Shown: piece by piece, positions 1-64,000 of the stretch
Layout: each line of letters begins with the position of its first letter
Position numbering within the stretch: the stretch's first letter is position 1
DNA from: an uncultured Acidimicrobiia bacterium
GTDB lineage: Bacteria > Pseudomonadota > Gammaproteobacteria > GCA-001735895
Assembly (NCBI GenBank): GCA_964195315.1
Contig: CAXMOZ010000146.1
Span: forward strand, 10,878 to 74,877
Direction of reading: 5' to 3'
Length of the DNA: 64,000 nucleotides
Translations under genes and position numbers: made by a program
Notes under the pieces: generated by a model
Database searches by the model: none
The model's input: the letters and a program-made list of their open reading frames with translations, nothing else
What the model was told of the DNA's origin: nothing

Positions 1-1614
1 GTGACTGCCGCCCTGTCCTTTGGCGATATCGTGGAATAATGCCGCAAGGTAGAGCAATTTAGGGTCTTCCAGTTTGCTGAAAACCAAATTGCAAAACGGA
101 AATTCATCTTCATGTTTTTGGAGTGCAAAACGACGCAGATTTCGAATTACAAAAATGGTGTGCTGGTCGACCGTGTAGGCATGAAATAAATCATACTGCA
201 TACGCCCCGTGATTTTTCCAAAAGCGGGGATATAGGCAGCCAGTAATCCATAGGAATTCATTCTGCGCATTTGATGTGTGACGCCATTAGGTGCGCTCAT
301 CAATTGCATAAACAGGCGTTTAACTTCATCGTTGTTTCTGAAGTTATCATCGACTAAATAAAGATGTTCTCTAATTAATCTGATGGTCGATGCGCTAACG
401 CCTTTGCAGTCTTCATGGGCCGAGATTAAAACAAACAGCTCGATGAGGGCAGGGGGGTGTTGATTAAATACATCGGCATGCTTAACTTCGATAAAGCTGT
501 TTCGTAACATAAAACGATCATTGATGACGTTGGCTTGCTTTTTAGTATCGGCAAATAAAATTTCTTCTTTGAAAATCTGCAGCAGCATTTCATTCAGGCG
601 CTCGAGTTCCATAATGGTTCGATAGTATTGCTGCATGAATTGCTCTATCGCGAGATTATGTGGCCCGGCTTCAAATCCAAAGTCAGTCGAAATTTGATTT
701 TGATAATCAAATAGGAGTCTGTCTTCACGTCTTTTCGCAAGGCGATGTAGCGCGAATCTCACCTTCCACAAATGACGCTGGCTTTGTACTAGCAGATCGT
801 ACTCATCTGTGGTGATAAACTCTCGATCAATGAGCTCAAGATAGGTTCTGGTACCGAAGTGACGTTTAGCAACCCATCCGACAATTTGAATGTCGCGCAA
901 TCCACCGGGCCCCTCTTTAATATTAGGTTCCAGATTGTACGCAGTATCGTTATAGCGCAAATGACGGTTATGTTGCTCCTCCAGTTTAGCTTCAAAAAAC
1001 TCGCGAGAAGACCACATTTGGCTGGGGTCAATTGCTTGTTGAAAACGCTCATATAACCCTTCATCACCGCAAATCAAGCGAGCTTCAATCATATTGGTTA
1101 TGACTGTGACATCTGCCTTGCCTTGTTCGGTGCAGTCTTCAATAGTGCGTACGCTATGACCTACTTCAAGGCCGATATCCCATAGAAATGTGATGAAACA
1201 TGATAATTCGTTTGCTAGCTGTTTATCGGGTTGTTGGCTGATCAGAATCATCAAGTCGATGTCTGATCCTGGCAGTAACTCTGATCGACCATAACCACCT
1301 ACTGCGACCAGACTACATTTGCACTCACGATTGTTATCAATAAAGTTGTCGAAACAATAATTCAGTACATGATCGATGACTTCAGACTTTTGGCGCACTA
1401 GTGTTTGGATTGGCACACCCTGGTCGAAGGCAGCAAAGAGTTTTTCATCGGTTCGATTGAGACCGTCTGTGACTGGCTTTGCAATAATCCCTTGCGGCGT
1501 TTTTATTTGTGATAGGCAGAGATCAATCTCAACTACCATATCTAGCAAGCTATCTGGCAGGTTATCTGCCAGGATAATGTTGATGTGGTTTTCGTTGGAC
1601 ATTTCTCTAGCCAT
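1..1614 (-). CDS. glnD: [Protein-PII] uridylyltransferase/uridylyl-removing enzyme GlnD, N-terminal portion. The gene continues past the window start, so it is truncated by the window edge.
   Basis: The minus-strand translation starts MAREMSNENHINIIL... It carries the nucleotidyltransferase motif GGYGRSELLPGSDIDLMIL. It lies directly downstream of map on the same strand, in the classic map-glnD order. It is absent from the ORF track only because it runs off the window. Confidence 0.85.
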   Translation of the reverse strand, partial: MAREMSNENHINIILADNLPDSLLDMVVEIDLCLSQIKTPQGIIAKPVTDGLNRTDEKLFAAFDQGVPIQTLVRQKSEVIDHVLNYCFDNFIDNNRECKCSLVAVGGYGRSELLPGSDIDLMILISQQPDKQLANELSCFITFLWDIGLEVGHSVRTIEDCTEQGKADVTVITNMIEARLICGDEGLYERFQQAIDPSQMWSSREFFEAKLEEQHNRHLRYNDTAYNLEPNIKEGPGGLRDIQIVGWVAKRHFGTRTYLELIDREFITTDEYDLLVQSQRHLWKVRFALHRLAKRREDRLLFDYQNQISTDFGFEAGPHNLAIEQFMQQYYRTIMELERLNEMLLQIFKEEILFADTKKQANVINDRFMLRNSFIEVKHADVFNQHPPALIELFVLISAHEDCKGVSASTIRLIREHLYLVDDNFRNNDEVKRLFMQLMSAPNGVTHQMRRMNSYGLLAAYIPAFGKITGRMQYDLFHAYTVDQHTIFVIRNLRRFALQKHEDEFPFCNLVFSKLEDPKLLYLAALFHDIAKGQGGSH

Positions 1615-1616
1615 GA

Positions 1617-2384
1617 TTATAAAGGATTGTCAGGATGTTCGGTGAGTACTTCAAAGCCATCTTCTGTCACTAAGTTAGTATGCTCCCACTGGGCTGATAG
1701 GCTATGGTCTTTGGTGACAACAGTCCAGTCATCGGGTAGTAATTTAACGTGACGTTTACCGAGGTTAAGCATCGGCTCAATAGTGAAAGTCATGCCTGGT
1801 TCTAGTACTAACCCAGTGCCTGGTTTGCCATAATGCAAAACTTGAGGGTCTTCATGAAAGACCTTGCCGATACCATGTCCGCAATATTCACGCACGATAC
1901 TGCACTTATTTTTTTCGGCGTGGGTTTGTATGGCATAGCCGATATCCCCTAAACGAACGCCAGGTTTAATCATTTCTATGCCGAGTTTCATGCATTCATA
2001 AGCGATACGTGATAAACGCTCACCCTGGATGGTGGCTTTACCGACCATAAACATACGGCTCGTATCACCGTGATAATCATCTTTTATCACAGTGATATCA
2101 ATATTGATAATATCGCCTGTCTTGAGTTTCTTATCTGCGGGAATGCCATGGCAAACAACATGATTGACCGAAGTGCAAATTGAGCGCGGAAAACCTCGAT
2201 AGTTGAGTGGTGCTGGAATGCATTGCTGATGGTTGACGATATAATCGTGGCATATGTCATTCAGCTTTTGAGTGGTGATGCCTGGTTTTACGTATGGCTC
2301 TATCATACGCAAAACGTCTGCTGCAAGCCTTCCTGCAATCCGCATTTTTTCAATTTCTTCACTATTTTTGATTGAGACGCCCAT
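1617..2384 (-). CDS. map: Type I methionine aminopeptidase
   Basis: 255-aa ORF with the MetAP-I fold signature (…HGIP…DIINIDITV…HGDTS…EPM…). It is divergent from rpsB, as in E. coli and Pseudomonas. Confidence 0.9.
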   Translation of the reverse strand: MGVSIKNSEEIEKMRIAGRLAADVLRMIEPYVKPGITTQKLNDICHDYIVNHQQCIPAPLNYRGFPRSICTSVNHVVCHGIPADKKLKTGDIINIDITVIKDDYHGDTSRMFMVGKATIQGERLSRIAYECMKLGIEMIKPGVRLGDIGYAIQTHAEKNKCSIVREYCGHGIGKVFHEDPQVLHYGKPGTGLVLEPGMTFTIEPMLNLGKRHVKLLPDDWTVVTKDHSLSAQWEHTNLVTEDGFEVLTEHPDNPL

Positions 2385-2630
2385 AAATCACTGCTGTGTT
2401 GTTGTTGGTAAAGGGGGATTATGGTATAAAGCGCGCGCTCTCGGCAACATCAGAGTAAATTTAAGTGAAATTAACTTAAAAATTTAAAATACACACGCGT
2501 ATCATCACTCGATTATGGGTGCTTGTTTTTTACCAGAGAAACAGGTCGTAATCGCTGGATTCGTGGAGGCTTAACCCCGAGTAGTCATTGTGAATAGCCG
2601 ACTACTCAAGACAGATATCTGGAGATAACT

Positions 2631-3551
2631 ATGTCTAACGTCACTATGCGTGAAATGTTGGAAGCGGGCGTGCACTTCGGTCACCAAACTCGTTTCTGGA
2701 ACCCCAAAATGGCTCCCTTTATTTTTGGCGAGCGAAATAAAATCCATATCATCAACCTCGAGCAAACCATGCCGTTGGCTAAAGATGCGCTTAACTTCCT
2801 TGGGAAGGTTGCATCTAACAAAGGTAAGGTTATGTTTGTTGGCACTAAGCGTGCTGCAAGCGAGCCAGTAAAGGCTGAAGCTGAGCGTTGTGGTATGCCT
2901 TTCGTCAATCATCGCTGGTTAGGTGGTATGTTGACTAACTTCCGTACCGTTCGTGCTTCTATCAAGCGTTTAAAAGAACTGGAAGAAATGGCAAAAAACA
3001 ATGCCTACGAGAAAATCAGCAAGAAAGAAATTCTACAATTATCTCGCGAGCAAGAAAAACTAGAAAAGACACTGGGTGGCATCAAGGAAATGAATGGCTT
3101 ACCTGATGTGCTTTATGTTATCGACGTCGGTTACGAAAATATTGCAATTCAGGAAGCAACTAAGCTTGGTATTCCTGTCGTTGGTGTGGTTGATACAAAC
3201 AACTCTCCTGATGGCATTGATTATATTATTCCAGGTAACGATGACTCGATGCGTGCGATCAAGCTTTATACCAAAATGGCAGCTGATGCGATTTTGGTTG
3301 GCAAAGAAAGCATCGCCGGTGAAATTAAAGCGAGAGCAGAAGTTGCAAAAGCCCCTGCTAAAGAGCTAGCTGTAGACGAAGCAGCGGCCACTGAGTCGGT
3401 TGAAGTAGAAGCAGCGCCAGCTGAAGTAGAAGCAGCACCGGCTGAAGTAGCCGCAGTAGAAGCAGCAGCGCCGAAGAAAGTTGCTGTGAAAAAAGCTGCA
3501 ACTAAAAAGGCAGTTGAACCTGCAGCAGAGAAAGCTGAAGGCGAAGAGTAA
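2631..3551 (+). CDS. rpsB: 30S ribosomal protein S2, carrying an unusual ~65-aa Ala/Glu/Val/Lys-rich C-terminal extension
   Basis: The N-terminus [27 protein letters not shown] is canonical S2. The tail [32 protein letters not shown]… is encoded by imperfect 21-nt tandem repeats. Confidence 0.95.
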
Positions 3552-3735
3552 TACCAATCTCAAGACCAGATTTACGAAGAAGTGAATCTGGTTTTGAGGA
3601 GCTATCCTCTTAAAAAAAATGCCGACATTTAGCTCGGATATTTTAAGAGACTTATTAAAAACGAATTGATGGCTTGTCTTAGTCTTAGTGTTTTTATGCT
3701 TAAGGAAGTCAAGTTAAAACTAGTGAGGCATTGAA

Positions 3736-4602
3736 GTGGCTGTAACAGCATCTTTAGTAAAAGAACTTCGCGAGCGTACTGGCTCGGGAATGATGGAATG
3801 TAAAAAAGCATTGGTTGAGTGCGATGGTGACATCGAAGCTGCAGCAGAGCTGATGCGCGTGTCGGGTGCGGCAAAAGCAGATAAGAAAGCAGGTCGAGTT
3901 GCTGCAGATGGCGCGGTTATGGTCAGAGTCGAAGGCAATACAGCTGTTATTCTTGAAATTAACTCTGAAACCGACTTTGTCGCGAAAGACAGTAATTTTC
4001 AGGCATTTGCTGATGGCGTCGTCAAGGCAATTTTAAGTAATAAACCAACATCGGTTGAAGCCGTTGCTGAGCTGTCGATTAATGATACTAAGACAATCGA
4101 AGAAGCTCGTCAGGCATTGATTTCAAAAGTAGGCGAGAATATTCAAATTCGTCGGTTTGAAATCATCGAGTCTGCACAAGGAGTTGCGTCATATTCGCAT
4201 GGTTCACGTATTGGCGTATTGGTTGAATCGGATGCCGAGGCTGATATGGCTCGTGATATCGCGATGCATGTTGCTGCGGTTAACCCACAGTATGTGGATA
4301 AGTCAGCAGTACCTGCTGAATTCATCGAAAAAGAGAAAGGCATTTTAATTGCTCAGGCACAAGACAGTGGCAAGCCTCCTGAAATCATCGAGAAAATGAT
4401 CCAGGGACGTTTGAATAAGTTTCTAGCAGAGATCACTTTACTGGATCAGCCTTTTGTTAAGGATCAAGATCAGACAGTGAGCAAGCTTTTGTCCAATGCT
4501 GGTAGATCAGTCACTAGTTTTGTTCGATACGAAGTGGGTGAAGGCATCGAAAAGAAAGTAGAAGACTTTGCTGCAGAAGTAGCATCTCAGCTCAAAAGCT
4601 AA
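3736..4602 (+). CDS. tsf: Elongation factor Ts
   Basis: GTG start. The sequence ASLVKELRERTGSGMMECKKAL is the canonical EF-Ts N-terminus. It follows rpsB. Confidence 0.95.
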   Translation: MAVTASLVKELRERTGSGMMECKKALVECDGDIEAAAELMRVSGAAKADKKAGRVAADGAVMVRVEGNTAVILEINSETDFVAKDSNFQAFADGVVKAILSNKPTSVEAVAELSINDTKTIEEARQALISKVGENIQIRRFEIIESAQGVASYSHGSRIGVLVESDAEADMARDIAMHVAAVNPQYVDKSAVPAEFIEKEKGILIAQAQDSGKPPEIIEKMIQGRLNKFLAEITLLDQPFVKDQDQTVSKLLSNAGRSVTSFVRYEVGEGIEKKVEDFAAEVASQLKS

Positions 4603-4620
4603 AAGCTTATAAGCTAACAT

Positions 4621-4650
4621 AAAGGCCGCTTTTGCGGCCTTTATTATATG
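4621..4650 (+). terminator. Rho-independent terminator after tsf
   Basis: AAAGGCCGC-TTT-GCGGCCTTT is a perfect 9-bp GC-rich stem followed by TTATTAT. Confidence 0.6.
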
Positions 4651-4837
4651 GGCGTCTTAAACCGCACTTTCCGCGATAGCAGTGATAGTGGTGCCTGGTT
4701 TTTTTAGTCCTGTACTCCAATCCACGGGTTGTTGATGTACACTGTGATTGTGCGAACTGACTTGGTTAAGTTGACGGCTAAAGCTTCATAAATAGGGTAT
4801 TTAGTTTCGACGCAATGTATAAATATATGAGTGAAAA

Positions 4838-5563
4838 ATGACCGACCTTAAATACAAGCGCTTATTGGTTAAACTCAGTGGTGAAGCCCTCATGGGGCAA
4901 TACGATTTTGGTATAGATCCGGTTGTTATAGCGCAGTTATCTGGCGAATTAGATAACTTGCAGCAAGCGGGTGTCGAATTAGGTGTAGTGGTTGGTGGTG
5001 GTAACTTGTTCAGAGGCGCTCAACTGGCTAAGGCCGGTGTCGATCGAGTTACTGGTGATCACATGGGTATGCTCGCGACTGTAATGAATGCGCTTGCATT
5101 AAGAGATAGCTTGCAACGGCGCGGCGTACCGGCAACCGTTATGTCGGGGCTCGATATGCCTCAGGTTTGTGATCGATATACACAACGCGAAGCTCGACAA
5201 AGGATAGCGGATGGTGGCATTGTTATTTTTGCTGCAGGTACCGGTTGCCCTTACTTTACGACCGATACAGGCGCTAGTTTAAGAGCAGTCGAAATTCAGG
5301 CTGACTTGATGGTTAAGGCAACCAAAGTAGACGGGATTTATAATAAAGACCCAGTCAAGTTTGAAGATGCAGTAAAATACGATCATCTCGACTATGATCA
5401 GGCGATTGATCAGCGTTTGGCCGTTATGGATGTTGCAGCGATGATTCTATGCAATGATAATGCGCTCGATATGGTTGTTTGTGAAATGAGTCAGTCCGGA
5501 GTTTTGCTCGAACTGGCAAAAGGTAAATCTATCGGCACGTTAGTGACCCGGAAAGAGGCATAA
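4838..5563 (+). CDS. pyrH: UMP kinase
   Basis: The N-terminus [12 protein letters not shown]… and the G-rich loop [10 protein letters not shown] match UMP kinase. Its position tsf-pyrH-frr also fits. Confidence 0.95.
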
Positions 5564-5565
5564 AA

Positions 5566-6123
5566 ATGATTCATGATGTACAAAAAGATGCGTTGAGTCG
5601 AATGAACAAAAGCATCGAAGCGTTTAAAGTGGAGTTGTCAAAAATTCGGACGGGCCGTGCGCATGTCAGCTTGTTAAACCATATTTCGGTGGATTTCTAT
5701 GGCAGTGAAGTACCCATTGGGCAAGCTGCCAATCTGACGGTTGAAGATGCTCGGACGTTAGCCGTAACACCCTGGGATAAGAGCATGGTGTCTGTCATCG
5801 AAAAGGCAATTATGAAGTCTGACCTGGGTTTAAACCCATCGACGTCGGGTGCTGTAATACGCGTACCAATGCCACCATTGACCGAAGAACGACGTAAAGA
5901 ACTCGTCAAAGTGGTCAAAGAGCTGGCTGAAAATGCTCGAATTGCCATTCGAAATATTCGGCGTGATGCGAATAGTGATCTCAAATCACTTGAGAAAGAT
6001 AAAGATATTTCTGAAGATGAAGAGCACAAGGGACAAGACTTAGTCCAGCAGACCACTAATCAATCTACCGATGAAATCGAATCGCTGTTACAGATTAAAG
6101 AAAAAGAGCTAATGGTAATTTAG
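5566..6123 (+). CDS. frr: Ribosome recycling factor
   Basis: 185 aa. Synteny and the motif [12 protein letters not shown] support the call. Confidence 0.95.
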
Positions 6124-6138
6124 GATCTATCGATTCAT

Positions 6139-6900
6139 ATGGATTCATTAGTAACAGCGCAGCAATCGATACAGGACCAATCGATACCAGAACATGTTTG
6201 CATCATTATGGATGGCAATGGTCGCTGGGCCAAAAAGCGTCTCATGCCAAGAACGTTTGGGCATCGTAAAGGGGTTGCCATTACTCGAAATTCGATTGAG
6301 TTTTTTGCTCGAGCGGGCGTGCGACATTTAACGCTTTTTGCGTTTAGCAGCGAGAACTGGAATCGCCCCGAAGAAGAAGTCAGCACGTTAATGGAATTGT
6401 TTTTTCGATCATTAAAAGACAACAGTGTTGAATTAAATTCAAAGAATATTCGCATTCGTTTTATCGGTCAACGTGAAGCATTCTCTCAAATTTTACAGAG
6501 TCAAATCGCAGAAACTGAAGCGCTGACACTGAATAACAACCAGATGATATTAAATATTGCCGCTAATTATGGTGGGCAGTGGGATATATTGAATGCGGTA
6601 AAGAGAGTGGCTGCACGAGTAGAGCAAGGCGAAATTTCGGCAGAGCTTATCGACCAAACTATGCTCGAAAGTGAACTTTCTTTAGCCAATACGCCCGATC
6701 CAGACCTTTTTATCCGAACCGGTGGAGAGCATCGAGTGAGTAACTTCTTACTGTGGCAAATGGCGTATACGGAGTTTTATTTTACCGATGTTTTATGGCC
6801 AGACTTTTCTTCAAAGGAAATGCAAAAAGCACTGGATGATTATGCAAAGCGACAACGACGTTATGGCAAAACAGGTGATCAGATAGTGGAAGCTAAGTAA
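6139..6900 (+). CDS. uppS: Ditrans,polycis-undecaprenyl-diphosphate synthase
   Basis: HVCIIMDGNGRWAKKR is the cis-prenyltransferase motif. It follows frr. Confidence 0.9.
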   Translation: MDSLVTAQQSIQDQSIPEHVCIIMDGNGRWAKKRLMPRTFGHRKGVAITRNSIEFFARAGVRHLTLFAFSSENWNRPEEEVSTLMELFFRSLKDNSVELNSKNIRIRFIGQREAFSQILQSQIAETEALTLNNNQMILNIAANYGGQWDILNAVKRVAARVEQGEISAELIDQTMLESELSLANTPDPDLFIRTGGEHRVSNFLLWQMAYTEFYFTDVLWPDFSSKEMQKALDDYAKRQRRYGKTGDQIVEAK

Positions 6901-7721
6901 TGCTCAAAAAACGTATATTAACCGCTACCGTGTTGGCGTTAGTGTTTGTAGATACCATCTTGTACACCGGTAACGCTGGGGCTAGCGTTTTATTTTCGCT
7001 CGCATTATTTGTCGCTGCACGTGAATTGTTTGCACTCACTATAAAGCCTGAGAAGACACTTGGAACACTCATCGCTATACTATTTGCCTCACTATTCTGG
7101 CTGTTCAACTTAAAGACGGGCATTCGCGCTAACTTTTATTTGTCTTTTGCTGGCTCATTACTTTGGGTTGGTATTTTGTTTTTTATGGTTCGCTACCAGT
7201 TTAGTGGTCAATGGGCTACTCCTACAAAATGGCTGCATCTGCTCATGGGTTTAGTTTTATTGTGGATATGTGGAACGGGTCTTTTATTTGTACATCGCCA
7301 CTTTGATGCCGGCGGTTTAATACTGTTCTACACCCTGACGCTCATATGGATTGCAGATATTGGGGCTTACTTTTCCGGAAAGAGATTTGGTCGAAACAAA
7401 CTGGCACCCGGAATTAGTCCGGGTAAAACGCGCGAAGGTGTTATTGGTGGCATTGTTTGTAATATGATTTGGATGTCCATCGTATTCTGGCTTAGTGGTG
7501 GCTGGGGCATGGCATTGTGGCAGTTTATCAGTATTGGATTATGTGCTTCGCTGATTTCGGTAGTCGGTGACCTGTATGAAAGTATTTTAAAGCGCGAAGC
7601 TGGCGTGAAAGATAGCGGTACACTCTTACCCGGGCATGGCGGTGTTTTAGACAGAGTTGATGGCGTGATCGCAGCGACTCCAGTTTTTATTCTGGGCCTA
7701 TACGCGGTAGGCGCAATATAA
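6900..7721 (+). CDS. cdsA: Phosphatidate cytidylyltransferase (CDP-diglyceride synthase)
   Basis: It is a multi-TM protein with the C-terminal CTP-transferase signature (…SxxKR…G…PGHGG…DR). Its start overlaps the uppS stop. Confidence 0.85.
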   Translation: MLKKRILTATVLALVFVDTILYTGNAGASVLFSLALFVAARELFALTIKPEKTLGTLIAILFASLFWLFNLKTGIRANFYLSFAGSLLWVGILFFMVRYQFSGQWATPTKWLHLLMGLVLLWICGTGLLFVHRHFDAGGLILFYTLTLIWIADIGAYFSGKRFGRNKLAPGISPGKTREGVIGGIVCNMIWMSIVFWLSGGWGMALWQFISIGLCASLISVVGDLYESILKREAGVKDSGTLLPGHGGVLDRVDGVIAATPVFILGLYAVGAI

Positions 7722-8909
7722 ATGCAGCAGATCACTATTCTTGGAGCGACGGGGTCGATAGGGGCAAGTAGCCTCGATGTCATTTCGCAGCACCCAACGC
7801 AATATTCGATTTATGCAGTCACTGCGAATACCAATGTCGAGAAGATGCTATCGATTTGCCTGCAGTATCAACCTCAATATGCGGTTATGAGCGATAAAGA
7901 TAGTGCGCAACAACTCAAATTATTGCTTAAAGGTTTGGCTACACGGGTCATTGATGGGCAACAAGGCCTACTCGAAGTAGCCAGTCATGATGAAGTCGAT
8001 ATTGTCATAGCGGCAATTGTCGGTTCGGTCGGGCTAATGCCTACCTTGGCAGCTGTCCGCAGCGCCAAACGGGTATTGTTAGCGAATAAGGAATCGCTAG
8101 TGATGATGGGCGATTTATTCATGAAAGAAGTCGCCCAGCATAAAGCATTGCTGATTCCAGTAGACAGCGAACACAATGCCATATTTCAATGTTTGCCTGC
8201 AGATTATGCCGCGAACCAAACTGAAAAAGGCATTAATAAACTACTACTCACCGGTTCAGGTGGACCGTTTCGTGAATTACCACTGAATGAATTTGATGCA
8301 GTGACGCCGCAGCGTGCCATTACTCATCCTAATTGGAGTATGGGCCCCAAAATCTCGGTTGATTCAGCGACTATGATGAATAAGGGCTTAGAATTAATAG
8401 AGGCTTGTTGGTTATTTGATATTGACGAAAAAAATGTTGAAATTGTTTTGCATAAACAAAGTATTATTCATTCAATGGTAGCTTATAATGATGGCTCAGT
8501 GTTGGCTCAAATGGGTAATCCTGATATGCGTACGCCGATTGCGAGTGCGTTAGCATGGCCAGATAGAATTAGCTCTGGTGTTGAACCATTAGACTTGATT
8601 CAGGTCAGTCAACTAGACTTTGAAACTGCCGATGATAAGCGTTTCCCCTGCCTTAAATTGGCACGTGACGCTTTTAAGCAAGGCGGTACTAGTATGGCCA
8701 TTTTGAACGCGGCTAATGAAGTGGCTGTCGCCAGTTTTCTGAACAAACAAATAAAATTCACTGGTATCCCAAAATTGATCGACAATACATTACAAAATAT
8801 CCAATCAAATGCAGCACATAATTTGGACATTATTCTAGATGATGATCGACGTGCTCGCGAGTTTGCGGGTCGACAGTCTGAGGTTTATAGTCGGCGGATA
8901 AATCACTGA
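7722..8909 (+). CDS. dxr: 1-deoxy-D-xylulose 5-phosphate reductoisomerase
   Basis: MQQITILGATGSIGASSLDV is the NADPH-binding N-terminus. The cdsA-dxr-rseP arrangement matches the Pseudomonas type. Confidence 0.9.
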   Translation: MQQITILGATGSIGASSLDVISQHPTQYSIYAVTANTNVEKMLSICLQYQPQYAVMSDKDSAQQLKLLLKGLATRVIDGQQGLLEVASHDEVDIVIAAIVGSVGLMPTLAAVRSAKRVLLANKESLVMMGDLFMKEVAQHKALLIPVDSEHNAIFQCLPADYAANQTEKGINKLLLTGSGGPFRELPLNEFDAVTPQRAITHPNWSMGPKISVDSATMMNKGLELIEACWLFDIDEKNVEIVLHKQSIIHSMVAYNDGSVLAQMGNPDMRTPIASALAWPDRISSGVEPLDLIQVSQLDFETADDKRFPCLKLARDAFKQGGTSMAILNAANEVAVASFLNKQIKFTGIPKLIDNTLQNIQSNAAHNLDIILDDDRRAREFAGRQSEVYSRRINH

Positions 8910-10291
8910 TGGATGGCTTCATTTCGGTTCTTTACAGTATCGCCGCATTTATCACTGCCATCGGTATCTTAGTGACGATACACGAATTTGGACATTTTTG
9001 GGTAGCTCGCAAAATGGGCGTCAAGGTGCTCAGGTTTTCAGTCGGTTTTGGTAAACCGTTGTGGACAAAAAAAGCCGGCCCCGATCAGACTGAATACGTT
9101 TTAGCCTGTATTCCGCTAGGTGGTTACGTGAAAATGCTCGATGAGCGTGAGGGTGACGTCGCTGAAAACGAGCTTGATAGAACATTTAATCGAAAGAGCG
9201 TTTGGCGACGTTTTGCCATTGTTGCTGCTGGACCGATGTTTAACTTCCTCTTCGCTATTGCCGCTTATTCCTTAATTTACATGATGGGAATCGACGGCGT
9301 GAAACCAGTTATCGGTGAAGTCACTAATCCTAGTCCTGCCTACAATGCTGGTATCCGGGCACAGGATACGATCCTTTCTGTGAATGGCATTAAAACATTG
9401 AGTTGGGAAAAAGCGCGTTTTACATTGCTTGAAGAATCGGTTGGTGCTGAGTCAATTGAGATTGAAGTTGAACGTGCTGACTTTCAAATAGAGAAAACGG
9501 TAGTTGACATTAGCCAGCTGCAGCTTTTAAAAAAAGAACAAATAGATCTAATAGGTGAATTGGGTTTCTCAGCCTGGCGCCCCAATATTCCTCCCGTTAT
9601 TGATGATGTTGTAGCAGGAGGAGCAGCAGAAGCAGCGGGTCTGTTGGCAAACGACAAAATAGTCATGCTAGCAGGTGAAATGATACCGAATGTACATCGT
9701 TGGGTTGAATTAATTCGGGCTAATCCAGAAAAATCTCTTGATGTCCTTGTGCTAAGAGACAATCAGCAAGTGACACTTAAAATTACCCCAGGAATTCGCA
9801 CTGATAAAGGCGAAAGCTATGGCTTCATTGGTGTCATGAATCGAATTGAAATACCAGACGATGTGCGGCAGAAAATGTTGGTTACCGAACGTTATGGGCC
9901 TATCGAAGCGCTCGGTGAATCGATAGAGAAAACATGGCGGATGTCTTGGTTAACTTTAAAAGTGCTCGGTAAATTGGTGGTTGGTGAGGCCAGTGTGAAA
10001 AATTTGAGTGGCCCAATTACAATCGCTAAGTACGCTGGGATTTCTGCACAAGTGGGTTTCGAGCAGTTCATCACCTTTCTCGCTATTATTAGCATTAGCC
10101 TAGGTGTATTGAATCTATTGCCTGTTCCTATTTTAGATGGAGGGCACTTATTTTATTATTTGATTGAAATGCTGAAAGGAAGCCCGGTATCAGAAACAAC
10201 GGAAGTGGTAGGTCAGAAAATTGGTGTGGTGCTGCTTTTTGGCCTCATGTCGATTGCTATTTATAACGACTTACTTCGTCTGGTGGGATAA
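8909..10291 (+). CDS. rseP: RIP zinc metalloprotease RseP
   Basis: HEFGHFWVARK is the HExxH motif in TM1. It also has PDZ regions and the LDGG motif (NLLPVPILDGGHL). Confidence 0.85.
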   Translation: MDGFISVLYSIAAFITAIGILVTIHEFGHFWVARKMGVKVLRFSVGFGKPLWTKKAGPDQTEYVLACIPLGGYVKMLDEREGDVAENELDRTFNRKSVWRRFAIVAAGPMFNFLFAIAAYSLIYMMGIDGVKPVIGEVTNPSPAYNAGIRAQDTILSVNGIKTLSWEKARFTLLEESVGAESIEIEVERADFQIEKTVVDISQLQLLKKEQIDLIGELGFSAWRPNIPPVIDDVVAGGAAEAAGLLANDKIVMLAGEMIPNVHRWVELIRANPEKSLDVLVLRDNQQVTLKITPGIRTDKGESYGFIGVMNRIEIPDDVRQKMLVTERYGPIEALGESIEKTWRMSWLTLKVLGKLVVGEASVKNLSGPITIAKYAGISAQVGFEQFITFLAIISISLGVLNLLPVPILDGGHLFYYLIEMLKGSPVSETTEVVGQKIGVVLLFGLMSIAIYNDLLRLVG

Positions 10292-10293
10292 TT

Positions 10294-12603
10294 TTGAAGG
10301 CGTTAGTTTGGCTCTGTGTTTTGCCACTGTTGTTTTCTTTTTCTACTGTTCGCGCAGATAGTTTCACTGTGGAGCAGATAGAAATTTTAGGTGCCAAGAA
10401 AATCTCTGTTGGCACAGTATTGAATTACCTACCAATCAATGTTGGTGAGGTATTCGATAGCGAGCGAGCTCCTTATTTTATCAGAGAGCTCTACTCCACT
10501 GGTTTTTTTGATGGGGTTGAATTGCTGCGTGATGCGGGCACTTTGGTTGTTAAAGTGAATGAAAGACCTTCAATTTCTGAAGTTAATGTGGAGGGCAACG
10601 ATAAACTCTCAGATGAAAATCTCGAGCAGGCGCTCGACCAGATTGGCATGACTCGAGGTAAAATTTTCAACGAGTTAAAGCTCTCAAGGTTAGAGCTTGA
10701 GTTGCAGCAACTTTACTTTTCTCTCGGCAAATATGCCGTTAAATTGACTACCGATTGGCGTTATCTTGATGATGATCGGGTGCAAATTGATATCGATATT
10801 TCTGAAGGCGAAGTCGCTCTCATACATTCGATCAATATCACCGGCAATCAAGAATTTAGCGAAGACACGCTACTCGACTCTTTCGAGTTAGAAACGGCTG
10901 ATTCAGGTTGGTTTGCTTCTGACGAATATGCCAGCTCAAAATTAACCGGTGACCTGGAAAGCCTTAGGTCGTTTTATCTGGATAGAGGGTATGTGCGTTT
11001 TGCAATTGACTCGAACCAGGTATCGATTAGTCCTGACCGTAAGGATATCAATATAACAGTCAACGTCACCGAGGGCGAACAGCATACCATCAATAGTATC
11101 GGTATCAGTGGTGAGTCTGTTGTCGATGAATCAGAACTACTGGCGCTGGTAACCTTTCGAGAGGGTGATGTTTTTTCGCGAAAAAAAATGAATCGAGTTG
11201 TTAGTCTTATCAATAAACGTCTGGGCGAAGATGGTTATGCTTTCTCTAATGTCAGAACCTCTTTTAATGTTAACGATGAAGAAAAGTCCATCGATTTACA
11301 GTTTTTAGTGATTCCGGGTCGCAAGATGACGGTGAGAAGAATTAACTTTATTGGTAATGATCGCAGTAAAGATAATGTTCTACGGCGCGAAATGCGTCAA
11401 CTTGAGGGTGCTGTTTATAAGGGCAGTAAGGTCGATCGGTCGCGCATTCGCCTTCAGCGCCTTAAGTTTATGGCGTCGGTCAATGTTGTTACTGTTCCAG
11501 TAAAAGATGATGAGAATCTACTCGATTTGGAGGTGACCGTTGTTGAACGTTTCTCCGGAAGCTTTCAGGTAGGTCTTGGATTTTCTCAGACACAGGGTGT
11601 TTTATTGAACATGGGATTGAACCATGACAATATTTTTGGCACGGGCAATACAGTTGGCATTACGTTCGATAACTCAGCCTCAACTAAGCGCTATGTGCTT
11701 AGTTATCTGAATCCTTATTATACGGCTGATGGCGTCAGTCGAGGTTTCAATTTATCATTTCAAGAAACAGATTCGGCAGAAGATAATTTTACCAATTTTT
11801 TACTCGACCAAGTGAAACTGTCTGTCGTATACAGCATTCCTACGTCCGAATTTAATTCGTTTAGCTTTAGCCTTGGAGCTGTTCGAAATGATGTACGAAT
11901 ATCTAGTTCAGCTTCTACTGAGGTCGTTGATTTTATTATCGAAAGTAATAGTGAATTTGACCAGAATACCGACAGGGCCAGCATTAGCGGTGACAGTTAT
12001 GATAGCCTTTTTGGGTCGGTGAGTGTCTCAAGCGATACCAGGAATAGGCGAATATTTGCCGATTCAGGACACCTAAATGCAGTTTCACTAGAAATGTTTA
12101 ATGGTGATCTTGACTACTACAAAGTCTCTTATCGTCATCAGTCGGCCTTTCCTGTGACAGATAAAATTACTTTTGGCTTTCGCAGCCGTATCGGGCTTGG
12201 CAAGAGCTATAGTGATACCTCTGACGTTCCATTTTTTGATAAATACACTGCGGGGGGCGTCCGTTCTGTTCGAGGTTATGAACGAAATAGCCTGGGACCA
12301 CTCGACAGTCGGGGCGACCCGTTTGGCGGTAATTTTCAGGTCATTACGACAGCGGAGCTATTGTTCCCTCTAGAATCACTTGGCAGTTCAGATACTTTCC
12401 GTGTTGCGCTATACTTAGATGCAGGTAATGTATTTAACGATAGGGATGCGTTTGAAAGCCGCGATTTACGCCAGTCAGCAGGTATTTCTGCTAAGTGGTT
12501 CTCAGTGGTAGGCCCGCTTGAGTTTAGTTACGCGTTCCCAATTAACGATCGACCAGGTGACGATACTCGAAGCTTTCAGTTTGCATTGGGTGCGTCATTT
12601 TGA
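10294..12603 (+). CDS. bamA: Outer membrane protein assembly factor BamA
   Basis: 769 aa with a probable TTG start and a signal peptide. It has POTRA repeats and a C-terminal beta-barrel ending …FQFALGASF. Confidence 0.9.
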   Translation: MKALVWLCVLPLLFSFSTVRADSFTVEQIEILGAKKISVGTVLNYLPINVGEVFDSERAPYFIRELYSTGFFDGVELLRDAGTLVVKVNERPSISEVNVEGNDKLSDENLEQALDQIGMTRGKIFNELKLSRLELELQQLYFSLGKYAVKLTTDWRYLDDDRVQIDIDISEGEVALIHSINITGNQEFSEDTLLDSFELETADSGWFASDEYASSKLTGDLESLRSFYLDRGYVRFAIDSNQVSISPDRKDINITVNVTEGEQHTINSIGISGESVVDESELLALVTFREGDVFSRKKMNRVVSLINKRLGEDGYAFSNVRTSFNVNDEEKSIDLQFLVIPGRKMTVRRINFIGNDRSKDNVLRREMRQLEGAVYKGSKVDRSRIRLQRLKFMASVNVVTVPVKDDENLLDLEVTVVERFSGSFQVGLGFSQTQGVLLNMGLNHDNIFGTGNTVGITFDNSASTKRYVLSYLNPYYTADGVSRGFNLSFQETDSAEDNFTNFLLDQVKLSVVYSIPTSEFNSFSFSLGAVRNDVRISSSASTEVVDFIIESNSEFDQNTDRASISGDSYDSLFGSVSVSSDTRNRRIFADSGHLNAVSLEMFNGDLDYYKVSYRHQSAFPVTDKITFGFRSRIGLGKSYSDTSDVPFFDKYTAGGVRSVRGYERNSLGPLDSRGDPFGGNFQVITTAELLFPLESLGSSDTFRVALYLDAGNVFNDRDAFESRDLRQSAGISAKWFSVVGPLEFSYAFPINDRPGDDTRSFQFALGASF

Positions 12604-13154
12604 TGAGAATTCTGAAGAGCGATATGAAAAGATACTTGCTAATTTTGATGCTGATATTGAGTAGTAGTGGCAGTGCATTAATGGCCGATAATCACAGTTA
12701 CAAGATAGGCTTTGTGAATACTTCACGCGTTTTAAAAGAAGCACCGCAGGCGCGTAAAGTTGAGGAGCGATTAAAAGCCGAGTTCGAACCCCGCGAAGCA
12801 CAGCTCAAGTCGAAACGCCAGGAAGTACTGAATATCGAAGAACAGCTGAAATCGACTGAAGTTCAGATTACTGTAAAAACAAGGCGCAAACTTGAACGAG
12901 AAATACGACTCAAAGTTAGTCAGTTAAAATTTCTTGAACAGGAATTTAGAGAAGATCAAAATTTAAGAAGAAACGAAGAAATTCACGTTTTGCAGCAAGT
13001 GATTGCGAATGTCCTGTTGAAATTAGGTGACTCAGAGCGTTTTGATCTGATACTGACGGAAGGCGTGAGCTACGTGTCTAATCAAATTGATATTACGGTG
13101 CAAGTGATCGATATGCTTAAAGAATTGCCGGAAATAACGCAAGATATCCAGTAA
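12600..13154 (+). CDS. skp: Periplasmic chaperone Skp (OmpH)
   Basis: The signal peptide MKRYLLILMLILSSSGSALMA suggests the true start is the ATG at 12627. It is followed by a charged coiled-coil sequence and lies between bamA and lpxD. Confidence 0.75.
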   Translation: MMRILKSDMKRYLLILMLILSSSGSALMADNHSYKIGFVNTSRVLKEAPQARKVEERLKAEFEPREAQLKSKRQEVLNIEEQLKSTEVQITVKTRRKLEREIRLKVSQLKFLEQEFREDQNLRRNEEIHVLQQVIANVLLKLGDSERFDLILTEGVSYVSNQIDITVQVIDMLKELPEITQDIQ

Positions 13155-13283
13155 TATCTATATTGGTGCTGCTTAATTTAGGTTGTTTCTAATATTCACC
13201 TTTTTAGTCAAGGTCTAGGACTCCAGGCAGTATGATTTTGAAATAAAAAGGATTTTAAAACAATAATATGAAGATTAAAGCTA

Positions 13284-14303
13284 ATGAGTCTTTCCCTACA
13301 AAGCCTGGCAGCTAGTCTCGATCTCAATTTTGAAGGTGACCCCGAATCAATAATTCATGGCGTTGGATCATTTTCAAACGCTACCACGAGTGATCTTTGT
13401 TTTATTCACGATGACAAATATACAAAACGATTAGCCAGAAGTAATTGCTCAACAGCAATAGTTCCGCTTAATTTTGATTCGTCTCAAATCGATAAGCAAT
13501 TGCTATTCTCGATTAACCCCCAGTTTTCATTTGTTCAGGCGCTTCACTTATTAGAGCCAGAACTAACTAACCCATCTTTAACGTCAATACACCCGTCAGC
13601 CCAAATCTCTGACAGCGCCATATTAGGTTTAGGCGTGTCAATAGGTGCGCTTGCGGTGATTGGTGACAATGCGATAATTGGTGCAGGAACGTCTATAGGC
13701 GCTGGAAGTATTATCGAGCAGGGTGTGACAATGGGCGATCACTGCTTATTGCATAGTCGTGTTACTTTATGCCGTCAGGTAGTCATTGGAAGCAATTGCA
13801 TTCTGCAGTCTGGTGTTGTGCTGGGTGGTGATGGCTTTGGCTTAGTTATGCACGAAGATCAGTGGCACAAAGTGCCGCAAATTGGGACGGTCATACTAGA
13901 AGATGATGTCGAAATTGGCGCCAATACAACGGTCGACCGAGGTGCTCTTGACGATACGGTGATTGAAAAAGGCTGTAAATTAGATAACCTGATACAGATT
14001 GGGCATAATGTTCGACTCGGTGCCCACACTGCGATTGCGGCTCATTCAGCCATTGCTGGTAGTACTACTATTGGCCGCCATTGTCAGATTTCAGGTTGTG
14101 TTGCCATCGCAGGACATCTTGATATCGTTGACCACGTCATAGTGACAGGTATGTCATTAGTGAGTAAAAGTATTAAACATCCGGGTGTTTATTCATCGGG
14201 TACGCCGTTATTGAAGAACAAAGATTGGCACAAATGTAATGTGCGTTACAAAGGTCTGGATAAATTAGCCAGGTCTGTAGCTTTATTAGAAAAGAATAAA
14301 TAG
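13284..14303 (+). CDS. lpxD: UDP-3-O-(3-hydroxyacyl)glucosamine N-acyltransferase
   Basis: It has left-handed beta-helix hexapeptide repeats and occupies the conserved position. Confidence 0.9.
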
Positions 14304-14330
14304 CCATTTTTTATAAAAAATAGAGGTCTT

Positions 14331-14777
14331 ATGCCGGGTTTTGATATTAGTAAAGTGATGGAGCTATTACCTCACCGTTACCCTTTCTTGTTAATTGATA
14401 AAGTCGTCGATACGGACAATAAGACATTTCTTACTGCAATTAAGAATGTTTCTTTTAATGAACCGTTTTTTCAGGGTCATTTTCCGGGTAAACCAATTAT
14501 GCCTGGGGTTTTGATCCTCGAAGCCATGGCTCAAGCGACTGGTTTATTGTCTTTTTCATCGATGACCGAAGATCCTGAATCAAAGTTGCATATGTTAGTG
14601 GGCATGAATAAGTCCCGATTCAGAGGTCAGGTGATACCCGGCGATCAATTAGAAATCAAAGTTCGTCTGACGCGAAATATGCGTGGCATCGGCATGTTTG
14701 AATGCCAGGCATTTGTTAATGGATCAATGGTTGCGGAGTCGGATATGATGTGCTCCGCACAGGATAAAGACAAATGA
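14331..14777 (+). CDS. fabZ: 3-hydroxyacyl-ACP dehydratase FabZ
   Basis: LLPHRYPFLLIDKV…HFPGKPIMPGVL is the hotdog dehydratase signature. Confidence 0.9.
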   Translation: MPGFDISKVMELLPHRYPFLLIDKVVDTDNKTFLTAIKNVSFNEPFFQGHFPGKPIMPGVLILEAMAQATGLLSFSSMTEDPESKLHMLVGMNKSRFRGQVIPGDQLEIKVRLTRNMRGIGMFECQAFVNGSMVAESDMMCSAQDKDK

Positions 14778-15544
14778 TACATAACACAGCGATTATTGAT
14801 GAAAGCGCTAAGCTTGGCGAAAATGTCTCTATAGGCCCTTACAGTATCATTGGCCCCGACGTTGAAATTGGGGCGGGAACACAGATTGCATCACACGTCG
14901 TAATCAATGGGCCAACCCGTATTGGTGAGCAGAATAAAATTTTTCAATTTAGTTCTCTTGGTGAAGCACCGCAGGATAAAAAATACAATGGCGAGCCAAC
15001 CACACTTGTTGTTGGAGACAGAAACGTTATTCGTGAATACGTCACATTCAATCGAGGCACGGTGAATGGTATTGGCGAGACCATCATTGGCAGCGATAAC
15101 TTGTTTATGGCGTATTGTCATGTCGCTCATGACTGTATCGTTGGCAATAATATAGTATTTGCTAATTCGGCTTCATTAGGTGGCCATGTAGAGGTTGGTG
15201 ATTTCGCAATACTAGGTGGTTTTACAACAGTGCACCAGTTTACCCTGATAGGCGGCAAGTCACTTTGTGGCCAAGGCTCTGTTGTGACCCAGGATATACC
15301 ACCTTTTACAACGGCTGCTGGCAATCGTGCAAGAGCCATTGGTATAAATAAAGAGGGATTGCGACGAAAGGGTTTTTCCGCAGACTTAATTAGAGCCCTG
15401 CATCAGTCTTTCCGAGTGCTACTAAAATCAAAAGTTACGCAAGAAGTGGCATTTGAAAAGTTACAGCCATTGTGCGACAAGCACCCCGAAGTTGCTGAGT
15501 TTGTTAATTTTATTAAAACTAGTAAAAGAGGCATTGCACAATAA
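14774..15544 (+). CDS. lpxA: Acyl-ACP--UDP-GlcNAc O-acyltransferase
   Basis: It has hexapeptide repeats with an MIHNTAIID start. It follows fabZ with a 4-nt overlap. Confidence 0.9.
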   Translation: MIHNTAIIDESAKLGENVSIGPYSIIGPDVEIGAGTQIASHVVINGPTRIGEQNKIFQFSSLGEAPQDKKYNGEPTTLVVGDRNVIREYVTFNRGTVNGIGETIIGSDNLFMAYCHVAHDCIVGNNIVFANSASLGGHVEVGDFAILGGFTTVHQFTLIGGKSLCGQGSVVTQDIPPFTTAAGNRARAIGINKEGLRRKGFSADLIRALHQSFRVLLKSKVTQEVAFEKLQPLCDKHPEVAEFVNFIKTSKRGIAQ

Positions 15545-15650
15545 TCCGACCGAATCGACTTTATTGGCCGATTGGGTCTGGTAGTGTAATAAGGTATTTA
15601 TACAGACTTTAATTAAAGGGTAATGTGAACGTGACAAATATGAGGGATAT

Positions 15651-18600
15651 TTGATGAATATGTTAGGTAAAGTCCTAGGTATATGTTTATTTTTCGCCGG
15701 CGCATGTCAGCCGGTAATCGCACTCGAAATGCTACATTTCATTGAAGGTAAGGAATATTCTGATTATCTAGAAGATGCTAAAGGGCTTAAGATTACGAAT
15801 GACGGTATCGTTTATGTTACTAGTACACATAAAGGTAGTCTGCTTAAAATAACTGACGGTAATATTGAAGTAATAAATCTAAATCCATCGATATTCAAAG
15901 ATTCAGATCTCGCTGGTATTAATGCTCTCCACAATGGTAATTTGCTGATCGCTAATAGAGGGTCAGATAAAATTGCAATCGTTTCACCAGACCTGACCCC
16001 AATCAAACTTTTTTCAAGATCAGGTAGTGACCCAGGTGAGCTGGATGGACCTGGTACACTAACGGCTTCGGTTAATAATAGGATTTACGTTGCCGATCGC
16101 GGAAACAAGCAAATCTCTGTATTTAGTGATCAAGGGCTATTTCTGCATAGTTTTGGACGCCATGGCTCTGGTGGGAAGGATATCCTGAAACCTACCCATA
16201 TCAGTATTGATGCTGATGAAAATATCTACGTGCTGGAAGGTCAAGAACGACTTTCTATTTTTGATTTGCACGGCAACTTGATAGAACGATTCAAAAACAA
16301 AGACTTAAAAATACAATTCGATGGCATCCCTCAATTCGGTGCTATGACAGCGGATCTAAACGGCAACTTGTATCTGTCTGACAATAAGACCAATCAAATT
16401 AGTATATTCGATTGGCGTAAAAAAGAAGTGGTTCAACGGTTTGGTGCACTCGGTCAATCTAGAGCTCAATATCGCCGTATCCGTCAACTGTCAGTCAATA
16501 GCCATGGACAAATTGCTATTCTTGATACCAAAAATAAAAAAATTGAAATCTTTCAACTAGACCAAACGAGTTTCAAAGCACCCGTCATAAATGACACGAT
16601 ACGCGCTGCAGTAACCCTGAACGCCAAGTGCCGACTCACGCAAAGCTTTATTAAAGGTACCTTGCTATGCGTCAAACGAAATAAGAAAGGTACGGTTGTG
16701 TTATCTGCAGATGGCAAGGAGCTTCGCCCATTTGCAGCTGAGATAAAGAATCCAACGGCAATTCATAGCGACCAAAAAAGTGTTGCTCTTTTGCAAGGCA
16801 ATAAACTCCATACTTATTCCTCCGATGGTAATAATATGTTTGAAATCGGTAGGTATGGCATATCAGCAGGGGCATTTAAAGACCCTAAAGATGTCTTTAT
16901 TGCTCAGGGCCAATTCTATGTGACTGATATGGGTAATAATCGAGTACAAGTGTTTTCAGCTGACGGCCAATTTATTGAGGAAATAAAGGCGGGTAAGTCA
17001 GCTTCGAAATTATTCGGCAAGGTTGGCCCAATTGCAATCGACAGTAAAAAAAATCTCTACTTAGCCGATAAAGACGGCTCAGGCTCTATCAGAGTGATCG
17101 ATAAAGCGAGATCTCTTGTAACTAGTATAGGTGGTGGAAAAGGTAGTTCAATTCACAAAATCGAGACAGTTCAAGCTTTGGATATCGATAAGCAAGACAG
17201 ATTGTACGTGCTGGCGTCTACTGATTTCAATCCATACCAAATACAGATATTCAAGGACTATAAATTATTAAGGACATTTGGGGCGGGTGATGCAAATGGT
17301 ACTGAGTTTTATTTTGATAAAGTCAGTTCAATGTCGGTTGTTTCGAGCAAAACCAATAGCGTCTTCCTTAATGATGTCGAATTGAATCAGCTTAGTCGCT
17401 ACGATTTGCACGAATTTCCAGACCCCGCTTTTGGGCTAAGAATTGCGGCAAATAACAAACAAGTCAATTTTGAGTGGAGTAGTTCACGCTCACCACTTAT
17501 TGCAGAATATGAAATCCAAGGAGCCTCTAATCAAAAGGGGCCCTATAAAAAGCTGACCAGTAGTATTGAATTTAAAAGTGAAATGACGGTTAGTAAAACT
17601 GAACCATATAAATGGTTTAGAGTAGTTTCTGTCAGCGGTTTTGGTTTGCGTGGTAACCCTTCGGCGCCTAAAGTAAATCAATTTCAGCAAATTAAAGCCT
17701 TATATCAGTCAAAAAAATATGAAGACGCGATCAAGTTGAGTCGCAAGCTCTTAAAAATCTCTCCGGGCAATGCTGATGCGATGGATTTTTTAGCCTCTAG
17801 TTTGTATAAACTGAAAGATTATGCTGGCTCCATAGGCATATATAAGCAGTTAGAATCATTTCCACCGTATAAAAATAAGGCAATCAATTATCAAGTCCAA
17901 GCTTATTTTGAGCTAGAGCAATACCTCGATGCTCAAGGGCTCATTGATGAAGTTCTAGAGTCAGGCCCAACCGAGATTGAACCCTACTTGATTTGCACCC
18001 GGTTGAGTCTAAAGCTGGCCGATGCGATAGGTGCCGTCACCTGTGCCGAGGATGGCCTAGAGTTGCATAAAGATAATGTAACGCTTCGTTACCTACTAGG
18101 TCGTGCTTATATTGAAGCAGGGTTGAATGAAGAAGGTCTAGAAGCTTACCAAATCATTGTAGACAATAATCCAGGTGATCATGTAACAAGACTAAAGATA
18201 GCGCGTGATTTGTATGGTCTGGGTCATCTCGATGATGCACTTGGCCATTTTACGGCTATTGTTAGTGCCCAGCCAGGGCTAGGCGCTGCTGCGGTTGGCA
18301 AAGCCCGAACCCTGCTCAGTCTCAATCGCGATGATGAAGCAAAATCAATTGCGGTTAAGCTATCAGGCAAAAAAATAACGAAAGGTGAAGGCTATTATTT
18401 ATTAGGCAAGATTGCTGCTAAACAAGGTAAACACAAAGAAGCTGTATTACGCCTGACCCGTGCCGCTAAAGTGAAGCCTAAAGAAGTTGATACCTGGCTG
18501 TCACTAGCGCAATCGTATGCCAGTATTAATCAGCTACCGAAAGCCATAAAAGCGTTACAGCGAGGGTTAAAAAATAATGCTGAGGCTGGTGATTTGTATC

Positions 18601-20615
18601 AATTGGCGGGCAAGATACATTTAGAGCGAGAGCAATATCCGGAAGCTAATTCGATGTTAAAAATGGCTGTCGAACTCTCTCCAAATTTATTAATGCCAAA
18701 AAAATTATACGCAAGAGGCCTTTTTGCGACTCGTAATTATCGATCAGCGGCAACCTACGCTGAGCTTGCTGCTGAAATAGCGCCTAAAGACATCGATGTC
18801 CTCACCTTACAAGCCGACATTGCTAATCAGCAGGGCAAAACTGGATCGGCAATAGAGTTTTTGAAAACAGCTATCAATCTTGAACCCGCATCGGCTGAAT
18901 TGCAGTATCAAATTGGGCGGGTGTATCAGGATGCCAATCTGTTCGATGCATCTCGTGTTCATTTAGAAAAAGCTGCCAGTATTAACCCGGCTTGGGCCAT
19001 TCCCTATGTCGCGCTTGGTGATCTATTTTCAAAGCGTCGTTTGTTTGACGATGCGATTGGGTCATATGAAAAAGCGATTGAACTGGACCCTTCAGCTGAA
19101 AATAGAGCCGTACTTAATATTGCCTTTAGCGAGAGAAAGAAGTCGTTAGAGTTTAAAAATAATGCCCCTCAATTATTGTTGTCCGATCTTAATTTACAAA
19201 CTGTGTTTTCATCAGCCTATAAAAAATATTTGAATCAGCCCATTGGCAGTGTCAATCTTCAAAATGTGAGTGCAACCGATTATGGGAATTTAAAATTATC
19301 ATTTCAAATCAAAGAGTTTATGGATTTTCCAACGACGATTGATATTGCCAATTTAGAAGGTAATCAAACAAAAAAAATCGATATTAACGCGACTTTCAAT
19401 AACCGTATTCTTGAAGTGGATGAAGATACTGGTGTGCAGGTAGAAGTAAAGCTAAGCTATCTGAGGGATGGTCAAAAAGACGATATAACGCTAACCCAGC
19501 CGATGACCATCTATGGTAAAAATGCACTGGTATGGGGTGATCCAGCAATGGTCGGATCATTCGTAACACCGAAAGATGATACCTTGCGAGATTATGTCCG
19601 TCAGGTCGTCAATGAATTTGAGCCAGAAGCCGGTCCGCTCAATGATAAACTCGTCTCAGCAATGGTATATTTTAGTAGTCTGACCGCATTGGGCACTAAC
19701 TACATTATCGATCCTAATACACCATTCACAGAGTTACTAGATGACCAAATTGATTACGTTCAGTTCCCGCGTGAAACGCTGCGATTAAAAAGTGGCGATT
19801 GCGATGATCTATCAGTATTAATCAGTGCTGGTTTAGAAAATATTGGCATTAAAACTTCATTTATTGAGGTGCCAGGGCATCTATTCGTAATGTTTGATAC
19901 CGGCATATCCAGTGATGACTCCGGACTCATTAGTCAAAATAGTAGCCTGCTTGCGATTAAGGATGGCAACGTCTGGATTCCATTAGAAGCGACCATGGTC
20001 AACACCAGTTTTACCGAAGCCTGGGCTGAAGGTGCTCGTAAATATCACAAAGCTATAGCCGAAGACAACCTTGGGGTTATCGATTTAAGGCAAGCCTGGA
20101 AAGAATATAAGCCAGTTACTTTACGCAAAGCAAACTACTCGATCGCATTGCCCGAATCAAAGCGCACGCATAATCTAGTGAAGCAGGAAAAAACGGTAAT
20201 GCTTGCAAAGAGCATTGATCGACTAGTTCTACCCTATCAAACCATGGTGACGAGCAATCCAGGAAATATAGCGGCTCGATTACAAATAGCAATTCTCTAC
20301 GCTAGATTTGGGTTGTACGAAGATGCACAAATCGCATTCGAAGCATTAAATGAGTTAGCACCCGATGATAGTGCCGTGCAAACCAATCACGGAAATTTAT
20401 ACTTCCTGCAACAAGACTACCAAAAGGCGATTGAAAACTATACGAGAGCCAGTATTCTTGATAATGAAGACGGTGGCATCCATATCAATCTGTCGATGGC
20501 GTACTATAAGGCGGGGAAATTGAAACAAGCAACCTCCAGTTATACCAAAGCAACAGAACTAAGCCCTGCTTTGGAGCAGGAATATCTGGCTTATAGTAAA
20601 TTACTGAGCCAGTAA
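15651..20615 (+). CDS. Giant (1654 aa) secreted multidomain protein: signal peptide, about 12 NHL repeats forming two beta-propellers, an FN3-like domain, a long TPR array, a transglutaminase-like (TGc) Cys-His-Asp core and a C-terminal TPR region
   Basis: The N-terminal signal peptide is MMNMLGKVLGICLFFAGAC. Repeated YVADxGNxxIxVF-type NHL blades run to about residue 590. Many TPR-like helical repeats follow. A TGc core KSGDCDDLSVL…GIKTSFIEVPGHLFVMFD sits at about residues 1385-1430. Confidence 0.8.
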   Translation: MMNMLGKVLGICLFFAGACQPVIALEMLHFIEGKEYSDYLEDAKGLKITNDGIVYVTSTHKGSLLKITDGNIEVINLNPSIFKDSDLAGINALHNGNLLIANRGSDKIAIVSPDLTPIKLFSRSGSDPGELDGPGTLTASVNNRIYVADRGNKQISVFSDQGLFLHSFGRHGSGGKDILKPTHISIDADENIYVLEGQERLSIFDLHGNLIERFKNKDLKIQFDGIPQFGAMTADLNGNLYLSDNKTNQISIFDWRKKEVVQRFGALGQSRAQYRRIRQLSVNSHGQIAILDTKNKKIEIFQLDQTSFKAPVINDTIRAAVTLNAKCRLTQSFIKGTLLCVKRNKKGTVVLSADGKELRPFAAEIKNPTAIHSDQKSVALLQGNKLHTYSSDGNNMFEIGRYGISAGAFKDPKDVFIAQGQFYVTDMGNNRVQVFSADGQFIEEIKAGKSASKLFGKVGPIAIDSKKNLYLADKDGSGSIRVIDKARSLVTSIGGGKGSSIHKIETVQALDIDKQDRLYVLASTDFNPYQIQIFKDYKLLRTFGAGDANGTEFYFDKVSSMSVVSSKTNSVFLNDVELNQLSRYDLHEFPDPAFGLRIAANNKQVNFEWSSSRSPLIAEYEIQGASNQKGPYKKLTSSIEFKSEMTVSKTEPYKWFRVVSVSGFGLRGNPSAPKVNQFQQIKALYQSKKYEDAIKLSRKLLKISPGNADAMDFLASSLYKLKDYAGSIGIYKQLESFPPYKNKAINYQVQAYFELEQYLDAQGLIDEVLESGPTEIEPYLICTRLSLKLADAIGAVTCAEDGLELHKDNVTLRYLLGRAYIEAGLNEEGLEAYQIIVDNNPGDHVTRLKIARDLYGLGHLDDALGHFTAIVSAQPGLGAAAVGKARTLLSLNRDDEAKSIAVKLSGKKITKGEGYYLLGKIAAKQGKHKEAVLRLTRAAKVKPKEVDTWLSLAQSYASINQLPKAIKALQRGLKNNAEAGDLYQLAGKIHLEREQYPEANSMLKMAVELSPNLLMPKKLYARGLFATRNYRSAATYAELAAEIAPKDIDVLTLQADIANQQGKTGSAIEFLKTAINLEPASAELQYQIGRVYQDANLFDASRVHLEKAASINPAWAIPYVALGDLFSKRRLFDDAIGSYEKAIELDPSAENRAVLNIAFSERKKSLEFKNNAPQLLLSDLNLQTVFSSAYKKYLNQPIGSVNLQNVSATDYGNLKLSFQIKEFMDFPTTIDIANLEGNQTKKIDINATFNNRILEVDEDTGVQVEVKLSYLRDGQKDDITLTQPMTIYGKNALVWGDPAMVGSFVTPKDDTLRDYVRQVVNEFEPEAGPLNDKLVSAMVYFSSLTALGTNYIIDPNTPFTELLDDQIDYVQFPRETLRLKSGDCDDLSVLISAGLENIGIKTSFIEVPGHLFVMFDTGISSDDSGLISQNSSLLAIKDGNVWIPLEATMVNTSFTEAWAEGARKYHKAIAEDNLGVIDLRQAWKEYKPVTLRKANYSIALPESKRTHNLVKQEKTVMLAKSIDRLVLPYQTMVTSNPGNIAARLQIAILYARFGLYEDAQIAFEALNELAPDDSAVQTNHGNLYFLQQDYQKAIENYTRASILDNEDGGIHINLSMAYYKAGKLKQATSSYTKATELSPALEQEYLAYSKLLSQ

Positions 20616-20625
20616 CCCTGAATTA

Positions 20626-21195
20626 ATGGACCGAATTAGTGGAAGATATACAATGAAACAGTTAATCATTCTCATGCTATTTATTGGCGGGTTATCGATA
20701 ACCCAACCCGCTATATCACAAGATGATACAGTGAAGGAAGTGAGCACTCATAGTGTTTTCAAAGGTATTTTTCTGTCGATTTGGAGTAAACTTAAGGCAA
20801 TTAACCCGAGCCAAAAACAATCCGCCAAGGCTAACCAAGTTTATACGGCAGGTATCAGGGGGGCAGAAGCCACAGATACCCTATTAAAGCCCTATTGGAA
20901 AAATGACTTAACTCAAGATGAGGCTTTTCAGGCAGAATTGAAACAGTTTGGTCAGGCACAACAACAGCTCGACAAAGGTAAGCTGGGCCTTGCTGTTAAT
21001 GGTTTTGAGAAGTTTCTAGAGCAATATAATAGTAGCAGTTTAAGGCCCAATGCCTTGTTTGCAATGAGTATTAGTCTTGCCGGTATTGGTGAATCTGAAA
21101 CCTCGATCAATATCATGAAGTTGTTTTTAGATGAAAACCCGACTCACCCTTTAGCAAACGACGCTAAACAGGTTATAGCAGAATTATCGGCTTAA
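20626..21195 (+). CDS. Small exported TPR-like protein, hypothetical. A likely partner of the giant protein upstream.
   Basis: Its start lies 11 nt after the giant ORF's stop. The likely real start is MKQLIILMLFIGGLSITQPAISQ at 20653. It has a signal peptide and a helical repeat region. Confidence 0.5.
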   Translation: MDRISGRYTMKQLIILMLFIGGLSITQPAISQDDTVKEVSTHSVFKGIFLSIWSKLKAINPSQKQSAKANQVYTAGIRGAEATDTLLKPYWKNDLTQDEAFQAELKQFGQAQQQLDKGKLGLAVNGFEKFLEQYNSSSLRPNALFAMSISLAGIGESETSINIMKLFLDENPTHPLANDAKQVIAELSA

Positions 21196-21299
21196 ACGCT
21201 GACTGACCATGAGTCTACCTAGCGCGATAGATCGTTCGTTTCCAGCAATCTTGCTCACCTAATATAATCTAACTTAAATCAATATAATCTTCGACTCGT

Positions 21300-22004
21300 A
21301 TGAATATTCTAGCCATTGAAACCTCTACCGAGGCCTGTTCTGCTGCCTTACTGCGCGCTGATGGCGTGATTTTCAGTGAGTTTCAAATTGCTCCGCGCCA
21401 GCATACTAAGTTATTACCACAGATGATGGACGCTGTGCTAAAGGCATCGCAGTTGTCAAAGCGTGATATTTCTCATTGCACTTTTGCCAATGGGCCCGGC
21501 GCTTTCACCGGTATACGAATTGCAGCATCGACTGCCCAGGGTATAGCGATAGCTCTGGATATTCCTATTGCGCCGATTTCATCGCTGGCAGTATTGGCTC
21601 AGGCAAGCCTGGATAAGTATGATTTGCCCGATGTTTTGGTAGCCCTGGACGCCCGCATGGGCGAAGCCTATTGGGCAGTTTATGAAAGAGATGATACAGG
21701 CCTAGCCTTACTCAAAGGTAAGGAAAACCTCAGTAAACTAGGCGATGTGTTTTTACAGGCTATACCAGCCTGTGGGACAGGGCATGGCTGGACTGTAGGT
21801 GAATCCATCTGGCGTCAGACATTTTTGGGAGAACAGGAAATTAGACTAGATTCAGCATTGTTCCCCGACTCGGTGGCTTTACTAAAACTGGCTCAGCAGG
21901 CCATTGATAACGGAGATGTTGTTTCGGCTGATCATGTTTCAATCAACTACCTGCGAAATAAAGTGGCTGAAAAATCAAAAAAAAATCCTTTGGCTAGAGG
22001 CTAA
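21300..22004 (+). CDS. tsaB: tRNA threonylcarbamoyladenosine biosynthesis protein TsaB
   Basis: MNILAIETSTEACSAALL…FANGPGAFTGIRIA is the YeaZ/TsaB signature. Confidence 0.8.
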   Translation: MNILAIETSTEACSAALLRADGVIFSEFQIAPRQHTKLLPQMMDAVLKASQLSKRDISHCTFANGPGAFTGIRIAASTAQGIAIALDIPIAPISSLAVLAQASLDKYDLPDVLVALDARMGEAYWAVYERDDTGLALLKGKENLSKLGDVFLQAIPACGTGHGWTVGESIWRQTFLGEQEIRLDSALFPDSVALLKLAQQAIDNGDVVSADHVSINYLRNKVAEKSKKNPLARG

Positions 22005-22008
22005 ACCA

Positions 22009-23028
22009 TTGAAATACCCTTACGGTGAACCACACCAAACTGGTGTCATAAAAAGCCAGGCTGACGATTTTCGTGTTATAGAAAACTTAGGTTTCGAGCC
22101 TTGTGGCGAAGGAGAACATCTGTTTCTTCACATCGAAAAAACAAACTTAACCACGCAAGATTTGATAGAGCAGATAGCACGTGAATTTACTGTTAAGCCC
22201 CGTGATATTGGTTATAGCGGTTTGAAGGACAAACTAGCGGTGACGCAGCAGTGGCTTAGTGTACATTTGCCGGGCCAAATGAATAGCACAGAAATACCGT
22301 CACCATCTCACTACAAACTGTTGCAACATGGATGGCACAATAAAAAAATTCGAGCGGGTACTCATCGCTCTAATAGCTTTGAAGTGATGGTTAGAAACGT
22401 CGCTGAATTATCAAGCCAAACGCAACAGCAAATCGATGATATCAAAGAGTTTGGAATGGCCAACTATTTTGGCGAGCAGCGCTTCGGTGCTCAGCAAGAT
22501 AATGTTGAGCGCGCGATTCACAGCTTTACGAATGAACGACGAACCCGAAAGCTGAGCCGAACCAAGCGCAGTCTATATATATCAGCATTGCGGAGTTTTT
22601 TGTTTAATCAGATTTTATCCCAGCGTATCGAGCAAAGTCATTGGCATCAGCCTTTGCAGGGTGATGTTTTTATGTTGTCAGGCAGTCACTCTCTATTCTC
22701 TGAGATAATTGACGACAGCATTCTAGATCGCTTCCAGCAGCATGATATCTCCAGTGCTGCTAGTATGTATGGTGCAGGGAGTCGTATGTTATCCGAAATG
22801 GCTTTAGCGCTAGAAGACGATATTTTTCATCAGCACCCACAGATTGTAGAGTGTCTAGATGCGCAAAAAGTAAAACTACAAATGCGTACGACTCGGGTGA
22901 CGGTGCAGGCGTTTAATGTTATTCACGATGCTGATACACAGTCACTAACAGTAAGTGTAACGTTGCCGAGTGGTTGTTTTTTTACAACGCTACTCAAACA
23001 TTTTATTGATACATCAAACAGCGGGTAG
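22009..23028 (+). CDS. truD: tRNA pseudouridine(13) synthase TruD
   Basis: The GLKDKLAVTQQWLS motif is the TruD catalytic-Asp motif. The N-terminal alignment to TruD begins at KYPYGEP, so the TTG at 22009, immediately after the tsaB stop, is the likely start. The track start at 21904 overlaps tsaB. Confidence 0.8.
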   Translation: MKYPYGEPHQTGVIKSQADDFRVIENLGFEPCGEGEHLFLHIEKTNLTTQDLIEQIAREFTVKPRDIGYSGLKDKLAVTQQWLSVHLPGQMNSTEIPSPSHYKLLQHGWHNKKIRAGTHRSNSFEVMVRNVAELSSQTQQQIDDIKEFGMANYFGEQRFGAQQDNVERAIHSFTNERRTRKLSRTKRSLYISALRSFLFNQILSQRIEQSHWHQPLQGDVFMLSGSHSLFSEIIDDSILDRFQQHDISSAASMYGAGSRMLSEMALALEDDIFHQHPQIVECLDAQKVKLQMRTTRVTVQAFNVIHDADTQSLTVSVTLPSGCFFTTLLKHFIDTSNSG

Positions 23029-23084
23029 TCATTTTAATCACTGAAGTTTATGTTTGAGCATTAAACCAAAGCACCAAACTAGAG

Positions 23085-23747
23085 CTATGGTGATTGTTTT
23101 CGATAAACACAAAACCAGCCTTCCAGCGCGCCATTTTTGTAATAGGGGCCTAATTCCTGCGTAATGCACTCTATAGCATTCGACGAGACCAAAGATTTTA
23201 ATTTGGCTTCAAAACCATGTGATTGCCATAAATCTTGGTGAATCGTGATCGCTAGAATAGCCCCTGGTTTCAAAATTCGAACAACCTCTTCTAAGGGTTC
23301 GGCGCCAACATGACCATGGGTAAAAGTGCCAGAGGAAACTGCCGCATCATAGCTATTACTTTCGATGTCCAACGGCAGGTTTAAATCACCAACGAAAAGT
23401 GACTGGCAGATATTTCTATTGTCAGCCAGCTGTAACATATCAGGCGATAAATCAATGCCATCTAGATTGCAGTATCCCTGCTTATGCAGTTGCGTACAGG
23501 TTAAACCTGTGCCGCAACCAATATCAATTATGCGAGACGATATTTCGGGCAGATGTTGGATTAGCAAGCTAGCGATTGTGTGAGGCGAGGTATAGCCGAG
23601 TTTATCCAACATTTCGTGGTCATAGTCGGTTGCCCATTGTCGATAAAAGTCGACATGAGCATCTGTGTCGTCAGTCAAGCCATAAGCTTGACTGACGAAT
23701 GCACTGGATCCTTTTTTATCAACAGGCATCGTTGTTGCTGATGCCAA
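23085..23747 (-). CDS. Class I SAM-dependent methyltransferase
   Basis: It has the IIDIGCGTGL motif I and a downstream acidic motif. Confidence 0.75.
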   Translation of the reverse strand: MASATTMPVDKKGSSAFVSQAYGLTDDTDAHVDFYRQWATDYDHEMLDKLGYTSPHTIASLLIQHLPEISSRIIDIGCGTGLTCTQLHKQGYCNLDGIDLSPDMLQLADNRNICQSLFVGDLNLPLDIESNSYDAAVSSGTFTHGHVGAEPLEEVVRILKPGAILAITIHQDLWQSHGFEAKLKSLVSSNAIECITQELGPYYKNGALEGWFCVYRKQSP

Positions 23748-23752
23748 TTGCT

Positions 23753-24235
23753 TTAAAGGCTGGCCAGCATAGTGTCTGCGTCACTCACTTCAAATGCGCC
23801 AGCTGCTTCAATATTGAGCGCTTCGACAATGCCATCGTTGATCAGCATCGAATAGCGTTGCGAGCGAACGCCCATGCCATGACCAGTCAAATCTAATTCA
23901 AGACCGACCGCCTGAGTGAAGTCTCCGCTGCCATCAGCCAGCATCATGACTCGGTCATCGGCGTTGTGTTGCTCACCCCAGGCGCTCATAACAAAAGCAT
24001 CATTGACTGAGAGACAGACAATTAAGTCAACACCTTTGGCGAATAACTCATCCGATTTAACAACATAACCCGGTAGGTGAGATGCTGAGCAGGTTGGTGT
24101 GAATGCACCCGGCAGTGCAAATAAAGCAACTTTTTTACCTGAAAATAACGCGTCGGTGGACTCGCTTTTAACTTCAGAGGCATCCATATATTGCAATGTG
24201 ATAGAAGGTATTTTTTCGCCAATTTTGATAGTCAT
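23753..24235 (-). CDS. Peroxiredoxin (Prx5/PrxD-type, AhpC/TSA family)
   Basis: LPGAFTPTCS is the peroxidatic Cys motif. 160 aa. Confidence 0.8.
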   Translation of the reverse strand: MTIKIGEKIPSITLQYMDASEVKSESTDALFSGKKVALFALPGAFTPTCSASHLPGYVVKSDELFAKGVDLIVCLSVNDAFVMSAWGEQHNADDRVMMLADGSGDFTQAVGLELDLTGHGMGVRSQRYSMLINDGIVEALNIEAAGAFEVSDADTMLASL

Positions 24236-24398
24236 ATCTAAGCCCGTGAATTTAAGTAATATTAATTTTTTGCGAGAGTTTAGAATACACTATTTAAGCT
24301 TCATGCATCATTGTTAGTGATTAAAATAACAGTAACTTATGTCTTTTCCTTTAGCGTTTCAATTAGAATGTCGTAATACCAATAAGAGCATAAAAATA

Positions 24399-25001
24399 AT
24401 GTGGGAAGTACACCGTTTAGATCAGCGCAATCATTGGGTTTTCGATATGGATGGTACCCTAACCATCAGCTCACATGATTTCGAATATATGCGTAAAGAG
24501 CTAGGGTTGAAATCAAATGAACCCATTTTAGAGGCGTTAAACGCCATGCCAGATGAGCAATCGGTCCCGCTGTGGTTAAAGCTGAATGACCTTGAATGTC
24601 ACTTTGCTGGCAAATCGACACTCATGCCTGGCGTGCCAGAACTGCTCGAAAAGTTGCAAGCGCGGGGTGTGAAATTAGGCTTGCTTACGCGTAATATCAT
24701 GCCTGTTGTCGAAACTACATTGAATGCCTGCGGTATCGACCATTTTTTTCCTATTCAGCACAGGCTGGATCGAGATTCCTGCACCCCAAAACCATCGCCT
24801 GATGGTATTAATTATTTACTCAACGACTGGCAGGCCGAGCCCAATGATGCTGTCATGGTAGGGGATTATTTGTTTGATTTACAGGCCGGTAGAAATGCCA
24901 AAGTGGCCACTATACACCTCGACCCGGCGGGTAATTTCGCCTGGCCAAAGGAATCCGATATTTGTATACGACAGTTTTCAGAAATCGATGCCTTCCTATA
25001 A
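24399..25001 (+). CDS. HAD-superfamily hydrolase
   Basis: FDMDGTL is motif I. It sits near the N-terminus only if the start is the Met at 24399. The track ORF starts at 24339. Confidence 0.65.
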   Translation: MWEVHRLDQRNHWVFDMDGTLTISSHDFEYMRKELGLKSNEPILEALNAMPDEQSVPLWLKLNDLECHFAGKSTLMPGVPELLEKLQARGVKLGLLTRNIMPVVETTLNACGIDHFFPIQHRLDRDSCTPKPSPDGINYLLNDWQAEPNDAVMVGDYLFDLQAGRNAKVATIHLDPAGNFAWPKESDICIRQFSEIDAFL

Positions 25002-25712
25002 CAAGTTGGCAATCCTAAGTTTTTGCTTGCTGAGACTATCGTAAGGTTCATCCCGTGTTCTGTCGTGGACATCCATTCGGTAGTTGATAAATTCTGCCTC
25101 ATCGTCGTAATGCATAAAAGGATTACCCTCTACTTGCTCTGCTAAGGTGCAGGTTTTTTTAACCGAATAATTGTGACCTGGGTGAATCAACATATCGTCG
25201 GGTAGCTCAAGCTTCATTTGCTTTAAAGTTTCAAACATTTGCTGGGGATTACCACCACTCAGGTCGCAGCGGCCACAACCAAAGACGAATAAAGTATCAC
25301 CGGTAATAATCTCATTGCCTAGTTGATAACAGGCTGAACCAGGGGTATGACCAGGGGTGTGCAAGACTTTTATTTGACTCTCACCGAGCGCAATATCATC
25401 ACCACCATGATGCAAACATGGTTTGGCGATATCACTACCCCAAAATTCGAATTCAGGCTTGAGCAAATGCATCTCAGCATGACTGTGTTCTAAAATGCCT
25501 TCGATGCCATTAATGTGGTCGTGGTGGCTATGGGTAAGCAAGATATCGGTGATTTTCAAGTCGAGTTTTTCTGACTCAGCAATAATCGTGGGTGCATCCC
25601 AGGCCGGGTCCACCACCGCTGTGCGTCGAGTGGCGATATCTTCTATCAGATACACAAAATTCAACATCGGACCTAGTTCGAGCGCATGTATTTTGAAACC
25701 ACTGTCAGTCAT
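24996..25712 (-). CDS. MBL-fold metallo-hydrolase (glyoxalase II-like)
   Basis: It has the THSHHDH metal-binding motif plus downstream His/Asp ligands. 238 aa. Confidence 0.75.
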   Translation of the reverse strand: MTDSGFKIHALELGPMLNFVYLIEDIATRRTAVVDPAWDAPTIIAESEKLDLKITDILLTHSHHDHINGIEGILEHSHAEMHLLKPEFEFWGSDIAKPCLHHGGDDIALGESQIKVLHTPGHTPGSACYQLGNEIITGDTLFVFGCGRCDLSGGNPQQMFETLKQMKLELPDDMLIHPGHNYSVKKTCTLAEQVEGNPFMHYDDEAEFINYRMDVHDRTRDEPYDSLSKQKLRIANLL

Positions 25713-25846
25713 TGTACTTACCTCGTAATTAAGTGAGTCAGATTATACTCAGAAGCTGGATTTTTATCACAATACTGACGACAATAGGGTACTTTTTAAA
25801 ATTCCCAGGCAGTGCTAAAACCTGGGCTACGATTGATAGGATAATT

Positions 25847-27058
25847 ATGAGCAAGTCAGCGGTAAAAAAAGTCGTTCTAGCCTATTCAGGTGGACTCGAT
25901 ACCTCGGTTATATTGAAGTGGCTAGAAGACGAATACAATTGTGAAGTAGTTACTTTTACGGCTGATATCGGACAGGGTGAAGAACTAGAACCTGCTCGTC
26001 TGAAAGCCGAGAAATATGGCGTAAAAGAAATCTACATCGAAGACCTGCAGGAAGAGTTCGTAAGCGATTTTGTATTTCCTATGTTTCGAGCCAATGCGGT
26101 TTACGAAGGAGAGTACCTATTGGGTACGTCGATTGCGCGCCCATTAATCTCAAAACGTTTGGTTGAAATTGCGAAAGAGACCGGCGCAGATGCCATCTCC
26201 CACGGCGCAACTGGGAAAGGTAATGATCAGGTACGTTTCGAACTAGGTGCCTATGCGCTCAATCCAAATATTCAAGTTATTGCTCCCTGGCGTGAGTGGG
26301 ACTTGAATTCACGCGAGAGCCTGATGGCTTACGCTGAAAAAGCAGGCATTGCTATCGAACAAAAACAGGGTCAGAAATCACCTTACTCGATGGATGCCAA
26401 CATGTTACATATCTCCTACGAAGGTGGCATTCTGGAAGACCCGTGGTTTGAACCAGGTGAAGATATTTGGCGCAACACTGTGTCACCGGAACTGGCACCC
26501 GATAGGCCATGCTATCTTGAATTAACTTACCAAAAAGGCGATATAGTCGCTATCGATGGTGAAACAATGACGCCAGCCGAAGTATTAAGGCAGTTGAATA
26601 AAGTCGCGGGTGAGCATGGTGTAGGTCGGCTCGATATAGTCGAAAATCGTTACGTTGGTATGAAGTCACGAGGTTGTTACGAAACACCCGGCGGCACCGT
26701 GATGATGAAAGCTCATCGAGCGATTGAATCCATTACGCTGGATCGTGAAGTGGCTCATTTGAAAGATGAACTCATGCCTAAGTACGCCACGATGATTTAC
26801 AATGGCTACTGGTGGAGCCCTGAGCGCCTCATGATGCAGCAAATGATCGATGCCTCTCAAATCACGGTGAATGGTGTCGTGAAAGTGAAACTGTACAAAG
26901 GCAGCGTATCGATTGCGGGCAGAAAGTCTGATACCAATAGTTTGTATGATGAAGCCATAGTGACGTTTGAAGATGATCTCGGTGCTTATGACCAGAAAGA
27001 TGCCGAAGGCTTCATCAAGTTGAACGCGTTACGACTGAAAATAGCGGGAAAAAAATAA
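25847..27058 (+). CDS. argG: Argininosuccinate synthase
   Basis: [15 protein letters not shown] is the PP-loop. The true start is the ATG at 25847. The track ORF extends upstream through a non-homologous leader. Confidence 0.9.
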
Positions 27059-27061
27059 CGA

Positions 27062-27553
27062 GTGGTTTTTCTGATCCGTTCTTTTTTGTGCTCATTTTGG
27101 TGGATAGGGCTGTTAGTAATATCGCTAACAGCCTGTTCCCCTTCTAATGATCCTGACAGTGTCAATAAAGATGACGTCAGTGGGCAACAAACGAGCAAAA
27201 CTCAGGCCGACTACTTTCTAGAGTCCCTCAAGTTGGTAGAGCAATCAGGCCGCCAACTGCAAAGTGTGGACCGAACAAAAGCATCGGTCGAACAGGCGTT
27301 ATCGGGTATCGATGTTGGTATGTCGCTCGCTTTTAATGTGGACGCCACATTTCTCAATGGGATCGATGTCAGGCTTGGCAAAAATTACCAACGTTATTTC
27401 ATCGATGGCGTACAAATCTATCGTCTTGGAATCGAAGCGGCTGATCAGAACGAACAAAAAAAAGGACTGGTGCTACTTAATCGTTGGGCGCAATTCTGGG
27501 GCAGTAATCAAGCGGCTATATTGCCTAAATTACAATTATATATACCTTCCTAA
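27062..27553 (+). CDS. Hypothetical lipoprotein
   Basis: It has a signal peptide with an LTAC lipobox. No recognisable domain. Confidence 0.5.
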   Translation: MVFLIRSFLCSFWWIGLLVISLTACSPSNDPDSVNKDDVSGQQTSKTQADYFLESLKLVEQSGRQLQSVDRTKASVEQALSGIDVGMSLAFNVDATFLNGIDVRLGKNYQRYFIDGVQIYRLGIEAADQNEQKKGLVLLNRWAQFWGSNQAAILPKLQLYIPS

Positions 27554-27864
27554 TGGCATCTGAGATTTGGCTTGTTGCTTGTATTAATAAGCGGTTCGGC
27601 ACCGGACAACGCTCTTGTGTTGACAGTGGGAACCTCGATTATATTGCCGAAATAGAAACTTTAATTAAACAAGCTGGTTTAGATATTGCCATTATCAAAC
27701 GAGAGTGTTTAGGTAAATGTGATCAGGGGCCAGTCATGCGTATTGCACCTGGAGGCCGTTTTTTTACCGAAATAAATCAAACTAGCCTCCCCGTTATTGT
27801 TTGTGAAATCAAGATGTTAGTAGCTGAGCGCAACGGTATTGACGAAGTGGATGATGCATCGTGA
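27553..27864 (+). CDS. Thioredoxin-like [2Fe-2S] ferredoxin domain protein
   Basis: Its four Cys follow the pattern C-x11-C … C-x3-C (CINKRFGTGQRSC … CLGKC) with a GP motif. Confidence 0.6.
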   Translation: MASEIWLVACINKRFGTGQRSCVDSGNLDYIAEIETLIKQAGLDIAIIKRECLGKCDQGPVMRIAPGGRFFTEINQTSLPVIVCEIKMLVAERNGIDEVDDAS

Positions 27865-28130
27865 AAACTGTCAAAGGATATGTGCCGGGTAGAGTGCAGG
27901 GCGTAGGATTTAGGCACTTCGTGAAAAAGAATGCCGACCTGCTTAATTTTGCAGGCTACGCTAAAAACCGAGGAAATGAGCGAGTCGAGTTTATCTTATA
28001 GGGCGAATCGACGGTTATTTCAAACCTACTTGTGAATATTAGTCGCGGGCCAATATTGGACTTCGTTAAAGCACTGGAATTCGATGAGTTGGATAGCGCC
28101 GAGCAGTACCGAGGGTTTTCAGTTTCATAA
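27861..28130 (+). pseudogene. acyP: Acylphosphatase interrupted by an in-frame TAG at 27999-28001
   Basis: VKTVKGYVPGRVQGVGFRHFV…AGYAKNRGNERVEFIL*GESTVISNLL…EQYRGFSVS matches acylphosphatase motifs (VxGxVQGVxFR, GxxxNxxDGxVE). The GTG start overlaps the upstream stop (GTGA). Confidence 0.6.
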
Positions 28131-28158
28131 TCGTTAAAGCCAATCGTTAAGCCTTAAC

Positions 28159-29013
28159 TCAATCAAAATGAGCTTCTGTCAAAGGGCTGCCATCGTACAG
28201 ATTCTTGAATAATTTAAGCAATTGTGCATTGGAGTCGTTATCGACATTAAGCGCTTTTTCGCCCGACTGAATATCCCGCAAATTGACTGTCCGTGTTTCA
28301 TAGCTAAATCGACTATGTTTAGTAGCGTTAGTACCCGAACCATGCAAATGAGCGGCAGAAAAACACAGTAACTCACCCGGTTTAATCAGCGGTCTAAAAA
28401 CACGACCAGTCGGCTTTTCAAGTACCGATGGAATGGATTTAAAGTTGGGTTTTAATTCATCAAATTGCGCTTGGCGTGCGCTGGCAAATTGCTCATATCG
28501 CCAGTCTGCAGTAGTATTGGCAATCGGCTGTTCAAAGTGATCCAGATAAAACTCAATGCCATTGCCAGCTTCATAGGAATACAGTGGCGCCCACCAGTTT
28601 ATTTGTTGATAAATGCCGGCTCCCCAGGTATCTCGATGAGTATCAACCCAGCTATGTGCGCCTTCAGTCTGATCGCTTTGTGGCGGCACCACTCGAAATA
28701 TGAACCGGTCACAAAATGTGTCGTTGAGCTTTAAACTGATATTTTGCAACGCCTGGGAGAATACCTGCTGACATTGTTGTTCGTTCTGTGCGGCAAGTTG
28801 ATACTGATAAATAGTCTTTAGCCATTGGCTGTAATTCTTAGTCTGATGAGAATTAACTGGATCTAAATTTTCCAGTGTTGATTCACAAATTTGACGTGCA
28901 ATATCACAAAACTGATCGACTTCTGGTATCTGAGTGAAATGTAATATTTCACCACTAAAAACCCGTGCCCGTAACTCGACCTGTGAAATAGGCAAGGTAA
29001 CCTCATATAACAT
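28159..29013 (-). CDS. Hypothetical protein, possibly a non-haem Fe(II) PhyH-like dioxygenase
   Basis: 284 aa. The HxD (WVDTHRD) and distal His (AAHLHGSG) spacing are consistent with a 2-His-1-carboxylate facial triad. It is co-oriented with the MetF-like gene upstream and probably co-transcribed. Confidence 0.4.
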   Translation of the reverse strand: MLYEVTLPISQVELRARVFSGEILHFTQIPEVDQFCDIARQICESTLENLDPVNSHQTKNYSQWLKTIYQYQLAAQNEQQCQQVFSQALQNISLKLNDTFCDRFIFRVVPPQSDQTEGAHSWVDTHRDTWGAGIYQQINWWAPLYSYEAGNGIEFYLDHFEQPIANTTADWRYEQFASARQAQFDELKPNFKSIPSVLEKPTGRVFRPLIKPGELLCFSAAHLHGSGTNATKHSRFSYETRTVNLRDIQSGEKALNVDNDSNAQLLKLFKNLYDGSPLTEAHFD

Positions 29014-29016
29014 GTG

Positions 29017-29934
29017 TCAAACTCTTAGTTGCAGTAAACCAGATTCCGCTATTACCTGCGCGCAAGCGGCTTCTTGATTGGGTGCCATTAAATGTGCACC
29101 AGCACAGCCTTCTATCTGAGAATAGTGTTGTAATAGCTCGGCACAAATTGCGCGACCTTCTGCTTTTTGGTCTGTCGCACCCTCTAACCGATGAATAATA
29201 TCGTCAGGTACATAAACCCCGAATAAATTATCATTCATCCAGCGTGCTGATTTGGCCGATGCTAGTGGGCCGATACCAATAATAAAGTAAGCCCGCTCGG
29301 TGATGCCTTCTTCGACCAGACGATGGCAATAGCGTTTTACGATGCCAGGGTCGAAGCAGTACTGAGTTTGAAAAAATTGAGCGCCATTTTCGATCTTGGC
29401 ATTGATTCTGGCAGTCGACCAATCCTTGCCTGGGTCGGTTGGCACTTCGGCACCGCCGAGAAAAAGTGATGGGGCAGGGTCGATTGCTCTACCCGATGGA
29501 TAACAACCTTTATCTCGCATGTCGCGCATTTGTTGCATTAATTGTCCACTATCAATCTCAAACACTTCAGCGGCCTCGGGCTGGTCGCCAGCAGCCATTT
29601 TATCGCCTGTCAAACATAGAAAGTTGTGGATACCCAAAGCAGAGGCACCGATCACATCGCCTTGTAAGGCTAGTCGATTGCGGTCACGAGTGGTTAGCTG
29701 CAACAACGGATCAATCCCATCGCGGGCCATGATAGCGGCAGCAGCCAATGCCGACATATGTACTCGGGCACTCGCACCATCGGTTACGTTAACCGCATCA
29801 GCAACGCCTTTTAAGCACTGCACTCGCTTCAGTACTGCATCAGCACATGATGCGTCAGGAGGCGACGTTTCAGCCGTCATCGCGAAGTGTCCAGCTAGTA
29901 GAGTTGAATGGAGTTTGCTAATAGTTTGAGACAT
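29017..29934 (-). CDS. Methylenetetrahydrofolate reductase (MetF)-like protein
   Basis: LTTRDRNRLALQGDVIGASALGIHNFLCLTGD is the MTHFR TIM-barrel signature. The start is taken at MSQTIS… (29934). Confidence 0.7.
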   Translation of the reverse strand: MSQTISKLHSTLLAGHFAMTAETSPPDASCADAVLKRVQCLKGVADAVNVTDGASARVHMSALAAAAIMARDGIDPLLQLTTRDRNRLALQGDVIGASALGIHNFLCLTGDKMAAGDQPEAAEVFEIDSGQLMQQMRDMRDKGCYPSGRAIDPAPSLFLGGAEVPTDPGKDWSTARINAKIENGAQFFQTQYCFDPGIVKRYCHRLVEEGITERAYFIIGIGPLASAKSARWMNDNLFGVYVPDDIIHRLEGATDQKAEGRAICAELLQHYSQIEGCAGAHLMAPNQEAACAQVIAESGLLQLRV

Positions 29935-30200
29935 GTTTCCCCCTTGGTTCTTGATGAAGCGCACTGGAATGATTTATTTGAGGTTCATTTTGAAACCTCA
30001 AACAGAGATGTCAAATAGAATAAGGAAAGCACTTAAATTATTCAATTGTCTTTCCTTGGTTTAGTCACTAAATTAGGTGTGCTGCAGGATATCAATTCAC
30101 TACCTAACATCTGCTATCAAATTTTTTACTCCCCCAATTAAAAATTTTATGTTGCTTATGAAGCCTTACCCGTCGAAACTAAATATTCTAATGGAAGGGT

Positions 30201-33140
30201 TTGGATTGCATTTTAATGACAGAGACATCACCAGTAAAAAGCGAAATTAAATCGACCACCTGTTACATGTGTGCCTGTCGGTGTGGTATTAATGTAACAG
30301 TCGACGATGGCGAAGTTCGCTATATCGAAGGCAATCCCAGGCACCCAATTAACAAGGGTGTCATCTGTGCCAAGGGTTCCTCGGGAATAATGAAGCAATA
30401 TTCACCTGCGCGCATTACCAAACCATTACGACGAATACCGGGTGCAGAACGCGGTACGTCCGAGTTCGAAGAGATATCCTGGGAAGAAGCGCTCGATACA
30501 ATTAGTACACGTCTTAACCATATTCGCGAAACTGATCCTAAACAATTTGCACTGTTTACTGGTCGCGATCAGATGCAAGCCTTAACCGGATTGTTTGCAA
30601 AACAATTTGGTACACCAAACTACGCGGCCCATGGTGGTTTTTGTTCGGTGAACATGGCTGCTGGATTAATCTATACCATTGGCGGGTCGTTTTGGGAATT
30701 CGGTGGACCTGATTTGGAACGTTCAAAGTTATTCATCATGATAGGCACCGCCGAAGACCATCACTCAAATCCAATGAAGATGGAGCTTGCTCAGTTCAAA
30801 CGCAATGGCGGAAAATTTATTGCAATTAACCCAGTGCGAACCGGCTATGCTGCCATTGCTGATGAATGGGTGCCAATAAAGCCAGGCACCGATGGCGCTT
30901 TGTTACTTGCTATCAATCACGAAATTATCAAGCAGGGTCTTTATGACCATGACTTTCTATCTAAATACAGCAACTCTCCTGACTTGGTTAATACTGATGA
31001 AGCCAGTGATGCTTTTGGTATGTTTATTCGTTCCATCATAGAGCTCGAAAATAGCAGTGTAGAGCCAGAAAACAAAGTGTGGTGGGATAAACATACTGGG
31101 AAAGAAGTACCCTCACATACACCCGGTGCCGAACCTCGGTTACTGGGTGACTTCGAGCTAGAAGACGGCACGACGGTCAAACCATCTTTCCAGTTATTGA
31201 AAGAGCGGTTAGAGAAATACACGCCAGAATGGGCGGCTGACATTACCGGTATTTCTGCAGAAACGATTCGTCGCTTAGCTCACGAGATGGGTATTGTTGC
31301 CCGCGATGAAACAATTGAGCTTCCCATTCCATGGACTGATACCTGGGGCAATGAGCATGAATCTGTCACTGGTAACCCAGTGTCATTTCATGCCATGAGA
31401 GGCTTAGCGGCTCATTCTAATGGTTTCCAGACTATCCGGTCACTCGGCATATTAATGACGCTATTGGGCACTATCGACCGCCCAGGTGGGTTTCGTCACA
31501 AAGCACCATTCCCACGTCCTATTCCCCCTTGTGCAAAACCACCCAAGTCACCTGAAGATGTTCAACCGGGTGCTCCATTGGAGGGTATGCCCCTTGGTTT
31601 TCCAGCATCACCTGAAGATTTATTTGTCGATGATGAAGGTGGTCCGGTTCGTCTAGACAAAGGGTTCTCCTGGGAATATCCGCTCTCAGTGCATGGTTTA
31701 ATGCACAATGCGATTACTAACGCATGGCGTGGCGATCCTTACCCTATCGATACAATGATGTTGTTCATGGCTAACATGGCCTGGAACTCATCGATGAACA
31801 CGTCTAAGGTTCGTGAAATGTTGACCGACAAGAGAGAAGATGGAGAGTATAAAATTCCATTTTTAATTGTCTGCGATGCTTTCCATTCTGAAACCATAGC
31901 GTTTGCGGATATCGTATTACCCGATACGACTTATCTCGAACGATACGATGCGATGTCAATGCTTGACAGGCCGATCTCTGAGTTTCAGGGTCCTGCTGAT
32001 TCAGTCCGTGTGCCGGTTGTGCCACCCAAAGGTGACTGTCGTCCTTTTCAAGATGTTATTGTCGAATTGGGTTCAAGGCTTAAACTGCCACGTTTTATGA
32101 ATTTTGACGGCACACGTAAATTCAAAGACTACAAAGACTTCGTTATAAATTTCGAAACTGAACTGGGTTCTGGCATTGGTTTTCTAGCGGGCTGGCGCGG
32201 CAAGGACGGAGACAAGTCTATGCGCGGCGAGCCAAACCCTAATCAATGGGAAATGTACGCCAAGAATGATTGTGTTTTTCAGCACGAGTTGCCAAAGTCG
32301 TATCAATACATGCGTAACTGGAACCAGGGTTATCTCAACTGGGCTCAGGATCATAGCCTGATTAAACATACCGACCCTATTAACATCCATGTCTACTCAG
32401 AACTACTTCAAAAATTTCGTTTAGCCGCAGAAGGTAAGCGCGAAGGTCGTCAACCACCCGACCACCTGCGTGAACGAGTCAGGTTACACTTTGACCCGTT
32501 ACCATTTTATTCTGAGCCACTAGAAACAATGACGATAGACAAAGATCTCTACCCATTGAATGCCATAACTCAGCGACCAATGGCGATGTATCATTCCTGG
32601 GATTCTCAAAATGCCTGGTTGCGACAAATTCATGCCCATAATTATTTGGTCATGAGCCCTAGTGTAGGTGCAGATAATGGCTTTGGTGATGGCGACTGGA
32701 TCTGGGTTGAATCTGCCCATGGTAAAGTGAGGTGTATGTGTCGATTCAGTGAATCAGTAGAGCCGGGGACAGTATGGACCTGGAACGCTATTGGTAAAGC
32801 CTCGGGCAGCTGGTCTTTAGATGACAAAGCGAATGAATCGAAAAAAGGTTTTTTGTTAAACCATTTGATTAGCGAAGAGATTCCATCTGGCAAAGGTGAT
32901 GGAATGTATTCAAATTCTGACCCCATTACAGGACAGGCGGCTTGGTACGATCTGCGTGTTCGCGTTTACAAGGCGGGTGATGACGAGCCAAAAGAAACAT
33001 CGCCACAATTCGACACAATGAAACGAGTGCCTGGTATGGAACCCGCTCGTGGCCTATGGCAATCATTTGCAAAGGGTTTGCTTAACGGTGTATCAAAGAA
33101 AGATGTTTCAAATAACGGTTCTTCTAAGAAGAAGGGGTAG
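30201..33140 (+). CDS. soeA: Molybdopterin (bis-MGD) oxidoreductase catalytic subunit with no Tat signal, consistent with sulfite dehydrogenase (quinone) SoeA
   Basis: The N-terminal CYMCACRCGINV…CAKG is a 4Fe-4S cluster motif of the Mo-bisPGD family. 979 aa. There is no RR twin-arginine motif. It is followed by an FeS subunit and an NrfD-like subunit. Confidence 0.7.
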   Translation: MDCILMTETSPVKSEIKSTTCYMCACRCGINVTVDDGEVRYIEGNPRHPINKGVICAKGSSGIMKQYSPARITKPLRRIPGAERGTSEFEEISWEEALDTISTRLNHIRETDPKQFALFTGRDQMQALTGLFAKQFGTPNYAAHGGFCSVNMAAGLIYTIGGSFWEFGGPDLERSKLFIMIGTAEDHHSNPMKMELAQFKRNGGKFIAINPVRTGYAAIADEWVPIKPGTDGALLLAINHEIIKQGLYDHDFLSKYSNSPDLVNTDEASDAFGMFIRSIIELENSSVEPENKVWWDKHTGKEVPSHTPGAEPRLLGDFELEDGTTVKPSFQLLKERLEKYTPEWAADITGISAETIRRLAHEMGIVARDETIELPIPWTDTWGNEHESVTGNPVSFHAMRGLAAHSNGFQTIRSLGILMTLLGTIDRPGGFRHKAPFPRPIPPCAKPPKSPEDVQPGAPLEGMPLGFPASPEDLFVDDEGGPVRLDKGFSWEYPLSVHGLMHNAITNAWRGDPYPIDTMMLFMANMAWNSSMNTSKVREMLTDKREDGEYKIPFLIVCDAFHSETIAFADIVLPDTTYLERYDAMSMLDRPISEFQGPADSVRVPVVPPKGDCRPFQDVIVELGSRLKLPRFMNFDGTRKFKDYKDFVINFETELGSGIGFLAGWRGKDGDKSMRGEPNPNQWEMYAKNDCVFQHELPKSYQYMRNWNQGYLNWAQDHSLIKHTDPINIHVYSELLQKFRLAAEGKREGRQPPDHLRERVRLHFDPLPFYSEPLETMTIDKDLYPLNAITQRPMAMYHSWDSQNAWLRQIHAHNYLVMSPSVGADNGFGDGDWIWVESAHGKVRCMCRFSESVEPGTVWTWNAIGKASGSWSLDDKANESKKGFLLNHLISEEIPSGKGDGMYSNSDPITGQAAWYDLRVRVYKAGDDEPKETSPQFDTMKRVPGMEPARGLWQSFAKGLLNGVSKKDVSNNGSSKKKG

Positions 33141-33143
33141 ACT

Positions 33144-33878
33144 ATGACACAACTGGCACTAGTGATTGATTTAAATACCTGCGTCGGCTGTCATGCCTGC
33201 GTAACCAGCTGCAAAGAATGGAACACATCGGGAGAAGCAGGCCCGATGACAGATAAGAACCCTTACGGTGCTGACCCAACGGGCAACTTTTTTAATCGAG
33301 TTCAAACGTTTGAAGTTGGGTCCTTTCCAGAGACTGAAACCATTCACTTTCCAAAGTCATGTTTGCATTGTGAAGAGCCACCCTGTGTTCCAGTATGCCC
33401 AACCGGTGCGAGTTATAAACGGCCAGAAGATGGCATCGTATTGATCGATTATGATAAGTGCATTGGCTGTGAGTACTGCGCTTGGGCCTGTCCTTATGGC
33501 GCCAGAGAGTTTGATGAAAAAGAAAAGGTAATGAAAAAGTGTACCTTATGTGTTGATCGAATATACGATGAGGAATTACCAGAATCTCTACGTAAACCCG
33601 CCTGTGTTTTAGCTTGCCCAACGAGTGCGCGAATTTTTGGCGATGTACACGATCCAGCTTCAGAAGCCTCAATTGCGATCAATTTATCAAATGGCTATCA
33701 GTTAATGCCAGAGTGGGGCACGCAAGCAGCAAACCATTACCTTCCTCGACGAAAAGTGGACATTAAGCTACATGAAGAGGATTTGATGCGCTCGTCTAAC
33801 CCGCTTGATAAAGAGGATCGAGGTCCGAGACAGCCGTCGACTAGTTCGACGCTTGATGACTCTGCGGCCTCTTGGTAA
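33144..33878 (+). CDS. soeB: 4Fe-4S ferredoxin-type electron-transfer subunit (SoeB-like)
   Basis: It has four Cys clusters (CVGCHACVTSC, CLHCEEPPCVPVCP, CIGCEYCAWACP, CTLCVDR…CVLACP). 244 aa. Confidence 0.75.
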   Translation: MTQLALVIDLNTCVGCHACVTSCKEWNTSGEAGPMTDKNPYGADPTGNFFNRVQTFEVGSFPETETIHFPKSCLHCEEPPCVPVCPTGASYKRPEDGIVLIDYDKCIGCEYCAWACPYGAREFDEKEKVMKKCTLCVDRIYDEELPESLRKPACVLACPTSARIFGDVHDPASEASIAINLSNGYQLMPEWGTQAANHYLPRRKVDIKLHEEDLMRSSNPLDKEDRGPRQPSTSSTLDDSAASW

Positions 33879-33939
33879 CGTTTGATAATCCTTGTGAGTC
33901 AATACCTCTGATCAGTCACACTTAGATGAATACTAAACT

Positions 33940-34914
33940 ATGAAACCTGCAATATCTGTCATTCTACTCACGACTTTAATTGGTGTCGCTCAGGGCCTAT
34001 TTTTGGCTTATTACAGCGCCGAGTTACTCTCCCTACTGTTAATCCTACCTAATCAAGAGTTGGTAGGGTCAGGCCTTGCTGGAGTGGTCAGTGTTGTGCT
34101 CTTGGTGGGTGGTTTGATTGCATCATTCTTTCATTTGGGACATCCCGAACGCGCATGGCGTGCTGCTACTATGTGGCGTACATCATGGTTATCACGCGAA
34201 GTAATTGCATTGCCAATAGCGATGGGCTTAGTGTTTATTTATAGCGCATTAAAACTGATGGGTAATCACCACATTATGTTTAATTTGGGTAATGGTAGTC
34301 AGGTAGAGCTGGCAACCGTGGTTGGTTTTTTCGCAATGATTGCAGTTTTCGCCCTGTTTATTTGCACCGCGATGATTTACAGCTGCCTTAAATTTCTACG
34401 CCAATGGTATAGCCCGCTCACCGTGTTAAATTTTTTCCTGATGGGCTGTGCATCAGGGTTCGTACTGGCAAGTGCTTTGGCAGCTTATTATGATCCACAG
34501 GTTTTTGGCTATATATCGGGTGCTGCTATAGTTCTTAGTGTTGCAGCCTTGGCCTCGAGATACGCTTCATTGGTTCGTAATAAAAACTTACGTAGCCCAA
34601 GCACATTGCAAACAGCAATTGGTGTCCATCATCCAAATATTAGGCAGATAGCACAGGGCGCTATGGGGGGTAGTTATAATACCAGAGCCTTTATCCACAC
34701 TTATGGTCCAGCAGTGGTTAAATTGGCTCGGCGGTTCTTTCTAGTGGCCGGTTTTATTATTCCTATCTTGTTACTAGCCATTAGTAATGAATCTCCAATA
34801 GTGATCTGTTCATTGGCATTTTTGATTCAATACACTGGGTTGCTAGCCGAGCGATGGTACTTTTTTATAGAAGCTGAACATCCGCAAAATCTATACTATC
34901 AAATGATTACCTAG
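33940..34914 (+). CDS. soeC: NrfD/PsrC-family integral membrane quinone-interacting subunit (SoeC-like)
   Basis: 324 aa with about 8 hydrophobic helices. It lies immediately downstream of the FeS subunit. Confidence 0.7.
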   Translation: MKPAISVILLTTLIGVAQGLFLAYYSAELLSLLLILPNQELVGSGLAGVVSVVLLVGGLIASFFHLGHPERAWRAATMWRTSWLSREVIALPIAMGLVFIYSALKLMGNHHIMFNLGNGSQVELATVVGFFAMIAVFALFICTAMIYSCLKFLRQWYSPLTVLNFFLMGCASGFVLASALAAYYDPQVFGYISGAAIVLSVAALASRYASLVRNKNLRSPSTLQTAIGVHHPNIRQIAQGAMGGSYNTRAFIHTYGPAVVKLARRFFLVAGFIIPILLLAISNESPIVICSLAFLIQYTGLLAERWYFFIEAEHPQNLYYQMIT

Positions 34915-35000
34915 TCAGTTGATACGTTTTGCTTAAACGTCTTACCTCTGTAGGGCGGTCTGAATAGCGAAGTGTATTGAATGGAATATAAAAAAACAGC

Positions 35001-35288
35001 TTAAACGCCTTCAATAATAGTAACGCTAACAACGCAGGCGCCCTCCCTTTTTTGTTTTGCATGACTATATTCTGACGAGTTATAACAAGTATGAGCGGCT
35101 TCAACCGAATCAAATTCAATCACCGCATGACGCTGCCAGGAATCACCTTCCAGCGTTGTTGCTTGTTCTCCGCGCGCTAATAATCGGCCGCCATATTTCT
35201 TTAAGGCTGCAGGGGCTGCTACCATGTAAGCTTTATAGGCGTCGGCGTTTGTAATCGTAACGTGGGCAATCCAATAAGCTTTAGGCAT
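35001..35288 (-). CDS. DUF1330 family protein
   Basis: The 95-aa sequence MPKAYWIAHVTITNADAYKAYM…VIEFDSVEAA is typical of this family. Confidence 0.65.
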   Translation of the reverse strand: MPKAYWIAHVTITNADAYKAYMVAAPAALKKYGGRLLARGEQATTLEGDSWQRHAVIEFDSVEAAHTCYNSSEYSHAKQKREGACVVSVTIIEGV

Positions 35289-35539
35289 GATTCTCTCTAT
35301 TCCAAGTTCTCGTTATTGTTGAAAGGTATTAATAACACGTTCAGGGATTGATATAATATTATTTAGCTGGGTTCTACTGGGATTCGCGAGGCATTTACAT
35401 TTTCTATAATCAGCATGCAAGTCGCTTTCAAGCGTCAATTTCCTACTTATTCAATAATGATATTATAAAATCCAGCGGGGTAGTGCCGCTGGATTAATTT
35501 ATTGCCATTTTGTCTGTTACAAAGCAGCAATGTCCCGCT

Positions 35540-36059
35540 TTATTGCTTTGTAAATTTGGAAGTGAGATTCAGTTTTACAGGGCGCCTGATATCAGTTAAA
35601 CCGTCGAATTGACCACTGGCATCACCCAAAAATAATAGGTTGTCTTTGGCTGCAACAATTCCAAACTGGTCTATTGGGCGGTTAGTCAGTCGAGAGTCAA
35701 ACTTGGTAGCTGGTACAATACCGGCGACTGTTCCATCCACTGTAACAGCATCACCTAACGTATAAACTCTTGTAAATATTGGCTGCTGTACTAGTGCTGC
35801 AGGTGGAGTGCAAGTTATATTCAAAAAACCATCAAATGAATTAAGTTCCTATAATTGCCCCGTCTGTCCTTGGAGTGAATACGAAAGTGTATATGAATGA
35901 ACTTGGTGCAACCGGTATGCAATCAGAAACATATGTGCCTTCCAATTTGGTGAGAGCTACAATAGTGGTGGTTGCAGCTGGGGTTGCAGTTCCACCGCCA
36001 ACACACCCAGTTAGAAGTAAAACGCTAGAACACAATATAGTACTGGTGAGGTTTTTCAA
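35540..36059 (-). pseudogene. Probable frameshifted lipoprotein gene. Two adjacent ORFs in different frames look like halves of one gene.
   Basis: ORF 35841-36059 encodes the signal peptide with lipobox LLTGC. ORF 35540-35824 continues 17 nt downstream in another frame. A hairpin terminator follows at about 35458-35490 on the minus strand. Confidence 0.35.
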
Positions 36060-36216
36060 CTTATACTGACCTTTAGGCCAATCGAATGGCCTTCAGAATG
36101 ACTCGATGTACCGCGAGTGGATCGGTTTTAGTTGCGATAGCAACTGTTAATATCACGTCATATTTTTGATCATTTTCTTGCGTTTTTTAAATAACAAAAA
36201 ATACTTCCTGATTAGA

Positions 36217-36256
36217 GCGCATTGGAATTTAAACCGTTGGTTTAATGCGCTTTTTT
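36217..36256 (+). terminator. Orphan intrinsic terminator-like hairpin inside a 560-bp non-coding gap
   Basis: GCGCATT…(internal TTAAACC/GGTTTAA stem)…AATGCGC is followed by TTTTTT. There is no plus-strand CDS upstream. Confidence 0.4.
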
Positions 36257-36623
36257 CAAAAAGGCATTCTGAATCTAATAACTAGGAGTATGACGGTTTC
36301 CCTCTATGCACCCCTTCATTACGACTGGGACGTTCCTTTTACATTGATATCTGAACAAGTGACAAGTGGTTTTACCTAACAAAAGTCATCTAAAAAAATT
36401 AATCACAATGGTGAGGTTAAACAATCAGCGTTGGATTGCTGCTTTATTAGTTTGGTCAAAAGGTTGGGGGAACTAAAAAGACTTGCTCATTATAAATCAG
36501 TTTTTTTATTGATAGGGTCCTACATTGTTTCTTTAATATGGGTTTTTGATTCAGCTTTAAGATTTTAAAATAGGGTTGTCATTATGTCTATATTTTCACG
36601 TGGCTGAAATTTACTATAGATTT

Positions 36624-37325
36624 TTAAGCTTTAGCTTTGCCTTTTTCAGGCGTTGCTATTAACCGTTTAGCGATTGACGAGGCATCCTTTAAATGAGCCT
36701 CTACAGCCGCTCGAGTCGCTTTTACATCGCCATTTATAATTGCGTTGCAAATGGCCTTCATGTGGGTATGCCCGGATACATGGCGGTCTGAAGTAGATAG
36801 GGTCATGACTCGTAATCGGCTGATTCGTCCATTCAGTCGTTGAACAATTTCCCAAGCAATTAAATGTCCCGCTTCTTCAAAAATGACTTTATAAAATCCA
36901 GTTGTTGCCTTAAATAGTGCTTTAGGGGTGCCTTCTACGAATGCAGATTCAAGTTCTATTAAAGCCAAATTTAAGTGTTTTGCTAATTCAGTCGATGTTT
37001 TTTTAGCGCAATCGACTGCTGCGCTGGTCTCAAGCAAAAGCCGTATGTCATAAATTTGTTGGGCATGTTCCCAGTTCATGGTTGCAACGATAGGGCCCTT
37101 GTTCGTTAGAATTTCAACTAAGCCCTCTGCTTCCAAATAACGAATAGTTTCTCGTATGACTGTACGGCTAACGCCCAGCTGGTCACACAGTGGTCGTTCT
37201 ATCAAGCGTTCGCCTGGCTCAAAGTGGCCTTCAATAATAGCCTCGCGCAGGCGCTCCTGGACTATCTCTCTAAGTGTCTGAGGCGATGCTGCTGCTTTTA
37301 AATAGGATCCTTCTGGTTGACTCAA
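36624..37325 (-). CDS. GntR-family transcriptional regulator (FadR/FCD subfamily)
   Basis: The N-terminal wHTH is ERPLCDQLGVSRTVIRETIRYLEAEGLV and the C-terminal domain is all-helical. It is divergent from the monooxygenase operon. Confidence 0.85.
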   Translation of the reverse strand: MSQPEGSYLKAAASPQTLREIVQERLREAIIEGHFEPGERLIERPLCDQLGVSRTVIRETIRYLEAEGLVEILTNKGPIVATMNWEHAQQIYDIRLLLETSAAVDCAKKTSTELAKHLNLALIELESAFVEGTPKALFKATTGFYKVIFEEAGHLIAWEIVQRLNGRISRLRVMTLSTSDRHVSGHTHMKAICNAIINGDVKATRAAVEAHLKDASSIAKRLIATPEKGKAKA

Positions 37326-37447
37326 GTGATATTGCTCATGGATAATAATTTCCCTTTTTCGTAAAAAGCATCTTTTCTTTTTGACTCAAGTATTATGGTA
37401 TACCATAATACTATATAGTTAAAATGCTAATTGATTAGGACTGACAG

Positions 37448-38050
37448 ATGCCCGCTGAAATACGAAAAACATTACTTCATGTTGAAAACACTTTCATTGA
37501 AGGTGGCAAAGCTGCAAAAACGCCTTTAAAACTAATAGCGGCTCTCGCTGTAATCAAAAATCCCTGGGCAGGTCAGGGGTTTGTTGAAAATTTGCGACCC
37601 GCCATTCAAGACTGCGCTCCGGGATTGGGTGCGCTGCTAACCGAAATGATATTGGAAGCCGCTGGTGGGGGAGATAAAGTCGAGGGTTATGGTAAGACCG
37701 CAATTGTCGGCATGAATGGCGAAGTCGAGCATGCCTCTGCTTTGATCCACACATTACGTTTCGGTAATCATTACCGTGATGCAGTGGGAGCGAAATCTTA
37801 TCTTGCATTCTGTAATACCCGTGGACCAGCCAATGCAGCGGTAATGATTCCACTGATGGATAAAAATGATGGTGGACGACGATCCCACTACCTCACTATT
37901 CAATTGTCGGTTGCTGATGCGCCGGGTGCTGATGAGATTGTTCTTGGGCTAGGTGCTTCTATTGGTGGTCGACCACATCACAGAATCGGTGATCGTTACC
38001 AAGATTTAAAAGAGTTAGGACATGACATCGATAACCCTGCAGCTGTCTGA
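37448..38050 (+). CDS. Small conserved protein, possibly the 'amino acid synthesis' family (PF06684-like)
   Basis: 200 aa, Gly-rich, no TM. The family assignment is from memory and is uncertain. Confidence 0.45.
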   Translation: MPAEIRKTLLHVENTFIEGGKAAKTPLKLIAALAVIKNPWAGQGFVENLRPAIQDCAPGLGALLTEMILEAAGGGDKVEGYGKTAIVGMNGEVEHASALIHTLRFGNHYRDAVGAKSYLAFCNTRGPANAAVMIPLMDKNDGGRRSHYLTIQLSVADAPGADEIVLGLGASIGGRPHHRIGDRYQDLKELGHDIDNPAAV

Positions 38051-38912
38051 TTCCATCTCGGCCAACTATGGCACCTTGTCCTATCGTGAGTTAGGTCCTA
38101 GAGACATAGACCAGCGAGAAATAGGAAAGGCTGAGCCTTTAGTGTTGGTCCACGGGGTTGGTATGCAATCAGCTGCATGGGGCCCCCAGATCGACTACTT
38201 TAGTCAGTCGATGCGAGTAATAGCGATTGATATGCCAGGACATGGTGGCAGCAGTGCGTTACCGCCAGAGGCGGAGTTAGCCGATTATATCGATTGGCTT
38301 TTCTCTGCAATCACAGCACTTGATACTGGCCCGATTAACCTTGCCGGGCACTCGATGGGTGCGCTCATTGCTGGTGGCTTCGCCATTTGTCACCCCAATC
38401 TTACTCGACGTGTGGCAGTGTTGAACGGTGTTCACAATAGAACCGCAGCGGCGCGTACTGCGGTTGAAGCGCGGTCGGCAGAAATTGATCTCGGTAAGAT
38501 CGACATTCATACGCCGTTGGCTCGATGGTTTGATGAATCTGATCGTGCTGCGCGTGAATTAGTGCGTGGCTGGCTGATGGCTATCGACCTAAAAGGTTAC
38601 GCTACTGCCTATCGAGCTTTTGCTAGGGGTGATCGAACTTTTGCATCACGCTGGTCGGAAGTGACTTGCCCAATGCTAGCGTTAACCGGTGATGAAGATT
38701 TAAATTCAACATCTGAAATGTCACAAGCTATGGCGGCTGCAGCGATCAACGGTCGAGCAGAGGTACTGGTCGGTCATCGTCACATGTTGAATTTGACAGC
38801 GCCTGATGCGGTTAATATCATCCTCAAAGATTGGCTCGCCACACCCCTGTCCAATAAACAGATGGCCAGCAACATACTCAACAAACCAGAATCGGAGGTT
38901 TTACTAAAATGA
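38022..38912 (+). CDS. Alpha/beta-fold hydrolase
   Basis: It has the oxyanion HG motif PLVLVHGVG and the nucleophile elbow GHSMG, with a C-terminal His. Confidence 0.75.
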   Translation: MTSITLQLSDSISANYGTLSYRELGPRDIDQREIGKAEPLVLVHGVGMQSAAWGPQIDYFSQSMRVIAIDMPGHGGSSALPPEAELADYIDWLFSAITALDTGPINLAGHSMGALIAGGFAICHPNLTRRVAVLNGVHNRTAAARTAVEARSAEIDLGKIDIHTPLARWFDESDRAARELVRGWLMAIDLKGYATAYRAFARGDRTFASRWSEVTCPMLALTGDEDLNSTSEMSQAMAAAAINGRAEVLVGHRHMLNLTAPDAVNIILKDWLATPLSNKQMASNILNKPESEVLLK

Positions 38913-39832
38913 CTCAATTCGACCCGCGCGCTTTGCGTGAAGCCTTTGGCAGTTTTATGACTGGGGTTACCGTCGTCACTACTCATGACGTCAACAACAA
39001 TCCGATGGGTTTTACCGCTAATTCATTTACCAGCGTGTCGATTGATCCACCCTTGGTATTGGTTTGCATGGCGAATAGCTCGACTAATTATGATGCGTTA
39101 GTCAATTCGGATCGTTTCGCGATTAATGTTCTCTGCGAACAACAAAAAGAAGTGTCAAATACCTTCGCCCGACCAGTCGAAGATCGGTTTAGCTCGGTAA
39201 ACTGGCGAAAAGGTCCCCACGGTTCACCGATACTCGAAGAGGTATCTGCCTGGTTTGATTGTTCCAGCTATAAACAGGTAGAAGCAGGTGATCACATTAT
39301 TCTGATTGGCAAAGTAGAAGCATTTGAAGCGAATTCAGCGCCAGGGCTTGGTTATTCTCGTGGTGCTTATGTGGCCCCATCAATGGAGGCGGAGTCAATT
39401 TCACAACGCACGGATGTCGTCGTTTCCGCCTTAATAGAACATTCGGGTGATGTGTTCTTTCAGCAAGATGGTCAGGGTGGCCTGAATTTGCCATCTGAAA
39501 CGGTTGGCAAAGAGGGTGCTACTGCCACTCTGGAGCATCTGATCAATCAGAATGATACGGATGCAAAACCAGGTTTTATCTACTCGGTGTTCGAGGTCAT
39601 TGACAAAGAGCAACAACACATTTCTTTTTTATGTCAGGCTGCCGACGGTACCTCTGGGAAAGGTTTCTTCTTGGCATTGACGCCAGAAACCTTATCTAAA
39701 GTAGCAGACTCGGCAGTACGGATTATGCTCGAGCGGTTTGCCAGAGAGAGCAAGCTTGGCAACTACGGCCTGTATTTTGGCAATCAAAGCAGCGGCGAAG
39801 TACGCCCTATTGTGAAGGAGAACAGATCATGA
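38909..39832 (+). CDS. NAD(P)H-flavin reductase (HpaC/NtaB-type) fused to a C-terminal domain of unknown function of about 150 aa
   Basis: FGSFMTGVTVVTT…GFTANSFTSVSIDPPLVLVC is the flavin reductase signature. 307 aa. It overlaps the neighbouring ORFs, indicating an operon. Confidence 0.75.
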   Translation: MTQFDPRALREAFGSFMTGVTVVTTHDVNNNPMGFTANSFTSVSIDPPLVLVCMANSSTNYDALVNSDRFAINVLCEQQKEVSNTFARPVEDRFSSVNWRKGPHGSPILEEVSAWFDCSSYKQVEAGDHIILIGKVEAFEANSAPGLGYSRGAYVAPSMEAESISQRTDVVVSALIEHSGDVFFQQDGQGGLNLPSETVGKEGATATLEHLINQNDTDAKPGFIYSVFEVIDKEQQHISFLCQAADGTSGKGFFLALTPETLSKVADSAVRIMLERFARESKLGNYGLYFGNQSSGEVRPIVKENRS

Positions 39833-40866
39833 AATTTTCGTTATTTGCACATATGGAACGAGTCACGGCAGATGAAAGTCAAGAGCAGTTATACGAGGAA
39901 TTTATTCAACTCTGTGAAATAGCCGATCAGGGTGGCATGCACGCCATCTGGACAGGTGAACATCATGGTATGGATTTCACCATATCCCCAAACCCATTCA
40001 TTAATTTAGTCGATCTGGCACGCCGCACCAAAAATGTACGTCTCGGAACAGGCACCATCGTGGCCCCATTTTGGCACCCTATTAAACTGGCTGGCGAAGC
40101 AGCGATGGCAGATTTGATTATGAATGGTCGGCTTGATTTGGGCATCGCACGCGGTGCCTACTCATTTGAATATGAGCGGTTGAGCCCCGGGCTTGATGCC
40201 TGGCAAGCCGGGCAGAAAATGCGGGAACTGATACCTGCTGTACAGAAACTATGGGAAGGGGATTACACCCACGATGGTGAATTTTGGCAGTTTCCAAAAA
40301 CAACATCTTCACCCAAACCAAAGCAAAGTCCTCATCCCCCTATTTGGGTAGCGGCACGTGACCCTAGCAGTCACGAGTTTGCTGTGTCGAATGGTTGCAA
40401 TGTGCAGGTAACGCCACTATGGAATGATGATGGCGAAGTTGTGGATTTAATGGGTAAGTTTAATGATGCCTGCGAGCACAACGCCCATATGCCGCGCCCA
40501 AAAATCATGTTGCTGCGACATACCTATGTCGCAGACAGCGAACAAGATGCCCAGTTAGGTGCAGAGCAAATGAACCGGTTTTATAATTTTTTCGGCGCCT
40601 GGTTTATGAATAAAAAACCAATTTCACAAGGCTTGATAGAAGCCCCAACCGACGAAGAAATTGCAAACAACCCAATGTTTTCAGCCGCGAGTCACCGTAA
40701 AAGCAGTGTAATAGGGGAAGCACAAGAGGTCATAGGTAGGCTCAAGGCATATCAAGAGCTGGGTTACGACGAATTCGCTTTCTGGATTGATTCTGGCATG
40801 ACCTTCGAACGAAAAAAAGCCTCACTCGAACGGTTTATTAAAGATGTAATGCCTGCTTTTAATTAA
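39829..40866 (+). CDS. LLM-class (bacterial luciferase-like, LuxA-like) flavin-dependent monooxygenase
   Basis: MKFSLF…WTGEHHGMDFTISPNPF…LGTGTIVAPFWHPIKLAGEAAMADLIMNGRLDLGIARG follows the LuxA/LLM pattern. 345 aa. Confidence 0.8.
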   Translation: MKFSLFAHMERVTADESQEQLYEEFIQLCEIADQGGMHAIWTGEHHGMDFTISPNPFINLVDLARRTKNVRLGTGTIVAPFWHPIKLAGEAAMADLIMNGRLDLGIARGAYSFEYERLSPGLDAWQAGQKMRELIPAVQKLWEGDYTHDGEFWQFPKTTSSPKPKQSPHPPIWVAARDPSSHEFAVSNGCNVQVTPLWNDDGEVVDLMGKFNDACEHNAHMPRPKIMLLRHTYVADSEQDAQLGAEQMNRFYNFFGAWFMNKKPISQGLIEAPTDEEIANNPMFSAASHRKSSVIGEAQEVIGRLKAYQELGYDEFAFWIDSGMTFERKKASLERFIKDVMPAFN

Positions 40867-40915
40867 TGATGAGATTGTTAGTTAAAAAGTCAGATAAAAT
40901 AAGGTAGTTCAAAAA

Positions 40916-42382
40916 ATGCAAAAATTCCAACAATATATTGACGGCCAATTTAGTGATGGCTCAGCACAGTTTCCCAGCGTGGACCCTGCAACAGGACAAG
41001 CATGGGCCTTAATGCCAGAAGCAAAAGTAGATGATGTCAACGCTGCGGTAGAAGCCGCTGATCGAGCATTGTATTCGGCTGAGTGGGCCAACTTGACTGC
41101 AACATCACGAGGCAAGTTATTGTATAAGTTAGCTAGTCTGGTTGAGGAAAATGCAACCAGACTAGCTGAGCTAGAGACCCGGGATACCGGCAAAATTATT
41201 CGAGAGACCAGTGCCCAAATAGCTTATGTAGCCGAATACTATCGTTATTACGCTGGGTTGGCGGACAAAATTGAAGGCAAACACTTACCCATCGATAAAC
41301 CCGATATGGAAGTATGGTTACGCCGAGAACCGATAGGCGTTGTCGCAGCGATAGTACCCTGGAATTCACAGTTATTTCTTTCTGCAGTAAAGCTAGGTCC
41401 TGCACTGGCAGCGGGTTGTACCATAGTATTAAAAGCCTCCGAAGAAGGACCTGCGCCAATGCTAGAGTTTGCTCGACTCGTGCATGAAGCGGGTTTCCCT
41501 GCCGGTGTTGTGAATATCCTCACTGGCTTTGGCGCAGACTGTGGTTCGGTTTTAACATCGCATCAAAAAGTTGATCATGTCGCTTTCACTGGTGGCCCGG
41601 AAACCGCTCGCCATATCGTTCGGAACTCAGCACAAAATCTGGCGTCGACTTCATTAGAGCTAGGCGGAAAATCACCTTTTATCGTATTTGATGATGCTGA
41701 TATCGATAGTGCTGTTAATGCACAGGTATCTGCTATTTTTGCTGCCACGGGTCAAAGCTGTGTCGCGGGTTCTCGATTGATTATCAACCATAAAATCAAA
41801 GATGAGTTTCTGTCCAAACTAGTTGAAAAAGCCAAAGCAGTCATCATTGGCGACCCACAGGACATGGCAACAGAAATAGGGCCTCTATGCACTGTCAAAC
41901 AACGTGATCACGCATTGAGCATCATTGATGCCTCTATAAAAGAAGGTGCCAGGTTACTCACAGGTGGGGTTGCGATTGAAGGTGATGGCTTTTATTTCCC
42001 CCCCACTATTATTGATTGCAGCGATGTGCCCAACGCCGCCTGTGTTAAAACAGAGTTTTTTGGCCCAGTACTATCAGTGGTTAGTTTTGATAGCGAAGAA
42101 GAGGCATTACAACTGTCCAACGATACAGTCTATGGTTTGGCGTCCGGCGTCTTTACTCAAAACCTAACACGAGCACACCGCATGATTCGTGGCATTCGCG
42201 CTGGTATCGTATGGGTCAACACCTATCGAGTAGTTAGTCCCATTGCACCATTTGGCGGTCAAGGTATGTCAGGCCATGGACGCGAAGGCGGACTGGACGC
42301 GGCACTGGATTACACCAAAATAAAGTCAGTTTGGTTACGCACATCGGATGATGCCATTCCTGATCCGTTTGTGATGCGCTGA
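40916..42382 (+). CDS. NAD(P)-dependent aldehyde dehydrogenase
   Basis: ELGGKSP (catalytic Glu) and GQSCVAGSR (catalytic Cys). 488 aa. Confidence 0.9.
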   Translation: MQKFQQYIDGQFSDGSAQFPSVDPATGQAWALMPEAKVDDVNAAVEAADRALYSAEWANLTATSRGKLLYKLASLVEENATRLAELETRDTGKIIRETSAQIAYVAEYYRYYAGLADKIEGKHLPIDKPDMEVWLRREPIGVVAAIVPWNSQLFLSAVKLGPALAAGCTIVLKASEEGPAPMLEFARLVHEAGFPAGVVNILTGFGADCGSVLTSHQKVDHVAFTGGPETARHIVRNSAQNLASTSLELGGKSPFIVFDDADIDSAVNAQVSAIFAATGQSCVAGSRLIINHKIKDEFLSKLVEKAKAVIIGDPQDMATEIGPLCTVKQRDHALSIIDASIKEGARLLTGGVAIEGDGFYFPPTIIDCSDVPNAACVKTEFFGPVLSVVSFDSEEEALQLSNDTVYGLASGVFTQNLTRAHRMIRGIRAGIVWVNTYRVVSPIAPFGGQGMSGHGREGGLDAALDYTKIKSVWLRTSDDAIPDPFVMR

Positions 42383-42599
42383 GTAGAACTTAGCCCATAT
42401 GGAGAAATGAATAATGGGGGCATGCCTTGCTTAATCAGCTAATAAATTGCTGACAGGATTTTGCATACCTTGAGTGCCGCATTTTAATACATGAGTAAAT
42501 TGAGGTGCTCTCTACAGTCTACTAGCAGAGTTGAAACTGAATGGTTATGTATTGGCAGGGTATGAAAATTAGGGCATAAAAGTATTTCAGAGAATAGCT

Positions 42600-42926
42600 A
42601 TGAAACGTGATGAGACAATTGAACAACCTGAGCAGGAATTAAGCCATTATTCGGCCGAAGACGAATTGCCACTTCAATCTACTGAGAAAGAAGCGCTATT
42701 AATTCAAAGTGAAATTGTAATTCCAGGCTCACTAGACCCAGTGGATTTAACAGCAGAGAGGAATAACGTTAAGAATTTAGCTGGGGAAAATACGAGCAAA
42801 CAAGCACCTGAATATGCTGGCGAGCAAGAAAAAAGTAAACCTATCAATAGAAAGTATGATCTTGCCGTTATGTGGCTATTAGTATTATTGCTTTCAGCCT
42901 ATTTTATATATAAATTTCTAGTTTAG
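42600..42926 (+). CDS. Hypothetical acidic protein with a C-terminal TM anchor
   Basis: 108 aa. The body is Glu/Gln-rich and the tail is hydrophobic (LAVMWLLVLLLSAYFIYKFLV). Confidence 0.4.
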   Translation: MKRDETIEQPEQELSHYSAEDELPLQSTEKEALLIQSEIVIPGSLDPVDLTAERNNVKNLAGENTSKQAPEYAGEQEKSKPINRKYDLAVMWLLVLLLSAYFIYKFLV

Positions 42927-43054
42927 GTTTTCACCCAGCGCCCTATGGCATGCTGCAGATGTGAGAGTTGTCTGCCAATGGGGTAACATTAATGGGCAGT
43001 AGAAGTAATGTCTGACTAGTTTAATCAATAGATCTAATAATTTAAGGTGAAATT

Positions 43055-43468
43055 ATGGTAACGAAAAAGGCGATTGAGACCTTTCTGCAGAACGAGTTTC
43101 CCCAGGTTAGTTTCATTATTGAGTGCGTTGGTGAAAAATCGGCAACGATTAGGAAGGAAATAAATCATGATCATCTAAGGCCTGGTGGAACAGTCTCAGG
43201 GCCAGTGTTAATGGAACTAGCCGATGTTGCTTTATATGTCGCCATTTTGAGTGAAATTGGTCTGGTTCCACTTGCAGTGACTACCAGTTTAAATATTAAC
43301 TTTTTGCGCAAGCCGTCTGCGCAAAAAGATTTAGTCGCTAAATGTCACTTGATTAAAGTCGGAAAGTTATTGGCCATTGGAGAAGTATCGATTTACTCCG
43401 AAGGCTCTGTTGAGGTGGTCGCACATGCTGTAGGAACCTATGCGATACCGCCTGCCAGTAAGATCTAA
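43055..43468 (+). CDS. PaaI-family hotdog thioesterase
   Basis: 137 aa with an LRPGGTVSGPVLMELADVA-type hotdog core. Confidence 0.65.
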   Translation: MVTKKAIETFLQNEFPQVSFIIECVGEKSATIRKEINHDHLRPGGTVSGPVLMELADVALYVAILSEIGLVPLAVTTSLNINFLRKPSAQKDLVAKCHLIKVGKLLAIGEVSIYSEGSVEVVAHAVGTYAIPPASKI

Positions 43469-43556
43469 TAATCACCACCAAAAATTATTTGACAGCCAGC
43501 TAAGCCACTCTTCATGAAGGAAGGGCACAAGGGAAACCAGCCGCATTATCATTAAA

Positions 43557-44159
43557 CTACTCATCGTAAGGCTCAATCGAGTCAACACTCATGGTGTAGG
43601 CCGAATGCACTTCCAGGCTATTCGCAACACCTGACTCATTAAGCAGGCTGTTTGAACGACTTGTTTGCAGTGTACCGGTAATCCAGACAGGTTGATAAAT
43701 GTCGCTGAACTCAGTTTCTGCTTTTAATTGACCAAAGATTATTTGATTGGCAGGTGGCGGCGGAGTATGGGTACAGGCACCAAAGTAGGGCACCAGTAAA
43801 AACTCTCTCAGTAATGTGTTGCTAAATTCTAGGGGCAATACGAAACCAGGAATCTTTACCCGTTTACCATCCAGTTCATCATTGACGGGCGCGGCATCGA
43901 ACTTTGCCTGGACTTCTTCCTCCAGGCGCAGCAGTTCATCGTCAGAAAGCGCGTTGTACTGCTGATCTGTCATGTCTTCAAAAACCTTGGTCGGGTTCCA
44001 GTCGGGCGGCGCCAAACTCCCCCACTGTATTTTTTCTGGATCAGTTAGATTCGAATCAGCCGCAAACGCACTGTTAAAACTCAGGCAGGATAATAGGAAA
44101 ATAATAAGTTGGCACTTTAAAGACCACTGAATGTTTTGCACTTTTTTATCCTGTTTCAT
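43557..44159 (-). CDS. DUF3299-family exported protein, fourth gene of the putative Zn-uptake cluster (ZrgD-like?)
   Basis: It has a signal peptide and overlaps the permease stop. DUF3299 characteristically accompanies FtsX-type ABC systems. Confidence 0.55.
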   Translation of the reverse strand: MKQDKKVQNIQWSLKCQLIIFLLSCLSFNSAFAADSNLTDPEKIQWGSLAPPDWNPTKVFEDMTDQQYNALSDDELLRLEEEVQAKFDAAPVNDELDGKRVKIPGFVLPLEFSNTLLREFLLVPYFGACTHTPPPPANQIIFGQLKAETEFSDIYQPVWITGTLQTSRSNSLLNESGVANSLEVHSAYTMSVDSIEPYDE

Positions 44160-45406
44160 AGTCGGGTAGACATACCGTCAGCCAGTGAGTTCTGATAAGC
44201 CCGATACGCTGGGACCAGGCCGACGATAAAACCAGTGACGAGTAAAATCGAGACCATCAATATCTCTCTCTCATTGGGTAGAGTGATGGGTATGAATAAG
44301 CCGTAATTCGCTTCTATGATTGGTTGGCTTAACCCGAGTGCGGAATATAGTAGAACTATTCCAAGCAATATGCCTGCTATCGTTAATAACAGGGTCTCGG
44401 TGATCAGTAAGCCCATAATATGCCAATGGCTAGCCCCAACAGAGCGTAAAATGGCGACTTCACGCCTGCGTTCATTTAGCCCCGCAAGAGAGACTGCTAG
44501 CATTCCCGTGAGCGATGCCAATACAACAAATAGAGAAATAATCAATAGTGCCTTTTCTGCTACCGACATTAAGCTCCATAGTTCGAGCAGTGCAATACCG
44601 GGGAAAATGGCAAGCAGTGGTTCATCAGTGTATTCGTTAACATAGCGCTGAAGCCTGAATGATGTGACTTTGTTTTCGAGCCCTACTAGAAATGCTGTAA
44701 TAGACTTGGGTTGTAGGTTGGACTCTGATAAAGTTTTACCGAACTTTCTTTTGTTAACCGCGCTTTGCCAGTTGATGTGCATGGCTTCGATACCGGCGAG
44801 GCTGACATGAACTGTCCTGTCTACGGGTGTTCCTGTATGTTCTAAGATACCGCTAATGACGAATGGTTTATCTTTGTGTTCAGAAAAACTAGTGCTCACA
44901 GTACCGTGTGAAATGACTACCTCATCACCGATAGAATAGCTTAATGATCTTGCGACTTCTGAGCCGACGACGGTATCAAATACATCGTCGAAAGGTTTAC
45001 CTGAAGCGAGTTGAAGTTTTCGTTTTTGGCCATACTGGTAAAAAGCGAAATAATCTTTGCTAGTCCCCATAACACGAAAACCACGATGTGAATCGCCGAG
45101 TGATATAGGAATCGTCCATTTGACTCCTTTTTTTTGTGCGATAGCCTGGTAACTATCCCAGCTAATATTATTGGTGGCACTGCCTATTCTAAATACGGAA
45201 TAGAGCAATAGCTGAATTGACCCACTGCGCGCACCGACAATAAGGTCTGTTCCTGAAATAGTATTCGCAAAACTACTTTGAGCGTTAACTCGAATTTTCT
45301 CGACACCGAGCAAAAGAACGACACTCACAGCAATAGAGACAATAGTTAATATTGCAGTCGAGTGTCGTCTACATAAACTTTTCCAGGCGAGCATTCGAAG
45401 ATTCAT
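44156..45406 (-). CDS. ABC transporter permease, FtsX/MacB-like
   Basis: It has four TM helices with a large periplasmic loop and a C-terminal FtsX helical bundle. 416 aa. Confidence 0.8.
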   Translation of the reverse strand: MNLRMLAWKSLCRRHSTAILTIVSIAVSVVLLLGVEKIRVNAQSSFANTISGTDLIVGARSGSIQLLLYSVFRIGSATNNISWDSYQAIAQKKGVKWTIPISLGDSHRGFRVMGTSKDYFAFYQYGQKRKLQLASGKPFDDVFDTVVGSEVARSLSYSIGDEVVISHGTVSTSFSEHKDKPFVISGILEHTGTPVDRTVHVSLAGIEAMHINWQSAVNKRKFGKTLSESNLQPKSITAFLVGLENKVTSFRLQRYVNEYTDEPLLAIFPGIALLELWSLMSVAEKALLIISLFVVLASLTGMLAVSLAGLNERRREVAILRSVGASHWHIMGLLITETLLLTIAGILLGIVLLYSALGLSQPIIEANYGLFIPITLPNEREILMVSILLVTGFIVGLVPAYRAYQNSLADGMSTRL

Positions 45407-46128
45407 AAGTCTCCCGAGGCATGGGCACTTATTGATGACATTTCAACTACTCGATCAAACAGAGGCTTGTGGGTCGGATCGTGACTGACATATAGCAATG
45501 TAGAACCGCTGGTCTTAACCTCATCAAACAGCAGTGCCATGAACGCCTGTCGTGAATCATAATCAAGGGACGATGTAGGCTCATCAGCAATAATCAATTG
45601 AGGCTGACCAATCAGCGCCCGAGCGGCTGCCACGCGTTGTTGTTGGCCGACACTTAACTCACTAGTGCTGCGGTCAAAACCAATCGTTGCATCTGAATAC
45701 AAACGATTAAGTAAATAAATGGCTTCGTTAGCAACTGATCCGGAGCGCTCAATAGCATTCTGGCGCCTCACATCAGAAAATCGGCAGGGTAGGGTGACAT
45801 TCTCCAAAATAGATAAATAGGGAATTAGGTTGAACTGTTGGAAGATAAAACCAATGCTGTCTGCTCGAACTCTGTCGCGCTGTAACTCTTTAAGTTTTAG
45901 AAAGTCTTGCCCCACAACCTCAACCTGGCCCTTTTGTGGAGTGACAATACCGCCGATAATATTGAGCAACGTTGATTTGCCAGACCCTGATGCGCCTTGA
46001 ATGAATACATGCTCATGTCTGTCGATGCTTAGCTTACCAGATTGAATGCTGGGGCTTGCTTTGGCATGCCAGCTAAACTCGACATTCTGCAGTCGGATTA
46101 ACGGAGCCTTTAATTCTGATGAATTCAT
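45403..46128 (-). CDS. ABC transporter ATP-binding protein
   Basis: Walker A GASGSGKST, signature LSVGQQQR, Walker B LIIADEPTSSLD. Confidence 0.9.
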   Translation of the reverse strand: MNSSELKAPLIRLQNVEFSWHAKASPSIQSGKLSIDRHEHVFIQGASGSGKSTLLNIIGGIVTPQKGQVEVVGQDFLKLKELQRDRVRADSIGFIFQQFNLIPYLSILENVTLPCRFSDVRRQNAIERSGSVANEAIYLLNRLYSDATIGFDRSTSELSVGQQQRVAAARALIGQPQLIIADEPTSSLDYDSRQAFMALLFDEVKTSGSTLLYVSHDPTHKPLFDRVVEMSSISAHASGDL

Positions 46129-46694
46129 TCGTTGTTCAATTTAATGATCGAGTTATCTATCGTTAATGTTTGCTTAGTTTGACCCAAAGAATCAATGACC
46201 TGAACGTCTACTTTATTGATGGCAGGAAATAGTGCCATTAGTTGAACATCGATCGCAGTTAAACGATCGGCCTGTTCGCATTGCAAGTCGAATTCCGCCA
46301 AAAACTCTGCATGTTCAGCCTTAAGGGTTTCATCTTTATGTTCGTCATGATCTGAATGTTCGTCATGATCTGAGACCCAATTTGAAAAAGATCGAAGCAC
46401 CTTACATTCTGGTTTTCCACGCAATTTAAAAGCAGTATCAAAGCTAGAGAGCTTACTTTTAGCATCGGTAATTAAAGATCTCTGCTCTTCATCGTTAGGA
46501 GCGTACTCAAAACCTACGATATTAGCGGCCGGTGACTCGAAGCGAATAGCAATCACATTGTCATCTATTGCAATGTCGAGGCTTGCGCTACCATGCTCAT
46601 GTGAATCTAGCGTCTCACTCGCTAATGTTTGAAACGTGGTCAGGCTCATAAGCGAGCTGAGCAATACGATGGTAATAGGTTTAATAGTTTTCAT
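46125..46694 (-). CDS. His-rich periplasmic protein, candidate metal (Zn)-binding component (ZrgA-like?)
   Basis: The signal peptide is MKTIKPITIVLLSSLMSLTTFQTLA. There are His-rich acidic repeats SDHDEHSDHDEHKDE. The track ORF start at 46781 would run across the operator, so the shorter start is preferred. Confidence 0.6.
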   Translation of the reverse strand: MKTIKPITIVLLSSLMSLTTFQTLASETLDSHEHGSASLDIAIDDNVIAIRFESPAANIVGFEYAPNDEEQRSLITDAKSKLSSFDTAFKLRGKPECKVLRSFSNWVSDHDEHSDHDEHKDETLKAEHAEFLAEFDLQCEQADRLTAIDVQLMALFPAINKVDVQVIDSLGQTKQTLTIDNSIIKLNNE

Positions 46695-46709
46695 GATGTC
46701 CGCATAAAT

Positions 46710-46724
46710 TGTTATAACATAACA
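46710..46724. promoter_or_regulatory. Zur-box-like operator upstream of the His-rich protein/ABC operon
   Basis: TGTTATAACATAACA (minus strand TGTTATGTTATAACA) matches the gammaproteobacterial Zur consensus TGTTATAnTATAACA at 14/15 positions. It lies 15-30 nt upstream of the ATG. Confidence 0.55.
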
Positions 46725-46971
46725 TAACATTAATTTATAATCGAAAGTTTGTACAGCTAAATTTTTCTTACCTGAACGCAAACAGTTAACCGTCGATGTT
46801 TAAGTATTAATAATGCAACAATATTTCCAGTGAGGTGAATTCCAATTGCTTATTAAAGTGTGCGTTGTTATTAGCCTGGAACGATATAGTGTGGGAGTGA
46901 AAAATGAATTCGGATCAGTTATTTTGCACCTGTAACGTGAACAAAAGGTGCGATAGATGAAAGTTTCTTGA

Positions 46972-47333
46972 ACGGGCATAATCCTAAATACAGAAGAGTA
47001 TGATGAGTGTGTTTCTTTTTATGGTGATCTATTTGGCCTGAAGGTTCTCTTCAAAGAAAATGAAGGTGATTTCAAGCTGACCTGTTTTGAGTTTCAAGGA
47101 TCATATTTAATGGTTGAGACAGCAGGGGTTGCAAAACCCAAAGCAAAATTGATGGAAGAAAGTTGCACCAAGCTAAGATTTAACGTTTCAGATATTGAAG
47201 AAGCACTATCAACGATCACTTTATTTGCGTTGAAGCTGAAATCCTGAGAAGCGAGTGGGGTGCAACAATCAATATCCATGATCCTGATGGCAATAGAATT
47301 GGCATTAGAGATGAAGCAACCTTTAGAAGCTAA
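46972..47333 (+). pseudogene. Glyoxalase/VOC-family gene remnant. It is frameshifted and has no start codon.
   Basis: One frame gives …ILNTEEYDECVSFYGDLFGLKVLF…KLRFNVSDIEEALSTI. After a -1 shift near 47225 it continues …HFICVEAEILRSEWGATINIHDPDGNRIGIRDEATFRS*. Both halves match VOC motifs. Confidence 0.5.
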
Positions 47334-47828
47334 ATTAAAGGTTAATCATTAACTCTTTAAATAACACATATGAGTTTTCGTTGCGAACATGACGGTCCGC
47401 CACATACGTAGTGCAGCAATATGGATCAAGGGATGAAAAATAGAACTGGTTATCTATCTTACGGCAAAGCTATTTGAGTATTTTGATGCCGAGAGATATG
47501 AGCTGATTGGTTTAATCAGTGGTCATTCGATAAAGCATGTACTAGCGGCGGTGGTTTTATTGGTAATACATTAAACTGACCAAAACTTGCGTATTACACA
47601 GTCTCAGCTTTAAATGGTTTGGGGTCAATTAAGGACATTTTTAAGATAAAGTTTGACCTTTACCCTCGTAAATGGAATCGCTGGGTAACGATTGTTGGGG
47701 AATCAATATTAAGTCCTCTGTGGCTGTGCCCCTATGATCTGGTGAGTTTTTGAGCTTAGTGGGTAATGTCTAAAATCAAACCATCGTGGCATAATAGCTG
47801 ATTGAAATTTTTTGGCGTCATTAATTAG

Positions 47829-49781
47829 ATGAAGAAGTCCCATTTTAGCTGGATATTACCGATATCCAGTTTTGTTCTAGCCATTTTAGCCTTTCTTTCA
47901 TTGTCGCGTTTACTGTTGGTTAGCTGGCAGTTTGACAGGGTATCTGACACAGGTGGTTTCTGGTTTGTGCTGTTCCAGGGTATTCGTTTTGACCTATCTT
48001 TATTAGCAATATTACTTGTCATACCGTTTGCTTTACTGCCCTTACTTGGCATTCACCAAAGAAGCATGAGCATTGCGCTTTGGGTTCTCAAACTATATCT
48101 GTTAATACTGACCGGTGTTGTGGTGTTTTTGGAGCTAGCAACTCCGAATTTTATTCTGCAGTTTGACTTCAGGCCAAATGTCTTATTTTTGGAATATTTA
48201 AAATATCCGAAGGAAATTATCACTATGCTAGTGAAGGGATACCCCCTTCAGTTGCTGCTCGCCATCATCCTCACTGCTGTCGCACTTTACGGTATGAACC
48301 GACTTTTAAACAAAACCATAGAAGTGGTACAACCGAGTATCATTTGGAGTGCGCCATTTCTGTCTTTCCTGGTACTTATTTTGTGCGTATTGGCAGGTAG
48401 ATCGACACTTGATCACCGAGCCATTAATCCCAGTATTGTCGCCTTTTCAAATGATTCGTTAGTCAATTCGCTGGCACTTAGTTCTAGTTATTCTGTTGCT
48501 TATGCCCTCTATGAAAAAACACGTTATGAAAGTGGTGATGAACATCCCTATGGCAGTATGGATGAAGCAGCAATGATTGGTGAAATCTACCAGGCGATGG
48601 GGATGACAAAGGATGATTTTACGAACTCTGATATCCCGACTTTGCGTTTGCAAAAGTCGAAACTGATCAAGGGTTCGGATAGACCAAAAAATCTGGTGAT
48701 TATCCTCGAGGAAAGTCTGGGTGCTAATTATGTAGGTAAGTTAGGTGGGCATGATGTGACGCCAAATTTGGATGCGTTAGCGCAACAAGGTATCTGGTTT
48801 AATCAGCTCTATGCAACCGGTACGCGTTCTGTACGTGGTATCGAAGCGGTTATTACTGGGTTCCTACCGACACCTGCCCGCAGTATTGTCAAACTGGGTG
48901 GCAGCCAACATAATTTTTTTACTGTCGCACAACTACTGGCTAGGCAACAATATTCAACATCGTTCATTTATGGTGGTGAAGCCCACTTTGATAATATGAA
49001 ACGTTTTTTCTCACAGAATGGATTTAACCATATTATTGATGAGAATGATTATAAAAAACCTGACTTTTACGGTTCCTGGGGTGTATCAGATCAAGATTTA
49101 TTCAATAAAGCGCACGATACTTTTAACCAGCATCACAGTGACGGCGAACCTTTTTTTAGTTTAGTGTTTACCTCAACTAATCATAGCCCATTTGACTTTC
49201 CTGATGGTCGCATTGAGCTAGTTGAGCAACCTAAGGCAACCGTGAAGAACGCGGTGAAATATGCTGATTTTGCTTTGGGTGAATATATTGAAAAAGCAAA
49301 AAAATCCAATTATTGGAAAGATACCATATTTTTAATTATTGCTGATCATAGTGATCGGGTATTTGGCAGCGATCTAGTGCCAATAAAACAGTTTCGGATA
49401 CCAAGTCTGATTCTTGGAGAAGGTATTGTACCCAAAGAAGTTAACCGAATTGTTAGTCAAATCGATATGCTGCCGACGCTTTTATCTATGATGGGCGTGT
49501 CTGCAGAACACCCAGCGATTGGTATCGATTTAACTCGCCCAGACCTGTTACAGATTCCGGGTCGAGCGATAATGCAATACGGCAGTAATCAAGCTTATTT
49601 AGAAGGAGAGAAAGTGGTTATATTACAAAAGGACTTACCGCCACAGCAGTTTGATTACCAGAATGAAAAGCTGACTCCTTCTTTGGCAATAGACCCGGAA
49701 TTTCAACAACGCAGTGAAGCCCATGCACTTTGGGCAATGTGGGCTTATAAGACAAAATCCTATCGACTACCGAAGCAGTAG
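47829..49781 (+). CDS. LTA-synthase/sulfatase-family membrane phosphoglycerol transferase-like protein (OpgB/LtaS-like)
   Basis: It has about 5 N-terminal TM helices plus an alkaline-phosphatase-superfamily domain (LVIILEESLGANYVG…YATGTRSVRG…HSPF). Confidence 0.75.
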   Translation: MKKSHFSWILPISSFVLAILAFLSLSRLLLVSWQFDRVSDTGGFWFVLFQGIRFDLSLLAILLVIPFALLPLLGIHQRSMSIALWVLKLYLLILTGVVVFLELATPNFILQFDFRPNVLFLEYLKYPKEIITMLVKGYPLQLLLAIILTAVALYGMNRLLNKTIEVVQPSIIWSAPFLSFLVLILCVLAGRSTLDHRAINPSIVAFSNDSLVNSLALSSSYSVAYALYEKTRYESGDEHPYGSMDEAAMIGEIYQAMGMTKDDFTNSDIPTLRLQKSKLIKGSDRPKNLVIILEESLGANYVGKLGGHDVTPNLDALAQQGIWFNQLYATGTRSVRGIEAVITGFLPTPARSIVKLGGSQHNFFTVAQLLARQQYSTSFIYGGEAHFDNMKRFFSQNGFNHIIDENDYKKPDFYGSWGVSDQDLFNKAHDTFNQHHSDGEPFFSLVFTSTNHSPFDFPDGRIELVEQPKATVKNAVKYADFALGEYIEKAKKSNYWKDTIFLIIADHSDRVFGSDLVPIKQFRIPSLILGEGIVPKEVNRIVSQIDMLPTLLSMMGVSAEHPAIGIDLTRPDLLQIPGRAIMQYGSNQAYLEGEKVVILQKDLPPQQFDYQNEKLTPSLAIDPEFQQRSEAHALWAMWAYKTKSYRLPKQ

Positions 49782-49924
49782 CTCAAGGTAATGGCAAGCT
49801 AGAAGGTTCTTTCTATCGGGTTCTTTTGTGGTCATTTTTTTGCATAGATGAGCTATTTTAAACGATTGTGCCGGGTAGAAAGCATGGCTTGTTGAGACAA
49901 TTTAACAAGGGTAAGAATATCTCT

Positions 49925-50953
49925 ATGTTCAGAAAAAAAATAGCGACATTATTTTTTATAATCGCAATCACTCTATTGTTTTTCGTCTGTTTGACACTTT
50001 GGTCTTTCAGTAATGATCTAGTTAATCGTGGCATCCTTTTAATCCCAGTATTTATTCTTATTTGGATTAACTTTAGATCTAGTCGGTATTTAGCGAGGAC
50101 TAAGCATTTTCGCTATCTTTATTTAATACCTTTAACGGCCTTATTCAGCATCAATGTGATTGTCATTAGTTATGACGTGGCATTGAGTTACAGCGATTAC
50201 CATTTAAAACAAAGGACATACTCTGACATTAATAGTTGTTCAAAGGTATGGGCGACTAGAGGGTTTGTTCCTGGTGATTCAACAATCACGCCGGATGGTA
50301 AGCAAAATTCGATTGGGAGTATTCAACTGGCTTTCGACAATGCAGCTGTCGGAAATGAAGTTGATGTTTTTTATGACGTGGTGATGGGGCGGTACGTCGT
50401 ATCTCATGATAGAAATCCATACAACCTGAAAAAAGGTGAGCTTTTAACCTTAAATGAATTGTTCATTGCTACTGGGGACGAAGGGTACTTTTGGCTCGAC
50501 TTTAAAAAACTGCGTCATCTTGATAAGGAGCAGTTGGCAAATGCGATCGCTAGATTGGATCTGATATCGTCAACGGGTGATCTTAAAAATAGGATTTATA
50601 TTGAAGGGGCAGCACCTATTAATTTAAATGCATACCAAAGGGCTGGGTTTAAAACGATTTTTGATACCCATCCTATGGTTGATAGTCATCTGCTAACGCC
50701 ACTTGTTGTCAATGTTTATAAAATAGCTTATTACCTTGGTGATTTCACTGTTATCGGTATGAACTATGGCGACAAAGTATCGCCTATTTATGGCAAACGA
50801 GTTCGTCAGATTTTAGGCAATACCCCTAGCTTTATTTACCATGTGCCAAATGATAAGGCATTACTAAAAGAACTATCATCGGTGAGTCAAATTCAGGTGT
50901 TACTGGCTCGCGATCAAAGTTTGAATCTGTTTGGAATTACTCATTGCAATTGA
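49925..50953 (+). CDS. Membrane-anchored GDPD-like (glycerophosphodiester phosphodiesterase-like) protein with a substituted catalytic His
   Basis: It has three N-terminal TM helices. ATRG(…)EVDVFYDVVMGRYVVSHD aligns to the GDPD pattern AHRG…E[L]DV..T.DG..VV.HD, with Thr in place of the first His. Confidence 0.5.
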   Translation: MFRKKIATLFFIIAITLLFFVCLTLWSFSNDLVNRGILLIPVFILIWINFRSSRYLARTKHFRYLYLIPLTALFSINVIVISYDVALSYSDYHLKQRTYSDINSCSKVWATRGFVPGDSTITPDGKQNSIGSIQLAFDNAAVGNEVDVFYDVVMGRYVVSHDRNPYNLKKGELLTLNELFIATGDEGYFWLDFKKLRHLDKEQLANAIARLDLISSTGDLKNRIYIEGAAPINLNAYQRAGFKTIFDTHPMVDSHLLTPLVVNVYKIAYYLGDFTVIGMNYGDKVSPIYGKRVRQILGNTPSFIYHVPNDKALLKELSSVSQIQVLLARDQSLNLFGITHCN

Positions 50954-51096
50954 TCAGTTCCGATCGAAAGAACTCCCAATTGAACACTAATTTAGCGGGT
51001 ACAAAAGTTTATATTTTTTGTCATGAAGTTGAGATGTACCGCTGAATCCTACCTCTGACGAAGAATTCAGTTGTTGCCAGAAACACACTCGTCCTT

Positions 51097-53922
51097 CTAA
51101 CCAGTATTTCTAAGTCCTGCCGCAATCGCGTTTATAGAACTTAGCAACGCGCCTTGCCATTCCATGCGCTGATGTTCTGATGTTGATTCGTCCCTATATT
51201 TTTTGAGCAAGCTAATCTGTAAGTATCCAAGTGGATCCAGATAAGGGTCGCGACGGGTCAAAGACAGCATGAGTACTGGATCATTTGATAGCAGTTGTTT
51301 GATGTTGGCGATATCTAAACATTGTTCAACCGTTTTTTTATGTTCCTTTAGTACTTTGCCAAATACTGTCTTGCTGAGCTTTTCGTCGTGACACAACTTG
51401 CTGTATTCGAGTGCAGTACGCATGTCACATTTGAAAAGAGACATTTGAAGATTACTCACCATAGCCGCAAAGAACGGCCAGCGATTGTTCATCTCGCGTA
51501 ACACTTTCAGTGACTTGGGGTTTTCTTCTAACCATTGTGTCATAGCAGAACCAACGCCATACCAGGCTGGCATCATATGGCGTGACATGCTCCAACCAAA
51601 GACCCAGGGAATGGCGCGCACTGAGGATTTTGACATATCGCCTTTTCGACGATGTGATGGCCTTGACCCTATATTCATTAAACCAATTTCACTGACCGGT
51701 GTTGCTTCGTAAAAATACTCGAAAAAGCCTTCTGTCTTATCAGTCAGGTCGCGGTAAGTGTGTTCGGATAAATCCGATAATTCCTGCATGATTGGGAGGT
51801 AATCGTCATAGCTTGTTTTGTCTTCGCGAACAATGCACAGGCTTGCCTTCATTAATCCAGTAATGCCCATAGCCAGTTCATAATGAGCGGTCTCGACGTT
51901 GCCATACTTATGTGACAGCACTTCACCTTGTTCGGTGAACTTAATTTGACCGAGCACAGTTTTTGGTGGTTGAGACATTATGGCCTCATGGGTAGGGCCA
52001 CCACCTCGCGTAATCGTACCACCACGGCCATGGAACATACGGCATTGCACACCATGCCGCTGAGTAATTTCGACCACCTTTTGTTGGGCCTGATAAAGTC
52101 CCCACGAGGCCGAGACAATGCCGCCATCCTTACAGGAGTCTGAGTAACCAAGCATGACTTCCTGCATGTTGTTGGACTTTGCAAGCAGACTTTTGTAAGT
52201 CGCATTTTGTAGTAAGGTATCGAGTACGGTATCGATATGTGCGAGGTCATCGATGGTCTCGAATAGCGGTGATATTTCGATATCGCAAAAATATTCTTGA
52301 CCTTTTTTGCCCGCTAGTCCAACAAGATAGGCTAGATACATCACCTCCATAATATGGCTGGCAGTATGGGTCATCGATATCACATAACTGCCAATACAGC
52401 GTGCGCTGATTTCATTGCGCATTTCATAAACGGTATGGAATAAATCAAAAGTTTTTTGATTATCTTCGGTTAACTGTTTGATGTCGAAATCAGGATGGTT
52501 GCCTGATTCGATTTGGTCGCTCAAAAACTCTATTCGCTGTGCTTCGTCGAGCTTTTCATAATCGCCAATAGCAGCTTGCGATACGATCTCTGTGACGACA
52601 TTGGTGTGCAGCGTCGATTCCTGTCGAAGGTCAAGTGCTACCATGTGGAAACCAAATGTTTCGGCGATTCGGATAAGGTCTTTTAAATCTGCATTAGCAA
52701 CCGAAAACTCTCCGTGACTGATGAGAGAGTCACGGATTAGATACAAATCATTAAGGAATTCTTGTTCACTTGAATAGGCATGTTCGCTTTTGGGTGTTTC
52801 GGTATTACGGAGTTGGTTTCGGATAACGGCAAGGTTTTTCTTTAACCGGTAATGCATGTGGTAAAGCTTGCGTCGATAAACTTCGTCTTCGAATTGGTCG
52901 CGTTTGTCGTCAAATGCTTTCACACCCATTTTTTCATCTTCGCGCAGGCTTGCCATAAATTCATCGCTTGGCGTGAACCATTTGGTCGACATAGTAAGTA
53001 CCTGGGTCAGCTTGTATATTGCGCTGACATGTTCAGTCAATATTTCCTCAGCATGCATGCGTAAAGCCATGCGGGTAATATCTGATGTGACAAATGGATT
53101 ACCGTCTCGATCACCGCCAATCCACGAACCAAAGTTGATGAAGCTGGGCACTTTGACGATCGGATTACCAATAATATCTTCACCATAGGTTTGGATAACT
53201 GCTCTTTCTAGATGCCGATAGTCGATTTTGACGGCTTCAAACAAGCTGCGTTGAAAGTAATGCAAGCCCAATTTGATTTCGTCTGACACGGTTGGTTTGG
53301 TGCCACGGACTTCATTGGTTAACCACAAAACTTCAATTTGTGTTTGCAAGTCATTAACCAGATCATCACGCTCGAAATGAGTTAGTCTGGGGTCTGTTAA
53401 CTGGTCGATAATGGTGAAGAAGGTGCGTTGCAATTGCATCACAGTTCGACGTTTTGATTCGGTTGGGTGTGCGGTAAATACAGGCGTATAAGATAGATTG
53501 TCAAAAAGAGTTTGTAGCTCTTGAGCTGTAATTTCCTGGTCTTGAAACTCTTGCATGGTATGGAAGAATGAACCTGTCCAGGCAGCATGACCCTCTTTTT
53601 GAACCGAGCTTCGTCGTTGACGATGGAGGAAATCTTCTTCGGCAATATTGACCAAATTGAAGTAAATAGTGAAAGCGCGAGTGACTTGATTAACAACGTA
53701 TGGGTCGAGACCCTCAATTAGTTTCATCAGCGCATGGCGCTGTGGTTCGCTATTTCGCCGGCGTAACTGGATGAAGCCGGTCCGGAGTGATTCAACCGCA
53801 TGAAAAACCTCGGGCCCTTCGTGTTTGAGCAACACATTACCGACTAACTTACCCAACAGTTTAACGCGTGATCGCAGGTCTTTGTCTGACTTTGCATGAA
53901 AGCTAATGGCTTGATTGCTCAT
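51097..53922 (-). CDS. ppc: Phosphoenolpyruvate carboxylase
   Basis: VMLGYSDSCKDGG and the C-terminal …GLRNTG are PEPC signatures. 941 aa. Confidence 0.9.
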   Translation of the reverse strand: MSNQAISFHAKSDKDLRSRVKLLGKLVGNVLLKHEGPEVFHAVESLRTGFIQLRRRNSEPQRHALMKLIEGLDPYVVNQVTRAFTIYFNLVNIAEEDFLHRQRRSSVQKEGHAAWTGSFFHTMQEFQDQEITAQELQTLFDNLSYTPVFTAHPTESKRRTVMQLQRTFFTIIDQLTDPRLTHFERDDLVNDLQTQIEVLWLTNEVRGTKPTVSDEIKLGLHYFQRSLFEAVKIDYRHLERAVIQTYGEDIIGNPIVKVPSFINFGSWIGGDRDGNPFVTSDITRMALRMHAEEILTEHVSAIYKLTQVLTMSTKWFTPSDEFMASLREDEKMGVKAFDDKRDQFEDEVYRRKLYHMHYRLKKNLAVIRNQLRNTETPKSEHAYSSEQEFLNDLYLIRDSLISHGEFSVANADLKDLIRIAETFGFHMVALDLRQESTLHTNVVTEIVSQAAIGDYEKLDEAQRIEFLSDQIESGNHPDFDIKQLTEDNQKTFDLFHTVYEMRNEISARCIGSYVISMTHTASHIMEVMYLAYLVGLAGKKGQEYFCDIEISPLFETIDDLAHIDTVLDTLLQNATYKSLLAKSNNMQEVMLGYSDSCKDGGIVSASWGLYQAQQKVVEITQRHGVQCRMFHGRGGTITRGGGPTHEAIMSQPPKTVLGQIKFTEQGEVLSHKYGNVETAHYELAMGITGLMKASLCIVREDKTSYDDYLPIMQELSDLSEHTYRDLTDKTEGFFEYFYEATPVSEIGLMNIGSRPSHRRKGDMSKSSVRAIPWVFGWSMSRHMMPAWYGVGSAMTQWLEENPKSLKVLREMNNRWPFFAAMVSNLQMSLFKCDMRTALEYSKLCHDEKLSKTVFGKVLKEHKKTVEQCLDIANIKQLLSNDPVLMLSLTRRDPYLDPLGYLQISLLKKYRDESTSEHQRMEWQGALLSSINAIAAGLRNTG

Positions 53923-54061
53923 GGGGTTTTCCTGGATGACAGGTGGATGAGTATATCAAAGCCGTTTTCGTTGTATGTCGTAAAACCGATTGTTTTGATG
54001 GCCGTGACGACAAACCCGCCATTGACGTCATTGAGCCAAAAATAATTCTTGGCAATGTCAG

Positions 54062-55600
54062 ATGTCACTTTCAATGAGGTTATTGCTGATGTATAAAACC
54101 ACTATGTTTCTGTATCAAACACCTGCGCTGTACTCGCTAGATAAAATGGCCGTTGAACTTGATGGTCTGCTAGAAATCGAGCTAATGCAACGGGCTGGAA
54201 CGCGCGTTTGGCAAGTGATTAAAACACGCTGGGGCCGTCAACTGAAGGCCATTACTGTGTTTGTGGGGTGTGGTAATAATGGTGGTGATGGTTTTGTCGT
54301 AGCGCTCCAAGCTATTGCAGCTGGTCTGGCTGTCCAACTCATTAGCCATGGCGATTTGACTGGGCAATCTAGTACTTCAGCTCATTTTCGACAACTGTGG
54401 CTAGAGGCAGGCGGAACGATCGAGGCATGGCAACATCAGGCAATACAGGGACAGGTCATTGTCGATGGTTTACTTGGTATCGGTTTGAGTCGCGCTCTAG
54501 ATGAATCCTACATAAAGCTCATTAACACCATCAATCAGACAAAAGTCCATACAGTGTCAATTGATATTCCGTCAGGATTAAATGCCGATACTGGTATGGC
54601 CCAGCCTGTCGCGCTGATGGCAGACGTCACCATAACTTTTTTTGCGCACAAAACAGGACAGTTTCTCGGCGATGGCCCAGATATTTGTGGCGATATTATT
54701 GTCGATGAATTGGGTGTCTCTGCTAGCACCCTAGCCAAAGCATTTCCAGCCTTAGTGGTCATCGATGAAGGAAATATCCGCTTACCAGTCAGGCGATTAC
54801 GCAATTCGCACAAAGGTTTGTTTGGGCATGTACTGGTGATTGGTGGTGATAAGGGCATGAGTGGCGCAGCATTGCTTACGGCTCAAACGGCATTGCGAGC
54901 TGGTGCTGGCATTGTCAGTGTCCTAGTACATCCAGACTGTGTTCATGCGCTATCGACAACGCCAGAGCTTATGGTAAAAAGCTGGCGCGAGATTGATAGT
55001 TGCATCGATTCAGCCACGGTAATTGTGGTTGGGCCTGGTTTAGGACAAGGGAAGGAAGCTGCTAACTGTTTGCAGTATTTATCGGGCTTAAGCACTGACA
55101 TTCCTATGGTGGTCGATGCCAGTGCTTTGAGTGCCGAGTTCCTTGATTCATTGTCATCTAGCCAAATTGTCATTACTCCGCACCCCGGAGAAGCAGCGGG
55201 GCTCTTAGCCATTTCAACCAAAGGGATTCAAAGTAACCGACTAGCGGCAAACCAGAAACTCGTCGAACGCTTTGGTGTAGTGAGCTTACTGAAAGGCTCT
55301 GGAAGCCTCATTCAACGACCCGGTTCACTACAATTAGATACTGATACTATGCCTGGCATAAACGTCCGAGGCCACCCAGGTATGGCGACAGCTGGTATGG
55401 GCGATGTACTCGCGGGTTTAATTGCAGGGTTGATTGGTCAAGGCTTAGCGCTGTTTGATGCGACAAAAGCAGGCGTGTTAATTCACGCATTATGTGCCGA
55501 AAACTATCTGCATGATAATGACGAGATTAGCTTGATCGCAACTGATATTATCGACCAGTTACCCAAGGTCATAAAGCAGCTGCGTCAGTATTCTGCGTAA
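54062..55600 (+). CDS. nnr: Bifunctional NAD(P)H-hydrate repair enzyme Nnr (epimerase + ADP-dependent dehydratase)
   Basis: GCGNNGGDGFVVA is the YjeF-N motif. The C-terminal carbohydrate-kinase-like domain has GHPGMATAGMGDVLAG. It lies upstream of tsaE as in E. coli yjeF-yjeE. Confidence 0.85.
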   Translation: MSLSMRLLLMYKTTMFLYQTPALYSLDKMAVELDGLLEIELMQRAGTRVWQVIKTRWGRQLKAITVFVGCGNNGGDGFVVALQAIAAGLAVQLISHGDLTGQSSTSAHFRQLWLEAGGTIEAWQHQAIQGQVIVDGLLGIGLSRALDESYIKLINTINQTKVHTVSIDIPSGLNADTGMAQPVALMADVTITFFAHKTGQFLGDGPDICGDIIVDELGVSASTLAKAFPALVVIDEGNIRLPVRRLRNSHKGLFGHVLVIGGDKGMSGAALLTAQTALRAGAGIVSVLVHPDCVHALSTTPELMVKSWREIDSCIDSATVIVVGPGLGQGKEAANCLQYLSGLSTDIPMVVDASALSAEFLDSLSSSQIVITPHPGEAAGLLAISTKGIQSNRLAANQKLVERFGVVSLLKGSGSLIQRPGSLQLDTDTMPGINVRGHPGMATAGMGDVLAGLIAGLIGQGLALFDATKAGVLIHALCAENYLHDNDEISLIATDIIDQLPKVIKQLRQYSA

Positions 55601-55655
55601 TCCACTACTAGCTTTTCGGGTTGATAATTCAACCCCGCCAATTGATTAACTTCCT

Positions 55656-56534
55656 ATGCCAAAATATCGTGTCGTTCACAACAATCACTACTCGTTTCAA
55701 ACAGCGGTCAATAGCGGTTCATTTGAAGCTAGATTAAGGCCGATAGATAGCCAGTTTCAGCAGGTTGATTTTAGCCAGTTTGTATTGCGCCCATTGGCTT
55801 ACCAGCAAACTGTTCGTCACGATGAGTTCGGCAATCATGTTAACCATTTCGAAGTCTCTCAAAACTTACGATCCTTCAAACTCAGCGCTATCCATACCGT
55901 CACCACACTTCCGAGGCCAAAAATCAATTTAAATCAATCGCAGCCCTGGGAGCAAATAGCCTGTGGGATTGAAGATAGCGATGAGATTATAAAGTACCAG
56001 CCAAAAACCACTGGCTTTAACGTTTATACGCGTAACAACCAAGCATTGTTAGACTATACAGTGGCGTCGTTTGTGCCAGATCGACCGATATTGGATGCCA
56101 CGCATCATTTGATGCAGCGTATCTATGAAGATTTCAAATATGATTCAGCTGCCACTGACGTTACCACGACGGCTATAGACGCATTTCAATTGAAGCGTGG
56201 CGTTTGTCAGGACTTTTCTCATATCGCGATCGCTTGCTTACAGTCACTTGGTTTACCTGTGCGCTATGTGAGCGGTTATCTTGATACTCATTCAGCATCG
56301 CCTGGTGGCTCTCGAGTTGCCCCAGCCAACACTTCCCATGCCTGGTTTTCTGTTTTTGACGTGCAATTCGGGTGGGTTGATTTTGACCCGACTAACGATT
56401 GCATGCCCGGCGAAAAATACATTACGCTTGCCTATGGTCGCGATTATGATGACATTGCGCCATTATCTGGACAAGTGGACAGTGCCGGTCGAAATCAGCT
56501 AGAGGTAAGGGTTGAACTGACAATAATCACGTAG
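55656..56534 (+). CDS. Transglutaminase-family protein (Bact_transglu_N + TGc core)
   Basis: GVCQDFSHIAIACLQSLGLPVRYVSGY…SHAWFSVFD…DFDPTND gives the Cys-His-Asp triad. Confidence 0.8.
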   Translation: MPKYRVVHNNHYSFQTAVNSGSFEARLRPIDSQFQQVDFSQFVLRPLAYQQTVRHDEFGNHVNHFEVSQNLRSFKLSAIHTVTTLPRPKINLNQSQPWEQIACGIEDSDEIIKYQPKTTGFNVYTRNNQALLDYTVASFVPDRPILDATHHLMQRIYEDFKYDSAATDVTTTAIDAFQLKRGVCQDFSHIAIACLQSLGLPVRYVSGYLDTHSASPGGSRVAPANTSHAWFSVFDVQFGWVDFDPTNDCMPGEKYITLAYGRDYDDIAPLSGQVDSAGRNQLEVRVELTIIT

Positions 56535-56656
56535 ATTTTTTGTTCGATGACAGGGTCTAATGTAATAATCAGGCAAAGACAAATACCCTGATCATAAATA
56601 TACTTCAGCGCATCAATCTACCTTTCAAACCACTAAGTAAAAAACACAAATTACTA

Positions 56657-57130
56657 ATGCAAACCACAAAAATACCTGAATCAATACTTATCACGGACGA
56701 ATTACAAATGCGTCAGCTGGGCGCCCAGCTGATCGCTGCCTGCAGTTCTGGGGGAGTGATTGCGTTGCACGGTGAGCTAGGAACCGGAAAAACAACAATG
56801 GTTAGAGGAGCATTGCAATCACTCGGTGTTAGTTCTGGTGTACGAAGCCCAACCTACACCTTGGTCGAATACTATGAATTCAAGCCATTATCGATAGCGC
56901 ATTTCGATTTATATCGCCTATCGGATGGCGAAGAGTTGGAATATCTGGGTTATCGAGACTATTTAACAGCCGACACGCTCTGCCTGATCGAATGGCCAGA
57001 CAAGGCTGAGGGCTACCTGAGTGATATCGGGTTAAACTTGTATCTTGCATATGATGAGAAGGGGAGGCGGCTCAGTATCGAACCTTGCAATGCATGGGGA
57101 CGAGAAATTGTAGCGGGTTTAAATCTTTAA
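56657..57130 (+). CDS. tsaE: tRNA threonylcarbamoyladenosine biosynthesis ATPase TsaE
   Basis: The P-loop is GELGTGKTT. 157 aa. It sits in the position expected from nnr-tsaE-amiB synteny. Confidence 0.8.
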   Translation: MQTTKIPESILITDELQMRQLGAQLIAACSSGGVIALHGELGTGKTTMVRGALQSLGVSSGVRSPTYTLVEYYEFKPLSIAHFDLYRLSDGEELEYLGYRDYLTADTLCLIEWPDKAEGYLSDIGLNLYLAYDEKGRRLSIEPCNAWGREIVAGLNL

Positions 57131-57263
57131 CTTTTATTTAGAAAGGTTCAGTATCTACTTAATAAATATAGAAAAAATGTTAATTTAATTGTTGATTTAT
57201 TGACGATCTTTGACTATAAATAGATCCTAAGTTTAGTCATAAAGAGGTTTCTTAGGAAATATT

Positions 57264-58439
57264 ATGGATCCGCTCGCTATAGCACGACGATTATTCCTCA
57301 AACGCCTGGCTCGTTACGGTGCTACTGCTGCGTTACTGACTGGTGGTGGGAAAGCATTGGCTGGCGCTAAAACGTCACTAACCGGCATTCGAGTTTCGCA
57401 AACATCCGAAGACCATACGCGTGTTGTATTTGATTTGTCATCGGGAACTGAGCACAAACTTTTCACCCTCAGTAATCCACCTCGCGTAGTCATTGATTTA
57501 AAAGGAACTCGAGAAGGTAGTGCGCTCTCTGTATCGAATAAAAAAACCAGTTTAATGCGTAACCTGCGCTCGGCAGATAAAAGCTCGGGTGATTTAAGAG
57601 TCGTTCTTGACTTAAAAAGCAAAGTAAGACCACGCAGTTTTTCGTTACAACCGGACGGGAAATCAGGTCATCGTCTTGTCGTTGATCTACATGGCACCAA
57701 TTTAAGTCCAACACCCATTAAAACCAGCCAACAGGAACAACGCAAACATAAGAAGGAATATATTATTGCTGTCGATGCCGGGCATGGTGGTCGTGACCCA
57801 GGCGCTGTAGGTAAAAAAGGCACACGTGAAAAAGATATCACCCTTGCTGTAGCCAAAAAAATGAAAACACTGATTAACCGCACGCCTGGTTATAGAGCAA
57901 TATTGACCCGTGATGGTGATCGATACATCGGATTACGCAATCGAGTAAAAATTGCGCGTGATAATCAAGCTGATTTATTTTTGTCGATACACGCCGATTC
58001 ATTCAGAAGCGCGAAGGTTCAAGGTGCTTCGGTTTATGCATTGTCACTCAGGGGCGCTAGTTCAGAAGCGGCAAAATGGATCGCAGAAAAAGAAAATGCT
58101 TCTGACTTGATTGGTGGTATTAGCCTGGATGACAAAGATGATTTAATCGCGTCGGTATTGCTTGATTTATCACAGACAGCCACTATTCAAGATAGCCTGG
58201 AGCTTGGTTCAGTTGTGTTGAAGCAAATGGGCAAAGTAGCCAAACTGAATAAGAAATATGTGCAGCAAGCCGGTTTTGCGGTCTTAAAAGCACCGGATAT
58301 GCCGTCCATACTGATCGAAACTGCTTTTCTCTCTAACCCGAATGAAGAGCGAAAACTACGATCCAGTAAGCATCAGCACAAATTAGCCAAGGCTGTTTTT
58401 GCAGGTATCAAAGTGCACTTGAGAAACCGCCAGGTTTAA
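57264..58439 (+). CDS. amiC: N-acetylmuramoyl-L-alanine amidase (AmiC/AmiB type, Tat-exported)
   Basis: The twin-arginine signal is ARRLFLKRLARYGATAALL. It has an AMIN-like N-domain and an Amidase_3 domain (AVDAGHGGRDPGAVG…SIHADS). Confidence 0.85.
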   Translation: MDPLAIARRLFLKRLARYGATAALLTGGGKALAGAKTSLTGIRVSQTSEDHTRVVFDLSSGTEHKLFTLSNPPRVVIDLKGTREGSALSVSNKKTSLMRNLRSADKSSGDLRVVLDLKSKVRPRSFSLQPDGKSGHRLVVDLHGTNLSPTPIKTSQQEQRKHKKEYIIAVDAGHGGRDPGAVGKKGTREKDITLAVAKKMKTLINRTPGYRAILTRDGDRYIGLRNRVKIARDNQADLFLSIHADSFRSAKVQGASVYALSLRGASSEAAKWIAEKENASDLIGGISLDDKDDLIASVLLDLSQTATIQDSLELGSVVLKQMGKVAKLNKKYVQQAGFAVLKAPDMPSILIETAFLSNPNEERKLRSSKHQHKLAKAVFAGIKVHLRNRQV

Positions 58440-58482
58440 CCGATCGAATAGAGGTCAGTAATACCGACTAAGGGAATTCGCT

Positions 58483-59919
58483 ATGGAAAATAGCATTAAC
58501 CTACCGATCTGGCTTTTCGTGCTACTAGTCGTCACCTCATTGGTGATGATTCTTGACCGCCTCTTGTTACCTAGTTTTCGATGGTATTTACGTCGACGTG
58601 TTAATCGCGTTATCGATGAAGTAAACAACCGACTCGAAATCGAAATTCGGCCATTTCAATTAACTAAAAAAGAGGCTCTAGTCGAGCAGCTCGTCTATGA
58701 TGACAAAGTGGTTCAGGCAATTAAGGAATATGCCGCTGAACACCAAATGCCCAAAAACCTAGTTCAAGCTAAAGTATTGCGTTACGCAAATGAAATAGCC
58801 CCTTCCTTCAATGCTTATATCTACTTTCGGTTTGGTTATTGGTTATCAAAAACGATTGGTCATTTACTTTATCGAGTCCGAGTTGGTTTCTATGATAATG
58901 ACCTGCTTAAAAAAATTGACCAAAATTCGAGTGTTGTTTTTGTCATGAATCATCGTAGCAATCTCGATTATATTCTGGTTTCTTTCCTTGCTGCAGAAAA
59001 AACAGCCTTATCTTATGCTGTTGGAGAGTGGGCCCGAATATGGCCGTTACAGGCGCTCATCAAATCAATGGGGGCTTTTTTTGTGCGCCGTAATTCTCGT
59101 AACGTGCTGTATCGGCGGGTGCTCGAACGATATGTGAACTTGGCAACAAGGGCAGGGGTCTGTCAGGCTGTTTTTCTGGAAGGTGGCCTTACCCGCGACG
59201 GCAAACTGCGTGAACCAAAGCAAGGCTTCCTCGATTACATGTTACGAGACTACCACGCCGAAATAGACCGAGATGTTGTGTTTGTTCCGATTGGCATCAA
59301 TTATGACAGGGTGATAGAGGATATTAGTCTGGTACGAAAATTAGATTCAAATGCGCAAAAGAGAAGTTTTTTGTTTGTTCTCAAAACAACCTTACACTTT
59401 GCTTTTAAAACACTTTTTATGAATCGTAAAAAACGTTGGTTACGTTTCGGCTATGCCAGTGTTAATTTTGGTAAGCCTCTGGCTATGCGAGAGTACTGCC
59501 AAACAGAAGGGTTGGATTTTAGTCAATTGTCGCAGGAAGACAGATTCGAACAAGTCAAAAAACTAAGCATTCGGTTAATGACCGAAGTGTCTGACGTGGT
59601 ACCTGTATTGCCAGTGTCCTTGATGTGTGAAGTGTTGTTAGCACATCGATCAGAATGGCTGAGCGAGTTCGAATTGAAATCGTTTGCGGTGAATCGAATG
59701 ACAGAACTGGAACAGTTAGGCGCACCGATAAAAATTAAATCAAATGTTAGCGAGGCCGTATTAACCGCCGCGATGTCGATGTTAATCGGCCGAGGGTTTA
59801 TCGAAAAACGCGAGCATGATCAATTGATACAAGTGAGATCGAACTCACTGGATATTATTAACTACTATGCCAATTCCATTGTGCAGTGGCATAAAGATTC
59901 AAATTTAAAAAGTGATTAG
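58483..59919 (+). CDS. Membrane-associated acyltransferase (GPAT/PlsB-like HX4D family)
   Basis: It has an N-terminal TM. NHRSNLD is the HX4D catalytic motif. 478 aa. Confidence 0.55.
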   Translation: MENSINLPIWLFVLLVVTSLVMILDRLLLPSFRWYLRRRVNRVIDEVNNRLEIEIRPFQLTKKEALVEQLVYDDKVVQAIKEYAAEHQMPKNLVQAKVLRYANEIAPSFNAYIYFRFGYWLSKTIGHLLYRVRVGFYDNDLLKKIDQNSSVVFVMNHRSNLDYILVSFLAAEKTALSYAVGEWARIWPLQALIKSMGAFFVRRNSRNVLYRRVLERYVNLATRAGVCQAVFLEGGLTRDGKLREPKQGFLDYMLRDYHAEIDRDVVFVPIGINYDRVIEDISLVRKLDSNAQKRSFLFVLKTTLHFAFKTLFMNRKKRWLRFGYASVNFGKPLAMREYCQTEGLDFSQLSQEDRFEQVKKLSIRLMTEVSDVVPVLPVSLMCEVLLAHRSEWLSEFELKSFAVNRMTELEQLGAPIKIKSNVSEAVLTAAMSMLIGRGFIEKREHDQLIQVRSNSLDIINYYANSIVQWHKDSNLKSD

Positions 59920-59944
59920 CAGTAGTGTTCAGCCTAAACTGAAT

Positions 59945-60100
59945 TGCGGCATTCGCCACAAAGACGAGCTGTCATACTGGCGAATGCCAGTATCTAGTGG
60001 CTTGATATAGGTTCGATTAAGACATGTGGCGGATAGCGCTTTGCTCTTCCGTCCAACGTTATGGCATTCGCCACAAAGACTGATATCCTTTCTGTGGCGA
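59945..60100. repeat. REP-like inverted and direct repeats in a convergent intergenic region
   Basis: The 18-mer GGCATTCGCCACAAAGAC occurs twice (about 59947 and about 60062). The first copy pairs with a downstream TGGCGAATGCC to form an 11-bp hairpin. The second sits in a CGCCACA…TGTGGCG hairpin ending in TTTT. Confidence 0.4.
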
Positions 60101-60176
60101 CTTTTTAACTAACCAGTAGCACTATGCTGAGCAAACTTGCTAATCACCTCAAAACACTGATTAAAGGAGCCTGACG

Positions 60177-60962
60177 TTAATCGATTTTAACGACATTAAT
60201 TTGAAAGAAATCGAGCAACGCTGCCCGATATTCATCAGACTCTTCGACGTTACTATGCACAACATTTTTCACAATCCGGTAAATAACGGCTGAATTAACC
60301 AACTGATCGAGTAGTTTGTCGGTGTGAATGTTAGGCACGACAGGGTCAAACTCGGCAGCTACAACGAGTACTGGTGCGGTAATATCGGCGGCACGATTAA
60401 CCGATTCAAACTTGTCTCGAACGAGGTAACGGGTTGGAAACATTGGATAATGTGATTGAGCTACTTCAGTGATACTGTCGTACGGCGTGAGTAATACCAG
60501 TTTTTCGATGTCTCGATTGGCAGCCACATAAACCGCTACACCACTGCCTAAACTTCGACCTATGACGGATATCGATGAATGCTCTGACTTAATTTGGTCG
60601 TATATGAAAAGTGCATCCGAAAATAAGCCTGCTTCGGTTGGGTTACCTGAACTCTTTCCATAACCTCGATAATCTACCAAATAGACACTATATTCTTGTA
60701 ATACAGCTTCGAACAAGTCGATGTTGCCGCTAATTTGTTCGGCGTTACCACCAAAATAAATAACGGCATTGCGCTTCCCTTGATTGAGTACCCAGCCATG
60801 CAGGTCTATGTCTTTGTTTTTGAAAACAATGGTTTGTCGATTAATGTTACTAACCTCACCAACAGCAGGAAACAACAAGGTTCGTTGAAAAATATAAAGT
60901 AAAAAAATCGCTATCAAATAAATAATGGCTAGTACGGTAATGATGGAAACAAGTAATTTCAT
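60177..60962 (-). CDS. Alpha/beta hydrolase with an N-terminal TM anchor
   Basis: GRSLGSG is the nucleophile elbow. There is a hydrophobic N-terminus. 261 aa. Confidence 0.7.
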   Translation of the reverse strand: MKLLVSIITVLAIIYLIAIFLLYIFQRTLLFPAVGEVSNINRQTIVFKNKDIDLHGWVLNQGKRNAVIYFGGNAEQISGNIDLFEAVLQEYSVYLVDYRGYGKSSGNPTEAGLFSDALFIYDQIKSEHSSISVIGRSLGSGVAVYVAANRDIEKLVLLTPYDSITEVAQSHYPMFPTRYLVRDKFESVNRAADITAPVLVVAAEFDPVVPNIHTDKLLDQLVNSAVIYRIVKNVVHSNVEESDEYRAALLDFFQINVVKID

Positions 60963-61089
60963 ATAATAAAATCTGTAAATTCTATTGTTAGAGTCTGATG
61001 GGCTTCACAAACAGGTTGTTATCTTCTTGAATTTTAATTGATTCAGGGCGATGATAAACTATATCGACTTTGCCTTCACAGGATAAACC

Positions 61090-61314
61090 ATGGATTCTAG
61101 TGCGGAACGTTCAGACCAGGTTATTAAAGATTTCAAAAAACAGAAATTAGCGAGCAGTGCGTTGCGCAGAGTTCATAGACTAATAGAAAGTTACGATGAG
61201 GGTCGTAAATCTGATATTCATTGGGCTAGAGTGGGACTGATCACACTCGCTATCTTATTGTTGGTTAGTCTGTCTATATACTTGTTTGGAACGACAGAAG
61301 TGAAAATAAACTGA
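61090..61314 (+). CDS. Small hypothetical protein with a C-terminal TM helix
   Basis: 74 aa. A charged N-terminal region is followed by LITLAILLLVSLSIYLF. Confidence 0.3.
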   Translation: MDSSAERSDQVIKDFKKQKLASSALRRVHRLIESYDEGRKSDIHWARVGLITLAILLLVSLSIYLFGTTEVKIN

Positions 61315-61327
61315 ATACATATTGCTT

Positions 61328-62071
61328 TTATCTCTGGCTTGCCAGTTCAAATTTTTCTAGCAAATAATCGAGCAGTTTGTTCATCGACTGATTAAGTAAT
61401 ACTGAGTCCCTATTGATTAAGTGTTGCAACATTTCTTCGTGTAGGGTGATGATATCACTGCGCTCTCGCACCACCGTGACGATCATATTGGTAACCGGAA
61501 TGAGTGCCTCGATAACGGTATACATCACAAATCTCACCATACCATTTCCAGCTGAATCGACTAAAGCTCGATGAAAAGCAACATCGGCATGGCAAAACGC
61601 TTCGTCACTGATATCGGGCATCTTCTGTCGTTCGAGTGCCGTTTCGATATCGGCAATATTCGCTGCTGTCGCATTTTTCACGGCATGCTCCAGACAGCCA
61701 CCCTGCAAGATTCTTCGAGCATCAATGATCTCAACAATATCGAGTGCCCCCATACCCACTAGCAATGTGGCTGCACCACTTAATGAACCTGCTAGTTCTT
61801 CGTAGCTGGGTTGAATCACAAAGTTGCCACCACTGGGGCCGCGACGAGCACGCACTAAATTTTGCGCTGCAAGTCTTTTCAAGGCTTCTCGGACACTGGG
61901 GCGTGACACACCATAACGCTGCGCTAGTTCATCTTCGGTTGGCAGGCGGTCACCGATTTTGAACTGACCACTGACGATTGCTTCTCGTAGTTGCTCAGCA
62001 ATTTGTTTAGAAATACTAGATTTTACAATACTTGATTTAAGAAAGGGGGTGGTTTGCACTTTAAAGCTCAT
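61328..62071 (-). CDS. GntR-family transcriptional regulator (FadR subfamily)
   Basis: The HTH is EDELAQRYGVSRPSVREALKRLAAQNLV. The start is chosen at the Met that leaves a normal-length N-terminus. It is divergent from the reductase gene. Confidence 0.8.
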   Translation of the reverse strand: MSFKVQTTPFLKSSIVKSSISKQIAEQLREAIVSGQFKIGDRLPTEDELAQRYGVSRPSVREALKRLAAQNLVRARRGPSGGNFVIQPSYEELAGSLSGAATLLVGMGALDIVEIIDARRILQGGCLEHAVKNATAANIADIETALERQKMPDISDEAFCHADVAFHRALVDSAGNGMVRFVMYTVIEALIPVTNMIVTVVRERSDIITLHEEMLQHLINRDSVLLNQSMNKLLDYLLEKFELASQR

Positions 62072-62169
62072 TGTTAGCGTTGTTGTGATTGTACCCGATA
62101 TCAAATCAATTGCGTTGACATCTATTTGTCTTACAAATAACATAATTACACATTTTGAGGAATTTAACC

Positions 62170-63162
62170 ATGAGCAAAACTTTTCAGGGCTATCAGGTCA
62201 ACAAAACCGAATCAGGTCAAACCTGCGAATTAAAGCAGCTAAGTGATGATGACTTAATGGATGGAAATGTAACGATAGCGGTTGAGTATTCAACGCTAAA
62301 TTACAAAGATGGTTTAGCTTTAACAGGCAAGTCACCAGTCGTACGTAAGTTTCCTTTAACACCAGGAATCGATTTTTCTGGCACGGTTACCGAATCGGAA
62401 CATGCCAACTTCAAATCGGGTGATCGAGTTGTACTGAATGGATTTGGTGTTGGAGAAGTGCATTCAGGGGGCTATGCCCAGAAGGCACGAGTGAATGGTG
62501 ACTGGCTTGTTGGCTTACCAGAAAAGATAGACTCTCGTAAGGCAATGGCAATCGGCACTGCAGGTTATACCGCTATGCTTTGCGTTATGAAGTTAGAGCA
62601 ACATGGCATTAAACCTGAAGATGGGAAAATACTAGTCACTGGTGCCACAGGCGGCGTGGGCAGTGTTGCGGTTGCAATATTAAGTAAGCTGGGTTATTCG
62701 GTGACAGCTGTGACTGGCCGTATGGCTGAAAAAGAATATTTGGAAAATCTGGGTGCTAGTGATGTCATCGAACGTCAAGGTTTTGCTGAGAAAGCTCGTC
62801 CTTTGTATAAGGAATTGTGGGCAGGTGCGATCGATGTTGCCGGTGGCAATACTTTAGCGAATGTCATTAGCCAAATGAAATATGGTTCTGCCATAGCGGC
62901 TTGTGGACTAGCGGAATCAATGGATCTGCCCACATCGGTTGCACCATTTATTTTGCGTGGCATCACTTTATACGGCGTAGACTCGGTAATGGTTTCTATA
63001 GCAAAGCGCCAACAGGCCTGGAACCGATTAGAGCAGGATCTAGATTTTGATTTACTCGAAGGTTTATCATTTGATCTGGATTTTAATGATTTGCCCCAAG
63101 CAGCCAGTGAAATACTGGAAGGCAAAATTCGCGGCAGAGCAATAGTTAAAATACCCGCTTAA
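62170..63162 (+). CDS. YhdH/AcuI-type NADPH-dependent quinone/acrylyl-CoA reductase (MDR superfamily)
   Basis: MSKTFQGYQVNKTESGQ… is the YhdH N-terminus. The Rossmann motif is VTGATGGVGS. Confidence 0.75.
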   Translation: MSKTFQGYQVNKTESGQTCELKQLSDDDLMDGNVTIAVEYSTLNYKDGLALTGKSPVVRKFPLTPGIDFSGTVTESEHANFKSGDRVVLNGFGVGEVHSGGYAQKARVNGDWLVGLPEKIDSRKAMAIGTAGYTAMLCVMKLEQHGIKPEDGKILVTGATGGVGSVAVAILSKLGYSVTAVTGRMAEKEYLENLGASDVIERQGFAEKARPLYKELWAGAIDVAGGNTLANVISQMKYGSAIAACGLAESMDLPTSVAPFILRGITLYGVDSVMVSIAKRQQAWNRLEQDLDFDLLEGLSFDLDFNDLPQAASEILEGKIRGRAIVKIPA

Positions 63163-63320
63163 AAACTAAGTTAATGTAGCTCAATTGCGCGAGTCCGACA
63201 CCAGGACTGATTCCAACCCTGGTGTCGATCACCATGCTGAACGGTGACCCTGGCGCCTATTAGATTAGCGTTACTTACTAATGATGGTATAAACATCACA
63301 AACCACTGATTCGAGTAGTG

Positions 63321-64000
63321 TCATAAATCCGTTCTAAAACGCAATAGGCAACCGACACCGCCAAGTTCTAAAAGTACATCAGAACACTCTACCACTTCAA
63401 CAGGGCAATCTATTTTTCCTGCCTGGCGCACCAGCTCTTCACGAAGATCAGCAGGACGTACGGTGTTAGAATTGCAATGTGCACACAGGTCGGTTTCAGG
63501 TGGGTTTTCACCCATTTCATCGCAAGTTGAGCAAACCCAGCCAGGATCCGGATGATAATCCTGCAACATTACTAGCGTATCTACCTTTCCCTGTCGAAGC
63601 TTATGCAGGCAGTCTTTTGCACCGACCGCAGCTGGGCCCTGAGTACGTACCGCCTGTATCAAACGATCAGCAATGGATTGAGAATCCTGTTCTTCCTGCT
63701 CGACAAAAATACTCAAAGTGGCTGTTACTATATCGGTTTCAGCATCTCGGTGGCTAGCAGGAATTATATCCATCAGTTTCGAGTTTAGATGAGGTGTTAA
63801 TGCACCTCGTATACGAGCGGTAATCTGCGGGTCGCCCGCTATAATAAGGTGACTATGATCGTCACTGTGCATCAATTTTTCCAGTGTTGCTAACTTTTCC
63901 TGAAGAAACTGATTTTCACGATGATTTCGAAACAGTTGATATTGTGTCTCACTCCACCCCTCACCAACGCGATCACGACGACCGGGATGTTCCGACCAGG
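63321..64000 (-). CDS. Hypothetical protein with an eRF1-domain-3-like C-terminus and a Cys4 zinc ribbon (bacterial aeRF1-like?). 5' truncated by the window edge.
   Basis: The reading frame stays open upstream of the track ORF to the window end. The C-terminus has VCSTCDEMG…CAHCNSN and …LELGGVGCLLRFRTDL, resembling the GGxGAxLRY end of eRF1/Pelota. Confidence 0.35.
   Translation of the reverse strand, partial: WSEHPGRRDRVGEGWSETQYQLFRNHRENQFLQEKLATLEKLMHSDDHSHLIIAGDPQITARIRGALTPHLNSKLMDIIPASHRDAETDIVTATLSIFVEQEEQDSQSIADRLIQAVRTQGPAAVGAKDCLHKLRQGKVDTLVMLQDYHPDPGWVCSTCDEMGENPPETDLCAHCNSNTVRPADLREELVRQAGKIDCPVEVVECSDVLLELGGVGCLLRFRTDL

Follow-up and report, generated by a model that had tools for sequence, protein, structure and literature searches.

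Described systems closest to the locus

Several described systems share parts with the locus considered here, in which a giant exported protein and a small partner are encoded 3′ of lpxA. LapG is reported to be a periplasmic TGc enzyme that acts on a specific envelope target (PMC3032545). Like LapG and the other BTLCPs, the giant is a predicted Sec-exported, periplasmic protein of the TGc fold and a predicted thiol enzyme, and LapG structures are among its best structural matches (4fgo, 4fgq and the LapG–LapD complex 4u65, E 7e-3 to 4e-2). LapG is coupled to an inner-membrane second-messenger receptor and acts on a specific protein, and a comparable counterpart may exist for the giant. LapG, however, has about 200 aa, whereas the giant has about 1650 aa with propellers, an FN3-like module and TPRs; LapG is without the obligate small partner that the giant has; and the third triad residue, Asp or Asn in LapG and the BTLCPs, is an invariant Glu in the giant. 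LapD is of the GGDEF-EAL type and works inside-out, whereas the CHASE2-cyclase/sigma54/HTH receptor proposed for the giant would work outside-in and is unlinked in the window (the whole 64-kb stretch of DNA that was analysed). Membership in the BTLCPs was considered and rejected: the Pfam search returned no BTLCP model at E ≤ 1–10, the protein is multi-domain with 1653 aa, and it has no Asp/Asn in the triad.

HvyA of Caulobacter is a periplasmic BTLCP that blocks capsulation and needs its catalytic Cys/His/Asp to do so (PMC4241560). It is an exported TGc-type protein with an envelope target and a lineage-variable genomic context, a description that would also fit the giant, but it is a single-domain protein of 272 aa encoded within a capsule locus, and it has no TPR or NHL repeats, conserved partner or CHASE2 link. 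The wider PF01841/DUF553 superfamily (TgpA, PNGase, animal transglutaminases) shares with the giant a Cys at a helix N-terminus and a His and an acidic residue on strands, and animal transglutaminases have a beta-sandwich N-terminal to the core, as the giant does. The giant nevertheless lies below both thresholds, at TM-scores of 0.3–0.4 and with Glu as the acidic residue.

MtxA of Magnetospirillum has a signal peptide and TPR- and Ig-like elements, and its gene lies beside a conserved CHASE2-adenylate cyclase gene (PMC4439547). It is a protein of about 35 kDa without a TGc domain, and its likeness to the giant or the partner is one of description only. The ProA model NF058533 has the sandwich and TGc module in common with the giant, but the model is 1903 aa long and only its first 17% matches; no paper describing ProA was found in the literature.

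The locus and its genes

The two open reading frames proposed by a sequence-only reading of this DNA are real. The ORF of the giant is uninterrupted at 15651–20615 on the + strand (1654 codons counted from TTG), and the second ORF, at 20626–21195, encodes 189 aa with a signal peptide. The gap of 107 nt between the lpxA stop at 15544 and the ORF of the giant is also confirmed. The giant, however, likely starts at ATG 15654 and not at TTG 15651: a GAGGGA Shine-Dalgarno sequence lies 7 nt 5′ of the ATG, and the database protein P0001 (1653 aa, 100% identity) agrees with this start. Residue numbers of the giant given below count the TTG codon as 1. The partner likely starts at ATG 20653, which is preceded by GGAAG; this start agrees with P0234 (180 aa), a database protein of 100% identity, and with orthologues of about 180 aa. 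The two genes are therefore probably separated by 37 nt, and not by the 11 nt first proposed. The features are as follows.

14774..15544, + strand: lpxA (NF003657, 360 bits), 5′ neighbour of the giant gene
15654..20615, + strand: giant gene, 1653 aa from the ATG (mechanical ORF from TTG 15651)
15654..15722, + strand: predicted Sec signal peptide of the giant, MNMLGKVLGICLFFAGACQPVIA followed by LE after the cleavage site, by sequence inspection
15738..16580, + strand: NHL-repeat beta-propeller 1, about aa 30–310 with approximate boundaries (Pfam NHL, DUF5128)
16638..17420, + strand: NHL-repeat beta-propeller 2, about aa 330–590 (Pfam on the isolated segment)
17424..17690, + strand: FN3-like module, about aa 592–680 (collinear homologues that match fn3)
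17700..19142, + strand: central TPR array, about aa 684–1164 (Pfam TPR_19, TPR_16 and others)
19143..19532, + strand: Ig-like beta-sandwich, aa 1165–1294, directly N-terminal to the catalytic domain (AF2, Foldseek)
19539..20162, + strand: predicted catalytic domain of divergent TGc (papain-like) fold, aa 1297–1504 (AF2, Foldseek, Pfam matches of relatives)
19800..19802, + strand: Cys1384 in G-D-C-D-D, at a helix N-terminus
19878..19880, + strand: His1410 in P-G-H-L-F, opening a beta-strand
19986..19988, + strand: Glu1446 in W-I-P-L-E-A-T, on the following strand, predicted to complete the triad
20163..20612, + strand: connecting helix and three to four C-terminal TPRs (Pfam, AF2 helix)
20653..21195, + strand: small exported partner, 180 aa from the ATG (mechanical ORF from 20626)
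20851..20901, + strand: partner motif G-I-R-G-A-E-x8-P-Y-W-K, sequence confirmed

The genes dxr-rseP-bamA-skp-lpxD-fabZ-lpxA lie 5′ of the giant gene and tsaB-truD lie 3′ of the partner gene. No LpxB was found among the lpxB-sized ORFs tested in the window, and AmiC is encoded elsewhere in it. The GC content is 0.40–0.44 over the locus, which is unremarkable relative to 0.39–0.48 for the window.

Domain architecture of the giant protein

The giant is predicted to be Sec-exported and periplasmic. By inspection, all 94 orthologue N-termini have a hydrophobic leader ending in A-[LIQ]-[ED], and the cleavage context, A-x-A followed by LE, is kept across the orthologues; a signal peptide with an A-x-A-type site is thus a property shared with the periplasmic BTLCPs. 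Pfam scores for the giant are 61.3 bits with NHL (cut-off 20) and 75.3 bits with the DUF5128 six-bladed propeller (cut-off 22.9), so that NHL is above its gathering score over a propeller-sized region; the best stretches in propeller 1 are at aa 132–213. Propeller 2 is recognized when its segment is searched alone (NHL E 1.5e-6, DUF5128 E 1.2e-3), and the homologue from locus L106 has its NHL region at the collinear position. For the next module, the Pfam search of the giant's own segment gave no match to fn3 (PF00041); the collinear homologues do match fn3 (L106 protein 1.3e-10, P0361 1.1e-23). The combination of two NHL propellers, FN3, TPRs and TGc domain that had been proposed from the sequence alone therefore stands for the propellers and for the TPRs, as an array of about 480 aa, and for FN3 through the collinear homologues only.

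The TPR assignment is based on TPR_19 (142.7 bits), TPR_2 (117 bits) and further TPR families, which match above threshold in the central and C-terminal arrays, and a TIGR02917 PrsT-like match spans aa 684–1164. BLASTP found no counterpart of the central array in the L106 protein, and an operon-type protein of 1256 aa is collinear with the giant except for the TPR insertion. The central array is thus, as judged from these alignments, an insertion relative to the relatives of about 1250 aa that are encoded beside CHASE2 genes.

In the AF2 model of the C-terminal region (mcbddceaac401, pLDDT 93.3), the strands of the Ig-like sandwich are at model residues 11–130 and a long connecting helix is at residues 339–371. 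Foldseek matches the sandwich to other Ig-like sandwiches, among them those of LEA, the lamin tail, arrestin and the N-domain of FXIII. The C-terminal repeats are matched by TPR_2/TPR_8 (aa 1610–1640) and TPR_12 (aa 1575–1637), and C-terminal TPRs are found in every sampled architectural variant.

The TGc-fold domain

The presence of a TGc core, as first suggested by the sequence-only reading, is supported by structural modelling, although the giant itself reaches no Pfam TGc threshold. An AF2 model of this domain alone has a pLDDT of 93.7, and nearly all of its top Foldseek matches have the TGc fold (LapG, PNGase, 3isr, 3kd4, Rad4, CPR-C4, PeiP/W and TG2; E 7e-3 to 1). The matches to solved members of the fold are weak (TM-scores 0.3–0.4, E ≥ 7e-3). 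The domain matches DUF553 (PF04473) at E 0.007–0.019, the E of 0.007 corresponding to 16.3 bits, below the cut-off of 20.5, and Transglut_core (PF01841) at E 0.17 with 12.6 bits, below the cut-off of 23. The L106 homologue comes closer to Transglut_core, at 21.3 bits against the same cut-off of 23. Of 16 family members, 14 match PF01841 at E ≤ 1, the best of them with an E of 2.3e-6, and 12 match DUF553.

Conservation of the triad was scored over 140 representative clusters, each representing ≤50% identity. Cys1384, His1410 and Glu1446 are each invariant (140/140), and the flanking motifs G-D-C-D-D and W-x-P-x-E-x-T are conserved. In the TGc-only model, Cys88 opens the helix 88–101, His114 opens the strand 114–124 and Glu150 follows the strand 144–149. 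By secondary-structure placement this is the TGc/papain-like order: Cys at the start of a helix, then His and an acidic residue on successive strands. The catalytic triad is accordingly predicted to be Cys1384-His1410-Glu1446, in the papain/transglutaminase arrangement. A Cys-His-Asp triad had been proposed: its Cys and His are upheld, but the Asp of the MFD sequence (D1416) is ruled out as the third residue because this position varies (N in 51, D in 50 and S in 20 of the 140 clusters), and Glu1446 takes its place. That the core is catalytically competent is a prediction supported by the confident models (pLDDT 93–94), the Foldseek matches to the TGc superfamily and the invariant Cys, His and acidic residues.

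The small partner

The proposal of a small exported helical-repeat protein downstream of the giant is in agreement with the signal peptide and the TPR-type matches found. The partner consists of the signal peptide, an amphipathic helix, the conserved motif and a TPR_6 domain resembling those of YbgF and BamD. In the motif the residues are G67, R69, G70, Y81, W82 and K83 (180-aa numbering), and G-x-R-G…Y-W-K is 96–99% conserved in 133 partner homologues, which include classes of 130 aa and 180 aa. Every informative genome locus has the partner gene directly 3′ of the TGc gene, as do at least 73 of the 74 metagenome loci. It is also found beside shorter relatives on short metagenome contigs (416–629 aa as called, some of them ended by the contig). 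The window has the same pair, a TGc-TPR protein followed by a small GxRG…YWK protein.

TIGR02795 (E 8e-8) and TIGR03302 (E 6.5e-5) align with the last 80 or so aa of the partner, and JGI names homologues ‘TolA-binding protein’. The partner shares the TPR with YbgF/CpoB and BamD but is far below the cut-offs (32.9 bits vs 90.1 and 22 vs 81, respectively), is without a coiled-coil N-domain and a lipobox, and carries the GxRG…YWK motif as a feature of its own; its gene always accompanies that of the TGc protein and is not in tol-pal. A YbgF/CpoB equivalog (TIGR02795 or NF008068) was therefore rejected, as only the TPR part aligns. Because of the co-occurrence and the conservation of the motif, the partner is most plausibly a candidate cognate substrate, pro-ligand or regulator of the giant.

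Distribution of the family and the lpxA neighbourhood

At E ≤ 1e-30 the family comprises 1552 clusters (50% identity each), and at least 520 species genomes encode a member. Full-length orthologues of about 1650 aa form about 100 clusters. The N-terminal modules differ (NHL, FN3, ankyrin, TPR or none) and the core is constant, consisting, as far as comparison and modelling indicate, of the beta-sandwich, the TGc-fold domain and three to four C-terminal TPRs. The arrangement had been thought undescribed. In fact it occurs commonly among relatives, and the gene has been deposited, but only as ‘tetratricopeptide repeat protein’; a large family of exported TGc-fold proteins carries this label alone, and its catalytic module is named by no curated model. 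The family can be recognized by its invariant Cys-His-Glu triad, its obligate partner with a linear motif and its repeated operon linkage to CHASE2.

When the position next to lpxA was checked in relatives, the order lpxA-giant-partner-tsaB-truD was found at 30 of 84 genome loci, all from one gammaproteobacterial clade and with a module identity of 65–82%. At the other 54 loci the giant and partner pair is sited away from lpxA, and none of the metagenome loci examined has the pair beside lpxA. Some other lineages do have envelope-gene neighbours, including PBP1A and ExeA/GspB-like genes, and cell-wall genes are neighbours at 7–11 of the 54 non-lpxA loci. The pair thus appears from these comparisons to be a self-contained module of the periplasm, widely distributed among bacteria, and lpxA is lineage-specific context outside it. 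The functional weight that had been placed on the LPS/outer-membrane operon finds no support, as the adjacency is confined to this clade, and the position next to lpxA should not be taken to indicate a function in the biogenesis of LPS or the outer membrane.

Linkage to CHASE2 receptors

The most recurrent neighbour across lineages is a CHASE2 receptor gene and not an envelope-biogenesis gene. A CHASE2 gene is present at 34 of 41 informative metagenome loci. At 28 of the 41, a CHASE2-cyclase gene lies immediately 5′ of the TGc gene, in the same orientation and 50–90 nt away, in an operon that continues with the partner gene; at four the CHASE2 gene is divergent and at two it is at another place in the locus. 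Pfam identified both CHASE2 and Guanylate_cyc in six of six sampled proteins. With the 1650-aa form, a divergent CHASE2-cyclase gene is found at 14–15 loci, which span Acidiferrobacterales, Muproteobacteria and Burkholderiales. Other arrangements are an overlapping CHASE2-cyclase (L087), a CHASE2-sigma54 activator (L085) and a CHASE2-GerE protein of the LuxR type (L089). At 70% identity, the CHASE2-linked loci form 9 and 8 clusters.

An adjacent CHASE2 gene is absent from 7 of the 41 metagenome loci and from most non-lpxA giant loci. The window also has none adjacent to the pair, and tblastn with three CHASE2 proteins found no CHASE2 in the 64-kb window or the 30 lpxA-type loci. As a contextual clue, the CHASE2 linkage is better than lpxA, and it lies outside the window. 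The literature presents CHASE2 only as a presumed small-molecule receptor domain, and the signal that it senses is established in no paper found.

Possible functions

Because a CHASE2 receptor is the recurrent neighbour, the pair, a putative periplasmic thiol protease or transamidase with a cognate small protein, is most likely an extracytoplasmic accessory arm of CHASE2 signalling; we hold this tentatively, as something a little short of an even chance. The propellers, the FN3-like module and the TPR arrays would be scaffolds that bind a protein or ligand. The repeats might hold a protein on which the TGc domain carries out thiol-dependent amide-bond chemistry, by proteolysis or by transamidation/deamidation. 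The pair could make, remove or present the CHASE2 ligand, or the receptor could sequester the pair. The logic would be that of LapG, a periplasmic TGc protease coupled to the membrane receptor LapD. The receptors of the family would mostly be adenylate/guanylate cyclases, and otherwise a sigma54 activator or a LuxR-type regulator. In the clade of the window, the pair may have been relocated between lpxA and tsaB, with the receptor, if retained, encoded elsewhere.

A different proposal, which we consider unlikely, is that the enzyme serves the lipid A/outer-membrane biogenesis operon by cross-linking or trimming envelope proteins during outer-membrane assembly. The giant is co-directional with bamA-skp-lpxD-fabZ-lpxA, no terminator is predicted in the 107-nt gap, and the order is kept in the 30 related loci at 65–82% module identity. 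The protein is exported, its partner resembles the TPRs of YbgF and BamD, and PBP1A and ExeA/GspB-like envelope genes are neighbours in other lineages. However, the arrangement belongs to one clade, and 54 of the 84 genome loci and all examined metagenome loci place the pair elsewhere. The flanking tsaB-truD are tRNA-modification genes, so that the site does not form one coherent operon of envelope genes; across lineages, moreover, the CHASE2 receptor outranks envelope-biogenesis genes as a neighbour. The TGc domain might instead act on a non-protein or cell-wall substrate, a polymer that the propellers and TPRs would bind. It could then resemble PeiW/PeiP, as a peptidoglycan or isopeptide endopeptidase, or PNGase, as a glycan-peptide amidase. 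Among the Foldseek matches are PNGase and the pseudomurein endoisopeptidases PeiP/PeiW, a PBP1A gene or a gene for a peptidoglycan-binding ExeA-like protein is downstream in subsets of loci, and AmiC is encoded in the window. But these structural matches (E 0.13–0.4) are no better than that to the protein-directed LapG (7e-3), cell-wall neighbours are limited to the 7–11 of 54 loci, and an obligate small partner with an invariant linear motif would be left unexplained; this is a distinctly doubtful reading.

Since repeat scaffold makes up most of the giant, and the inactive TGc domains of Rad4 and protein 4.2 are among the structural matches, it might be asked whether the giant is a structural periplasmic scaffold or adaptor, its TGc domain being a non-catalytic binding module as in Rad4/XPC and protein 4.2. 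The Cys, His and Glu are nevertheless invariant in all 140 divergent clusters and their flanking motifs are conserved, and this makes a purely structural role very improbable. Anantharaman and colleagues are said to have pointed out in 2001 that inactivated TGc domains are typically without the triad residues. Least probable of all, with hardly any weight, is a role for the giant in anti-phage defence as a relative of ProA. The N-terminal 330 or so residues of NF058533 (‘anti-phage protein ProA’) are the only NCBIfam model match to the sandwich and TGc domain (E 2e-12 for the module of the window, 7e-15 for the L106 relative), but the scores are 40.7–45.2 bits against a cut-off of 1500 and cover model positions 11–335 of 1903 (17%). 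PADLOC gave no match, the giant is exported, and the locus, with its unremarkable GC, sits among housekeeping genes and is conserved vertically. With no full-length match, ProA membership is effectively refuted.

The accessory arm of CHASE2 signalling can also be drawn more specifically, in a form that we regard as rather unlikely: the pair would be the ligand-producing half of the system, with the TGc enzyme processing the partner and CHASE2 sensing the product or complex. The scaffold would meet an envelope or environmental cue, the TGc domain would then cleave or transamidate the partner at G-x-R-G…Y-W-K, and the processed partner or the enzyme–partner complex would be sensed by the CHASE2 periplasmic domain, giving a cyclase or transcription output. 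In the clade of the window this would be a split system with the receptor encoded elsewhere. If this were true, CHASE2 would have a protein as its ligand and an enzyme dedicated to processing it. A putative enzyme that is co-encoded with its candidate substrate offers a concrete route to what CHASE2 senses.

The pair and its reading frames

The giant gene (the exported propeller/TPR/transglutaminase-like protein gene that follows lpxA) and the small gene directly downstream are members of a family that is very large and unnamed, and that usually has a CHASE2 receptor as companion. The principal features in the window are:

15651–20615, + strand: uninterrupted giant reading frame, 1654 codons counted from a TTG
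20626–21195, + strand: second reading frame, 189 codons, encoding the partner

On the same strand, dxr, rseP, bamA, skp, lpxD, fabZ and lpxA lie 5′ of the giant gene, and tsaB and truD lie 3′ of the pair. The giant gene almost certainly starts at ATG 15654, because a Shine–Dalgarno sequence (GAGGGA) is found 7 nt upstream and a 100% identical database protein has 1653 aa. For the partner the most likely start is ATG 20653, which has GGAAG before it and agrees with a 100% identical 180-aa database protein, as well as with orthologues of ∼180 aa. The base composition is unremarkable throughout the locus, PADLOC gave no defence-system match, and LpxB was not found among the lpxB-sized reading frames tested elsewhere in the window.

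The mechanically called truD frame (21904–23028, + strand, TTG start, 374 aa) overlaps tsaB (21300–22004) by ∼100 nt. Orthologous truD genes have products of ∼343 aa and an overlap with tsaB of just 4 nt, as in L002 (a locus with a giant relative), and therefore the real truD start is probably near 22000.

Domain organization of the giant protein

Domain layout of the giant protein (residue numbers counted from the TTG codon)
2–24: signal peptide, from comparison of orthologue leaders
∼30–310 and ∼330–590: two NHL/six-bladed propellers
∼592–680: FN3-like module, from collinear homologues
∼684–1164: central TPR array
1165–1294: Ig-like beta-sandwich
1297–1504: transglutaminase-like (TGc) fold domain
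∼1505–1654: long helix and C-terminal TPRs

A hydrophobic leader with an A-x-A-like site, followed by a conserved LE[IM]LH, is present in all 94 full-length orthologues. The N-terminus (FAGAC) can also be read as that of a lipoprotein, but this is unlikely because the Cys residues of the leader vary among orthologues. The FN3-like segment of the window protein has no Pfam match; collinear segments of homologues match fn3 at 1e-10 to 1e-23. Conservation is highest in the last ∼490 residues, with a column identity maximum of 0.93 around residues 1351–1400. A 1256-aa relative aligns collinearly with the giant (35% identity in the core and 23% in the propellers), except for the giant's extra TPR array of ∼480 aa.

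The catalytic core

AF2 modelling of residues 1165–1545 (pLDDT 93.3) gives, in order, an Ig-like beta-sandwich, an alpha/beta domain and a long helix; the alpha/beta domain modelled alone (1297–1504) has a pLDDT of 93.7. Foldseek searches of the PDB with the two-domain model were swamped by matches to the Ig-like sandwich and were therefore repeated with the TGc-only model. The top matches were then almost exclusively transglutaminase-fold proteins: LapG, also in complex with a LapD-type periplasmic domain, PNGase, two structural-genomics ‘putative cysteine proteases’, Rad4/XPC, CPR-C4, the pseudomurein endoisopeptidases PeiP/PeiW, TG2 and microbial TGases, all of them weak (E 7e-3 to 1, TM 0.24–0.42). 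At the profile level the window domain falls below thresholds (DUF553, E 0.007; Transglut_core, E 0.17). Among 16 diverse relatives, 14 match Transglut_core (best 2.3e-6) and 12 match DUF553. A profile search of solved structures gave zero matches with the TGc-only profile, even at E 10, and was uninformative with an alignment of the whole module (sandwich, TGc and C-terminal TPRs), where the TPR columns dominated.

In the model Cys1384 (G-D-C-D-D) is at a helix N-terminus, His1410 (P-G-H) starts the next strand, and Glu1446 (W-x-P-x-E-x-T) comes after the following strand. A TGc-like fold is predicted with confidence, and the putative Cys-His-Glu triad is invariant. The sequence-only reading had placed Asp1416 (MFD) as the third member of the triad, which residue conservation across the family rules out. 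That reading was largely right in recognizing an exported multi-domain giant with a small exported partner; it is the start codons and the third triad residue that have to be amended.

The partner protein

By tblastn, an exported protein of ∼180 aa is found directly 3′ of the giant gene in all genome loci that extend far enough. These loci include those of giant orthologues with 36–37% identity, which lie in unrelated neighbourhoods. Among metagenome relatives the partner, usually of ∼131 aa, is downstream in 73 or more of the 74 informative loci; the short-contig relatives L086, L087, L088 and L091 are followed by it as well. It should be pointed out that these counts rest on tblastn recovery, as mechanical reading frame calling alone gives artefactually lower ones.

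Seven residues (P52, G67, R69, G70, Y81, W82 and K83 in the 180-aa numbering) are 96–99% conserved in 133 partner homologues. The conserved segment in the window is TAGIRGAEATDTLLKPYWKN (20845–20904). The C-terminal half of the partner forms a TPR_6 domain like that of YbgF/BamD, with scores well under family thresholds. Partner proteins form at least 602 clusters, some of which carry the JGI label ‘TolA-binding protein’.

Family size and known relatives

Full-length orthologues of ∼1650 aa comprise about 100 clusters (34–100% identity) from uncultured Gammaproteobacteria. Their best annotation is ‘tetratricopeptide repeat protein’; databases already contain many entries of the giant gene, generically named. 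Of the relatives that have a name, the nearest are uncultured Gammaproteobacteria, among them the Olavius algarvensis Gamma 3 endosymbiont. When one genome for each GTDB species was scanned, at least 520 genomes proved to encode a relative; labelled carriers include the same endosymbiont, Thiohalomonas, Acidiferrobacterales, Thiotrichaceae, Ectothiorhodospiraceae, Ca. Muproteobacteria and Burkholderiales.

With the TGc domain by itself as the profile, 1552 clusters (50% identity) are retrieved at E ≤ 1e-30, and relaxing the limit to E ≤ 1e-3 raises the number to 5657; the proteins that contain the domain have about 600 to 1750 aa. In the members sampled, the sandwich, TGc and C-terminal TPRs form a constant core, and the N-terminal additions differ: NHL propellers with FN3, ankyrin repeats, TPRs, or nothing recognizable. 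One 976-aa database protein, P0382, has ankyrin repeats (Ank_2, 436 bits) in place of the NHL propellers before the same TGc-TPR core. For an apparently exported bacterial protein, such repeats are unusual.

The giant is rated as one of the periplasmic TGc-fold thiol enzymes. In HvyA, another periplasmic TGc enzyme, the catalytic residues are required for function (PMC4241560). Membership of the BTLCP family is rejected, as the giant has no profile match, has Glu where BTLCPs have Asp/Asn, and is about eight times their size. Scores for ProA, PrsT, YbgF and other curated NCBIfam families are likewise all far under the cut-offs. Within NCBIfam, a single model matches the sandwich and TGc module: NF058533 (‘anti-phage protein ProA’, 1903 aa), over its first ∼330 residues, with E 2e-12 for the window (19143–20285, aa 1165–1545) and 7e-15 for the metagenome locus L106 (8301–9350). 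A cytoplasmic defence protein may share the two-domain module. The literature searches found no paper on ProA.

Genomic context

Genes lpxD-fabZ-lpxA are 5′ of the giant in 30 of 84 genome loci, usually with tsaB-truD downstream where the contig reaches far enough; the arrangement is absent from the other 54. All 30 come from the close clade, where module identity is 65% or more. The emphasis formerly placed on a function within the LPS/outer-membrane operon is thus not supported, since the position next to lpxA is clade-specific.

No universal companion gene was found when all neighbours in the genome loci were clustered. The 54 non-lpxA loci have as neighbours RluA-like (15), CHASE2-cyclase (14), GspB-like (11), ExeA-like (10), PBP1A (7) and MoxR-DUF58-TgpA (6–7) genes, and CHASE2 alone recurs across independent lineages and architectures. 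Envelope genes found 3′ of the pair in subsets of these loci encode an ExeA-like protein (AAA_22 and PG_binding_1), a GspB-like protein (T2SSB) and a class A PBP; examples, all on the – strand, are at L044 10134–11930, L038 10117–10746 and L047 12796–15351. Given their presence in 7–11 of 54 loci, these probably reflect lineage synteny.

A separate arrangement is seen in locus L004 (3579–7582, – strand), where an operon encodes MoxR (AAA_3), a DUF58-like protein and TgpA (TgpA_N, Transglut_core and DUF4129). It is divergent and upstream of the giant in 6–7 non-lpxA loci (L004 and 5–6 more), which places a second, membrane-bound TGc protein beside the exported one.

Linkage to CHASE2 receptors

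A CHASE2-adenylate/guanylate cyclase gene is divergent and immediately upstream of the giant in 14–15 loci, labelled Acidiferrobacterales, Muproteobacteria and Burkholderiales. The CHASE2 proteins of these loci share 46–69% identity with the reference copy, that of L041. A metagenome scan that started from a different family branch yielded 80 loci; 41 of these were informative (at least 2.3 kb upstream).

Position of CHASE2 genes in the 41 informative metagenome loci
28: immediately upstream, same strand, gaps of 50–90 nt
4: divergent upstream
2: elsewhere in the locus
7: no CHASE2

The same-strand operon consists of three genes, which encode a CHASE2-adenylate/guanylate cyclase (∼680 aa), an NHL-FN3-sandwich-TGc-TPR protein (∼1250 aa) and a GxRG…YWK protein (∼131 aa):

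L106 3828–10201, + strand: CHASE2-TGc-partner operon; likewise L107–L112, L115, L120–L127 and L140–L171

Pfam finds CHASE2 with Guanylate_cyc in all six proteins sampled. Of three further short-contig loci, one has a CHASE2-cyclase that overlaps the TGc gene, one a CHASE2-sigma54 activator and one a CHASE2-GerE regulator. At 70% identity the CHASE2-linked loci group into 9 and 8 clusters, and thus do not stem from one over-sampled organism. Literature searches, whose coverage is incomplete, found no paper that connects CHASE2 to a protein of the TGc, NHL or TPR type, and as far as they show the three-gene operon is undescribed.

On the favoured reading, the giant and its partner would work with a CHASE2 receptor by a logic like that of the periplasmic TGc protease LapG and the membrane receptor LapD (PMC3032545). 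The TGc domain would carry out thiol-dependent proteolysis or transamidation of a protein held by the repeat domains, with the partner as its putative cognate substrate, pro-ligand or regulator. MtxA, a secreted accessory protein that adjoins a CHASE2 cyclase and whose function is also unknown (PMC4439547), provides a precedent by analogy only. No CHASE2 gene is present within the 64-kb window or in the lpxA-type loci, and a receptor link in the window organism would be an extrapolation from relatives. The family-level CHASE2 hypothesis is testable and of more interest than the locus itself.

Other genes in the window

NCBIfam gives no match at E ≤ 1e-20 for three sizeable reading frames, at 44156–45406 (– strand, 416 aa), 49868–50953 (+ strand, 361 aa) and 33940–34914 (+ strand, 324 aa). 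A 979-aa molybdopterin oxidoreductase is encoded at 30201–33140 (+ strand). Over its N-terminal ∼260 aa it is similar to thiosulfate reductase PhsA and to subunits of the DMSO-reductase family, where no score reaches the family cut-off. Such an enzyme fits a sulfur-metabolizing gammaproteobacterium allied to the clade of the Olavius Gamma 3 symbiont.

Follow-up and report, generated by a model that had tools for sequence, protein, structure and literature searches.

The interval 30201-34914 of the window, the whole 64-kb stretch of DNA that was analysed, very probably encodes SoeABC, a membrane-bound sulfite:quinone oxidoreductase that faces the cytoplasm and belongs among the complex iron-sulfur molybdoenzymes (CISM), as judged from its sequence. 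The operon is an ordinary example of a system described before, and the current understanding of sulfur metabolism is unchanged by the result. Its main value lies in annotation. Identical or near-identical proteins carry public labels such as 'DMSO reductase anchor subunit' and 'anaerobic selenocysteine-containing dehydrogenase', which would wrongly point to anaerobic respiration of DMSO or selenate, and the genes are better named soeABC. The assignment would also extend to one more uncultured marine lineage the capacity for direct oxidation of cytoplasmic sulfite to sulfate, with electrons passed to quinone. An earlier sequence-only reading had proposed three open reading frames, encoding 979, 244 and 324 aa, and had favoured SoeABC over enzymes of the Psr, Ttr or Dms type. 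The three frames were confirmed on the + strand, with a likely shift of the soeA start described below. The calculated masses of their products are 109.3, 27.1 and 35.5 kDa, beside the roughly 108, 26 and 36 kDa quoted in that reading for the SoeABC architecture. The preference for SoeABC is borne out by identity to named SoeA proteins and their tree, by operon conservation, by the lack of a Tat signal and by the charge bias of SoeC.

Identification of the operon

Proteins that carry the NCBI name 'sulfite dehydrogenase subunit SoeA', from Thiocystis, Thiocapsa, Thiococcus, Thiorhodococcus and Sulfurivermis, match the window SoeA at 72-76% identity over 97-98% of its length, and JGI entries named 'sulfite dehydrogenase (quinone) subunit SoeA' match it at 73-82%. 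Across orthologues identity ranges from 72 to 93%, the upper value belonging to the closest relative, L001. The phylogeny that had been suggested as a check, built here as a neighbour-joining (NJ) tree, nests the window SoeA inside the clade of NCBI-named SoeA proteins, where it belongs to a subclade (L001-L012) that stands apart from the lithotroph clades and takes in a Granulosicoccaceae genome. The link to the experimentally studied proteins Alvin_2491, aq_1234 and SPO3559 is an indirect one, by way of these NCBI- and JGI-named orthologues. SoeA is also 72% identical to a Thioalkalivibrio locus that was itself assigned by BLAST to the SoeABC of Allochromatium vinosum. Of 80 related loci, 71 keep soeA, soeB and soeC collinear; these are all the loci long enough to show the order, and they include Thioalkalivibrio sulfidiphilus (L052), whose soeABC owes its name to comparison with A. 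vinosum. No NCBIfam SoeA model appeared among the matches of the curated HMM scan, and no curated cut-off was passed. In the window, soeABC forms a stand-alone operon among housekeeping genes.

The catalytic subunit

The first open reading frame spans 30201-33140 on the + strand and yields 979 aa when counted from TTG 30201. The most likely real start of soeA is ATG 30216, giving a catalytic Mo-bisPGD subunit of 974 aa that begins MTETSPV (30216..33140, +). This start is favoured because gene calling done independently on a metagenome contig of identical sequence (L082) gives 974 aa and because the N-termini of SoeA homologues start at the equivalent Met. Pfam matches comprise Molybdop_Fe4S4 (residues 18-67 in the 979-aa numbering), Molybdopterin and Molydop_binding. 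The FS0 [4Fe-4S] binding motif, C16-x2-C19-x3-C23-x27-C51 in the 974-aa numbering, is encoded at 30261..30368 (+), and its four Cys are invariant in 81/81 SoeA sequences. Cys143 (codon 30642..30644, +) is likewise invariant in all 81 and is the predicted molybdenum ligand; a HMMER alignment pairs it with the Cys that lies within S-L-C-T of Thermus PsrA (2VPW_A), which we take to be the Mo ligand of that enzyme (Jormakka et al. 2008). The soeA frame has no in-frame TGA and hence no selenocysteine.

The presence of FS0 had been coupled in the sequence-only reading to the absence of a twin-arginine signal, and both parts of that claim stand. Inspection of the first 60 residues revealed no RR, and the first Cys of FS0 has only 15 residues ahead of it. 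An in-frame TAA stop (30189..30191, +) lies directly upstream of the open reading frame. Since this stop closes the frame, a longer SoeA N-terminus is impossible, and with it a Tat signal hidden behind an earlier start, which the earlier reading, together with clustering among Tat-dependent PsrA/TtrA/PhsA clades, had named as fatal to the assignment. A Tat-type N-terminus was seen by inspection in 0 of 80 SoeA loci, while the same inspection picked out the S-R-R-x-L/F motifs of the Escherichia coli controls DmsA, YnfE, YnfF and NrfC. Upstream of soeA lies a divergent intergenic region of 251 bp (29965..30215), and we infer that the soeABC promoter must reside there; a promoter scan returned 12 promoter-like sites against 11.0 expected, none of them upstream of soeA on the + strand.

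The iron-sulfur subunit

The soeB gene (33144..33878, +) starts after a gap of 3 nt from the soeA stop and encodes a four-cluster [4Fe-4S] electron-transfer subunit of 244 aa, as anticipated. Fer4_11 and other Pfam families match it, and its 16 Cys fall into four groups (C13/16/19/23, C73/76/81/85, C106/109/112/116 and C133/136/154/158) that are invariant in 75/75 orthologues. The SoeB N-terminus has no signal peptide and lacks the RR motif shown by the NrfC control.

The membrane anchor and its predicted orientation

Following a gap of 61 nt, soeC (33940..34914, +) encodes a haem-less, NrfD-like, quinone-binding membrane anchor of 324 aa, with eight predicted transmembrane (TM) segments. The anchor had been described as an 8-TM protein of the NrfD/PsrC type, and membership outside that family would have told against SoeABC. 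By sequence, SoeC matches Pfam DmsC (PF04976, 54 bits) instead of the NrfD model PF03916; the literature counts DmsC as well as SoeC among the NrfD-like proteins (PMC8076601), and the predicted fold of SoeC matches ActC and PsrC, so the description stands. Cytochrome bd subunits score about as high in the fold search as the NrfD-like matches do, and a sequence profile search with SoeC found no solved NrfD-like chain.

The distribution of positive charges is markedly one-sided. Under the positive-inside rule, K+R counts in SoeC are 15 versus 0, and the mean over 71 orthologues is 17.3 versus 1.2. The sign is opposite in the E. coli controls DmsC (4 versus 8) and NrfD (5 versus 12). SoeC is thus predicted to lie N-in/C-in, with an insertion opposite to that of NrfD-like anchors facing the periplasm. 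Such inverted insertion was already a prediction in the literature (PMC8076601), and the charge bias in 71 orthologues offers simple, independent sequence support for this published, purely predicted upside-down arrangement.

Distinction from periplasmic reductases

Public annotations imply another reading of the operon, namely a reductase of the Psr, Phs, Ttr or Dms type that faces the periplasm and oxidises quinol. Such a reading can draw on those labels, given by JGI and NCBI to identical or near-identical proteins, on PhsA as the best curated HMM match of the catalytic subunit, on Thermus PsrA as its best solved relative and on the Pfam DmsC match of the anchor. Against it stand the missing Tat signal, for which there is no room, the reversed charge bias of the anchor relative to DmsC and NrfD, and Cys143 at the aligned ligand position in a protein devoid of selenocysteine. 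Identity to DmsA is 28.7%, compared with 72-75% to named SoeA proteins. In profile searches of the kind proposed earlier, the scores for every other curated molybdoenzyme family remained far under the cut-offs, even for the best of them (PhsA, 241 versus 694 bits). A periplasmic reductase is thus left with almost no probability and can be regarded as effectively refuted.

Membership of the individual families was rejected on the same grounds. For PsrABC/PhsABC/TtrABC, in addition to the lack of a Tat signal, TtrA reached 124 bits (cut-off 1750) and TtrB 137 (cut-off 416). For DmsABC/YnfEFGH, again with no Tat signal, the DmsA/YnfE model TIGR02166 gave 169 bits (cut-off 778), DmsA 118 (cut-off 1600) and DmsB 135 (cut-off 214). 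NarGHI was discarded with NarG at 41 bits (cut-off 1084), NarH at 80.5 (cut-off 524) and an anchor that is DmsC/NrfD-like, not a di-haem b NarI.

Comparison with characterised enzymes

The SoeABC of A. vinosum corresponds to Alvin_2491-2489 (Dahl et al. 2013, as cited in later papers). It shares with the window operon the soeA-B-C order, a Tat-less Mo-bisPGD subunit with FS0, a four-cluster iron-sulfur subunit, an 8-TM NrfD/PsrC-like anchor and masses of about 109, 27 and 35.5 kDa. The comparison was made through other Chromatiaceae SoeA proteins (NCBI-named, 72-75% identity). The host differs, being taken to be an uncultured marine gammaproteobacterium of about 44% G+C and not a purple sulfur bacterium; its SoeA falls into the separate subclade L001-L012, and no dsr, sox or apr gene was found within the 64-kb window. 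The architecture is also that of Aquifex aeolicus SoeABC (aq_1234, aq_1232 and aq_1231; Boughanemi et al. 2020), a phylogenetically distant organism. SoeC carries S6, H65, S82, S85 and E87, equal in residue type and number to five of the six proposed quinone-site residues of aq_1231; in place of the sixth, T132, the window protein has Ala. With Ruegeria pomeroyi (SPO3559-3557) and SAR116 the window host shares a marine, probably heterotrophic or mixotrophic setting, in which SoeABC presumably clears sulfite from the cytoplasm, sulfonate-derived sulfite among it. In R. pomeroyi soeABC adjoins the taurine-related genes pta and tauR, whereas no recognised sulfonate gene adjoins soeABC in the window.

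Among solved structures, Thermus thermophilus PsrABC (PDB 2VPW/2VPZ) is the closest to SoeA, with a local similarity of 168 bits over two aligned stretches and a Cys Mo ligand at the position aligned with Cys143. PsrA differs in being Tat-exported and periplasm-facing and in passing electrons from quinol to polysulfide, and SoeC is predicted to be inverted in the membrane relative to the Thermus anchor. E. coli DmsABC has the same three-subunit CISM layout and an anchor in Pfam DmsC, but DmsA bears a Tat signal (RRGLV) and the charge bias of DmsC is opposite to that of SoeC. The Mo ligand of DmsA is Ser.

Proposed mechanism

By analogy with the genetics of A. vinosum and the biochemistry of Aquifex aeolicus, we infer the substrate, catalytic direction and electron path of the window enzyme. 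The Mo-bisPGD centre of SoeA, its protein ligand being Cys143, would convert cytoplasmic sulfite to sulfate, and two electrons would pass from FS0 to the four [4Fe-4S] clusters of SoeB. SoeA and SoeB are expected to stay in the cytoplasm because both lack Tat signals. SoeC, inserted in reverse of DmsC, NrfD and PsrC, would turn its iron-sulfur docking and quinone-site face inward, and the quinol formed would enter the respiratory chain. An enzyme that is SoeABC by descent might instead work mainly as a reductase in vivo, or act on another sulfur oxyanion through quinol, as in cytoplasmic reduction of tetrathionate, thiosulfate or sulfur. We consider this highly improbable: A. vinosum genetics point to sulfite oxidation as the physiological role, the FS0 Cys, Cys143 and the 16 SoeB Cys are unchanged across the whole clade, window included, and nothing within the window hints at anaerobic sulfur respiration.

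Neighbouring genes and the source of sulfite

No sulfite-producing pathway is visible within the 64-kb window. The sulfite may be supplied by rDsr or sHdr from genes elsewhere in the genome, SoeABC then serving chemolithotrophic sulfur oxidation as it does in Allochromatium and Thioalkalivibrio. We regard this as a real possibility, though short of an even chance. Sulfur oxidisers make up the majority of the named relatives at 71-76% identity (Chromatiaceae, Thioalkalivibrio, Gallionellaceae, Thiohalomonadales and the Solemya symbiont), and soeABC belongs, according to the literature, to the core sulfur-oxidation gene set of such organisms. However, dsr, sox, apr, hdr, tusA and dsrE genes are absent from the window and from the annotated flanks of the nearest loci of its subclade, L001, L010 and L011, and the window subclade, with its Granulosicoccaceae genome, is separate from the lithotroph clades.

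The sequence-only reading had instead looked to the neighbouring genes for sulfite of organosulfur or methylated-sulfur origin. The neighbours themselves are largely as described. Divergently transcribed upstream of soeA are a MetF-like MTHFR gene (Pfam MTHFR, 105 bits) and a gene of 284 aa; the PhyH-like label of the latter finds support in its fold and in an invariant H-x-D...H plus Arg, but its sequence score of 18.7 bits falls below the cut-off of 22. Downstream, at 2.5 kb, begins an operon under a GntR regulator that contains genes for a flavin reductase and a luciferase-like monooxygenase. Assignment of the monooxygenase as SsuD, SfnG or MsuD-like fails the curated cut-offs (SsuD 33 bits, cut-off 518; SfnG 50 bits, cut-off 383).

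Functional coupling of the same SoeABC to the MTHFR-like/PhyH-like pair, to the flavin-monooxygenase operon or to both, as suppliers of such sulfite, appears very improbable. The genes are physically close in the window genome and in the identical contig L082, and in some marine heterotrophs SoeABC handles sulfite derived from sulfonates, as the literature has it. Yet the linkage is not kept in relatives. In L001 the upstream pair is deleted, leaving about 62 codons of the adjacent open reading frame, while soeABC is intact. In L007, L010 and L086 the MTHFR gene lies about 7 kb from soeA, separated by unrelated genes, those for a DAHP synthase and for an ABC transporter of the Liv type. The PhyH-like gene occurs in 0 of 80 soeA loci; in L087 and L088 it stands beside folate genes, with no soe genes there. 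The monooxygenase, far under the SsuD and SfnG cut-offs, does not help the case. L001 also has a TauD-family dioxygenase gene 1 kb downstream of soeC, a position that would suit coupling, but the product has an N-domain of the gamma-butyrobetaine-hydroxylase type. The proposal that the neighbours point to organosulfur-derived sulfite was thus not upheld. Feeding of SoeABC by sulfonate-derived sulfite in marine heterotrophs is already published, and organosulfur feeding would not be new even if true here.

A bolder idea is that the rare PhyH-type Fe(II)/2-oxoglutarate dioxygenase acts with its MTHFR-like partner as an uncharacterised module for demethylation or oxygenation of a methylated organosulfur compound, and that release of sulfite brought the module beside soeABC in this genome. 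If true, this would be a new path by which methylated sulfur becomes sulfate, but we hold it to be extremely unlikely. In a weaker variant, the marine SoeABC subclade L001-L012 would mark unrecognised heterotrophic sulfite oxidisers. The PhyH-like family itself has about 112 detectable homologues, every one of which is annotated as hypothetical.

Identity and organization of the soeABC operon

We document here the gene content, sequence motifs, localisation signals, fold and orthology of an enzyme that, judged by sequence, is a standard member of the known and widely distributed SoeABC family. SoeA shares 72–76% identity over 97–98% of its length with proteins named 'sulfite dehydrogenase subunit SoeA' by NCBI (Thiocystis violacea, Thiocapsa, Thiococcus pfennigii, Thiorhodococcus minor and Sulfurivermis fontis) and 73–82% with JGI entries called 'sulfite dehydrogenase (quinone) subunit SoeA', whereas identity to Escherichia coli DmsA is 28.7%. 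In a neighbour-joining tree of 89 sequences, SoeA falls within the tight clade of named SoeA proteins, in a subclade with loci L001–L012, which belong to uncultured marine Gammaproteobacteria and one Granulosicoccaceae chromosome. The order soeA-soeB-soeC is found in 71 of 80 related loci, that is, in every locus with enough sequence, including that of Thioalkalivibrio sulfidiphilus, whose soeABC genes have been assigned in the literature from those of Allochromatium vinosum. Together with the lack of a Tat signal, these observations bear out the SoeABC identity proposed in the sequence-only reading. All curated NCBIfam models for other molybdoenzymes score far below their cut-offs on SoeA (PhsA, 241 bits against 694; DmsA/YnfE, 169 against 778; TtrA, 124 against 1750; NarG, 41 against 1084). 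The NCBIfam scan returned no model for SoeA, SoeB or SoeC and hence provides no curated cut-off for positive membership. Among solved structures, which include no SoeABC complex, PsrA is closest to SoeA (168 bits).

The three genes lie on the + strand, co-oriented and where they had been placed before: soeA at 30201–33140, soeB at 33144–33878 and soeC at 33940–34914. The soeA frame is open from the TTG at 30201, previously taken as its start, and this calls for a small correction, as translation likely begins at the ATG at 30216, yielding a 974-aa protein with the N-terminus MTETSPV. An independent gene call on L082, an identical metagenome contig, also gives 974 aa, and SoeA homologues from 80 genomes begin at the equivalent Met. 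A longer N-terminus is impossible because the triplet 30189–30191 is an in-frame TAA. Calculated masses are 109.3, 27.1 and 35.5 kDa for SoeA, SoeB and SoeC, respectively. Scanning for promoters and terminators was uninformative, with 12 promoter-like sites where 11 were expected and no terminators, and searches of the surroundings of the operon for repeats, Rfam families and tRNAs gave no relevant match. SoeA ends in a Lys/Ser-rich tail (33090–33140; ...VSKKDVSNNGSSKKKG) lying outside the homologue alignments, which cover 97–99% of the query; the match to L001, the closest relative, stops at residue 961 of 974.

Cofactor motifs and cellular location

SoeA carries the Pfam domains Molybdop_Fe4S4, Molybdopterin and Molydop_binding, and its FS0 motif reads C16-x2-C19-x3-C23-x27-C51. 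Cys143 aligns with the cysteine in the S-L-C-T segment of Thermus PsrA, the residue that ligates molybdenum in that structure; Cys143 is invariant, as are the FS0 cysteines, across 81 sequences. Selenocysteine was ruled out, there being no in-frame TGA in soeA and a cysteine at the PsrA-aligned ligand position. SoeB was correctly described as a four-cluster ferredoxin subunit: its 16 cysteines, arranged in four ferredoxin-type groups, are invariant in 75 sequences.

Tat signals were judged by inspecting N-termini alongside E. coli controls. Ahead of its first FS0 cysteine SoeA has just 15 residues, which are hydrophilic and contain no RR pair. Across 80 related loci the corresponding segment spans 12–35 residues, and RR pairs occur only upstream of the probable Met or directly before the cysteines, and no hydrophobic stretch accompanies them. 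The same inspection recovers canonical S-R-R-x-L/F motifs in E. coli DmsA, YnfE, YnfF and NrfC, and SoeB opens directly with its first cluster motif. A cryptic Tat start of SoeA is ruled out by the stop at 30189–30191, and the earlier claim that the catalytic subunit lacks a twin-arginine signal thus holds.

The most likely working model as a whole is that of a cytoplasm-facing SoeABC, in which sulfite in the cytoplasm would be oxidised at a Mo-bisPGD centre ligated by Cys143 and the quinol produced would enter the respiratory chain. Substrate, direction and electron path are here extrapolated from characterised homologues. SoeABC is an established enzyme: first proposed in Ruegeria pomeroyi, it was shown by genetics in A. 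vinosum (Dahl, 2013), and its Aquifex counterpart was characterised biochemically (Boughanemi, 2020). The direction of the reaction is a formal caveat, since in vitro the Aquifex enzyme acts as a reductase too. A literature search returned nothing for Alvin_2491, nor for Granulosicoccus together with soeABC.

Fold and topology of the membrane anchor

In Pfam, SoeC, described earlier as an NrfD-type anchor, is matched by the DmsC model (54 bits, E 2e-14) rather than by that for NrfD, so that in the narrow sense its family is DmsC. A profile of 19 SoeC orthologues retrieved only a spurious multicystatin match from PDB sequences, and the relationship to NrfD was therefore examined by structure prediction and fold search. 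SoeC has eight hydrophobic segments, its AlphaFold model contains eight long helices (pTM 0.81), and Foldseek ranks ActC (alternative complex III) and PsrC (polysulfide reductase) as the two best solved matches. As a published survey also groups SoeC, DmsC, NrfD and PsrC together as NrfD-like (PMC8076601), the description is right in the broad sense.

Counted together, the two termini and loops 2, 4 and 6 of SoeC contain 15 Lys and Arg residues, and loops 1, 3, 5 and 7 contain none; the corresponding means over 71 orthologues are 17.3 and 1.2. From this positive-inside bias an N-in/C-in topology is predicted. The bias is opposite in E. coli DmsC (4 vs 8) and NrfD (5 vs 12), in line with the known periplasm-facing partners of these two proteins. 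The charge distribution points to the same inversion that was previously predicted from the missing Tat signal alone (PMC8076601). Residues S6, H65, S82, S85 and E87 are invariant or nearly so among the orthologues compared and would lie at the cytoplasmic face under the predicted topology. They agree in type and number with five of the six residues proposed to form the quinone site of Aquifex SoeC.

Gene neighbourhood and the source of sulfite

The two divergent genes upstream of soeABC, noted earlier as MTHFR- and PhyH-like, are real and form an operon on the − strand (28159–29964). The former product matches Pfam MTHFR clearly (105 bits). The latter, of 284 aa, scores 18.7 bits with PhyH at the sequence level, short of the cut-off of 22, and its class is given by invariant residues (H126-x-D128...H224 and R235) and by a confident AF2 model (pLDDT 94), whose best fold matches are the PhyH-class Fe(II)/2-oxoglutarate dioxygenases PtlH, SptF, SyrB2, PHYHD1 and EctD. 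The protein is rare: only about 112 homologues, all labelled hypothetical, were found at E<=1e-3 among 5.8 billion proteins. The gene recurs in unrelated contexts paired with or near those for MTHFR and 5-formyl-THF cyclo-ligase (e.g. L086, 7088–8858; L087, 8001–13778), which suggests a folate/C1-linked function.

Neither gene is a partner of soeABC. L001, whose SoeA is 93% identical, has argG about 0.9 kb from soeA and, compared with the window (27062–30200 vs L001 9071–10000), is without about 2.3 kb: the PhyH-like and MTHFR-like genes and a 103-aa thioredoxin-like [2Fe-2S] ferredoxin-like ORF are gone, and a 163-aa ORF is reduced to its first ~62 codons. Since the genes are retained in L086, a more distant relative, loss by deletion in the L001 lineage is the simplest explanation. 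In L007, L010 and L086 the MTHFR gene stands about 7 kb from soeA, with a class II DAHP synthase and a Liv-type ABC transporter between; in L087 and L088 the PhyH-like gene lies near another MTHFR and 5-formyl-THF cyclo-ligase, and soe genes are absent. None of the 80 soeA loci contains the PhyH-like gene. From this comparison, the adjacency of the pair to soeABC in the window looks like the outcome of a local deletion in a syntenic argG-to-soeABC region.

Downstream, 36624–42382 holds a divergent GntR/FCD regulator followed by genes for an AA_synth protein (PF06684), an alpha/beta hydrolase (PcaD-like, below cut-off), a 307-aa flavin reductase, a luciferase-like monooxygenase and an aldehyde dehydrogenase (betaine-aldehyde-dehydrogenase-like, below cut-off); this operon is common to the window and L001 only. 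The monooxygenase best matches the MupA/Atu3671 family (120 bits against 244) and scores 33 bits with SsuD (cut-off 518) and 50 bits with SfnG (cut-off 383), and the operon does not correspond to any recognised sulfonate system. Genes of the dsr, sox, apr and hdr groups are all absent from the 64-kb window, whose remaining genes are housekeeping (map, rpsB, tsf, pyrH, frr, uppS, cdsA, dxr, rseP, bamA, tsaB, truD, argG, ppc, tsaE and amiC-like), and the soeABC flanks of L010 and L011 contain no sulfur genes. As to the origin of the sulfite, the window points to neither lithotrophy nor organosulfur catabolism. The earlier proposal, drawn from the neighbouring genes, that sulfite arises from organosulfur or methylated-sulfur compounds is unsupported, given the unlinked upstream pair and the low monooxygenase scores; the idea that SoeABC of marine heterotrophs is supplied with sulfite from sulfonates has already been published.

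A 650-aa 'sulfatase'-domain protein (47829–49781) was rejected as a sulfur-metabolism candidate, as it resembles phosphoglycerol transferase/LtaS-type enzymes. In L001, three genes (14925–17578) encoding a TetR/BetI-type regulator, a TauD/TfdA-family dioxygenase and a class II aldolase replace the DUF1330 gene and 94-aa ORF found downstream of soeC. The TauD-family protein, absent from the window, has a gamma-butyrobetaine-hydroxylase-type N-domain and was rejected as a taurine dioxygenase.

Database labels and other features

The sole practical point of the finding concerns public annotation: database entries identical or near-identical to SoeC and SoeA (P0121, P0123, P0243 and P0244) are labelled 'DMSO reductase anchor subunit' or 'anaerobic selenocysteine-containing dehydrogenase', which is misleading. 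Probably through a binning error, a SoeC with 90% identity is assigned to a MAG of Urechidicola sp. (Flavobacteriaceae).

The 64 kb contain no tRNA genes, and the sole Rfam match is a t44 RNA (RF00127; 2474–2575, + strand, 55.9 bits) directly upstream of rpsB. Between housekeeping genes, a 1654-aa protein (15651–20615, + strand) has NHL/six-bladed beta-propeller repeats at its N-terminus, together with a long TPR array. A − strand cluster at 43557–46781, encoding a ZrgA-family protein, an ABC ATPase, an FtsX/MacB-type permease and a DUF3299 protein, probably functions in zinc-related uptake or efflux.

Follow-up and report, generated by a model that had tools for sequence, protein, structure and literature searches.

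It is proposed that four genes from an uncultured marine bacterium form an operon that is repressed by Zur and induced by zinc starvation, that encodes a ZrgA-family protein, a type VII ABC transporter and a DUF3299 protein in the four-gene PA4063-PA4066 layout, and whose net effect is probably a better zinc supply. The genes lie on the minus strand of a 64-kb stretch of DNA, all of which was analysed (hereafter the window). The first, the zrgA-like gene (46125..46694, 189 aa), encodes an exported protein of the ZrgA/DUF2796 family that is predicted to bind zinc (Pfam PF10986, 7.7e-43); it is followed by genes for an ABC ATPase (45403..46128, 241 aa; ABC_tran, 4e-28), a permease (44156..45406, 416 aa; MacB_PCD, 1.3e-09, and FtsX, 2.7e-17) and an exported DUF3299 protein homologous to ZrgE and PA4066 (43557..44159, 200 aa; PF11736, 5e-38). 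ATGA stop/start overlaps at 46125-46128, 45403-45406 and 44156-44159 join the four. A sequence-only reading of this DNA had described the same gene content and translational coupling, as well as an exported His-rich protein, and the ORFs, the Pfam matches, the overlaps, a signal peptide and the His-rich peptide all bear it out. The zrgA-like gene is taken to start at the ATG at 46694 and not at the upstream TTG at 46781, because all aligned homologues start at its MK... signal peptide. No ORF longer than 61 aa is found in the 1.1 kb upstream of the operon, and its neighbours within the window are unrelated metabolic genes. No gene for ZrgD, the DUF2607 small membrane protein, is present, the operon consisting of the four overlapping genes. 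When the true ZnuA, ZnuB and ZnuC of a related locus, L008, were used as queries, no znuABC was found in the window, only generic ATPase similarity, and none of the operon proteins has a Pfam or NCBIfam match to a ZnuA-type binding protein or a ZnuB (ABC-3) permease. Judged by family matches and gene order, the locus is a member of the already described ZrgA/PA4063-type four-gene operon family.

The ZrgA-like protein matches PF10986 over the full profile (positions 1-161 of 161), scoring 146.7 bits where the cut-off is 27.4; Pfam's current name for this family, formerly DUF2796, is "ZrgA family zinc uptake protein". It also matches PDB 7ahw (P. aeruginosa PA4063, 4e-16) and 8ezw (V. cholerae ZrgA, 3e-15), although its identity to Pseudomonas PA4063 is only about 30%. 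NCBIfam NF047873, the equivalog of Vibrio ZrgA, scores 120.7 bits and does not reach its cut-off of 185; the profile scores mark the protein as a member of the ZrgA family and not as a strict equivalog of Vibrio ZrgA. Across 17 orthologues the only invariant His, Cys, Asp or Glu residues are H32, H34, E63, H128, C97 and C139. The first four align to the zinc ligands of PA4063 and ZrgA and the C97-C139 pair to their disulfide, the crystallographic site-1/site-b ligands being described as His-x-His, Glu and His together with a conserved disulfide (PMC9820375, PMC8561739). By analogy with these structures, we infer that the protein in the window binds zinc. V. cholerae ZrgA shares with it the site-1 ligands, the disulfide and the His-rich loop, and its sites 2 and 3 are described as not conserved in the family (PMC9820375). 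The second zinc site of PA4063 (site a: His124, His126 and Glu87) is not conserved in the window protein, which has L132 and E134 in place of the two site-a histidines.

By inspection, the N-terminus carries a signal peptide, MKTIKPITIVLLSSLMSLTTFQTLA, followed by SE. The His/Asp/Glu-rich peptide SDHDEHSDHDEHKDE forms residues 108-122, and two 18-nt units detected by Tandem Repeats Finder (46338..46373, minus strand) encode its His/Asp-rich loop as SDHDEH SDHDEH. This loop is about 15 residues long in the window versus about 60 in V. cholerae ZrgA, and among homologues it varies from nearly absent to about 100 residues. In-frame loop insertions of 36 nt and 27 nt occur in loci L021 and L022, and 6 extra loop residues in the homologue P0001, the proteins being otherwise 100% identical. 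Such strain-level variation in length, which is new here, suggests that the loop serves as a tunable capacity element and is not essential, in agreement with loop-deletion data from V. cholerae.

In the translated ATPase the Walker A, Q-loop, signature (LSVGQ), Walker B and H-loop motifs are all intact, and identity to close relatives is 74-85%. Its best NCBIfam matches, each below cut-off, are DevA, LolD, FtsE and the MacB nucleotide-binding domain (NBD), so that its sequence assigns it to the MacB/LolD/FtsE-like NBD type. The permease, which is 56% identical to its Pseudomonas fluvialis orthologue, has four transmembrane (TM) helices, and about 235 of its residues (roughly 40-275) make up a periplasmic domain, according to Pfam, hydropathy, AF2 secondary structure and Foldseek. 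Foldseek searches with its AF2 model (pLDDT 74.5) matched MacB, LolE/LolC, Spr0695, HrtB, YbbP, YtrF, FtsX and BceB, with E-values down to 5.6e-15 and with MacB and LolE closest, at a sequence identity to the MacB, LolCDE and FtsEX structures of only 11-17%. The modelled permease is thus of the type VII ABC (MacB/FtsX-like) fold; its periplasmic domain gave no sequence alignment to any solved structure.

Conservation was scored over 151 diverse permease sequences, whose pairwise identity averages about 40%, separately from a conservation set of 17 orthologues. Among the 151, residues D105, H167, H177, D196 and H210 of the periplasmic domain are 99-100% conserved, and 16 of the 20 positions conserved to at least 98% fall within this domain. 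None of the TM helix cores contains a conserved His, Cys, Asp or Glu in the same sequences, which speaks against a Zn2+ pore. H167 and H177 flank a low-confidence loop of the AF2 model. From the alignments, this strictly conserved periplasmic His/Asp set appears specific to the subfamily and new here; it is not mentioned in the available text of PMC9820375, PMC11481552 and PMC8561739. The DUF3299 protein matches PDB 4hsp (3.2e-24), and its homologue PA4066 is known from a structural-genomics structure (PMC9820375). The motif EFLLVPY.GAC.H.PPPP.NQ, containing E119, C129 and H131, is invariant in 15 orthologues, and PA4066 has been described as having no evident zinc binding (PMC11481552). Taken at the level of aligned residues, invariant positions of metal-ligand type are therefore present in every periplasm-facing component (ZrgA, permease and DUF3299), which is also new here, as is their absence from the TM cores.

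A Zur-box-like palindrome of 15 bp, TGTTATGTTATAACA, lies at 46710..46724 and, read on the minus strand, spans -30 to -16 relative to the zrgA-like ATG. It has one mismatch to TGTTATAWTATAACA, which the sequence-only reading used as its consensus and which we take to be the gammaproteobacterial Zur consensus; the string is not spelled out in the available text of the key papers on this family. No other site in the window has one mismatch or fewer, and none of 100 dinucleotide-preserving shuffles produced one, while with up to three mismatches allowed, matches in the window are no commoner than chance. The position of the box, at -25 to -57, is kept in 17 of 24 related loci (L001-L015, L021 and L022), in which the flanks diverge while box position and sequence stay constant and the box is usually the only site with two or fewer mismatches per 14-kb locus. 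It is also the best-conserved block in the upstream alignment of relatives. In L008 the intergenic region between znuA and znuCB, directly upstream of the zrgA of that locus, contains the identical 15-mer. In L020 a Zur-like box is followed by a COG0523-type GTPase, zrgA and permease genes, with no box of two or fewer mismatches directly upstream of zrgA. The window itself holds no zur gene and no other Zur target (znuA/znuCB, rpmE2/rpmJ2 or COG0523), and in L016-L019, L024 and L025 no match with two or fewer mismatches to the gammaproteobacterial consensus occurs anywhere in the locus. These absences, together with L020, would fit an AT-rich palindrome that arose by chance, or a site for some other regulator, upstream of a zinc-independent operon. 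That explanation is nevertheless very improbable given the result of the shuffles, the constancy of the box in 17 loci with diverging flanks, the identical 15-mer at znuA/znuCB and the reported Zur- and zinc-dependent regulation of orthologous operons in Vibrio and Pseudomonas (PMC9817125, PMC11481552), where zinc represses PA4063 (PMC11481552) and zinc deficiency raises expression of the Vibrio operon 75- to 205-fold (PMC9820375, PMC9817125). The comparative data thus support Zur control of the operon and make binding of Zur to the palindrome likely, and the Zur operator of the sequence-only reading stands, being conserved upstream of orthologues and present at znuA/znuCB in L008.

The left half-site is extended by a GTTAT pentamer repeat (46714..46730, 3.4 copies on the minus strand; Tandem Repeats Finder), of which the window has one copy more than its relatives in the upstream alignment. 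A putative -10 hexamer, TATAAA, was read from the sequence directly upstream of the box (46734..46739, minus strand) and is accompanied by only a weak -35, TTTAGC (46756-46761); the consensus promoter scan did not report this -10 candidate, and relatives carry a conserved TGCTAAcAT block at the corresponding place. Given this putative -10, the box would cover the transcription start region.

The same four-gene order is found in 20 loci, with two further loci lacking only DUF3299. Every complete locus among the 20 genome loci of a ZrgA-seeded set has it, as do the permease-seeded contexts of SAR324 and Marinobacterium. Across 22 loci the only recurring genes are the four of the module; beside it, none of a MacA/HlyD adaptor, an outer-membrane factor, a metallophore synthesis gene or a TonB receptor is conserved, and the called genes of L021-L025 include no membrane-fusion adaptor Pfam family. 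The module ranges from Gammaproteobacteria to SAR324 and Leptospiraceae, and relatives of the permease form 922 clusters at 50% identity (E<=1e-30).

The closest layout is that of P. aeruginosa PA4063-PA4066, which shares the ZrgA-family protein, ABC ATPase, MacB-like permease and DUF3299 protein, their order and an upstream Zur box; the Pseudomonas loci L014 and L015 have the gene order of the window and a box with two mismatches. Vibrio zrgABCDE likewise belongs to the Zur regulon and encodes a protein of the ZrgA fold family, the two parts of a type VII ABC transporter and a DUF3299 protein, but it includes zrgD, which the window lacks, the DUF3299 protein being ZrgE and not ZrgD (PMC9820375, PMC9817125); V. 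fischeri and P. profundum also lack zrgD (PMC9817125). The mirroring of Vibrio zrgABCDE suggested by the sequence-only reading therefore holds for the family, by Pfam and PDB matches, and not for the layout, which is the four-gene PA4063-PA4066 form. Nor is the system poorly characterised as that reading had it, since two components have structures (crystal structures are available for ZrgA, PA4063 and PA4066) and genetics exist in three species; it remains right in saying that neither the transport mechanism nor the role of DUF3299 is defined. ZnuABC resembles the operon in being Zur-regulated and in using a zinc-binding periplasmic protein that bears a His-rich loop, and in L008 the two systems are adjacent with identical operator sequences. 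Their folds are unrelated, ZrgA being ferredoxin-like and ZnuA-type proteins Venus-flytrap SBPs, while the permease in the window is a four-TM type VII protein and that of ZnuABC is of the ZnuB (ABC-3) type. In the MacB tripartite pump the NBD is fused to the N-terminus of the permease, whereas ATPase and permease are separate genes in the window, as in LolCDE and FtsEX. MacAB-TolC relies on the adaptor MacA and the partner TolC, neither of which is in the operon, where the partners are instead ZrgA and DUF3299.

To our knowledge, all characterised members of the type VII ABC group are exporters, extractors or mechanotransducers, and none has a transmembrane import pathway; the type VII fold of the permease accordingly counts against zinc import. 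The sequence-only reading had called the operon a putative zinc-starvation uptake system. Acquisition is suggested by Vibrio growth genetics: zrgA and zrgABC are needed for zinc-limited growth in V. cholerae and V. parahaemolyticus (PMC9820375, PMC9817125), and zinc relieves the poor growth of Vibrio mutants (PMC9817125). The evidence there for uptake is growth under TPEN, and a term search of the available text of PMC9817125 gave no sign of ICP-MS or of measured zinc contents. Uptake as such is contested by a 2024 Pseudomonas study arguing that the system is a MacB-type exporter of cobalt-pyochelin (PMC11481552). In that study, a znuA zrmB mutant grows less well when it also lacks PA4065, an observation in line with acquisition, and the PA4065 mutant shows pyochelin-dependent cobalt accumulation and a stronger zinc-starvation signal.

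Applied to the window, the exporter explanation would mean that zinc-starved cells use the ABC machine to clear a metal-chelator complex or surplus cobalt out of the cell or the periplasm, with ZrgA and DUF3299 assisting export in the periplasm. It agrees with the cobalt accumulation and starvation signal of the PA4065 mutant, with the closeness of the permease to MacB and LolE in fold and with TM cores that lack conserved metal-ligand residues. We nonetheless consider it rather unlikely. Genes for an adaptor, an outer-membrane factor, metallophore synthesis or a TonB receptor are not conserved beside the module in 22 loci, the NBD lacks the fusion to the permease that is seen in MacB proper, the invariant residues of ZrgA are by alignment direct Zn(II) ligands, and the invariant periplasmic His/Asp cluster would be better suited to a bare metal ion than to a bulky chelate. 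Pyochelin is made by Pseudomonas, yet the module reaches SAR324 and Leptospiraceae, and cobalt-pyochelin has no counterpart in the window. The Vibrio phenotypes, too, point to acquisition.

Less probable still is an FtsEX- or LolCDE-like mechanotransducer that would serve to activate or release a protein in the periplasm, the cargo or effector being DUF3299 or ZrgA, with no cytoplasmic zinc supply; its task during starvation could be, for example, envelope remodelling or the metallation of zinc enzymes in the periplasm or outer membrane. The fold family does include FtsEX and LolCDE, whose partners are periplasmic proteins, the module obligately includes genes for two soluble periplasmic proteins, and the periplasmic domain is the most conserved part of the permease. 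The operon, however, contains no enzyme-like partner and gives no direct indication of a specific target, PA4063 is described as having no catalytic cavity (PMC8561739), and zinc rescue of the Vibrio mutants (PMC9817125) counts against this explanation.

We therefore return to zinc acquisition, for which the likelihood is divided about evenly between zinc transport across the inner membrane and action confined to the periplasm, with another transporter completing entry. When zinc is sufficient, Zn-Zur would sit on the palindrome just downstream of the likely -10, over the transcript start, and block transcription; zinc scarcity would lead to joint expression of the four genes, which are translationally coupled. 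Exported ZrgA would then capture Zn(II) at its His-x-His/Glu/His site, aided by the variable His/Asp-rich loop, although the zinc affinity reported for PA4063 is only micromolar (PMC8561739). Loaded ZrgA may dock on the permease at its large periplasmic domain, where the invariant Asp/His cluster lies, and ATP hydrolysis could be transmitted through the four-helix permease to this domain by mechanotransmission, resulting in metal transfer or release, with the DUF3299 protein as an obligate periplasmic accessory. The hand-off from ZrgA to the permease and the direction of flux are those we infer; gene content, family membership, operator conservation, ligand-type residue conservation and the type VII fold were obtained in this analysis. 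The outcome would be an improved cellular zinc supply during starvation.

A more specific and tentative version, which the conserved residues make possible, is that the Zrg-type ABC transporter is an ATP-driven periplasmic metal relay, in which a site formed by D105, H167, H177, D196 and H210 would take Zn(II) from ZrgA, mechanotransmission from the ATPase would switch the affinity of this site and the ion would be passed on to the membrane, to DUF3299 (through its Cys-x-His) or to another transporter. If true, the system would be neither a classical importer nor a metallophore exporter, and would be the first type VII ABC transporter with a bare metal ion as substrate. The locus adds a member from an uncultured marine bacterium, taken to be gammaproteobacterial, to a widespread zinc-starvation module, whose central question is how a MacB-like ABC machine, of a fold not known to import, helps zinc acquisition. 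The presence of ligand-type residues in three periplasm-facing components, and of none in the membrane cores, offers concrete residues by which import, relay and export may be told apart.

The region 43557-46740 consists of four minus-strand ORFs joined by ATGA stop/start overlaps at all three junctions, each lying exactly where the sequence-only reading had put it. The first gene (46694..46125) encodes a 189-aa protein of the ZrgA family (Pfam PF10986, 7.7e-43, full-length), in which the peptide SDHDEHSDHDEHKDE quoted by the same reading is present; it is followed by genes for a 241-aa ABC ATPase (46128..45403, Pfam ABC_tran), a 416-aa permease (45406..44156, Pfam MacB_PCD and FtsX) and a 200-aa DUF3299 protein (44159..43557, Pfam 5e-38). 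A mechanical ORF list carries the first gene back to a TTG at 46781; the ATG at 46694 is taken as the zrgA start because all homologues begin at the corresponding MK... signal peptide. A terminator scan found none downstream of the DUF3299 gene, where the predicted fold was no better than those of shuffled sequences, and an Rfam scan of 42300-48000 returned a sub-threshold match only.

The cluster belongs to the ZrgA/PA4063-PA4066 family. It shares its four-gene layout with PA4063-PA4066 of Pseudomonas, differs from zrgABCDE of Vibrio in lacking zrgD, and its ZrgA protein falls below the NCBI strict equivalog threshold for Vibrio ZrgA. The window instance itself is ordinary, and the family is already known. 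Nor is it an importer of the ZnuABC type.

A ZrgA-seeded scan with one genome per species yielded 20 loci (L001-L020), from sources including uncultured Gammaproteobacteria, Candidatus Njordibacter (Pseudomonadales), Pseudomonas, Arenicellales, Granulosicoccus, Chromatiales and Leptospiraceae. The order ZrgA, ATPase, permease, DUF3299 is found in every one of the 20 that is long enough, apart from L020 and from L019, whose sequence stops shortly behind the permease; permease-seeded look-ups recovered the same architecture in SAR324 and Marinobacterium. In the nearer relatives the ATPase and permease are 74-87% identical to those of the window, versus 47-64% for ZrgA. The operon and its neighbours also occur on three JGI metagenome contigs (L021-L023) that are near-identical to the window, and one NCBI protein (P0121) is 100% identical to the window permease. 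ORF clustering over 25 loci plus the window returned only these four genes as recurring; the genes conserved in that set do not include a MacA/HlyD adaptor, an outer-membrane factor or a TonB receptor. Since the nucleotide-binding domain (NBD) is unfused and an adaptor is lacking, the window system is distinguished from MacAB-TolC and is not such a pump.

Two loci show further genes. In L020, which comes from a high-GC Pseudomonadota MAG, genes for a COG0523/CobW-type GTPase, ZrgA and the permease lie in this order behind a Zur-like box (5575-8760); neither the ATPase nor the DUF3299 gene is adjacent to zrgA and the permease gene, and two proteins identified from sequence only, one PepSY-like and the other a probable TonB-dependent receptor, are encoded downstream on the opposite strand. 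In the SAR324 MAG locus (L024) a gene upstream of zrgA (4167-4481) encodes 104 aa with hydrophobic segments and a His-rich stretch (AFHEHEDHHVHDDCTIC); this protein is a possible analogue of Vibrio zrgD.

The neighbours of the window operon have no link to metals; among them are a thioesterase, an aldehyde dehydrogenase, a luciferase-like monooxygenase, a sulfatase-family protein and PEP carboxylase. A 1.1-kb gap (46725-47828) separates the zrgA start from the divergent sulfatase-family gene; it contains no ORF longer than 61 aa, lacks an Rfam match reaching the gathering score and resembles none of the loci L001-L020 in sequence. On L021 the JGI annotation has a gene for 79 aa (7854-8093) in the corresponding gap. 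In the two closest MAG loci, L001 (3500-4900) and L002, the sulfatase-family gene is fragmented across reading frames; in L002, where the broken regions are 4300-5310 and 8890-10350, the aldehyde dehydrogenase gene is fragmented likewise. These split genes are pseudogenes or else products of faulty assembly. An operon for a DMSO-reductase-family molybdoenzyme (30201-34914), encoding the catalytic subunit, a 4Fe-4S subunit and a DmsC-like anchor, lies about 9 kb away and is unrelated to the zrg cluster.

The proposal of a near-perfect Zur operator in front of zrgA is supported. The palindrome TGTTATGTTATAACA (46724..46710, -30 to -16 relative to the ATG) differs at one position from TGTTATAWTATAACA, which we take to be the gammaproteobacterial Zur consensus, and is the sole site of such quality in the 64 kb, with none found in 100 shuffles. 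No further box with one mismatch or fewer occurs in the window, and three-mismatch matches are at chance level. In L001-L015, L021 and L022, zrgA is preceded at a distance of 25-57 nt by a Zur-like box that deviates from this consensus at no more than two positions; most of these loci contain no second site of this kind within about 14 kb, and the box forms the best-conserved block of the upstream alignment. In that alignment a -10-like element stands before the box, reading TGCTAAcAT in the relatives and TATAAA in the window, whose upstream region has one GTTAT pentamer more; a promoter scan reported no minus-strand promoter upstream of zrgA. Neither znuABC, rpmE2 nor a zur gene is present in the window. 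In a Ca. Njordibacter genome (Uisw_056, L008), znuA and znuCB stand immediately upstream of zrgA (3955-6905; best NCBIfam matches ZnuA, ZnuC and ZnuB, all below curated cut-offs), and their divergent intergenic region contains TGTTATAACATAACA at 5136-5150, identical to window 46710-46724. The sequence-only reading had named absence of the motif from known Zur targets in the same genome as a refuting result; in this relative the motif is present at znuA/znuCB. No site with two mismatches or fewer was found anywhere in L016-L019, L024 or the Marinobacterium locus L025, nor directly upstream of zrgA in L020; L025 has a three-mismatch candidate. These seven loci come from more distant lineages, in which the Zur motif may be a different one.

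The ZrgA-family protein matches the crystal structures of PA4063 from P. aeruginosa (7ahw, 4e-16) and ZrgA from V. cholerae (8ezw, 3e-15). Across 17 orthologues the only invariant His, Cys, Asp or Glu residues are H32, H34, E63, H128, C97 and C139, which are exactly the ligands of the crystallographic zinc site (site 1 of ZrgA, site b of PA4063) plus the disulfide. Both histidines of the second PA4063 site (site a) align to the non-ligand residues L132 and E134. The His/Asp-rich loop, encoded by an 18-nt tandem repeat (46338-46373), varies between strains whose ZrgA is otherwise 100% identical, through insertions of 18 to 36 nt that keep the frame: 36 nt in L021 (about 8790-8940), 27 nt in L022 (about 1620-1765) and six extra residues in a database homologue (P0001). 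This looks like a repeat-slippage length polymorphism of a putative metal-binding loop, whose length ranges family-wide from almost none to about 100 residues. In L008 the znuA product carries a very long loop of HEDEA repeats.

In the ATPase the Walker A, Q-loop, signature, Walker B and H-loop motifs are all intact, and the protein resembles LolD, FtsE, DevA and MacB-type NBDs. The AlphaFold2 model of the permease (pLDDT 74.5) matches MacB, LolE/LolC, Spr0695, HrtB, YbbP, YtrF, FtsX and BceB at 11-17% identity, and its predicted fold is that of a type VII ABC permease. Conservation was assessed with the window sequence and the 150 best representatives of 50%-identity clusters (mean pairwise identity 40%). 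Conservation reaches 98% or more at 20 positions, of which 16 fall in the periplasmic domain, located at about residues 40-275, including D105, H167, H177, D196 and H210; the six other histidines are 1-77% conserved. The transmembrane cores contain no conserved His, Cys, Asp or Glu in this set, and the only other conserved acidic residues, E316 and E337, belong to the family-wide FtsX motif. H167 and H177 bracket a low-confidence loop of the model. A profile search against the PDB aligned the C-terminal FtsX part alone, leaving the periplasmic domain without a sequence alignment to solved type VII structures, so the His/Asp positions are not mappable onto these. At the start of the periplasmic domain, residues 58-81 (GARSGSIQLLLYSVFRIGSATNNI) are strongly conserved, with pLDDT below 50 at residues 65-77; this segment could be a partner-binding or membrane-dipping element. 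The DUF3299 protein matches 4hsp (3.2e-24) and has an invariant motif, EFLLVPY.GAC.H.PPPP.NQ; a structural-genomics structure is described for PA4066, the ZrgE homologue (PMC9820375). Its LLSC N-terminus was considered as a lipoprotein signal; this was not adopted, the N-terminal region being unconserved among orthologues.

The literature is split on the direction of transport, with acquisition argued for Vibrio (PMC9820375, PMC9817125) versus export for Pseudomonas (PMC11481552). Under zinc limitation, V. cholerae and V. parahaemolyticus require zrgA and zrgABC to grow, and induction of the operon ranks with the strongest seen for Zur targets (PMC9820375; PMC9817125); the evidence considered is growth under TPEN, and searching PMC9817125 for such terms gave no measurement by ICP-MS or of zinc content. 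For P. aeruginosa, AlphaFold models, reporter data and metal contents have been used to argue that PA4064/PA4065 export cobalt-pyochelin as a MacB-type system (PMC11481552). We consider such an exporter the main rival for the window system, though an unlikely one. Because the ZrgA ligands, the permease His/Asp residues and the DUF3299 motif are invariant, we favour a model in which all three periplasm-exposed components would handle a metal ion directly in the periplasm, while an ATP-driven conformational change would pass through a membrane domain that is unlike an ion pore. These periplasmic residues and the non-pore-like membrane domain lead us to prefer zinc acquisition with a hand-off from ZrgA to the permease as the probable role of the system, in which the complex itself may or may not carry zinc across the inner membrane. 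The conserved periplasmic His/Asp residues of the permease, a putative cluster, offer a testable lead on the mechanism of the family.
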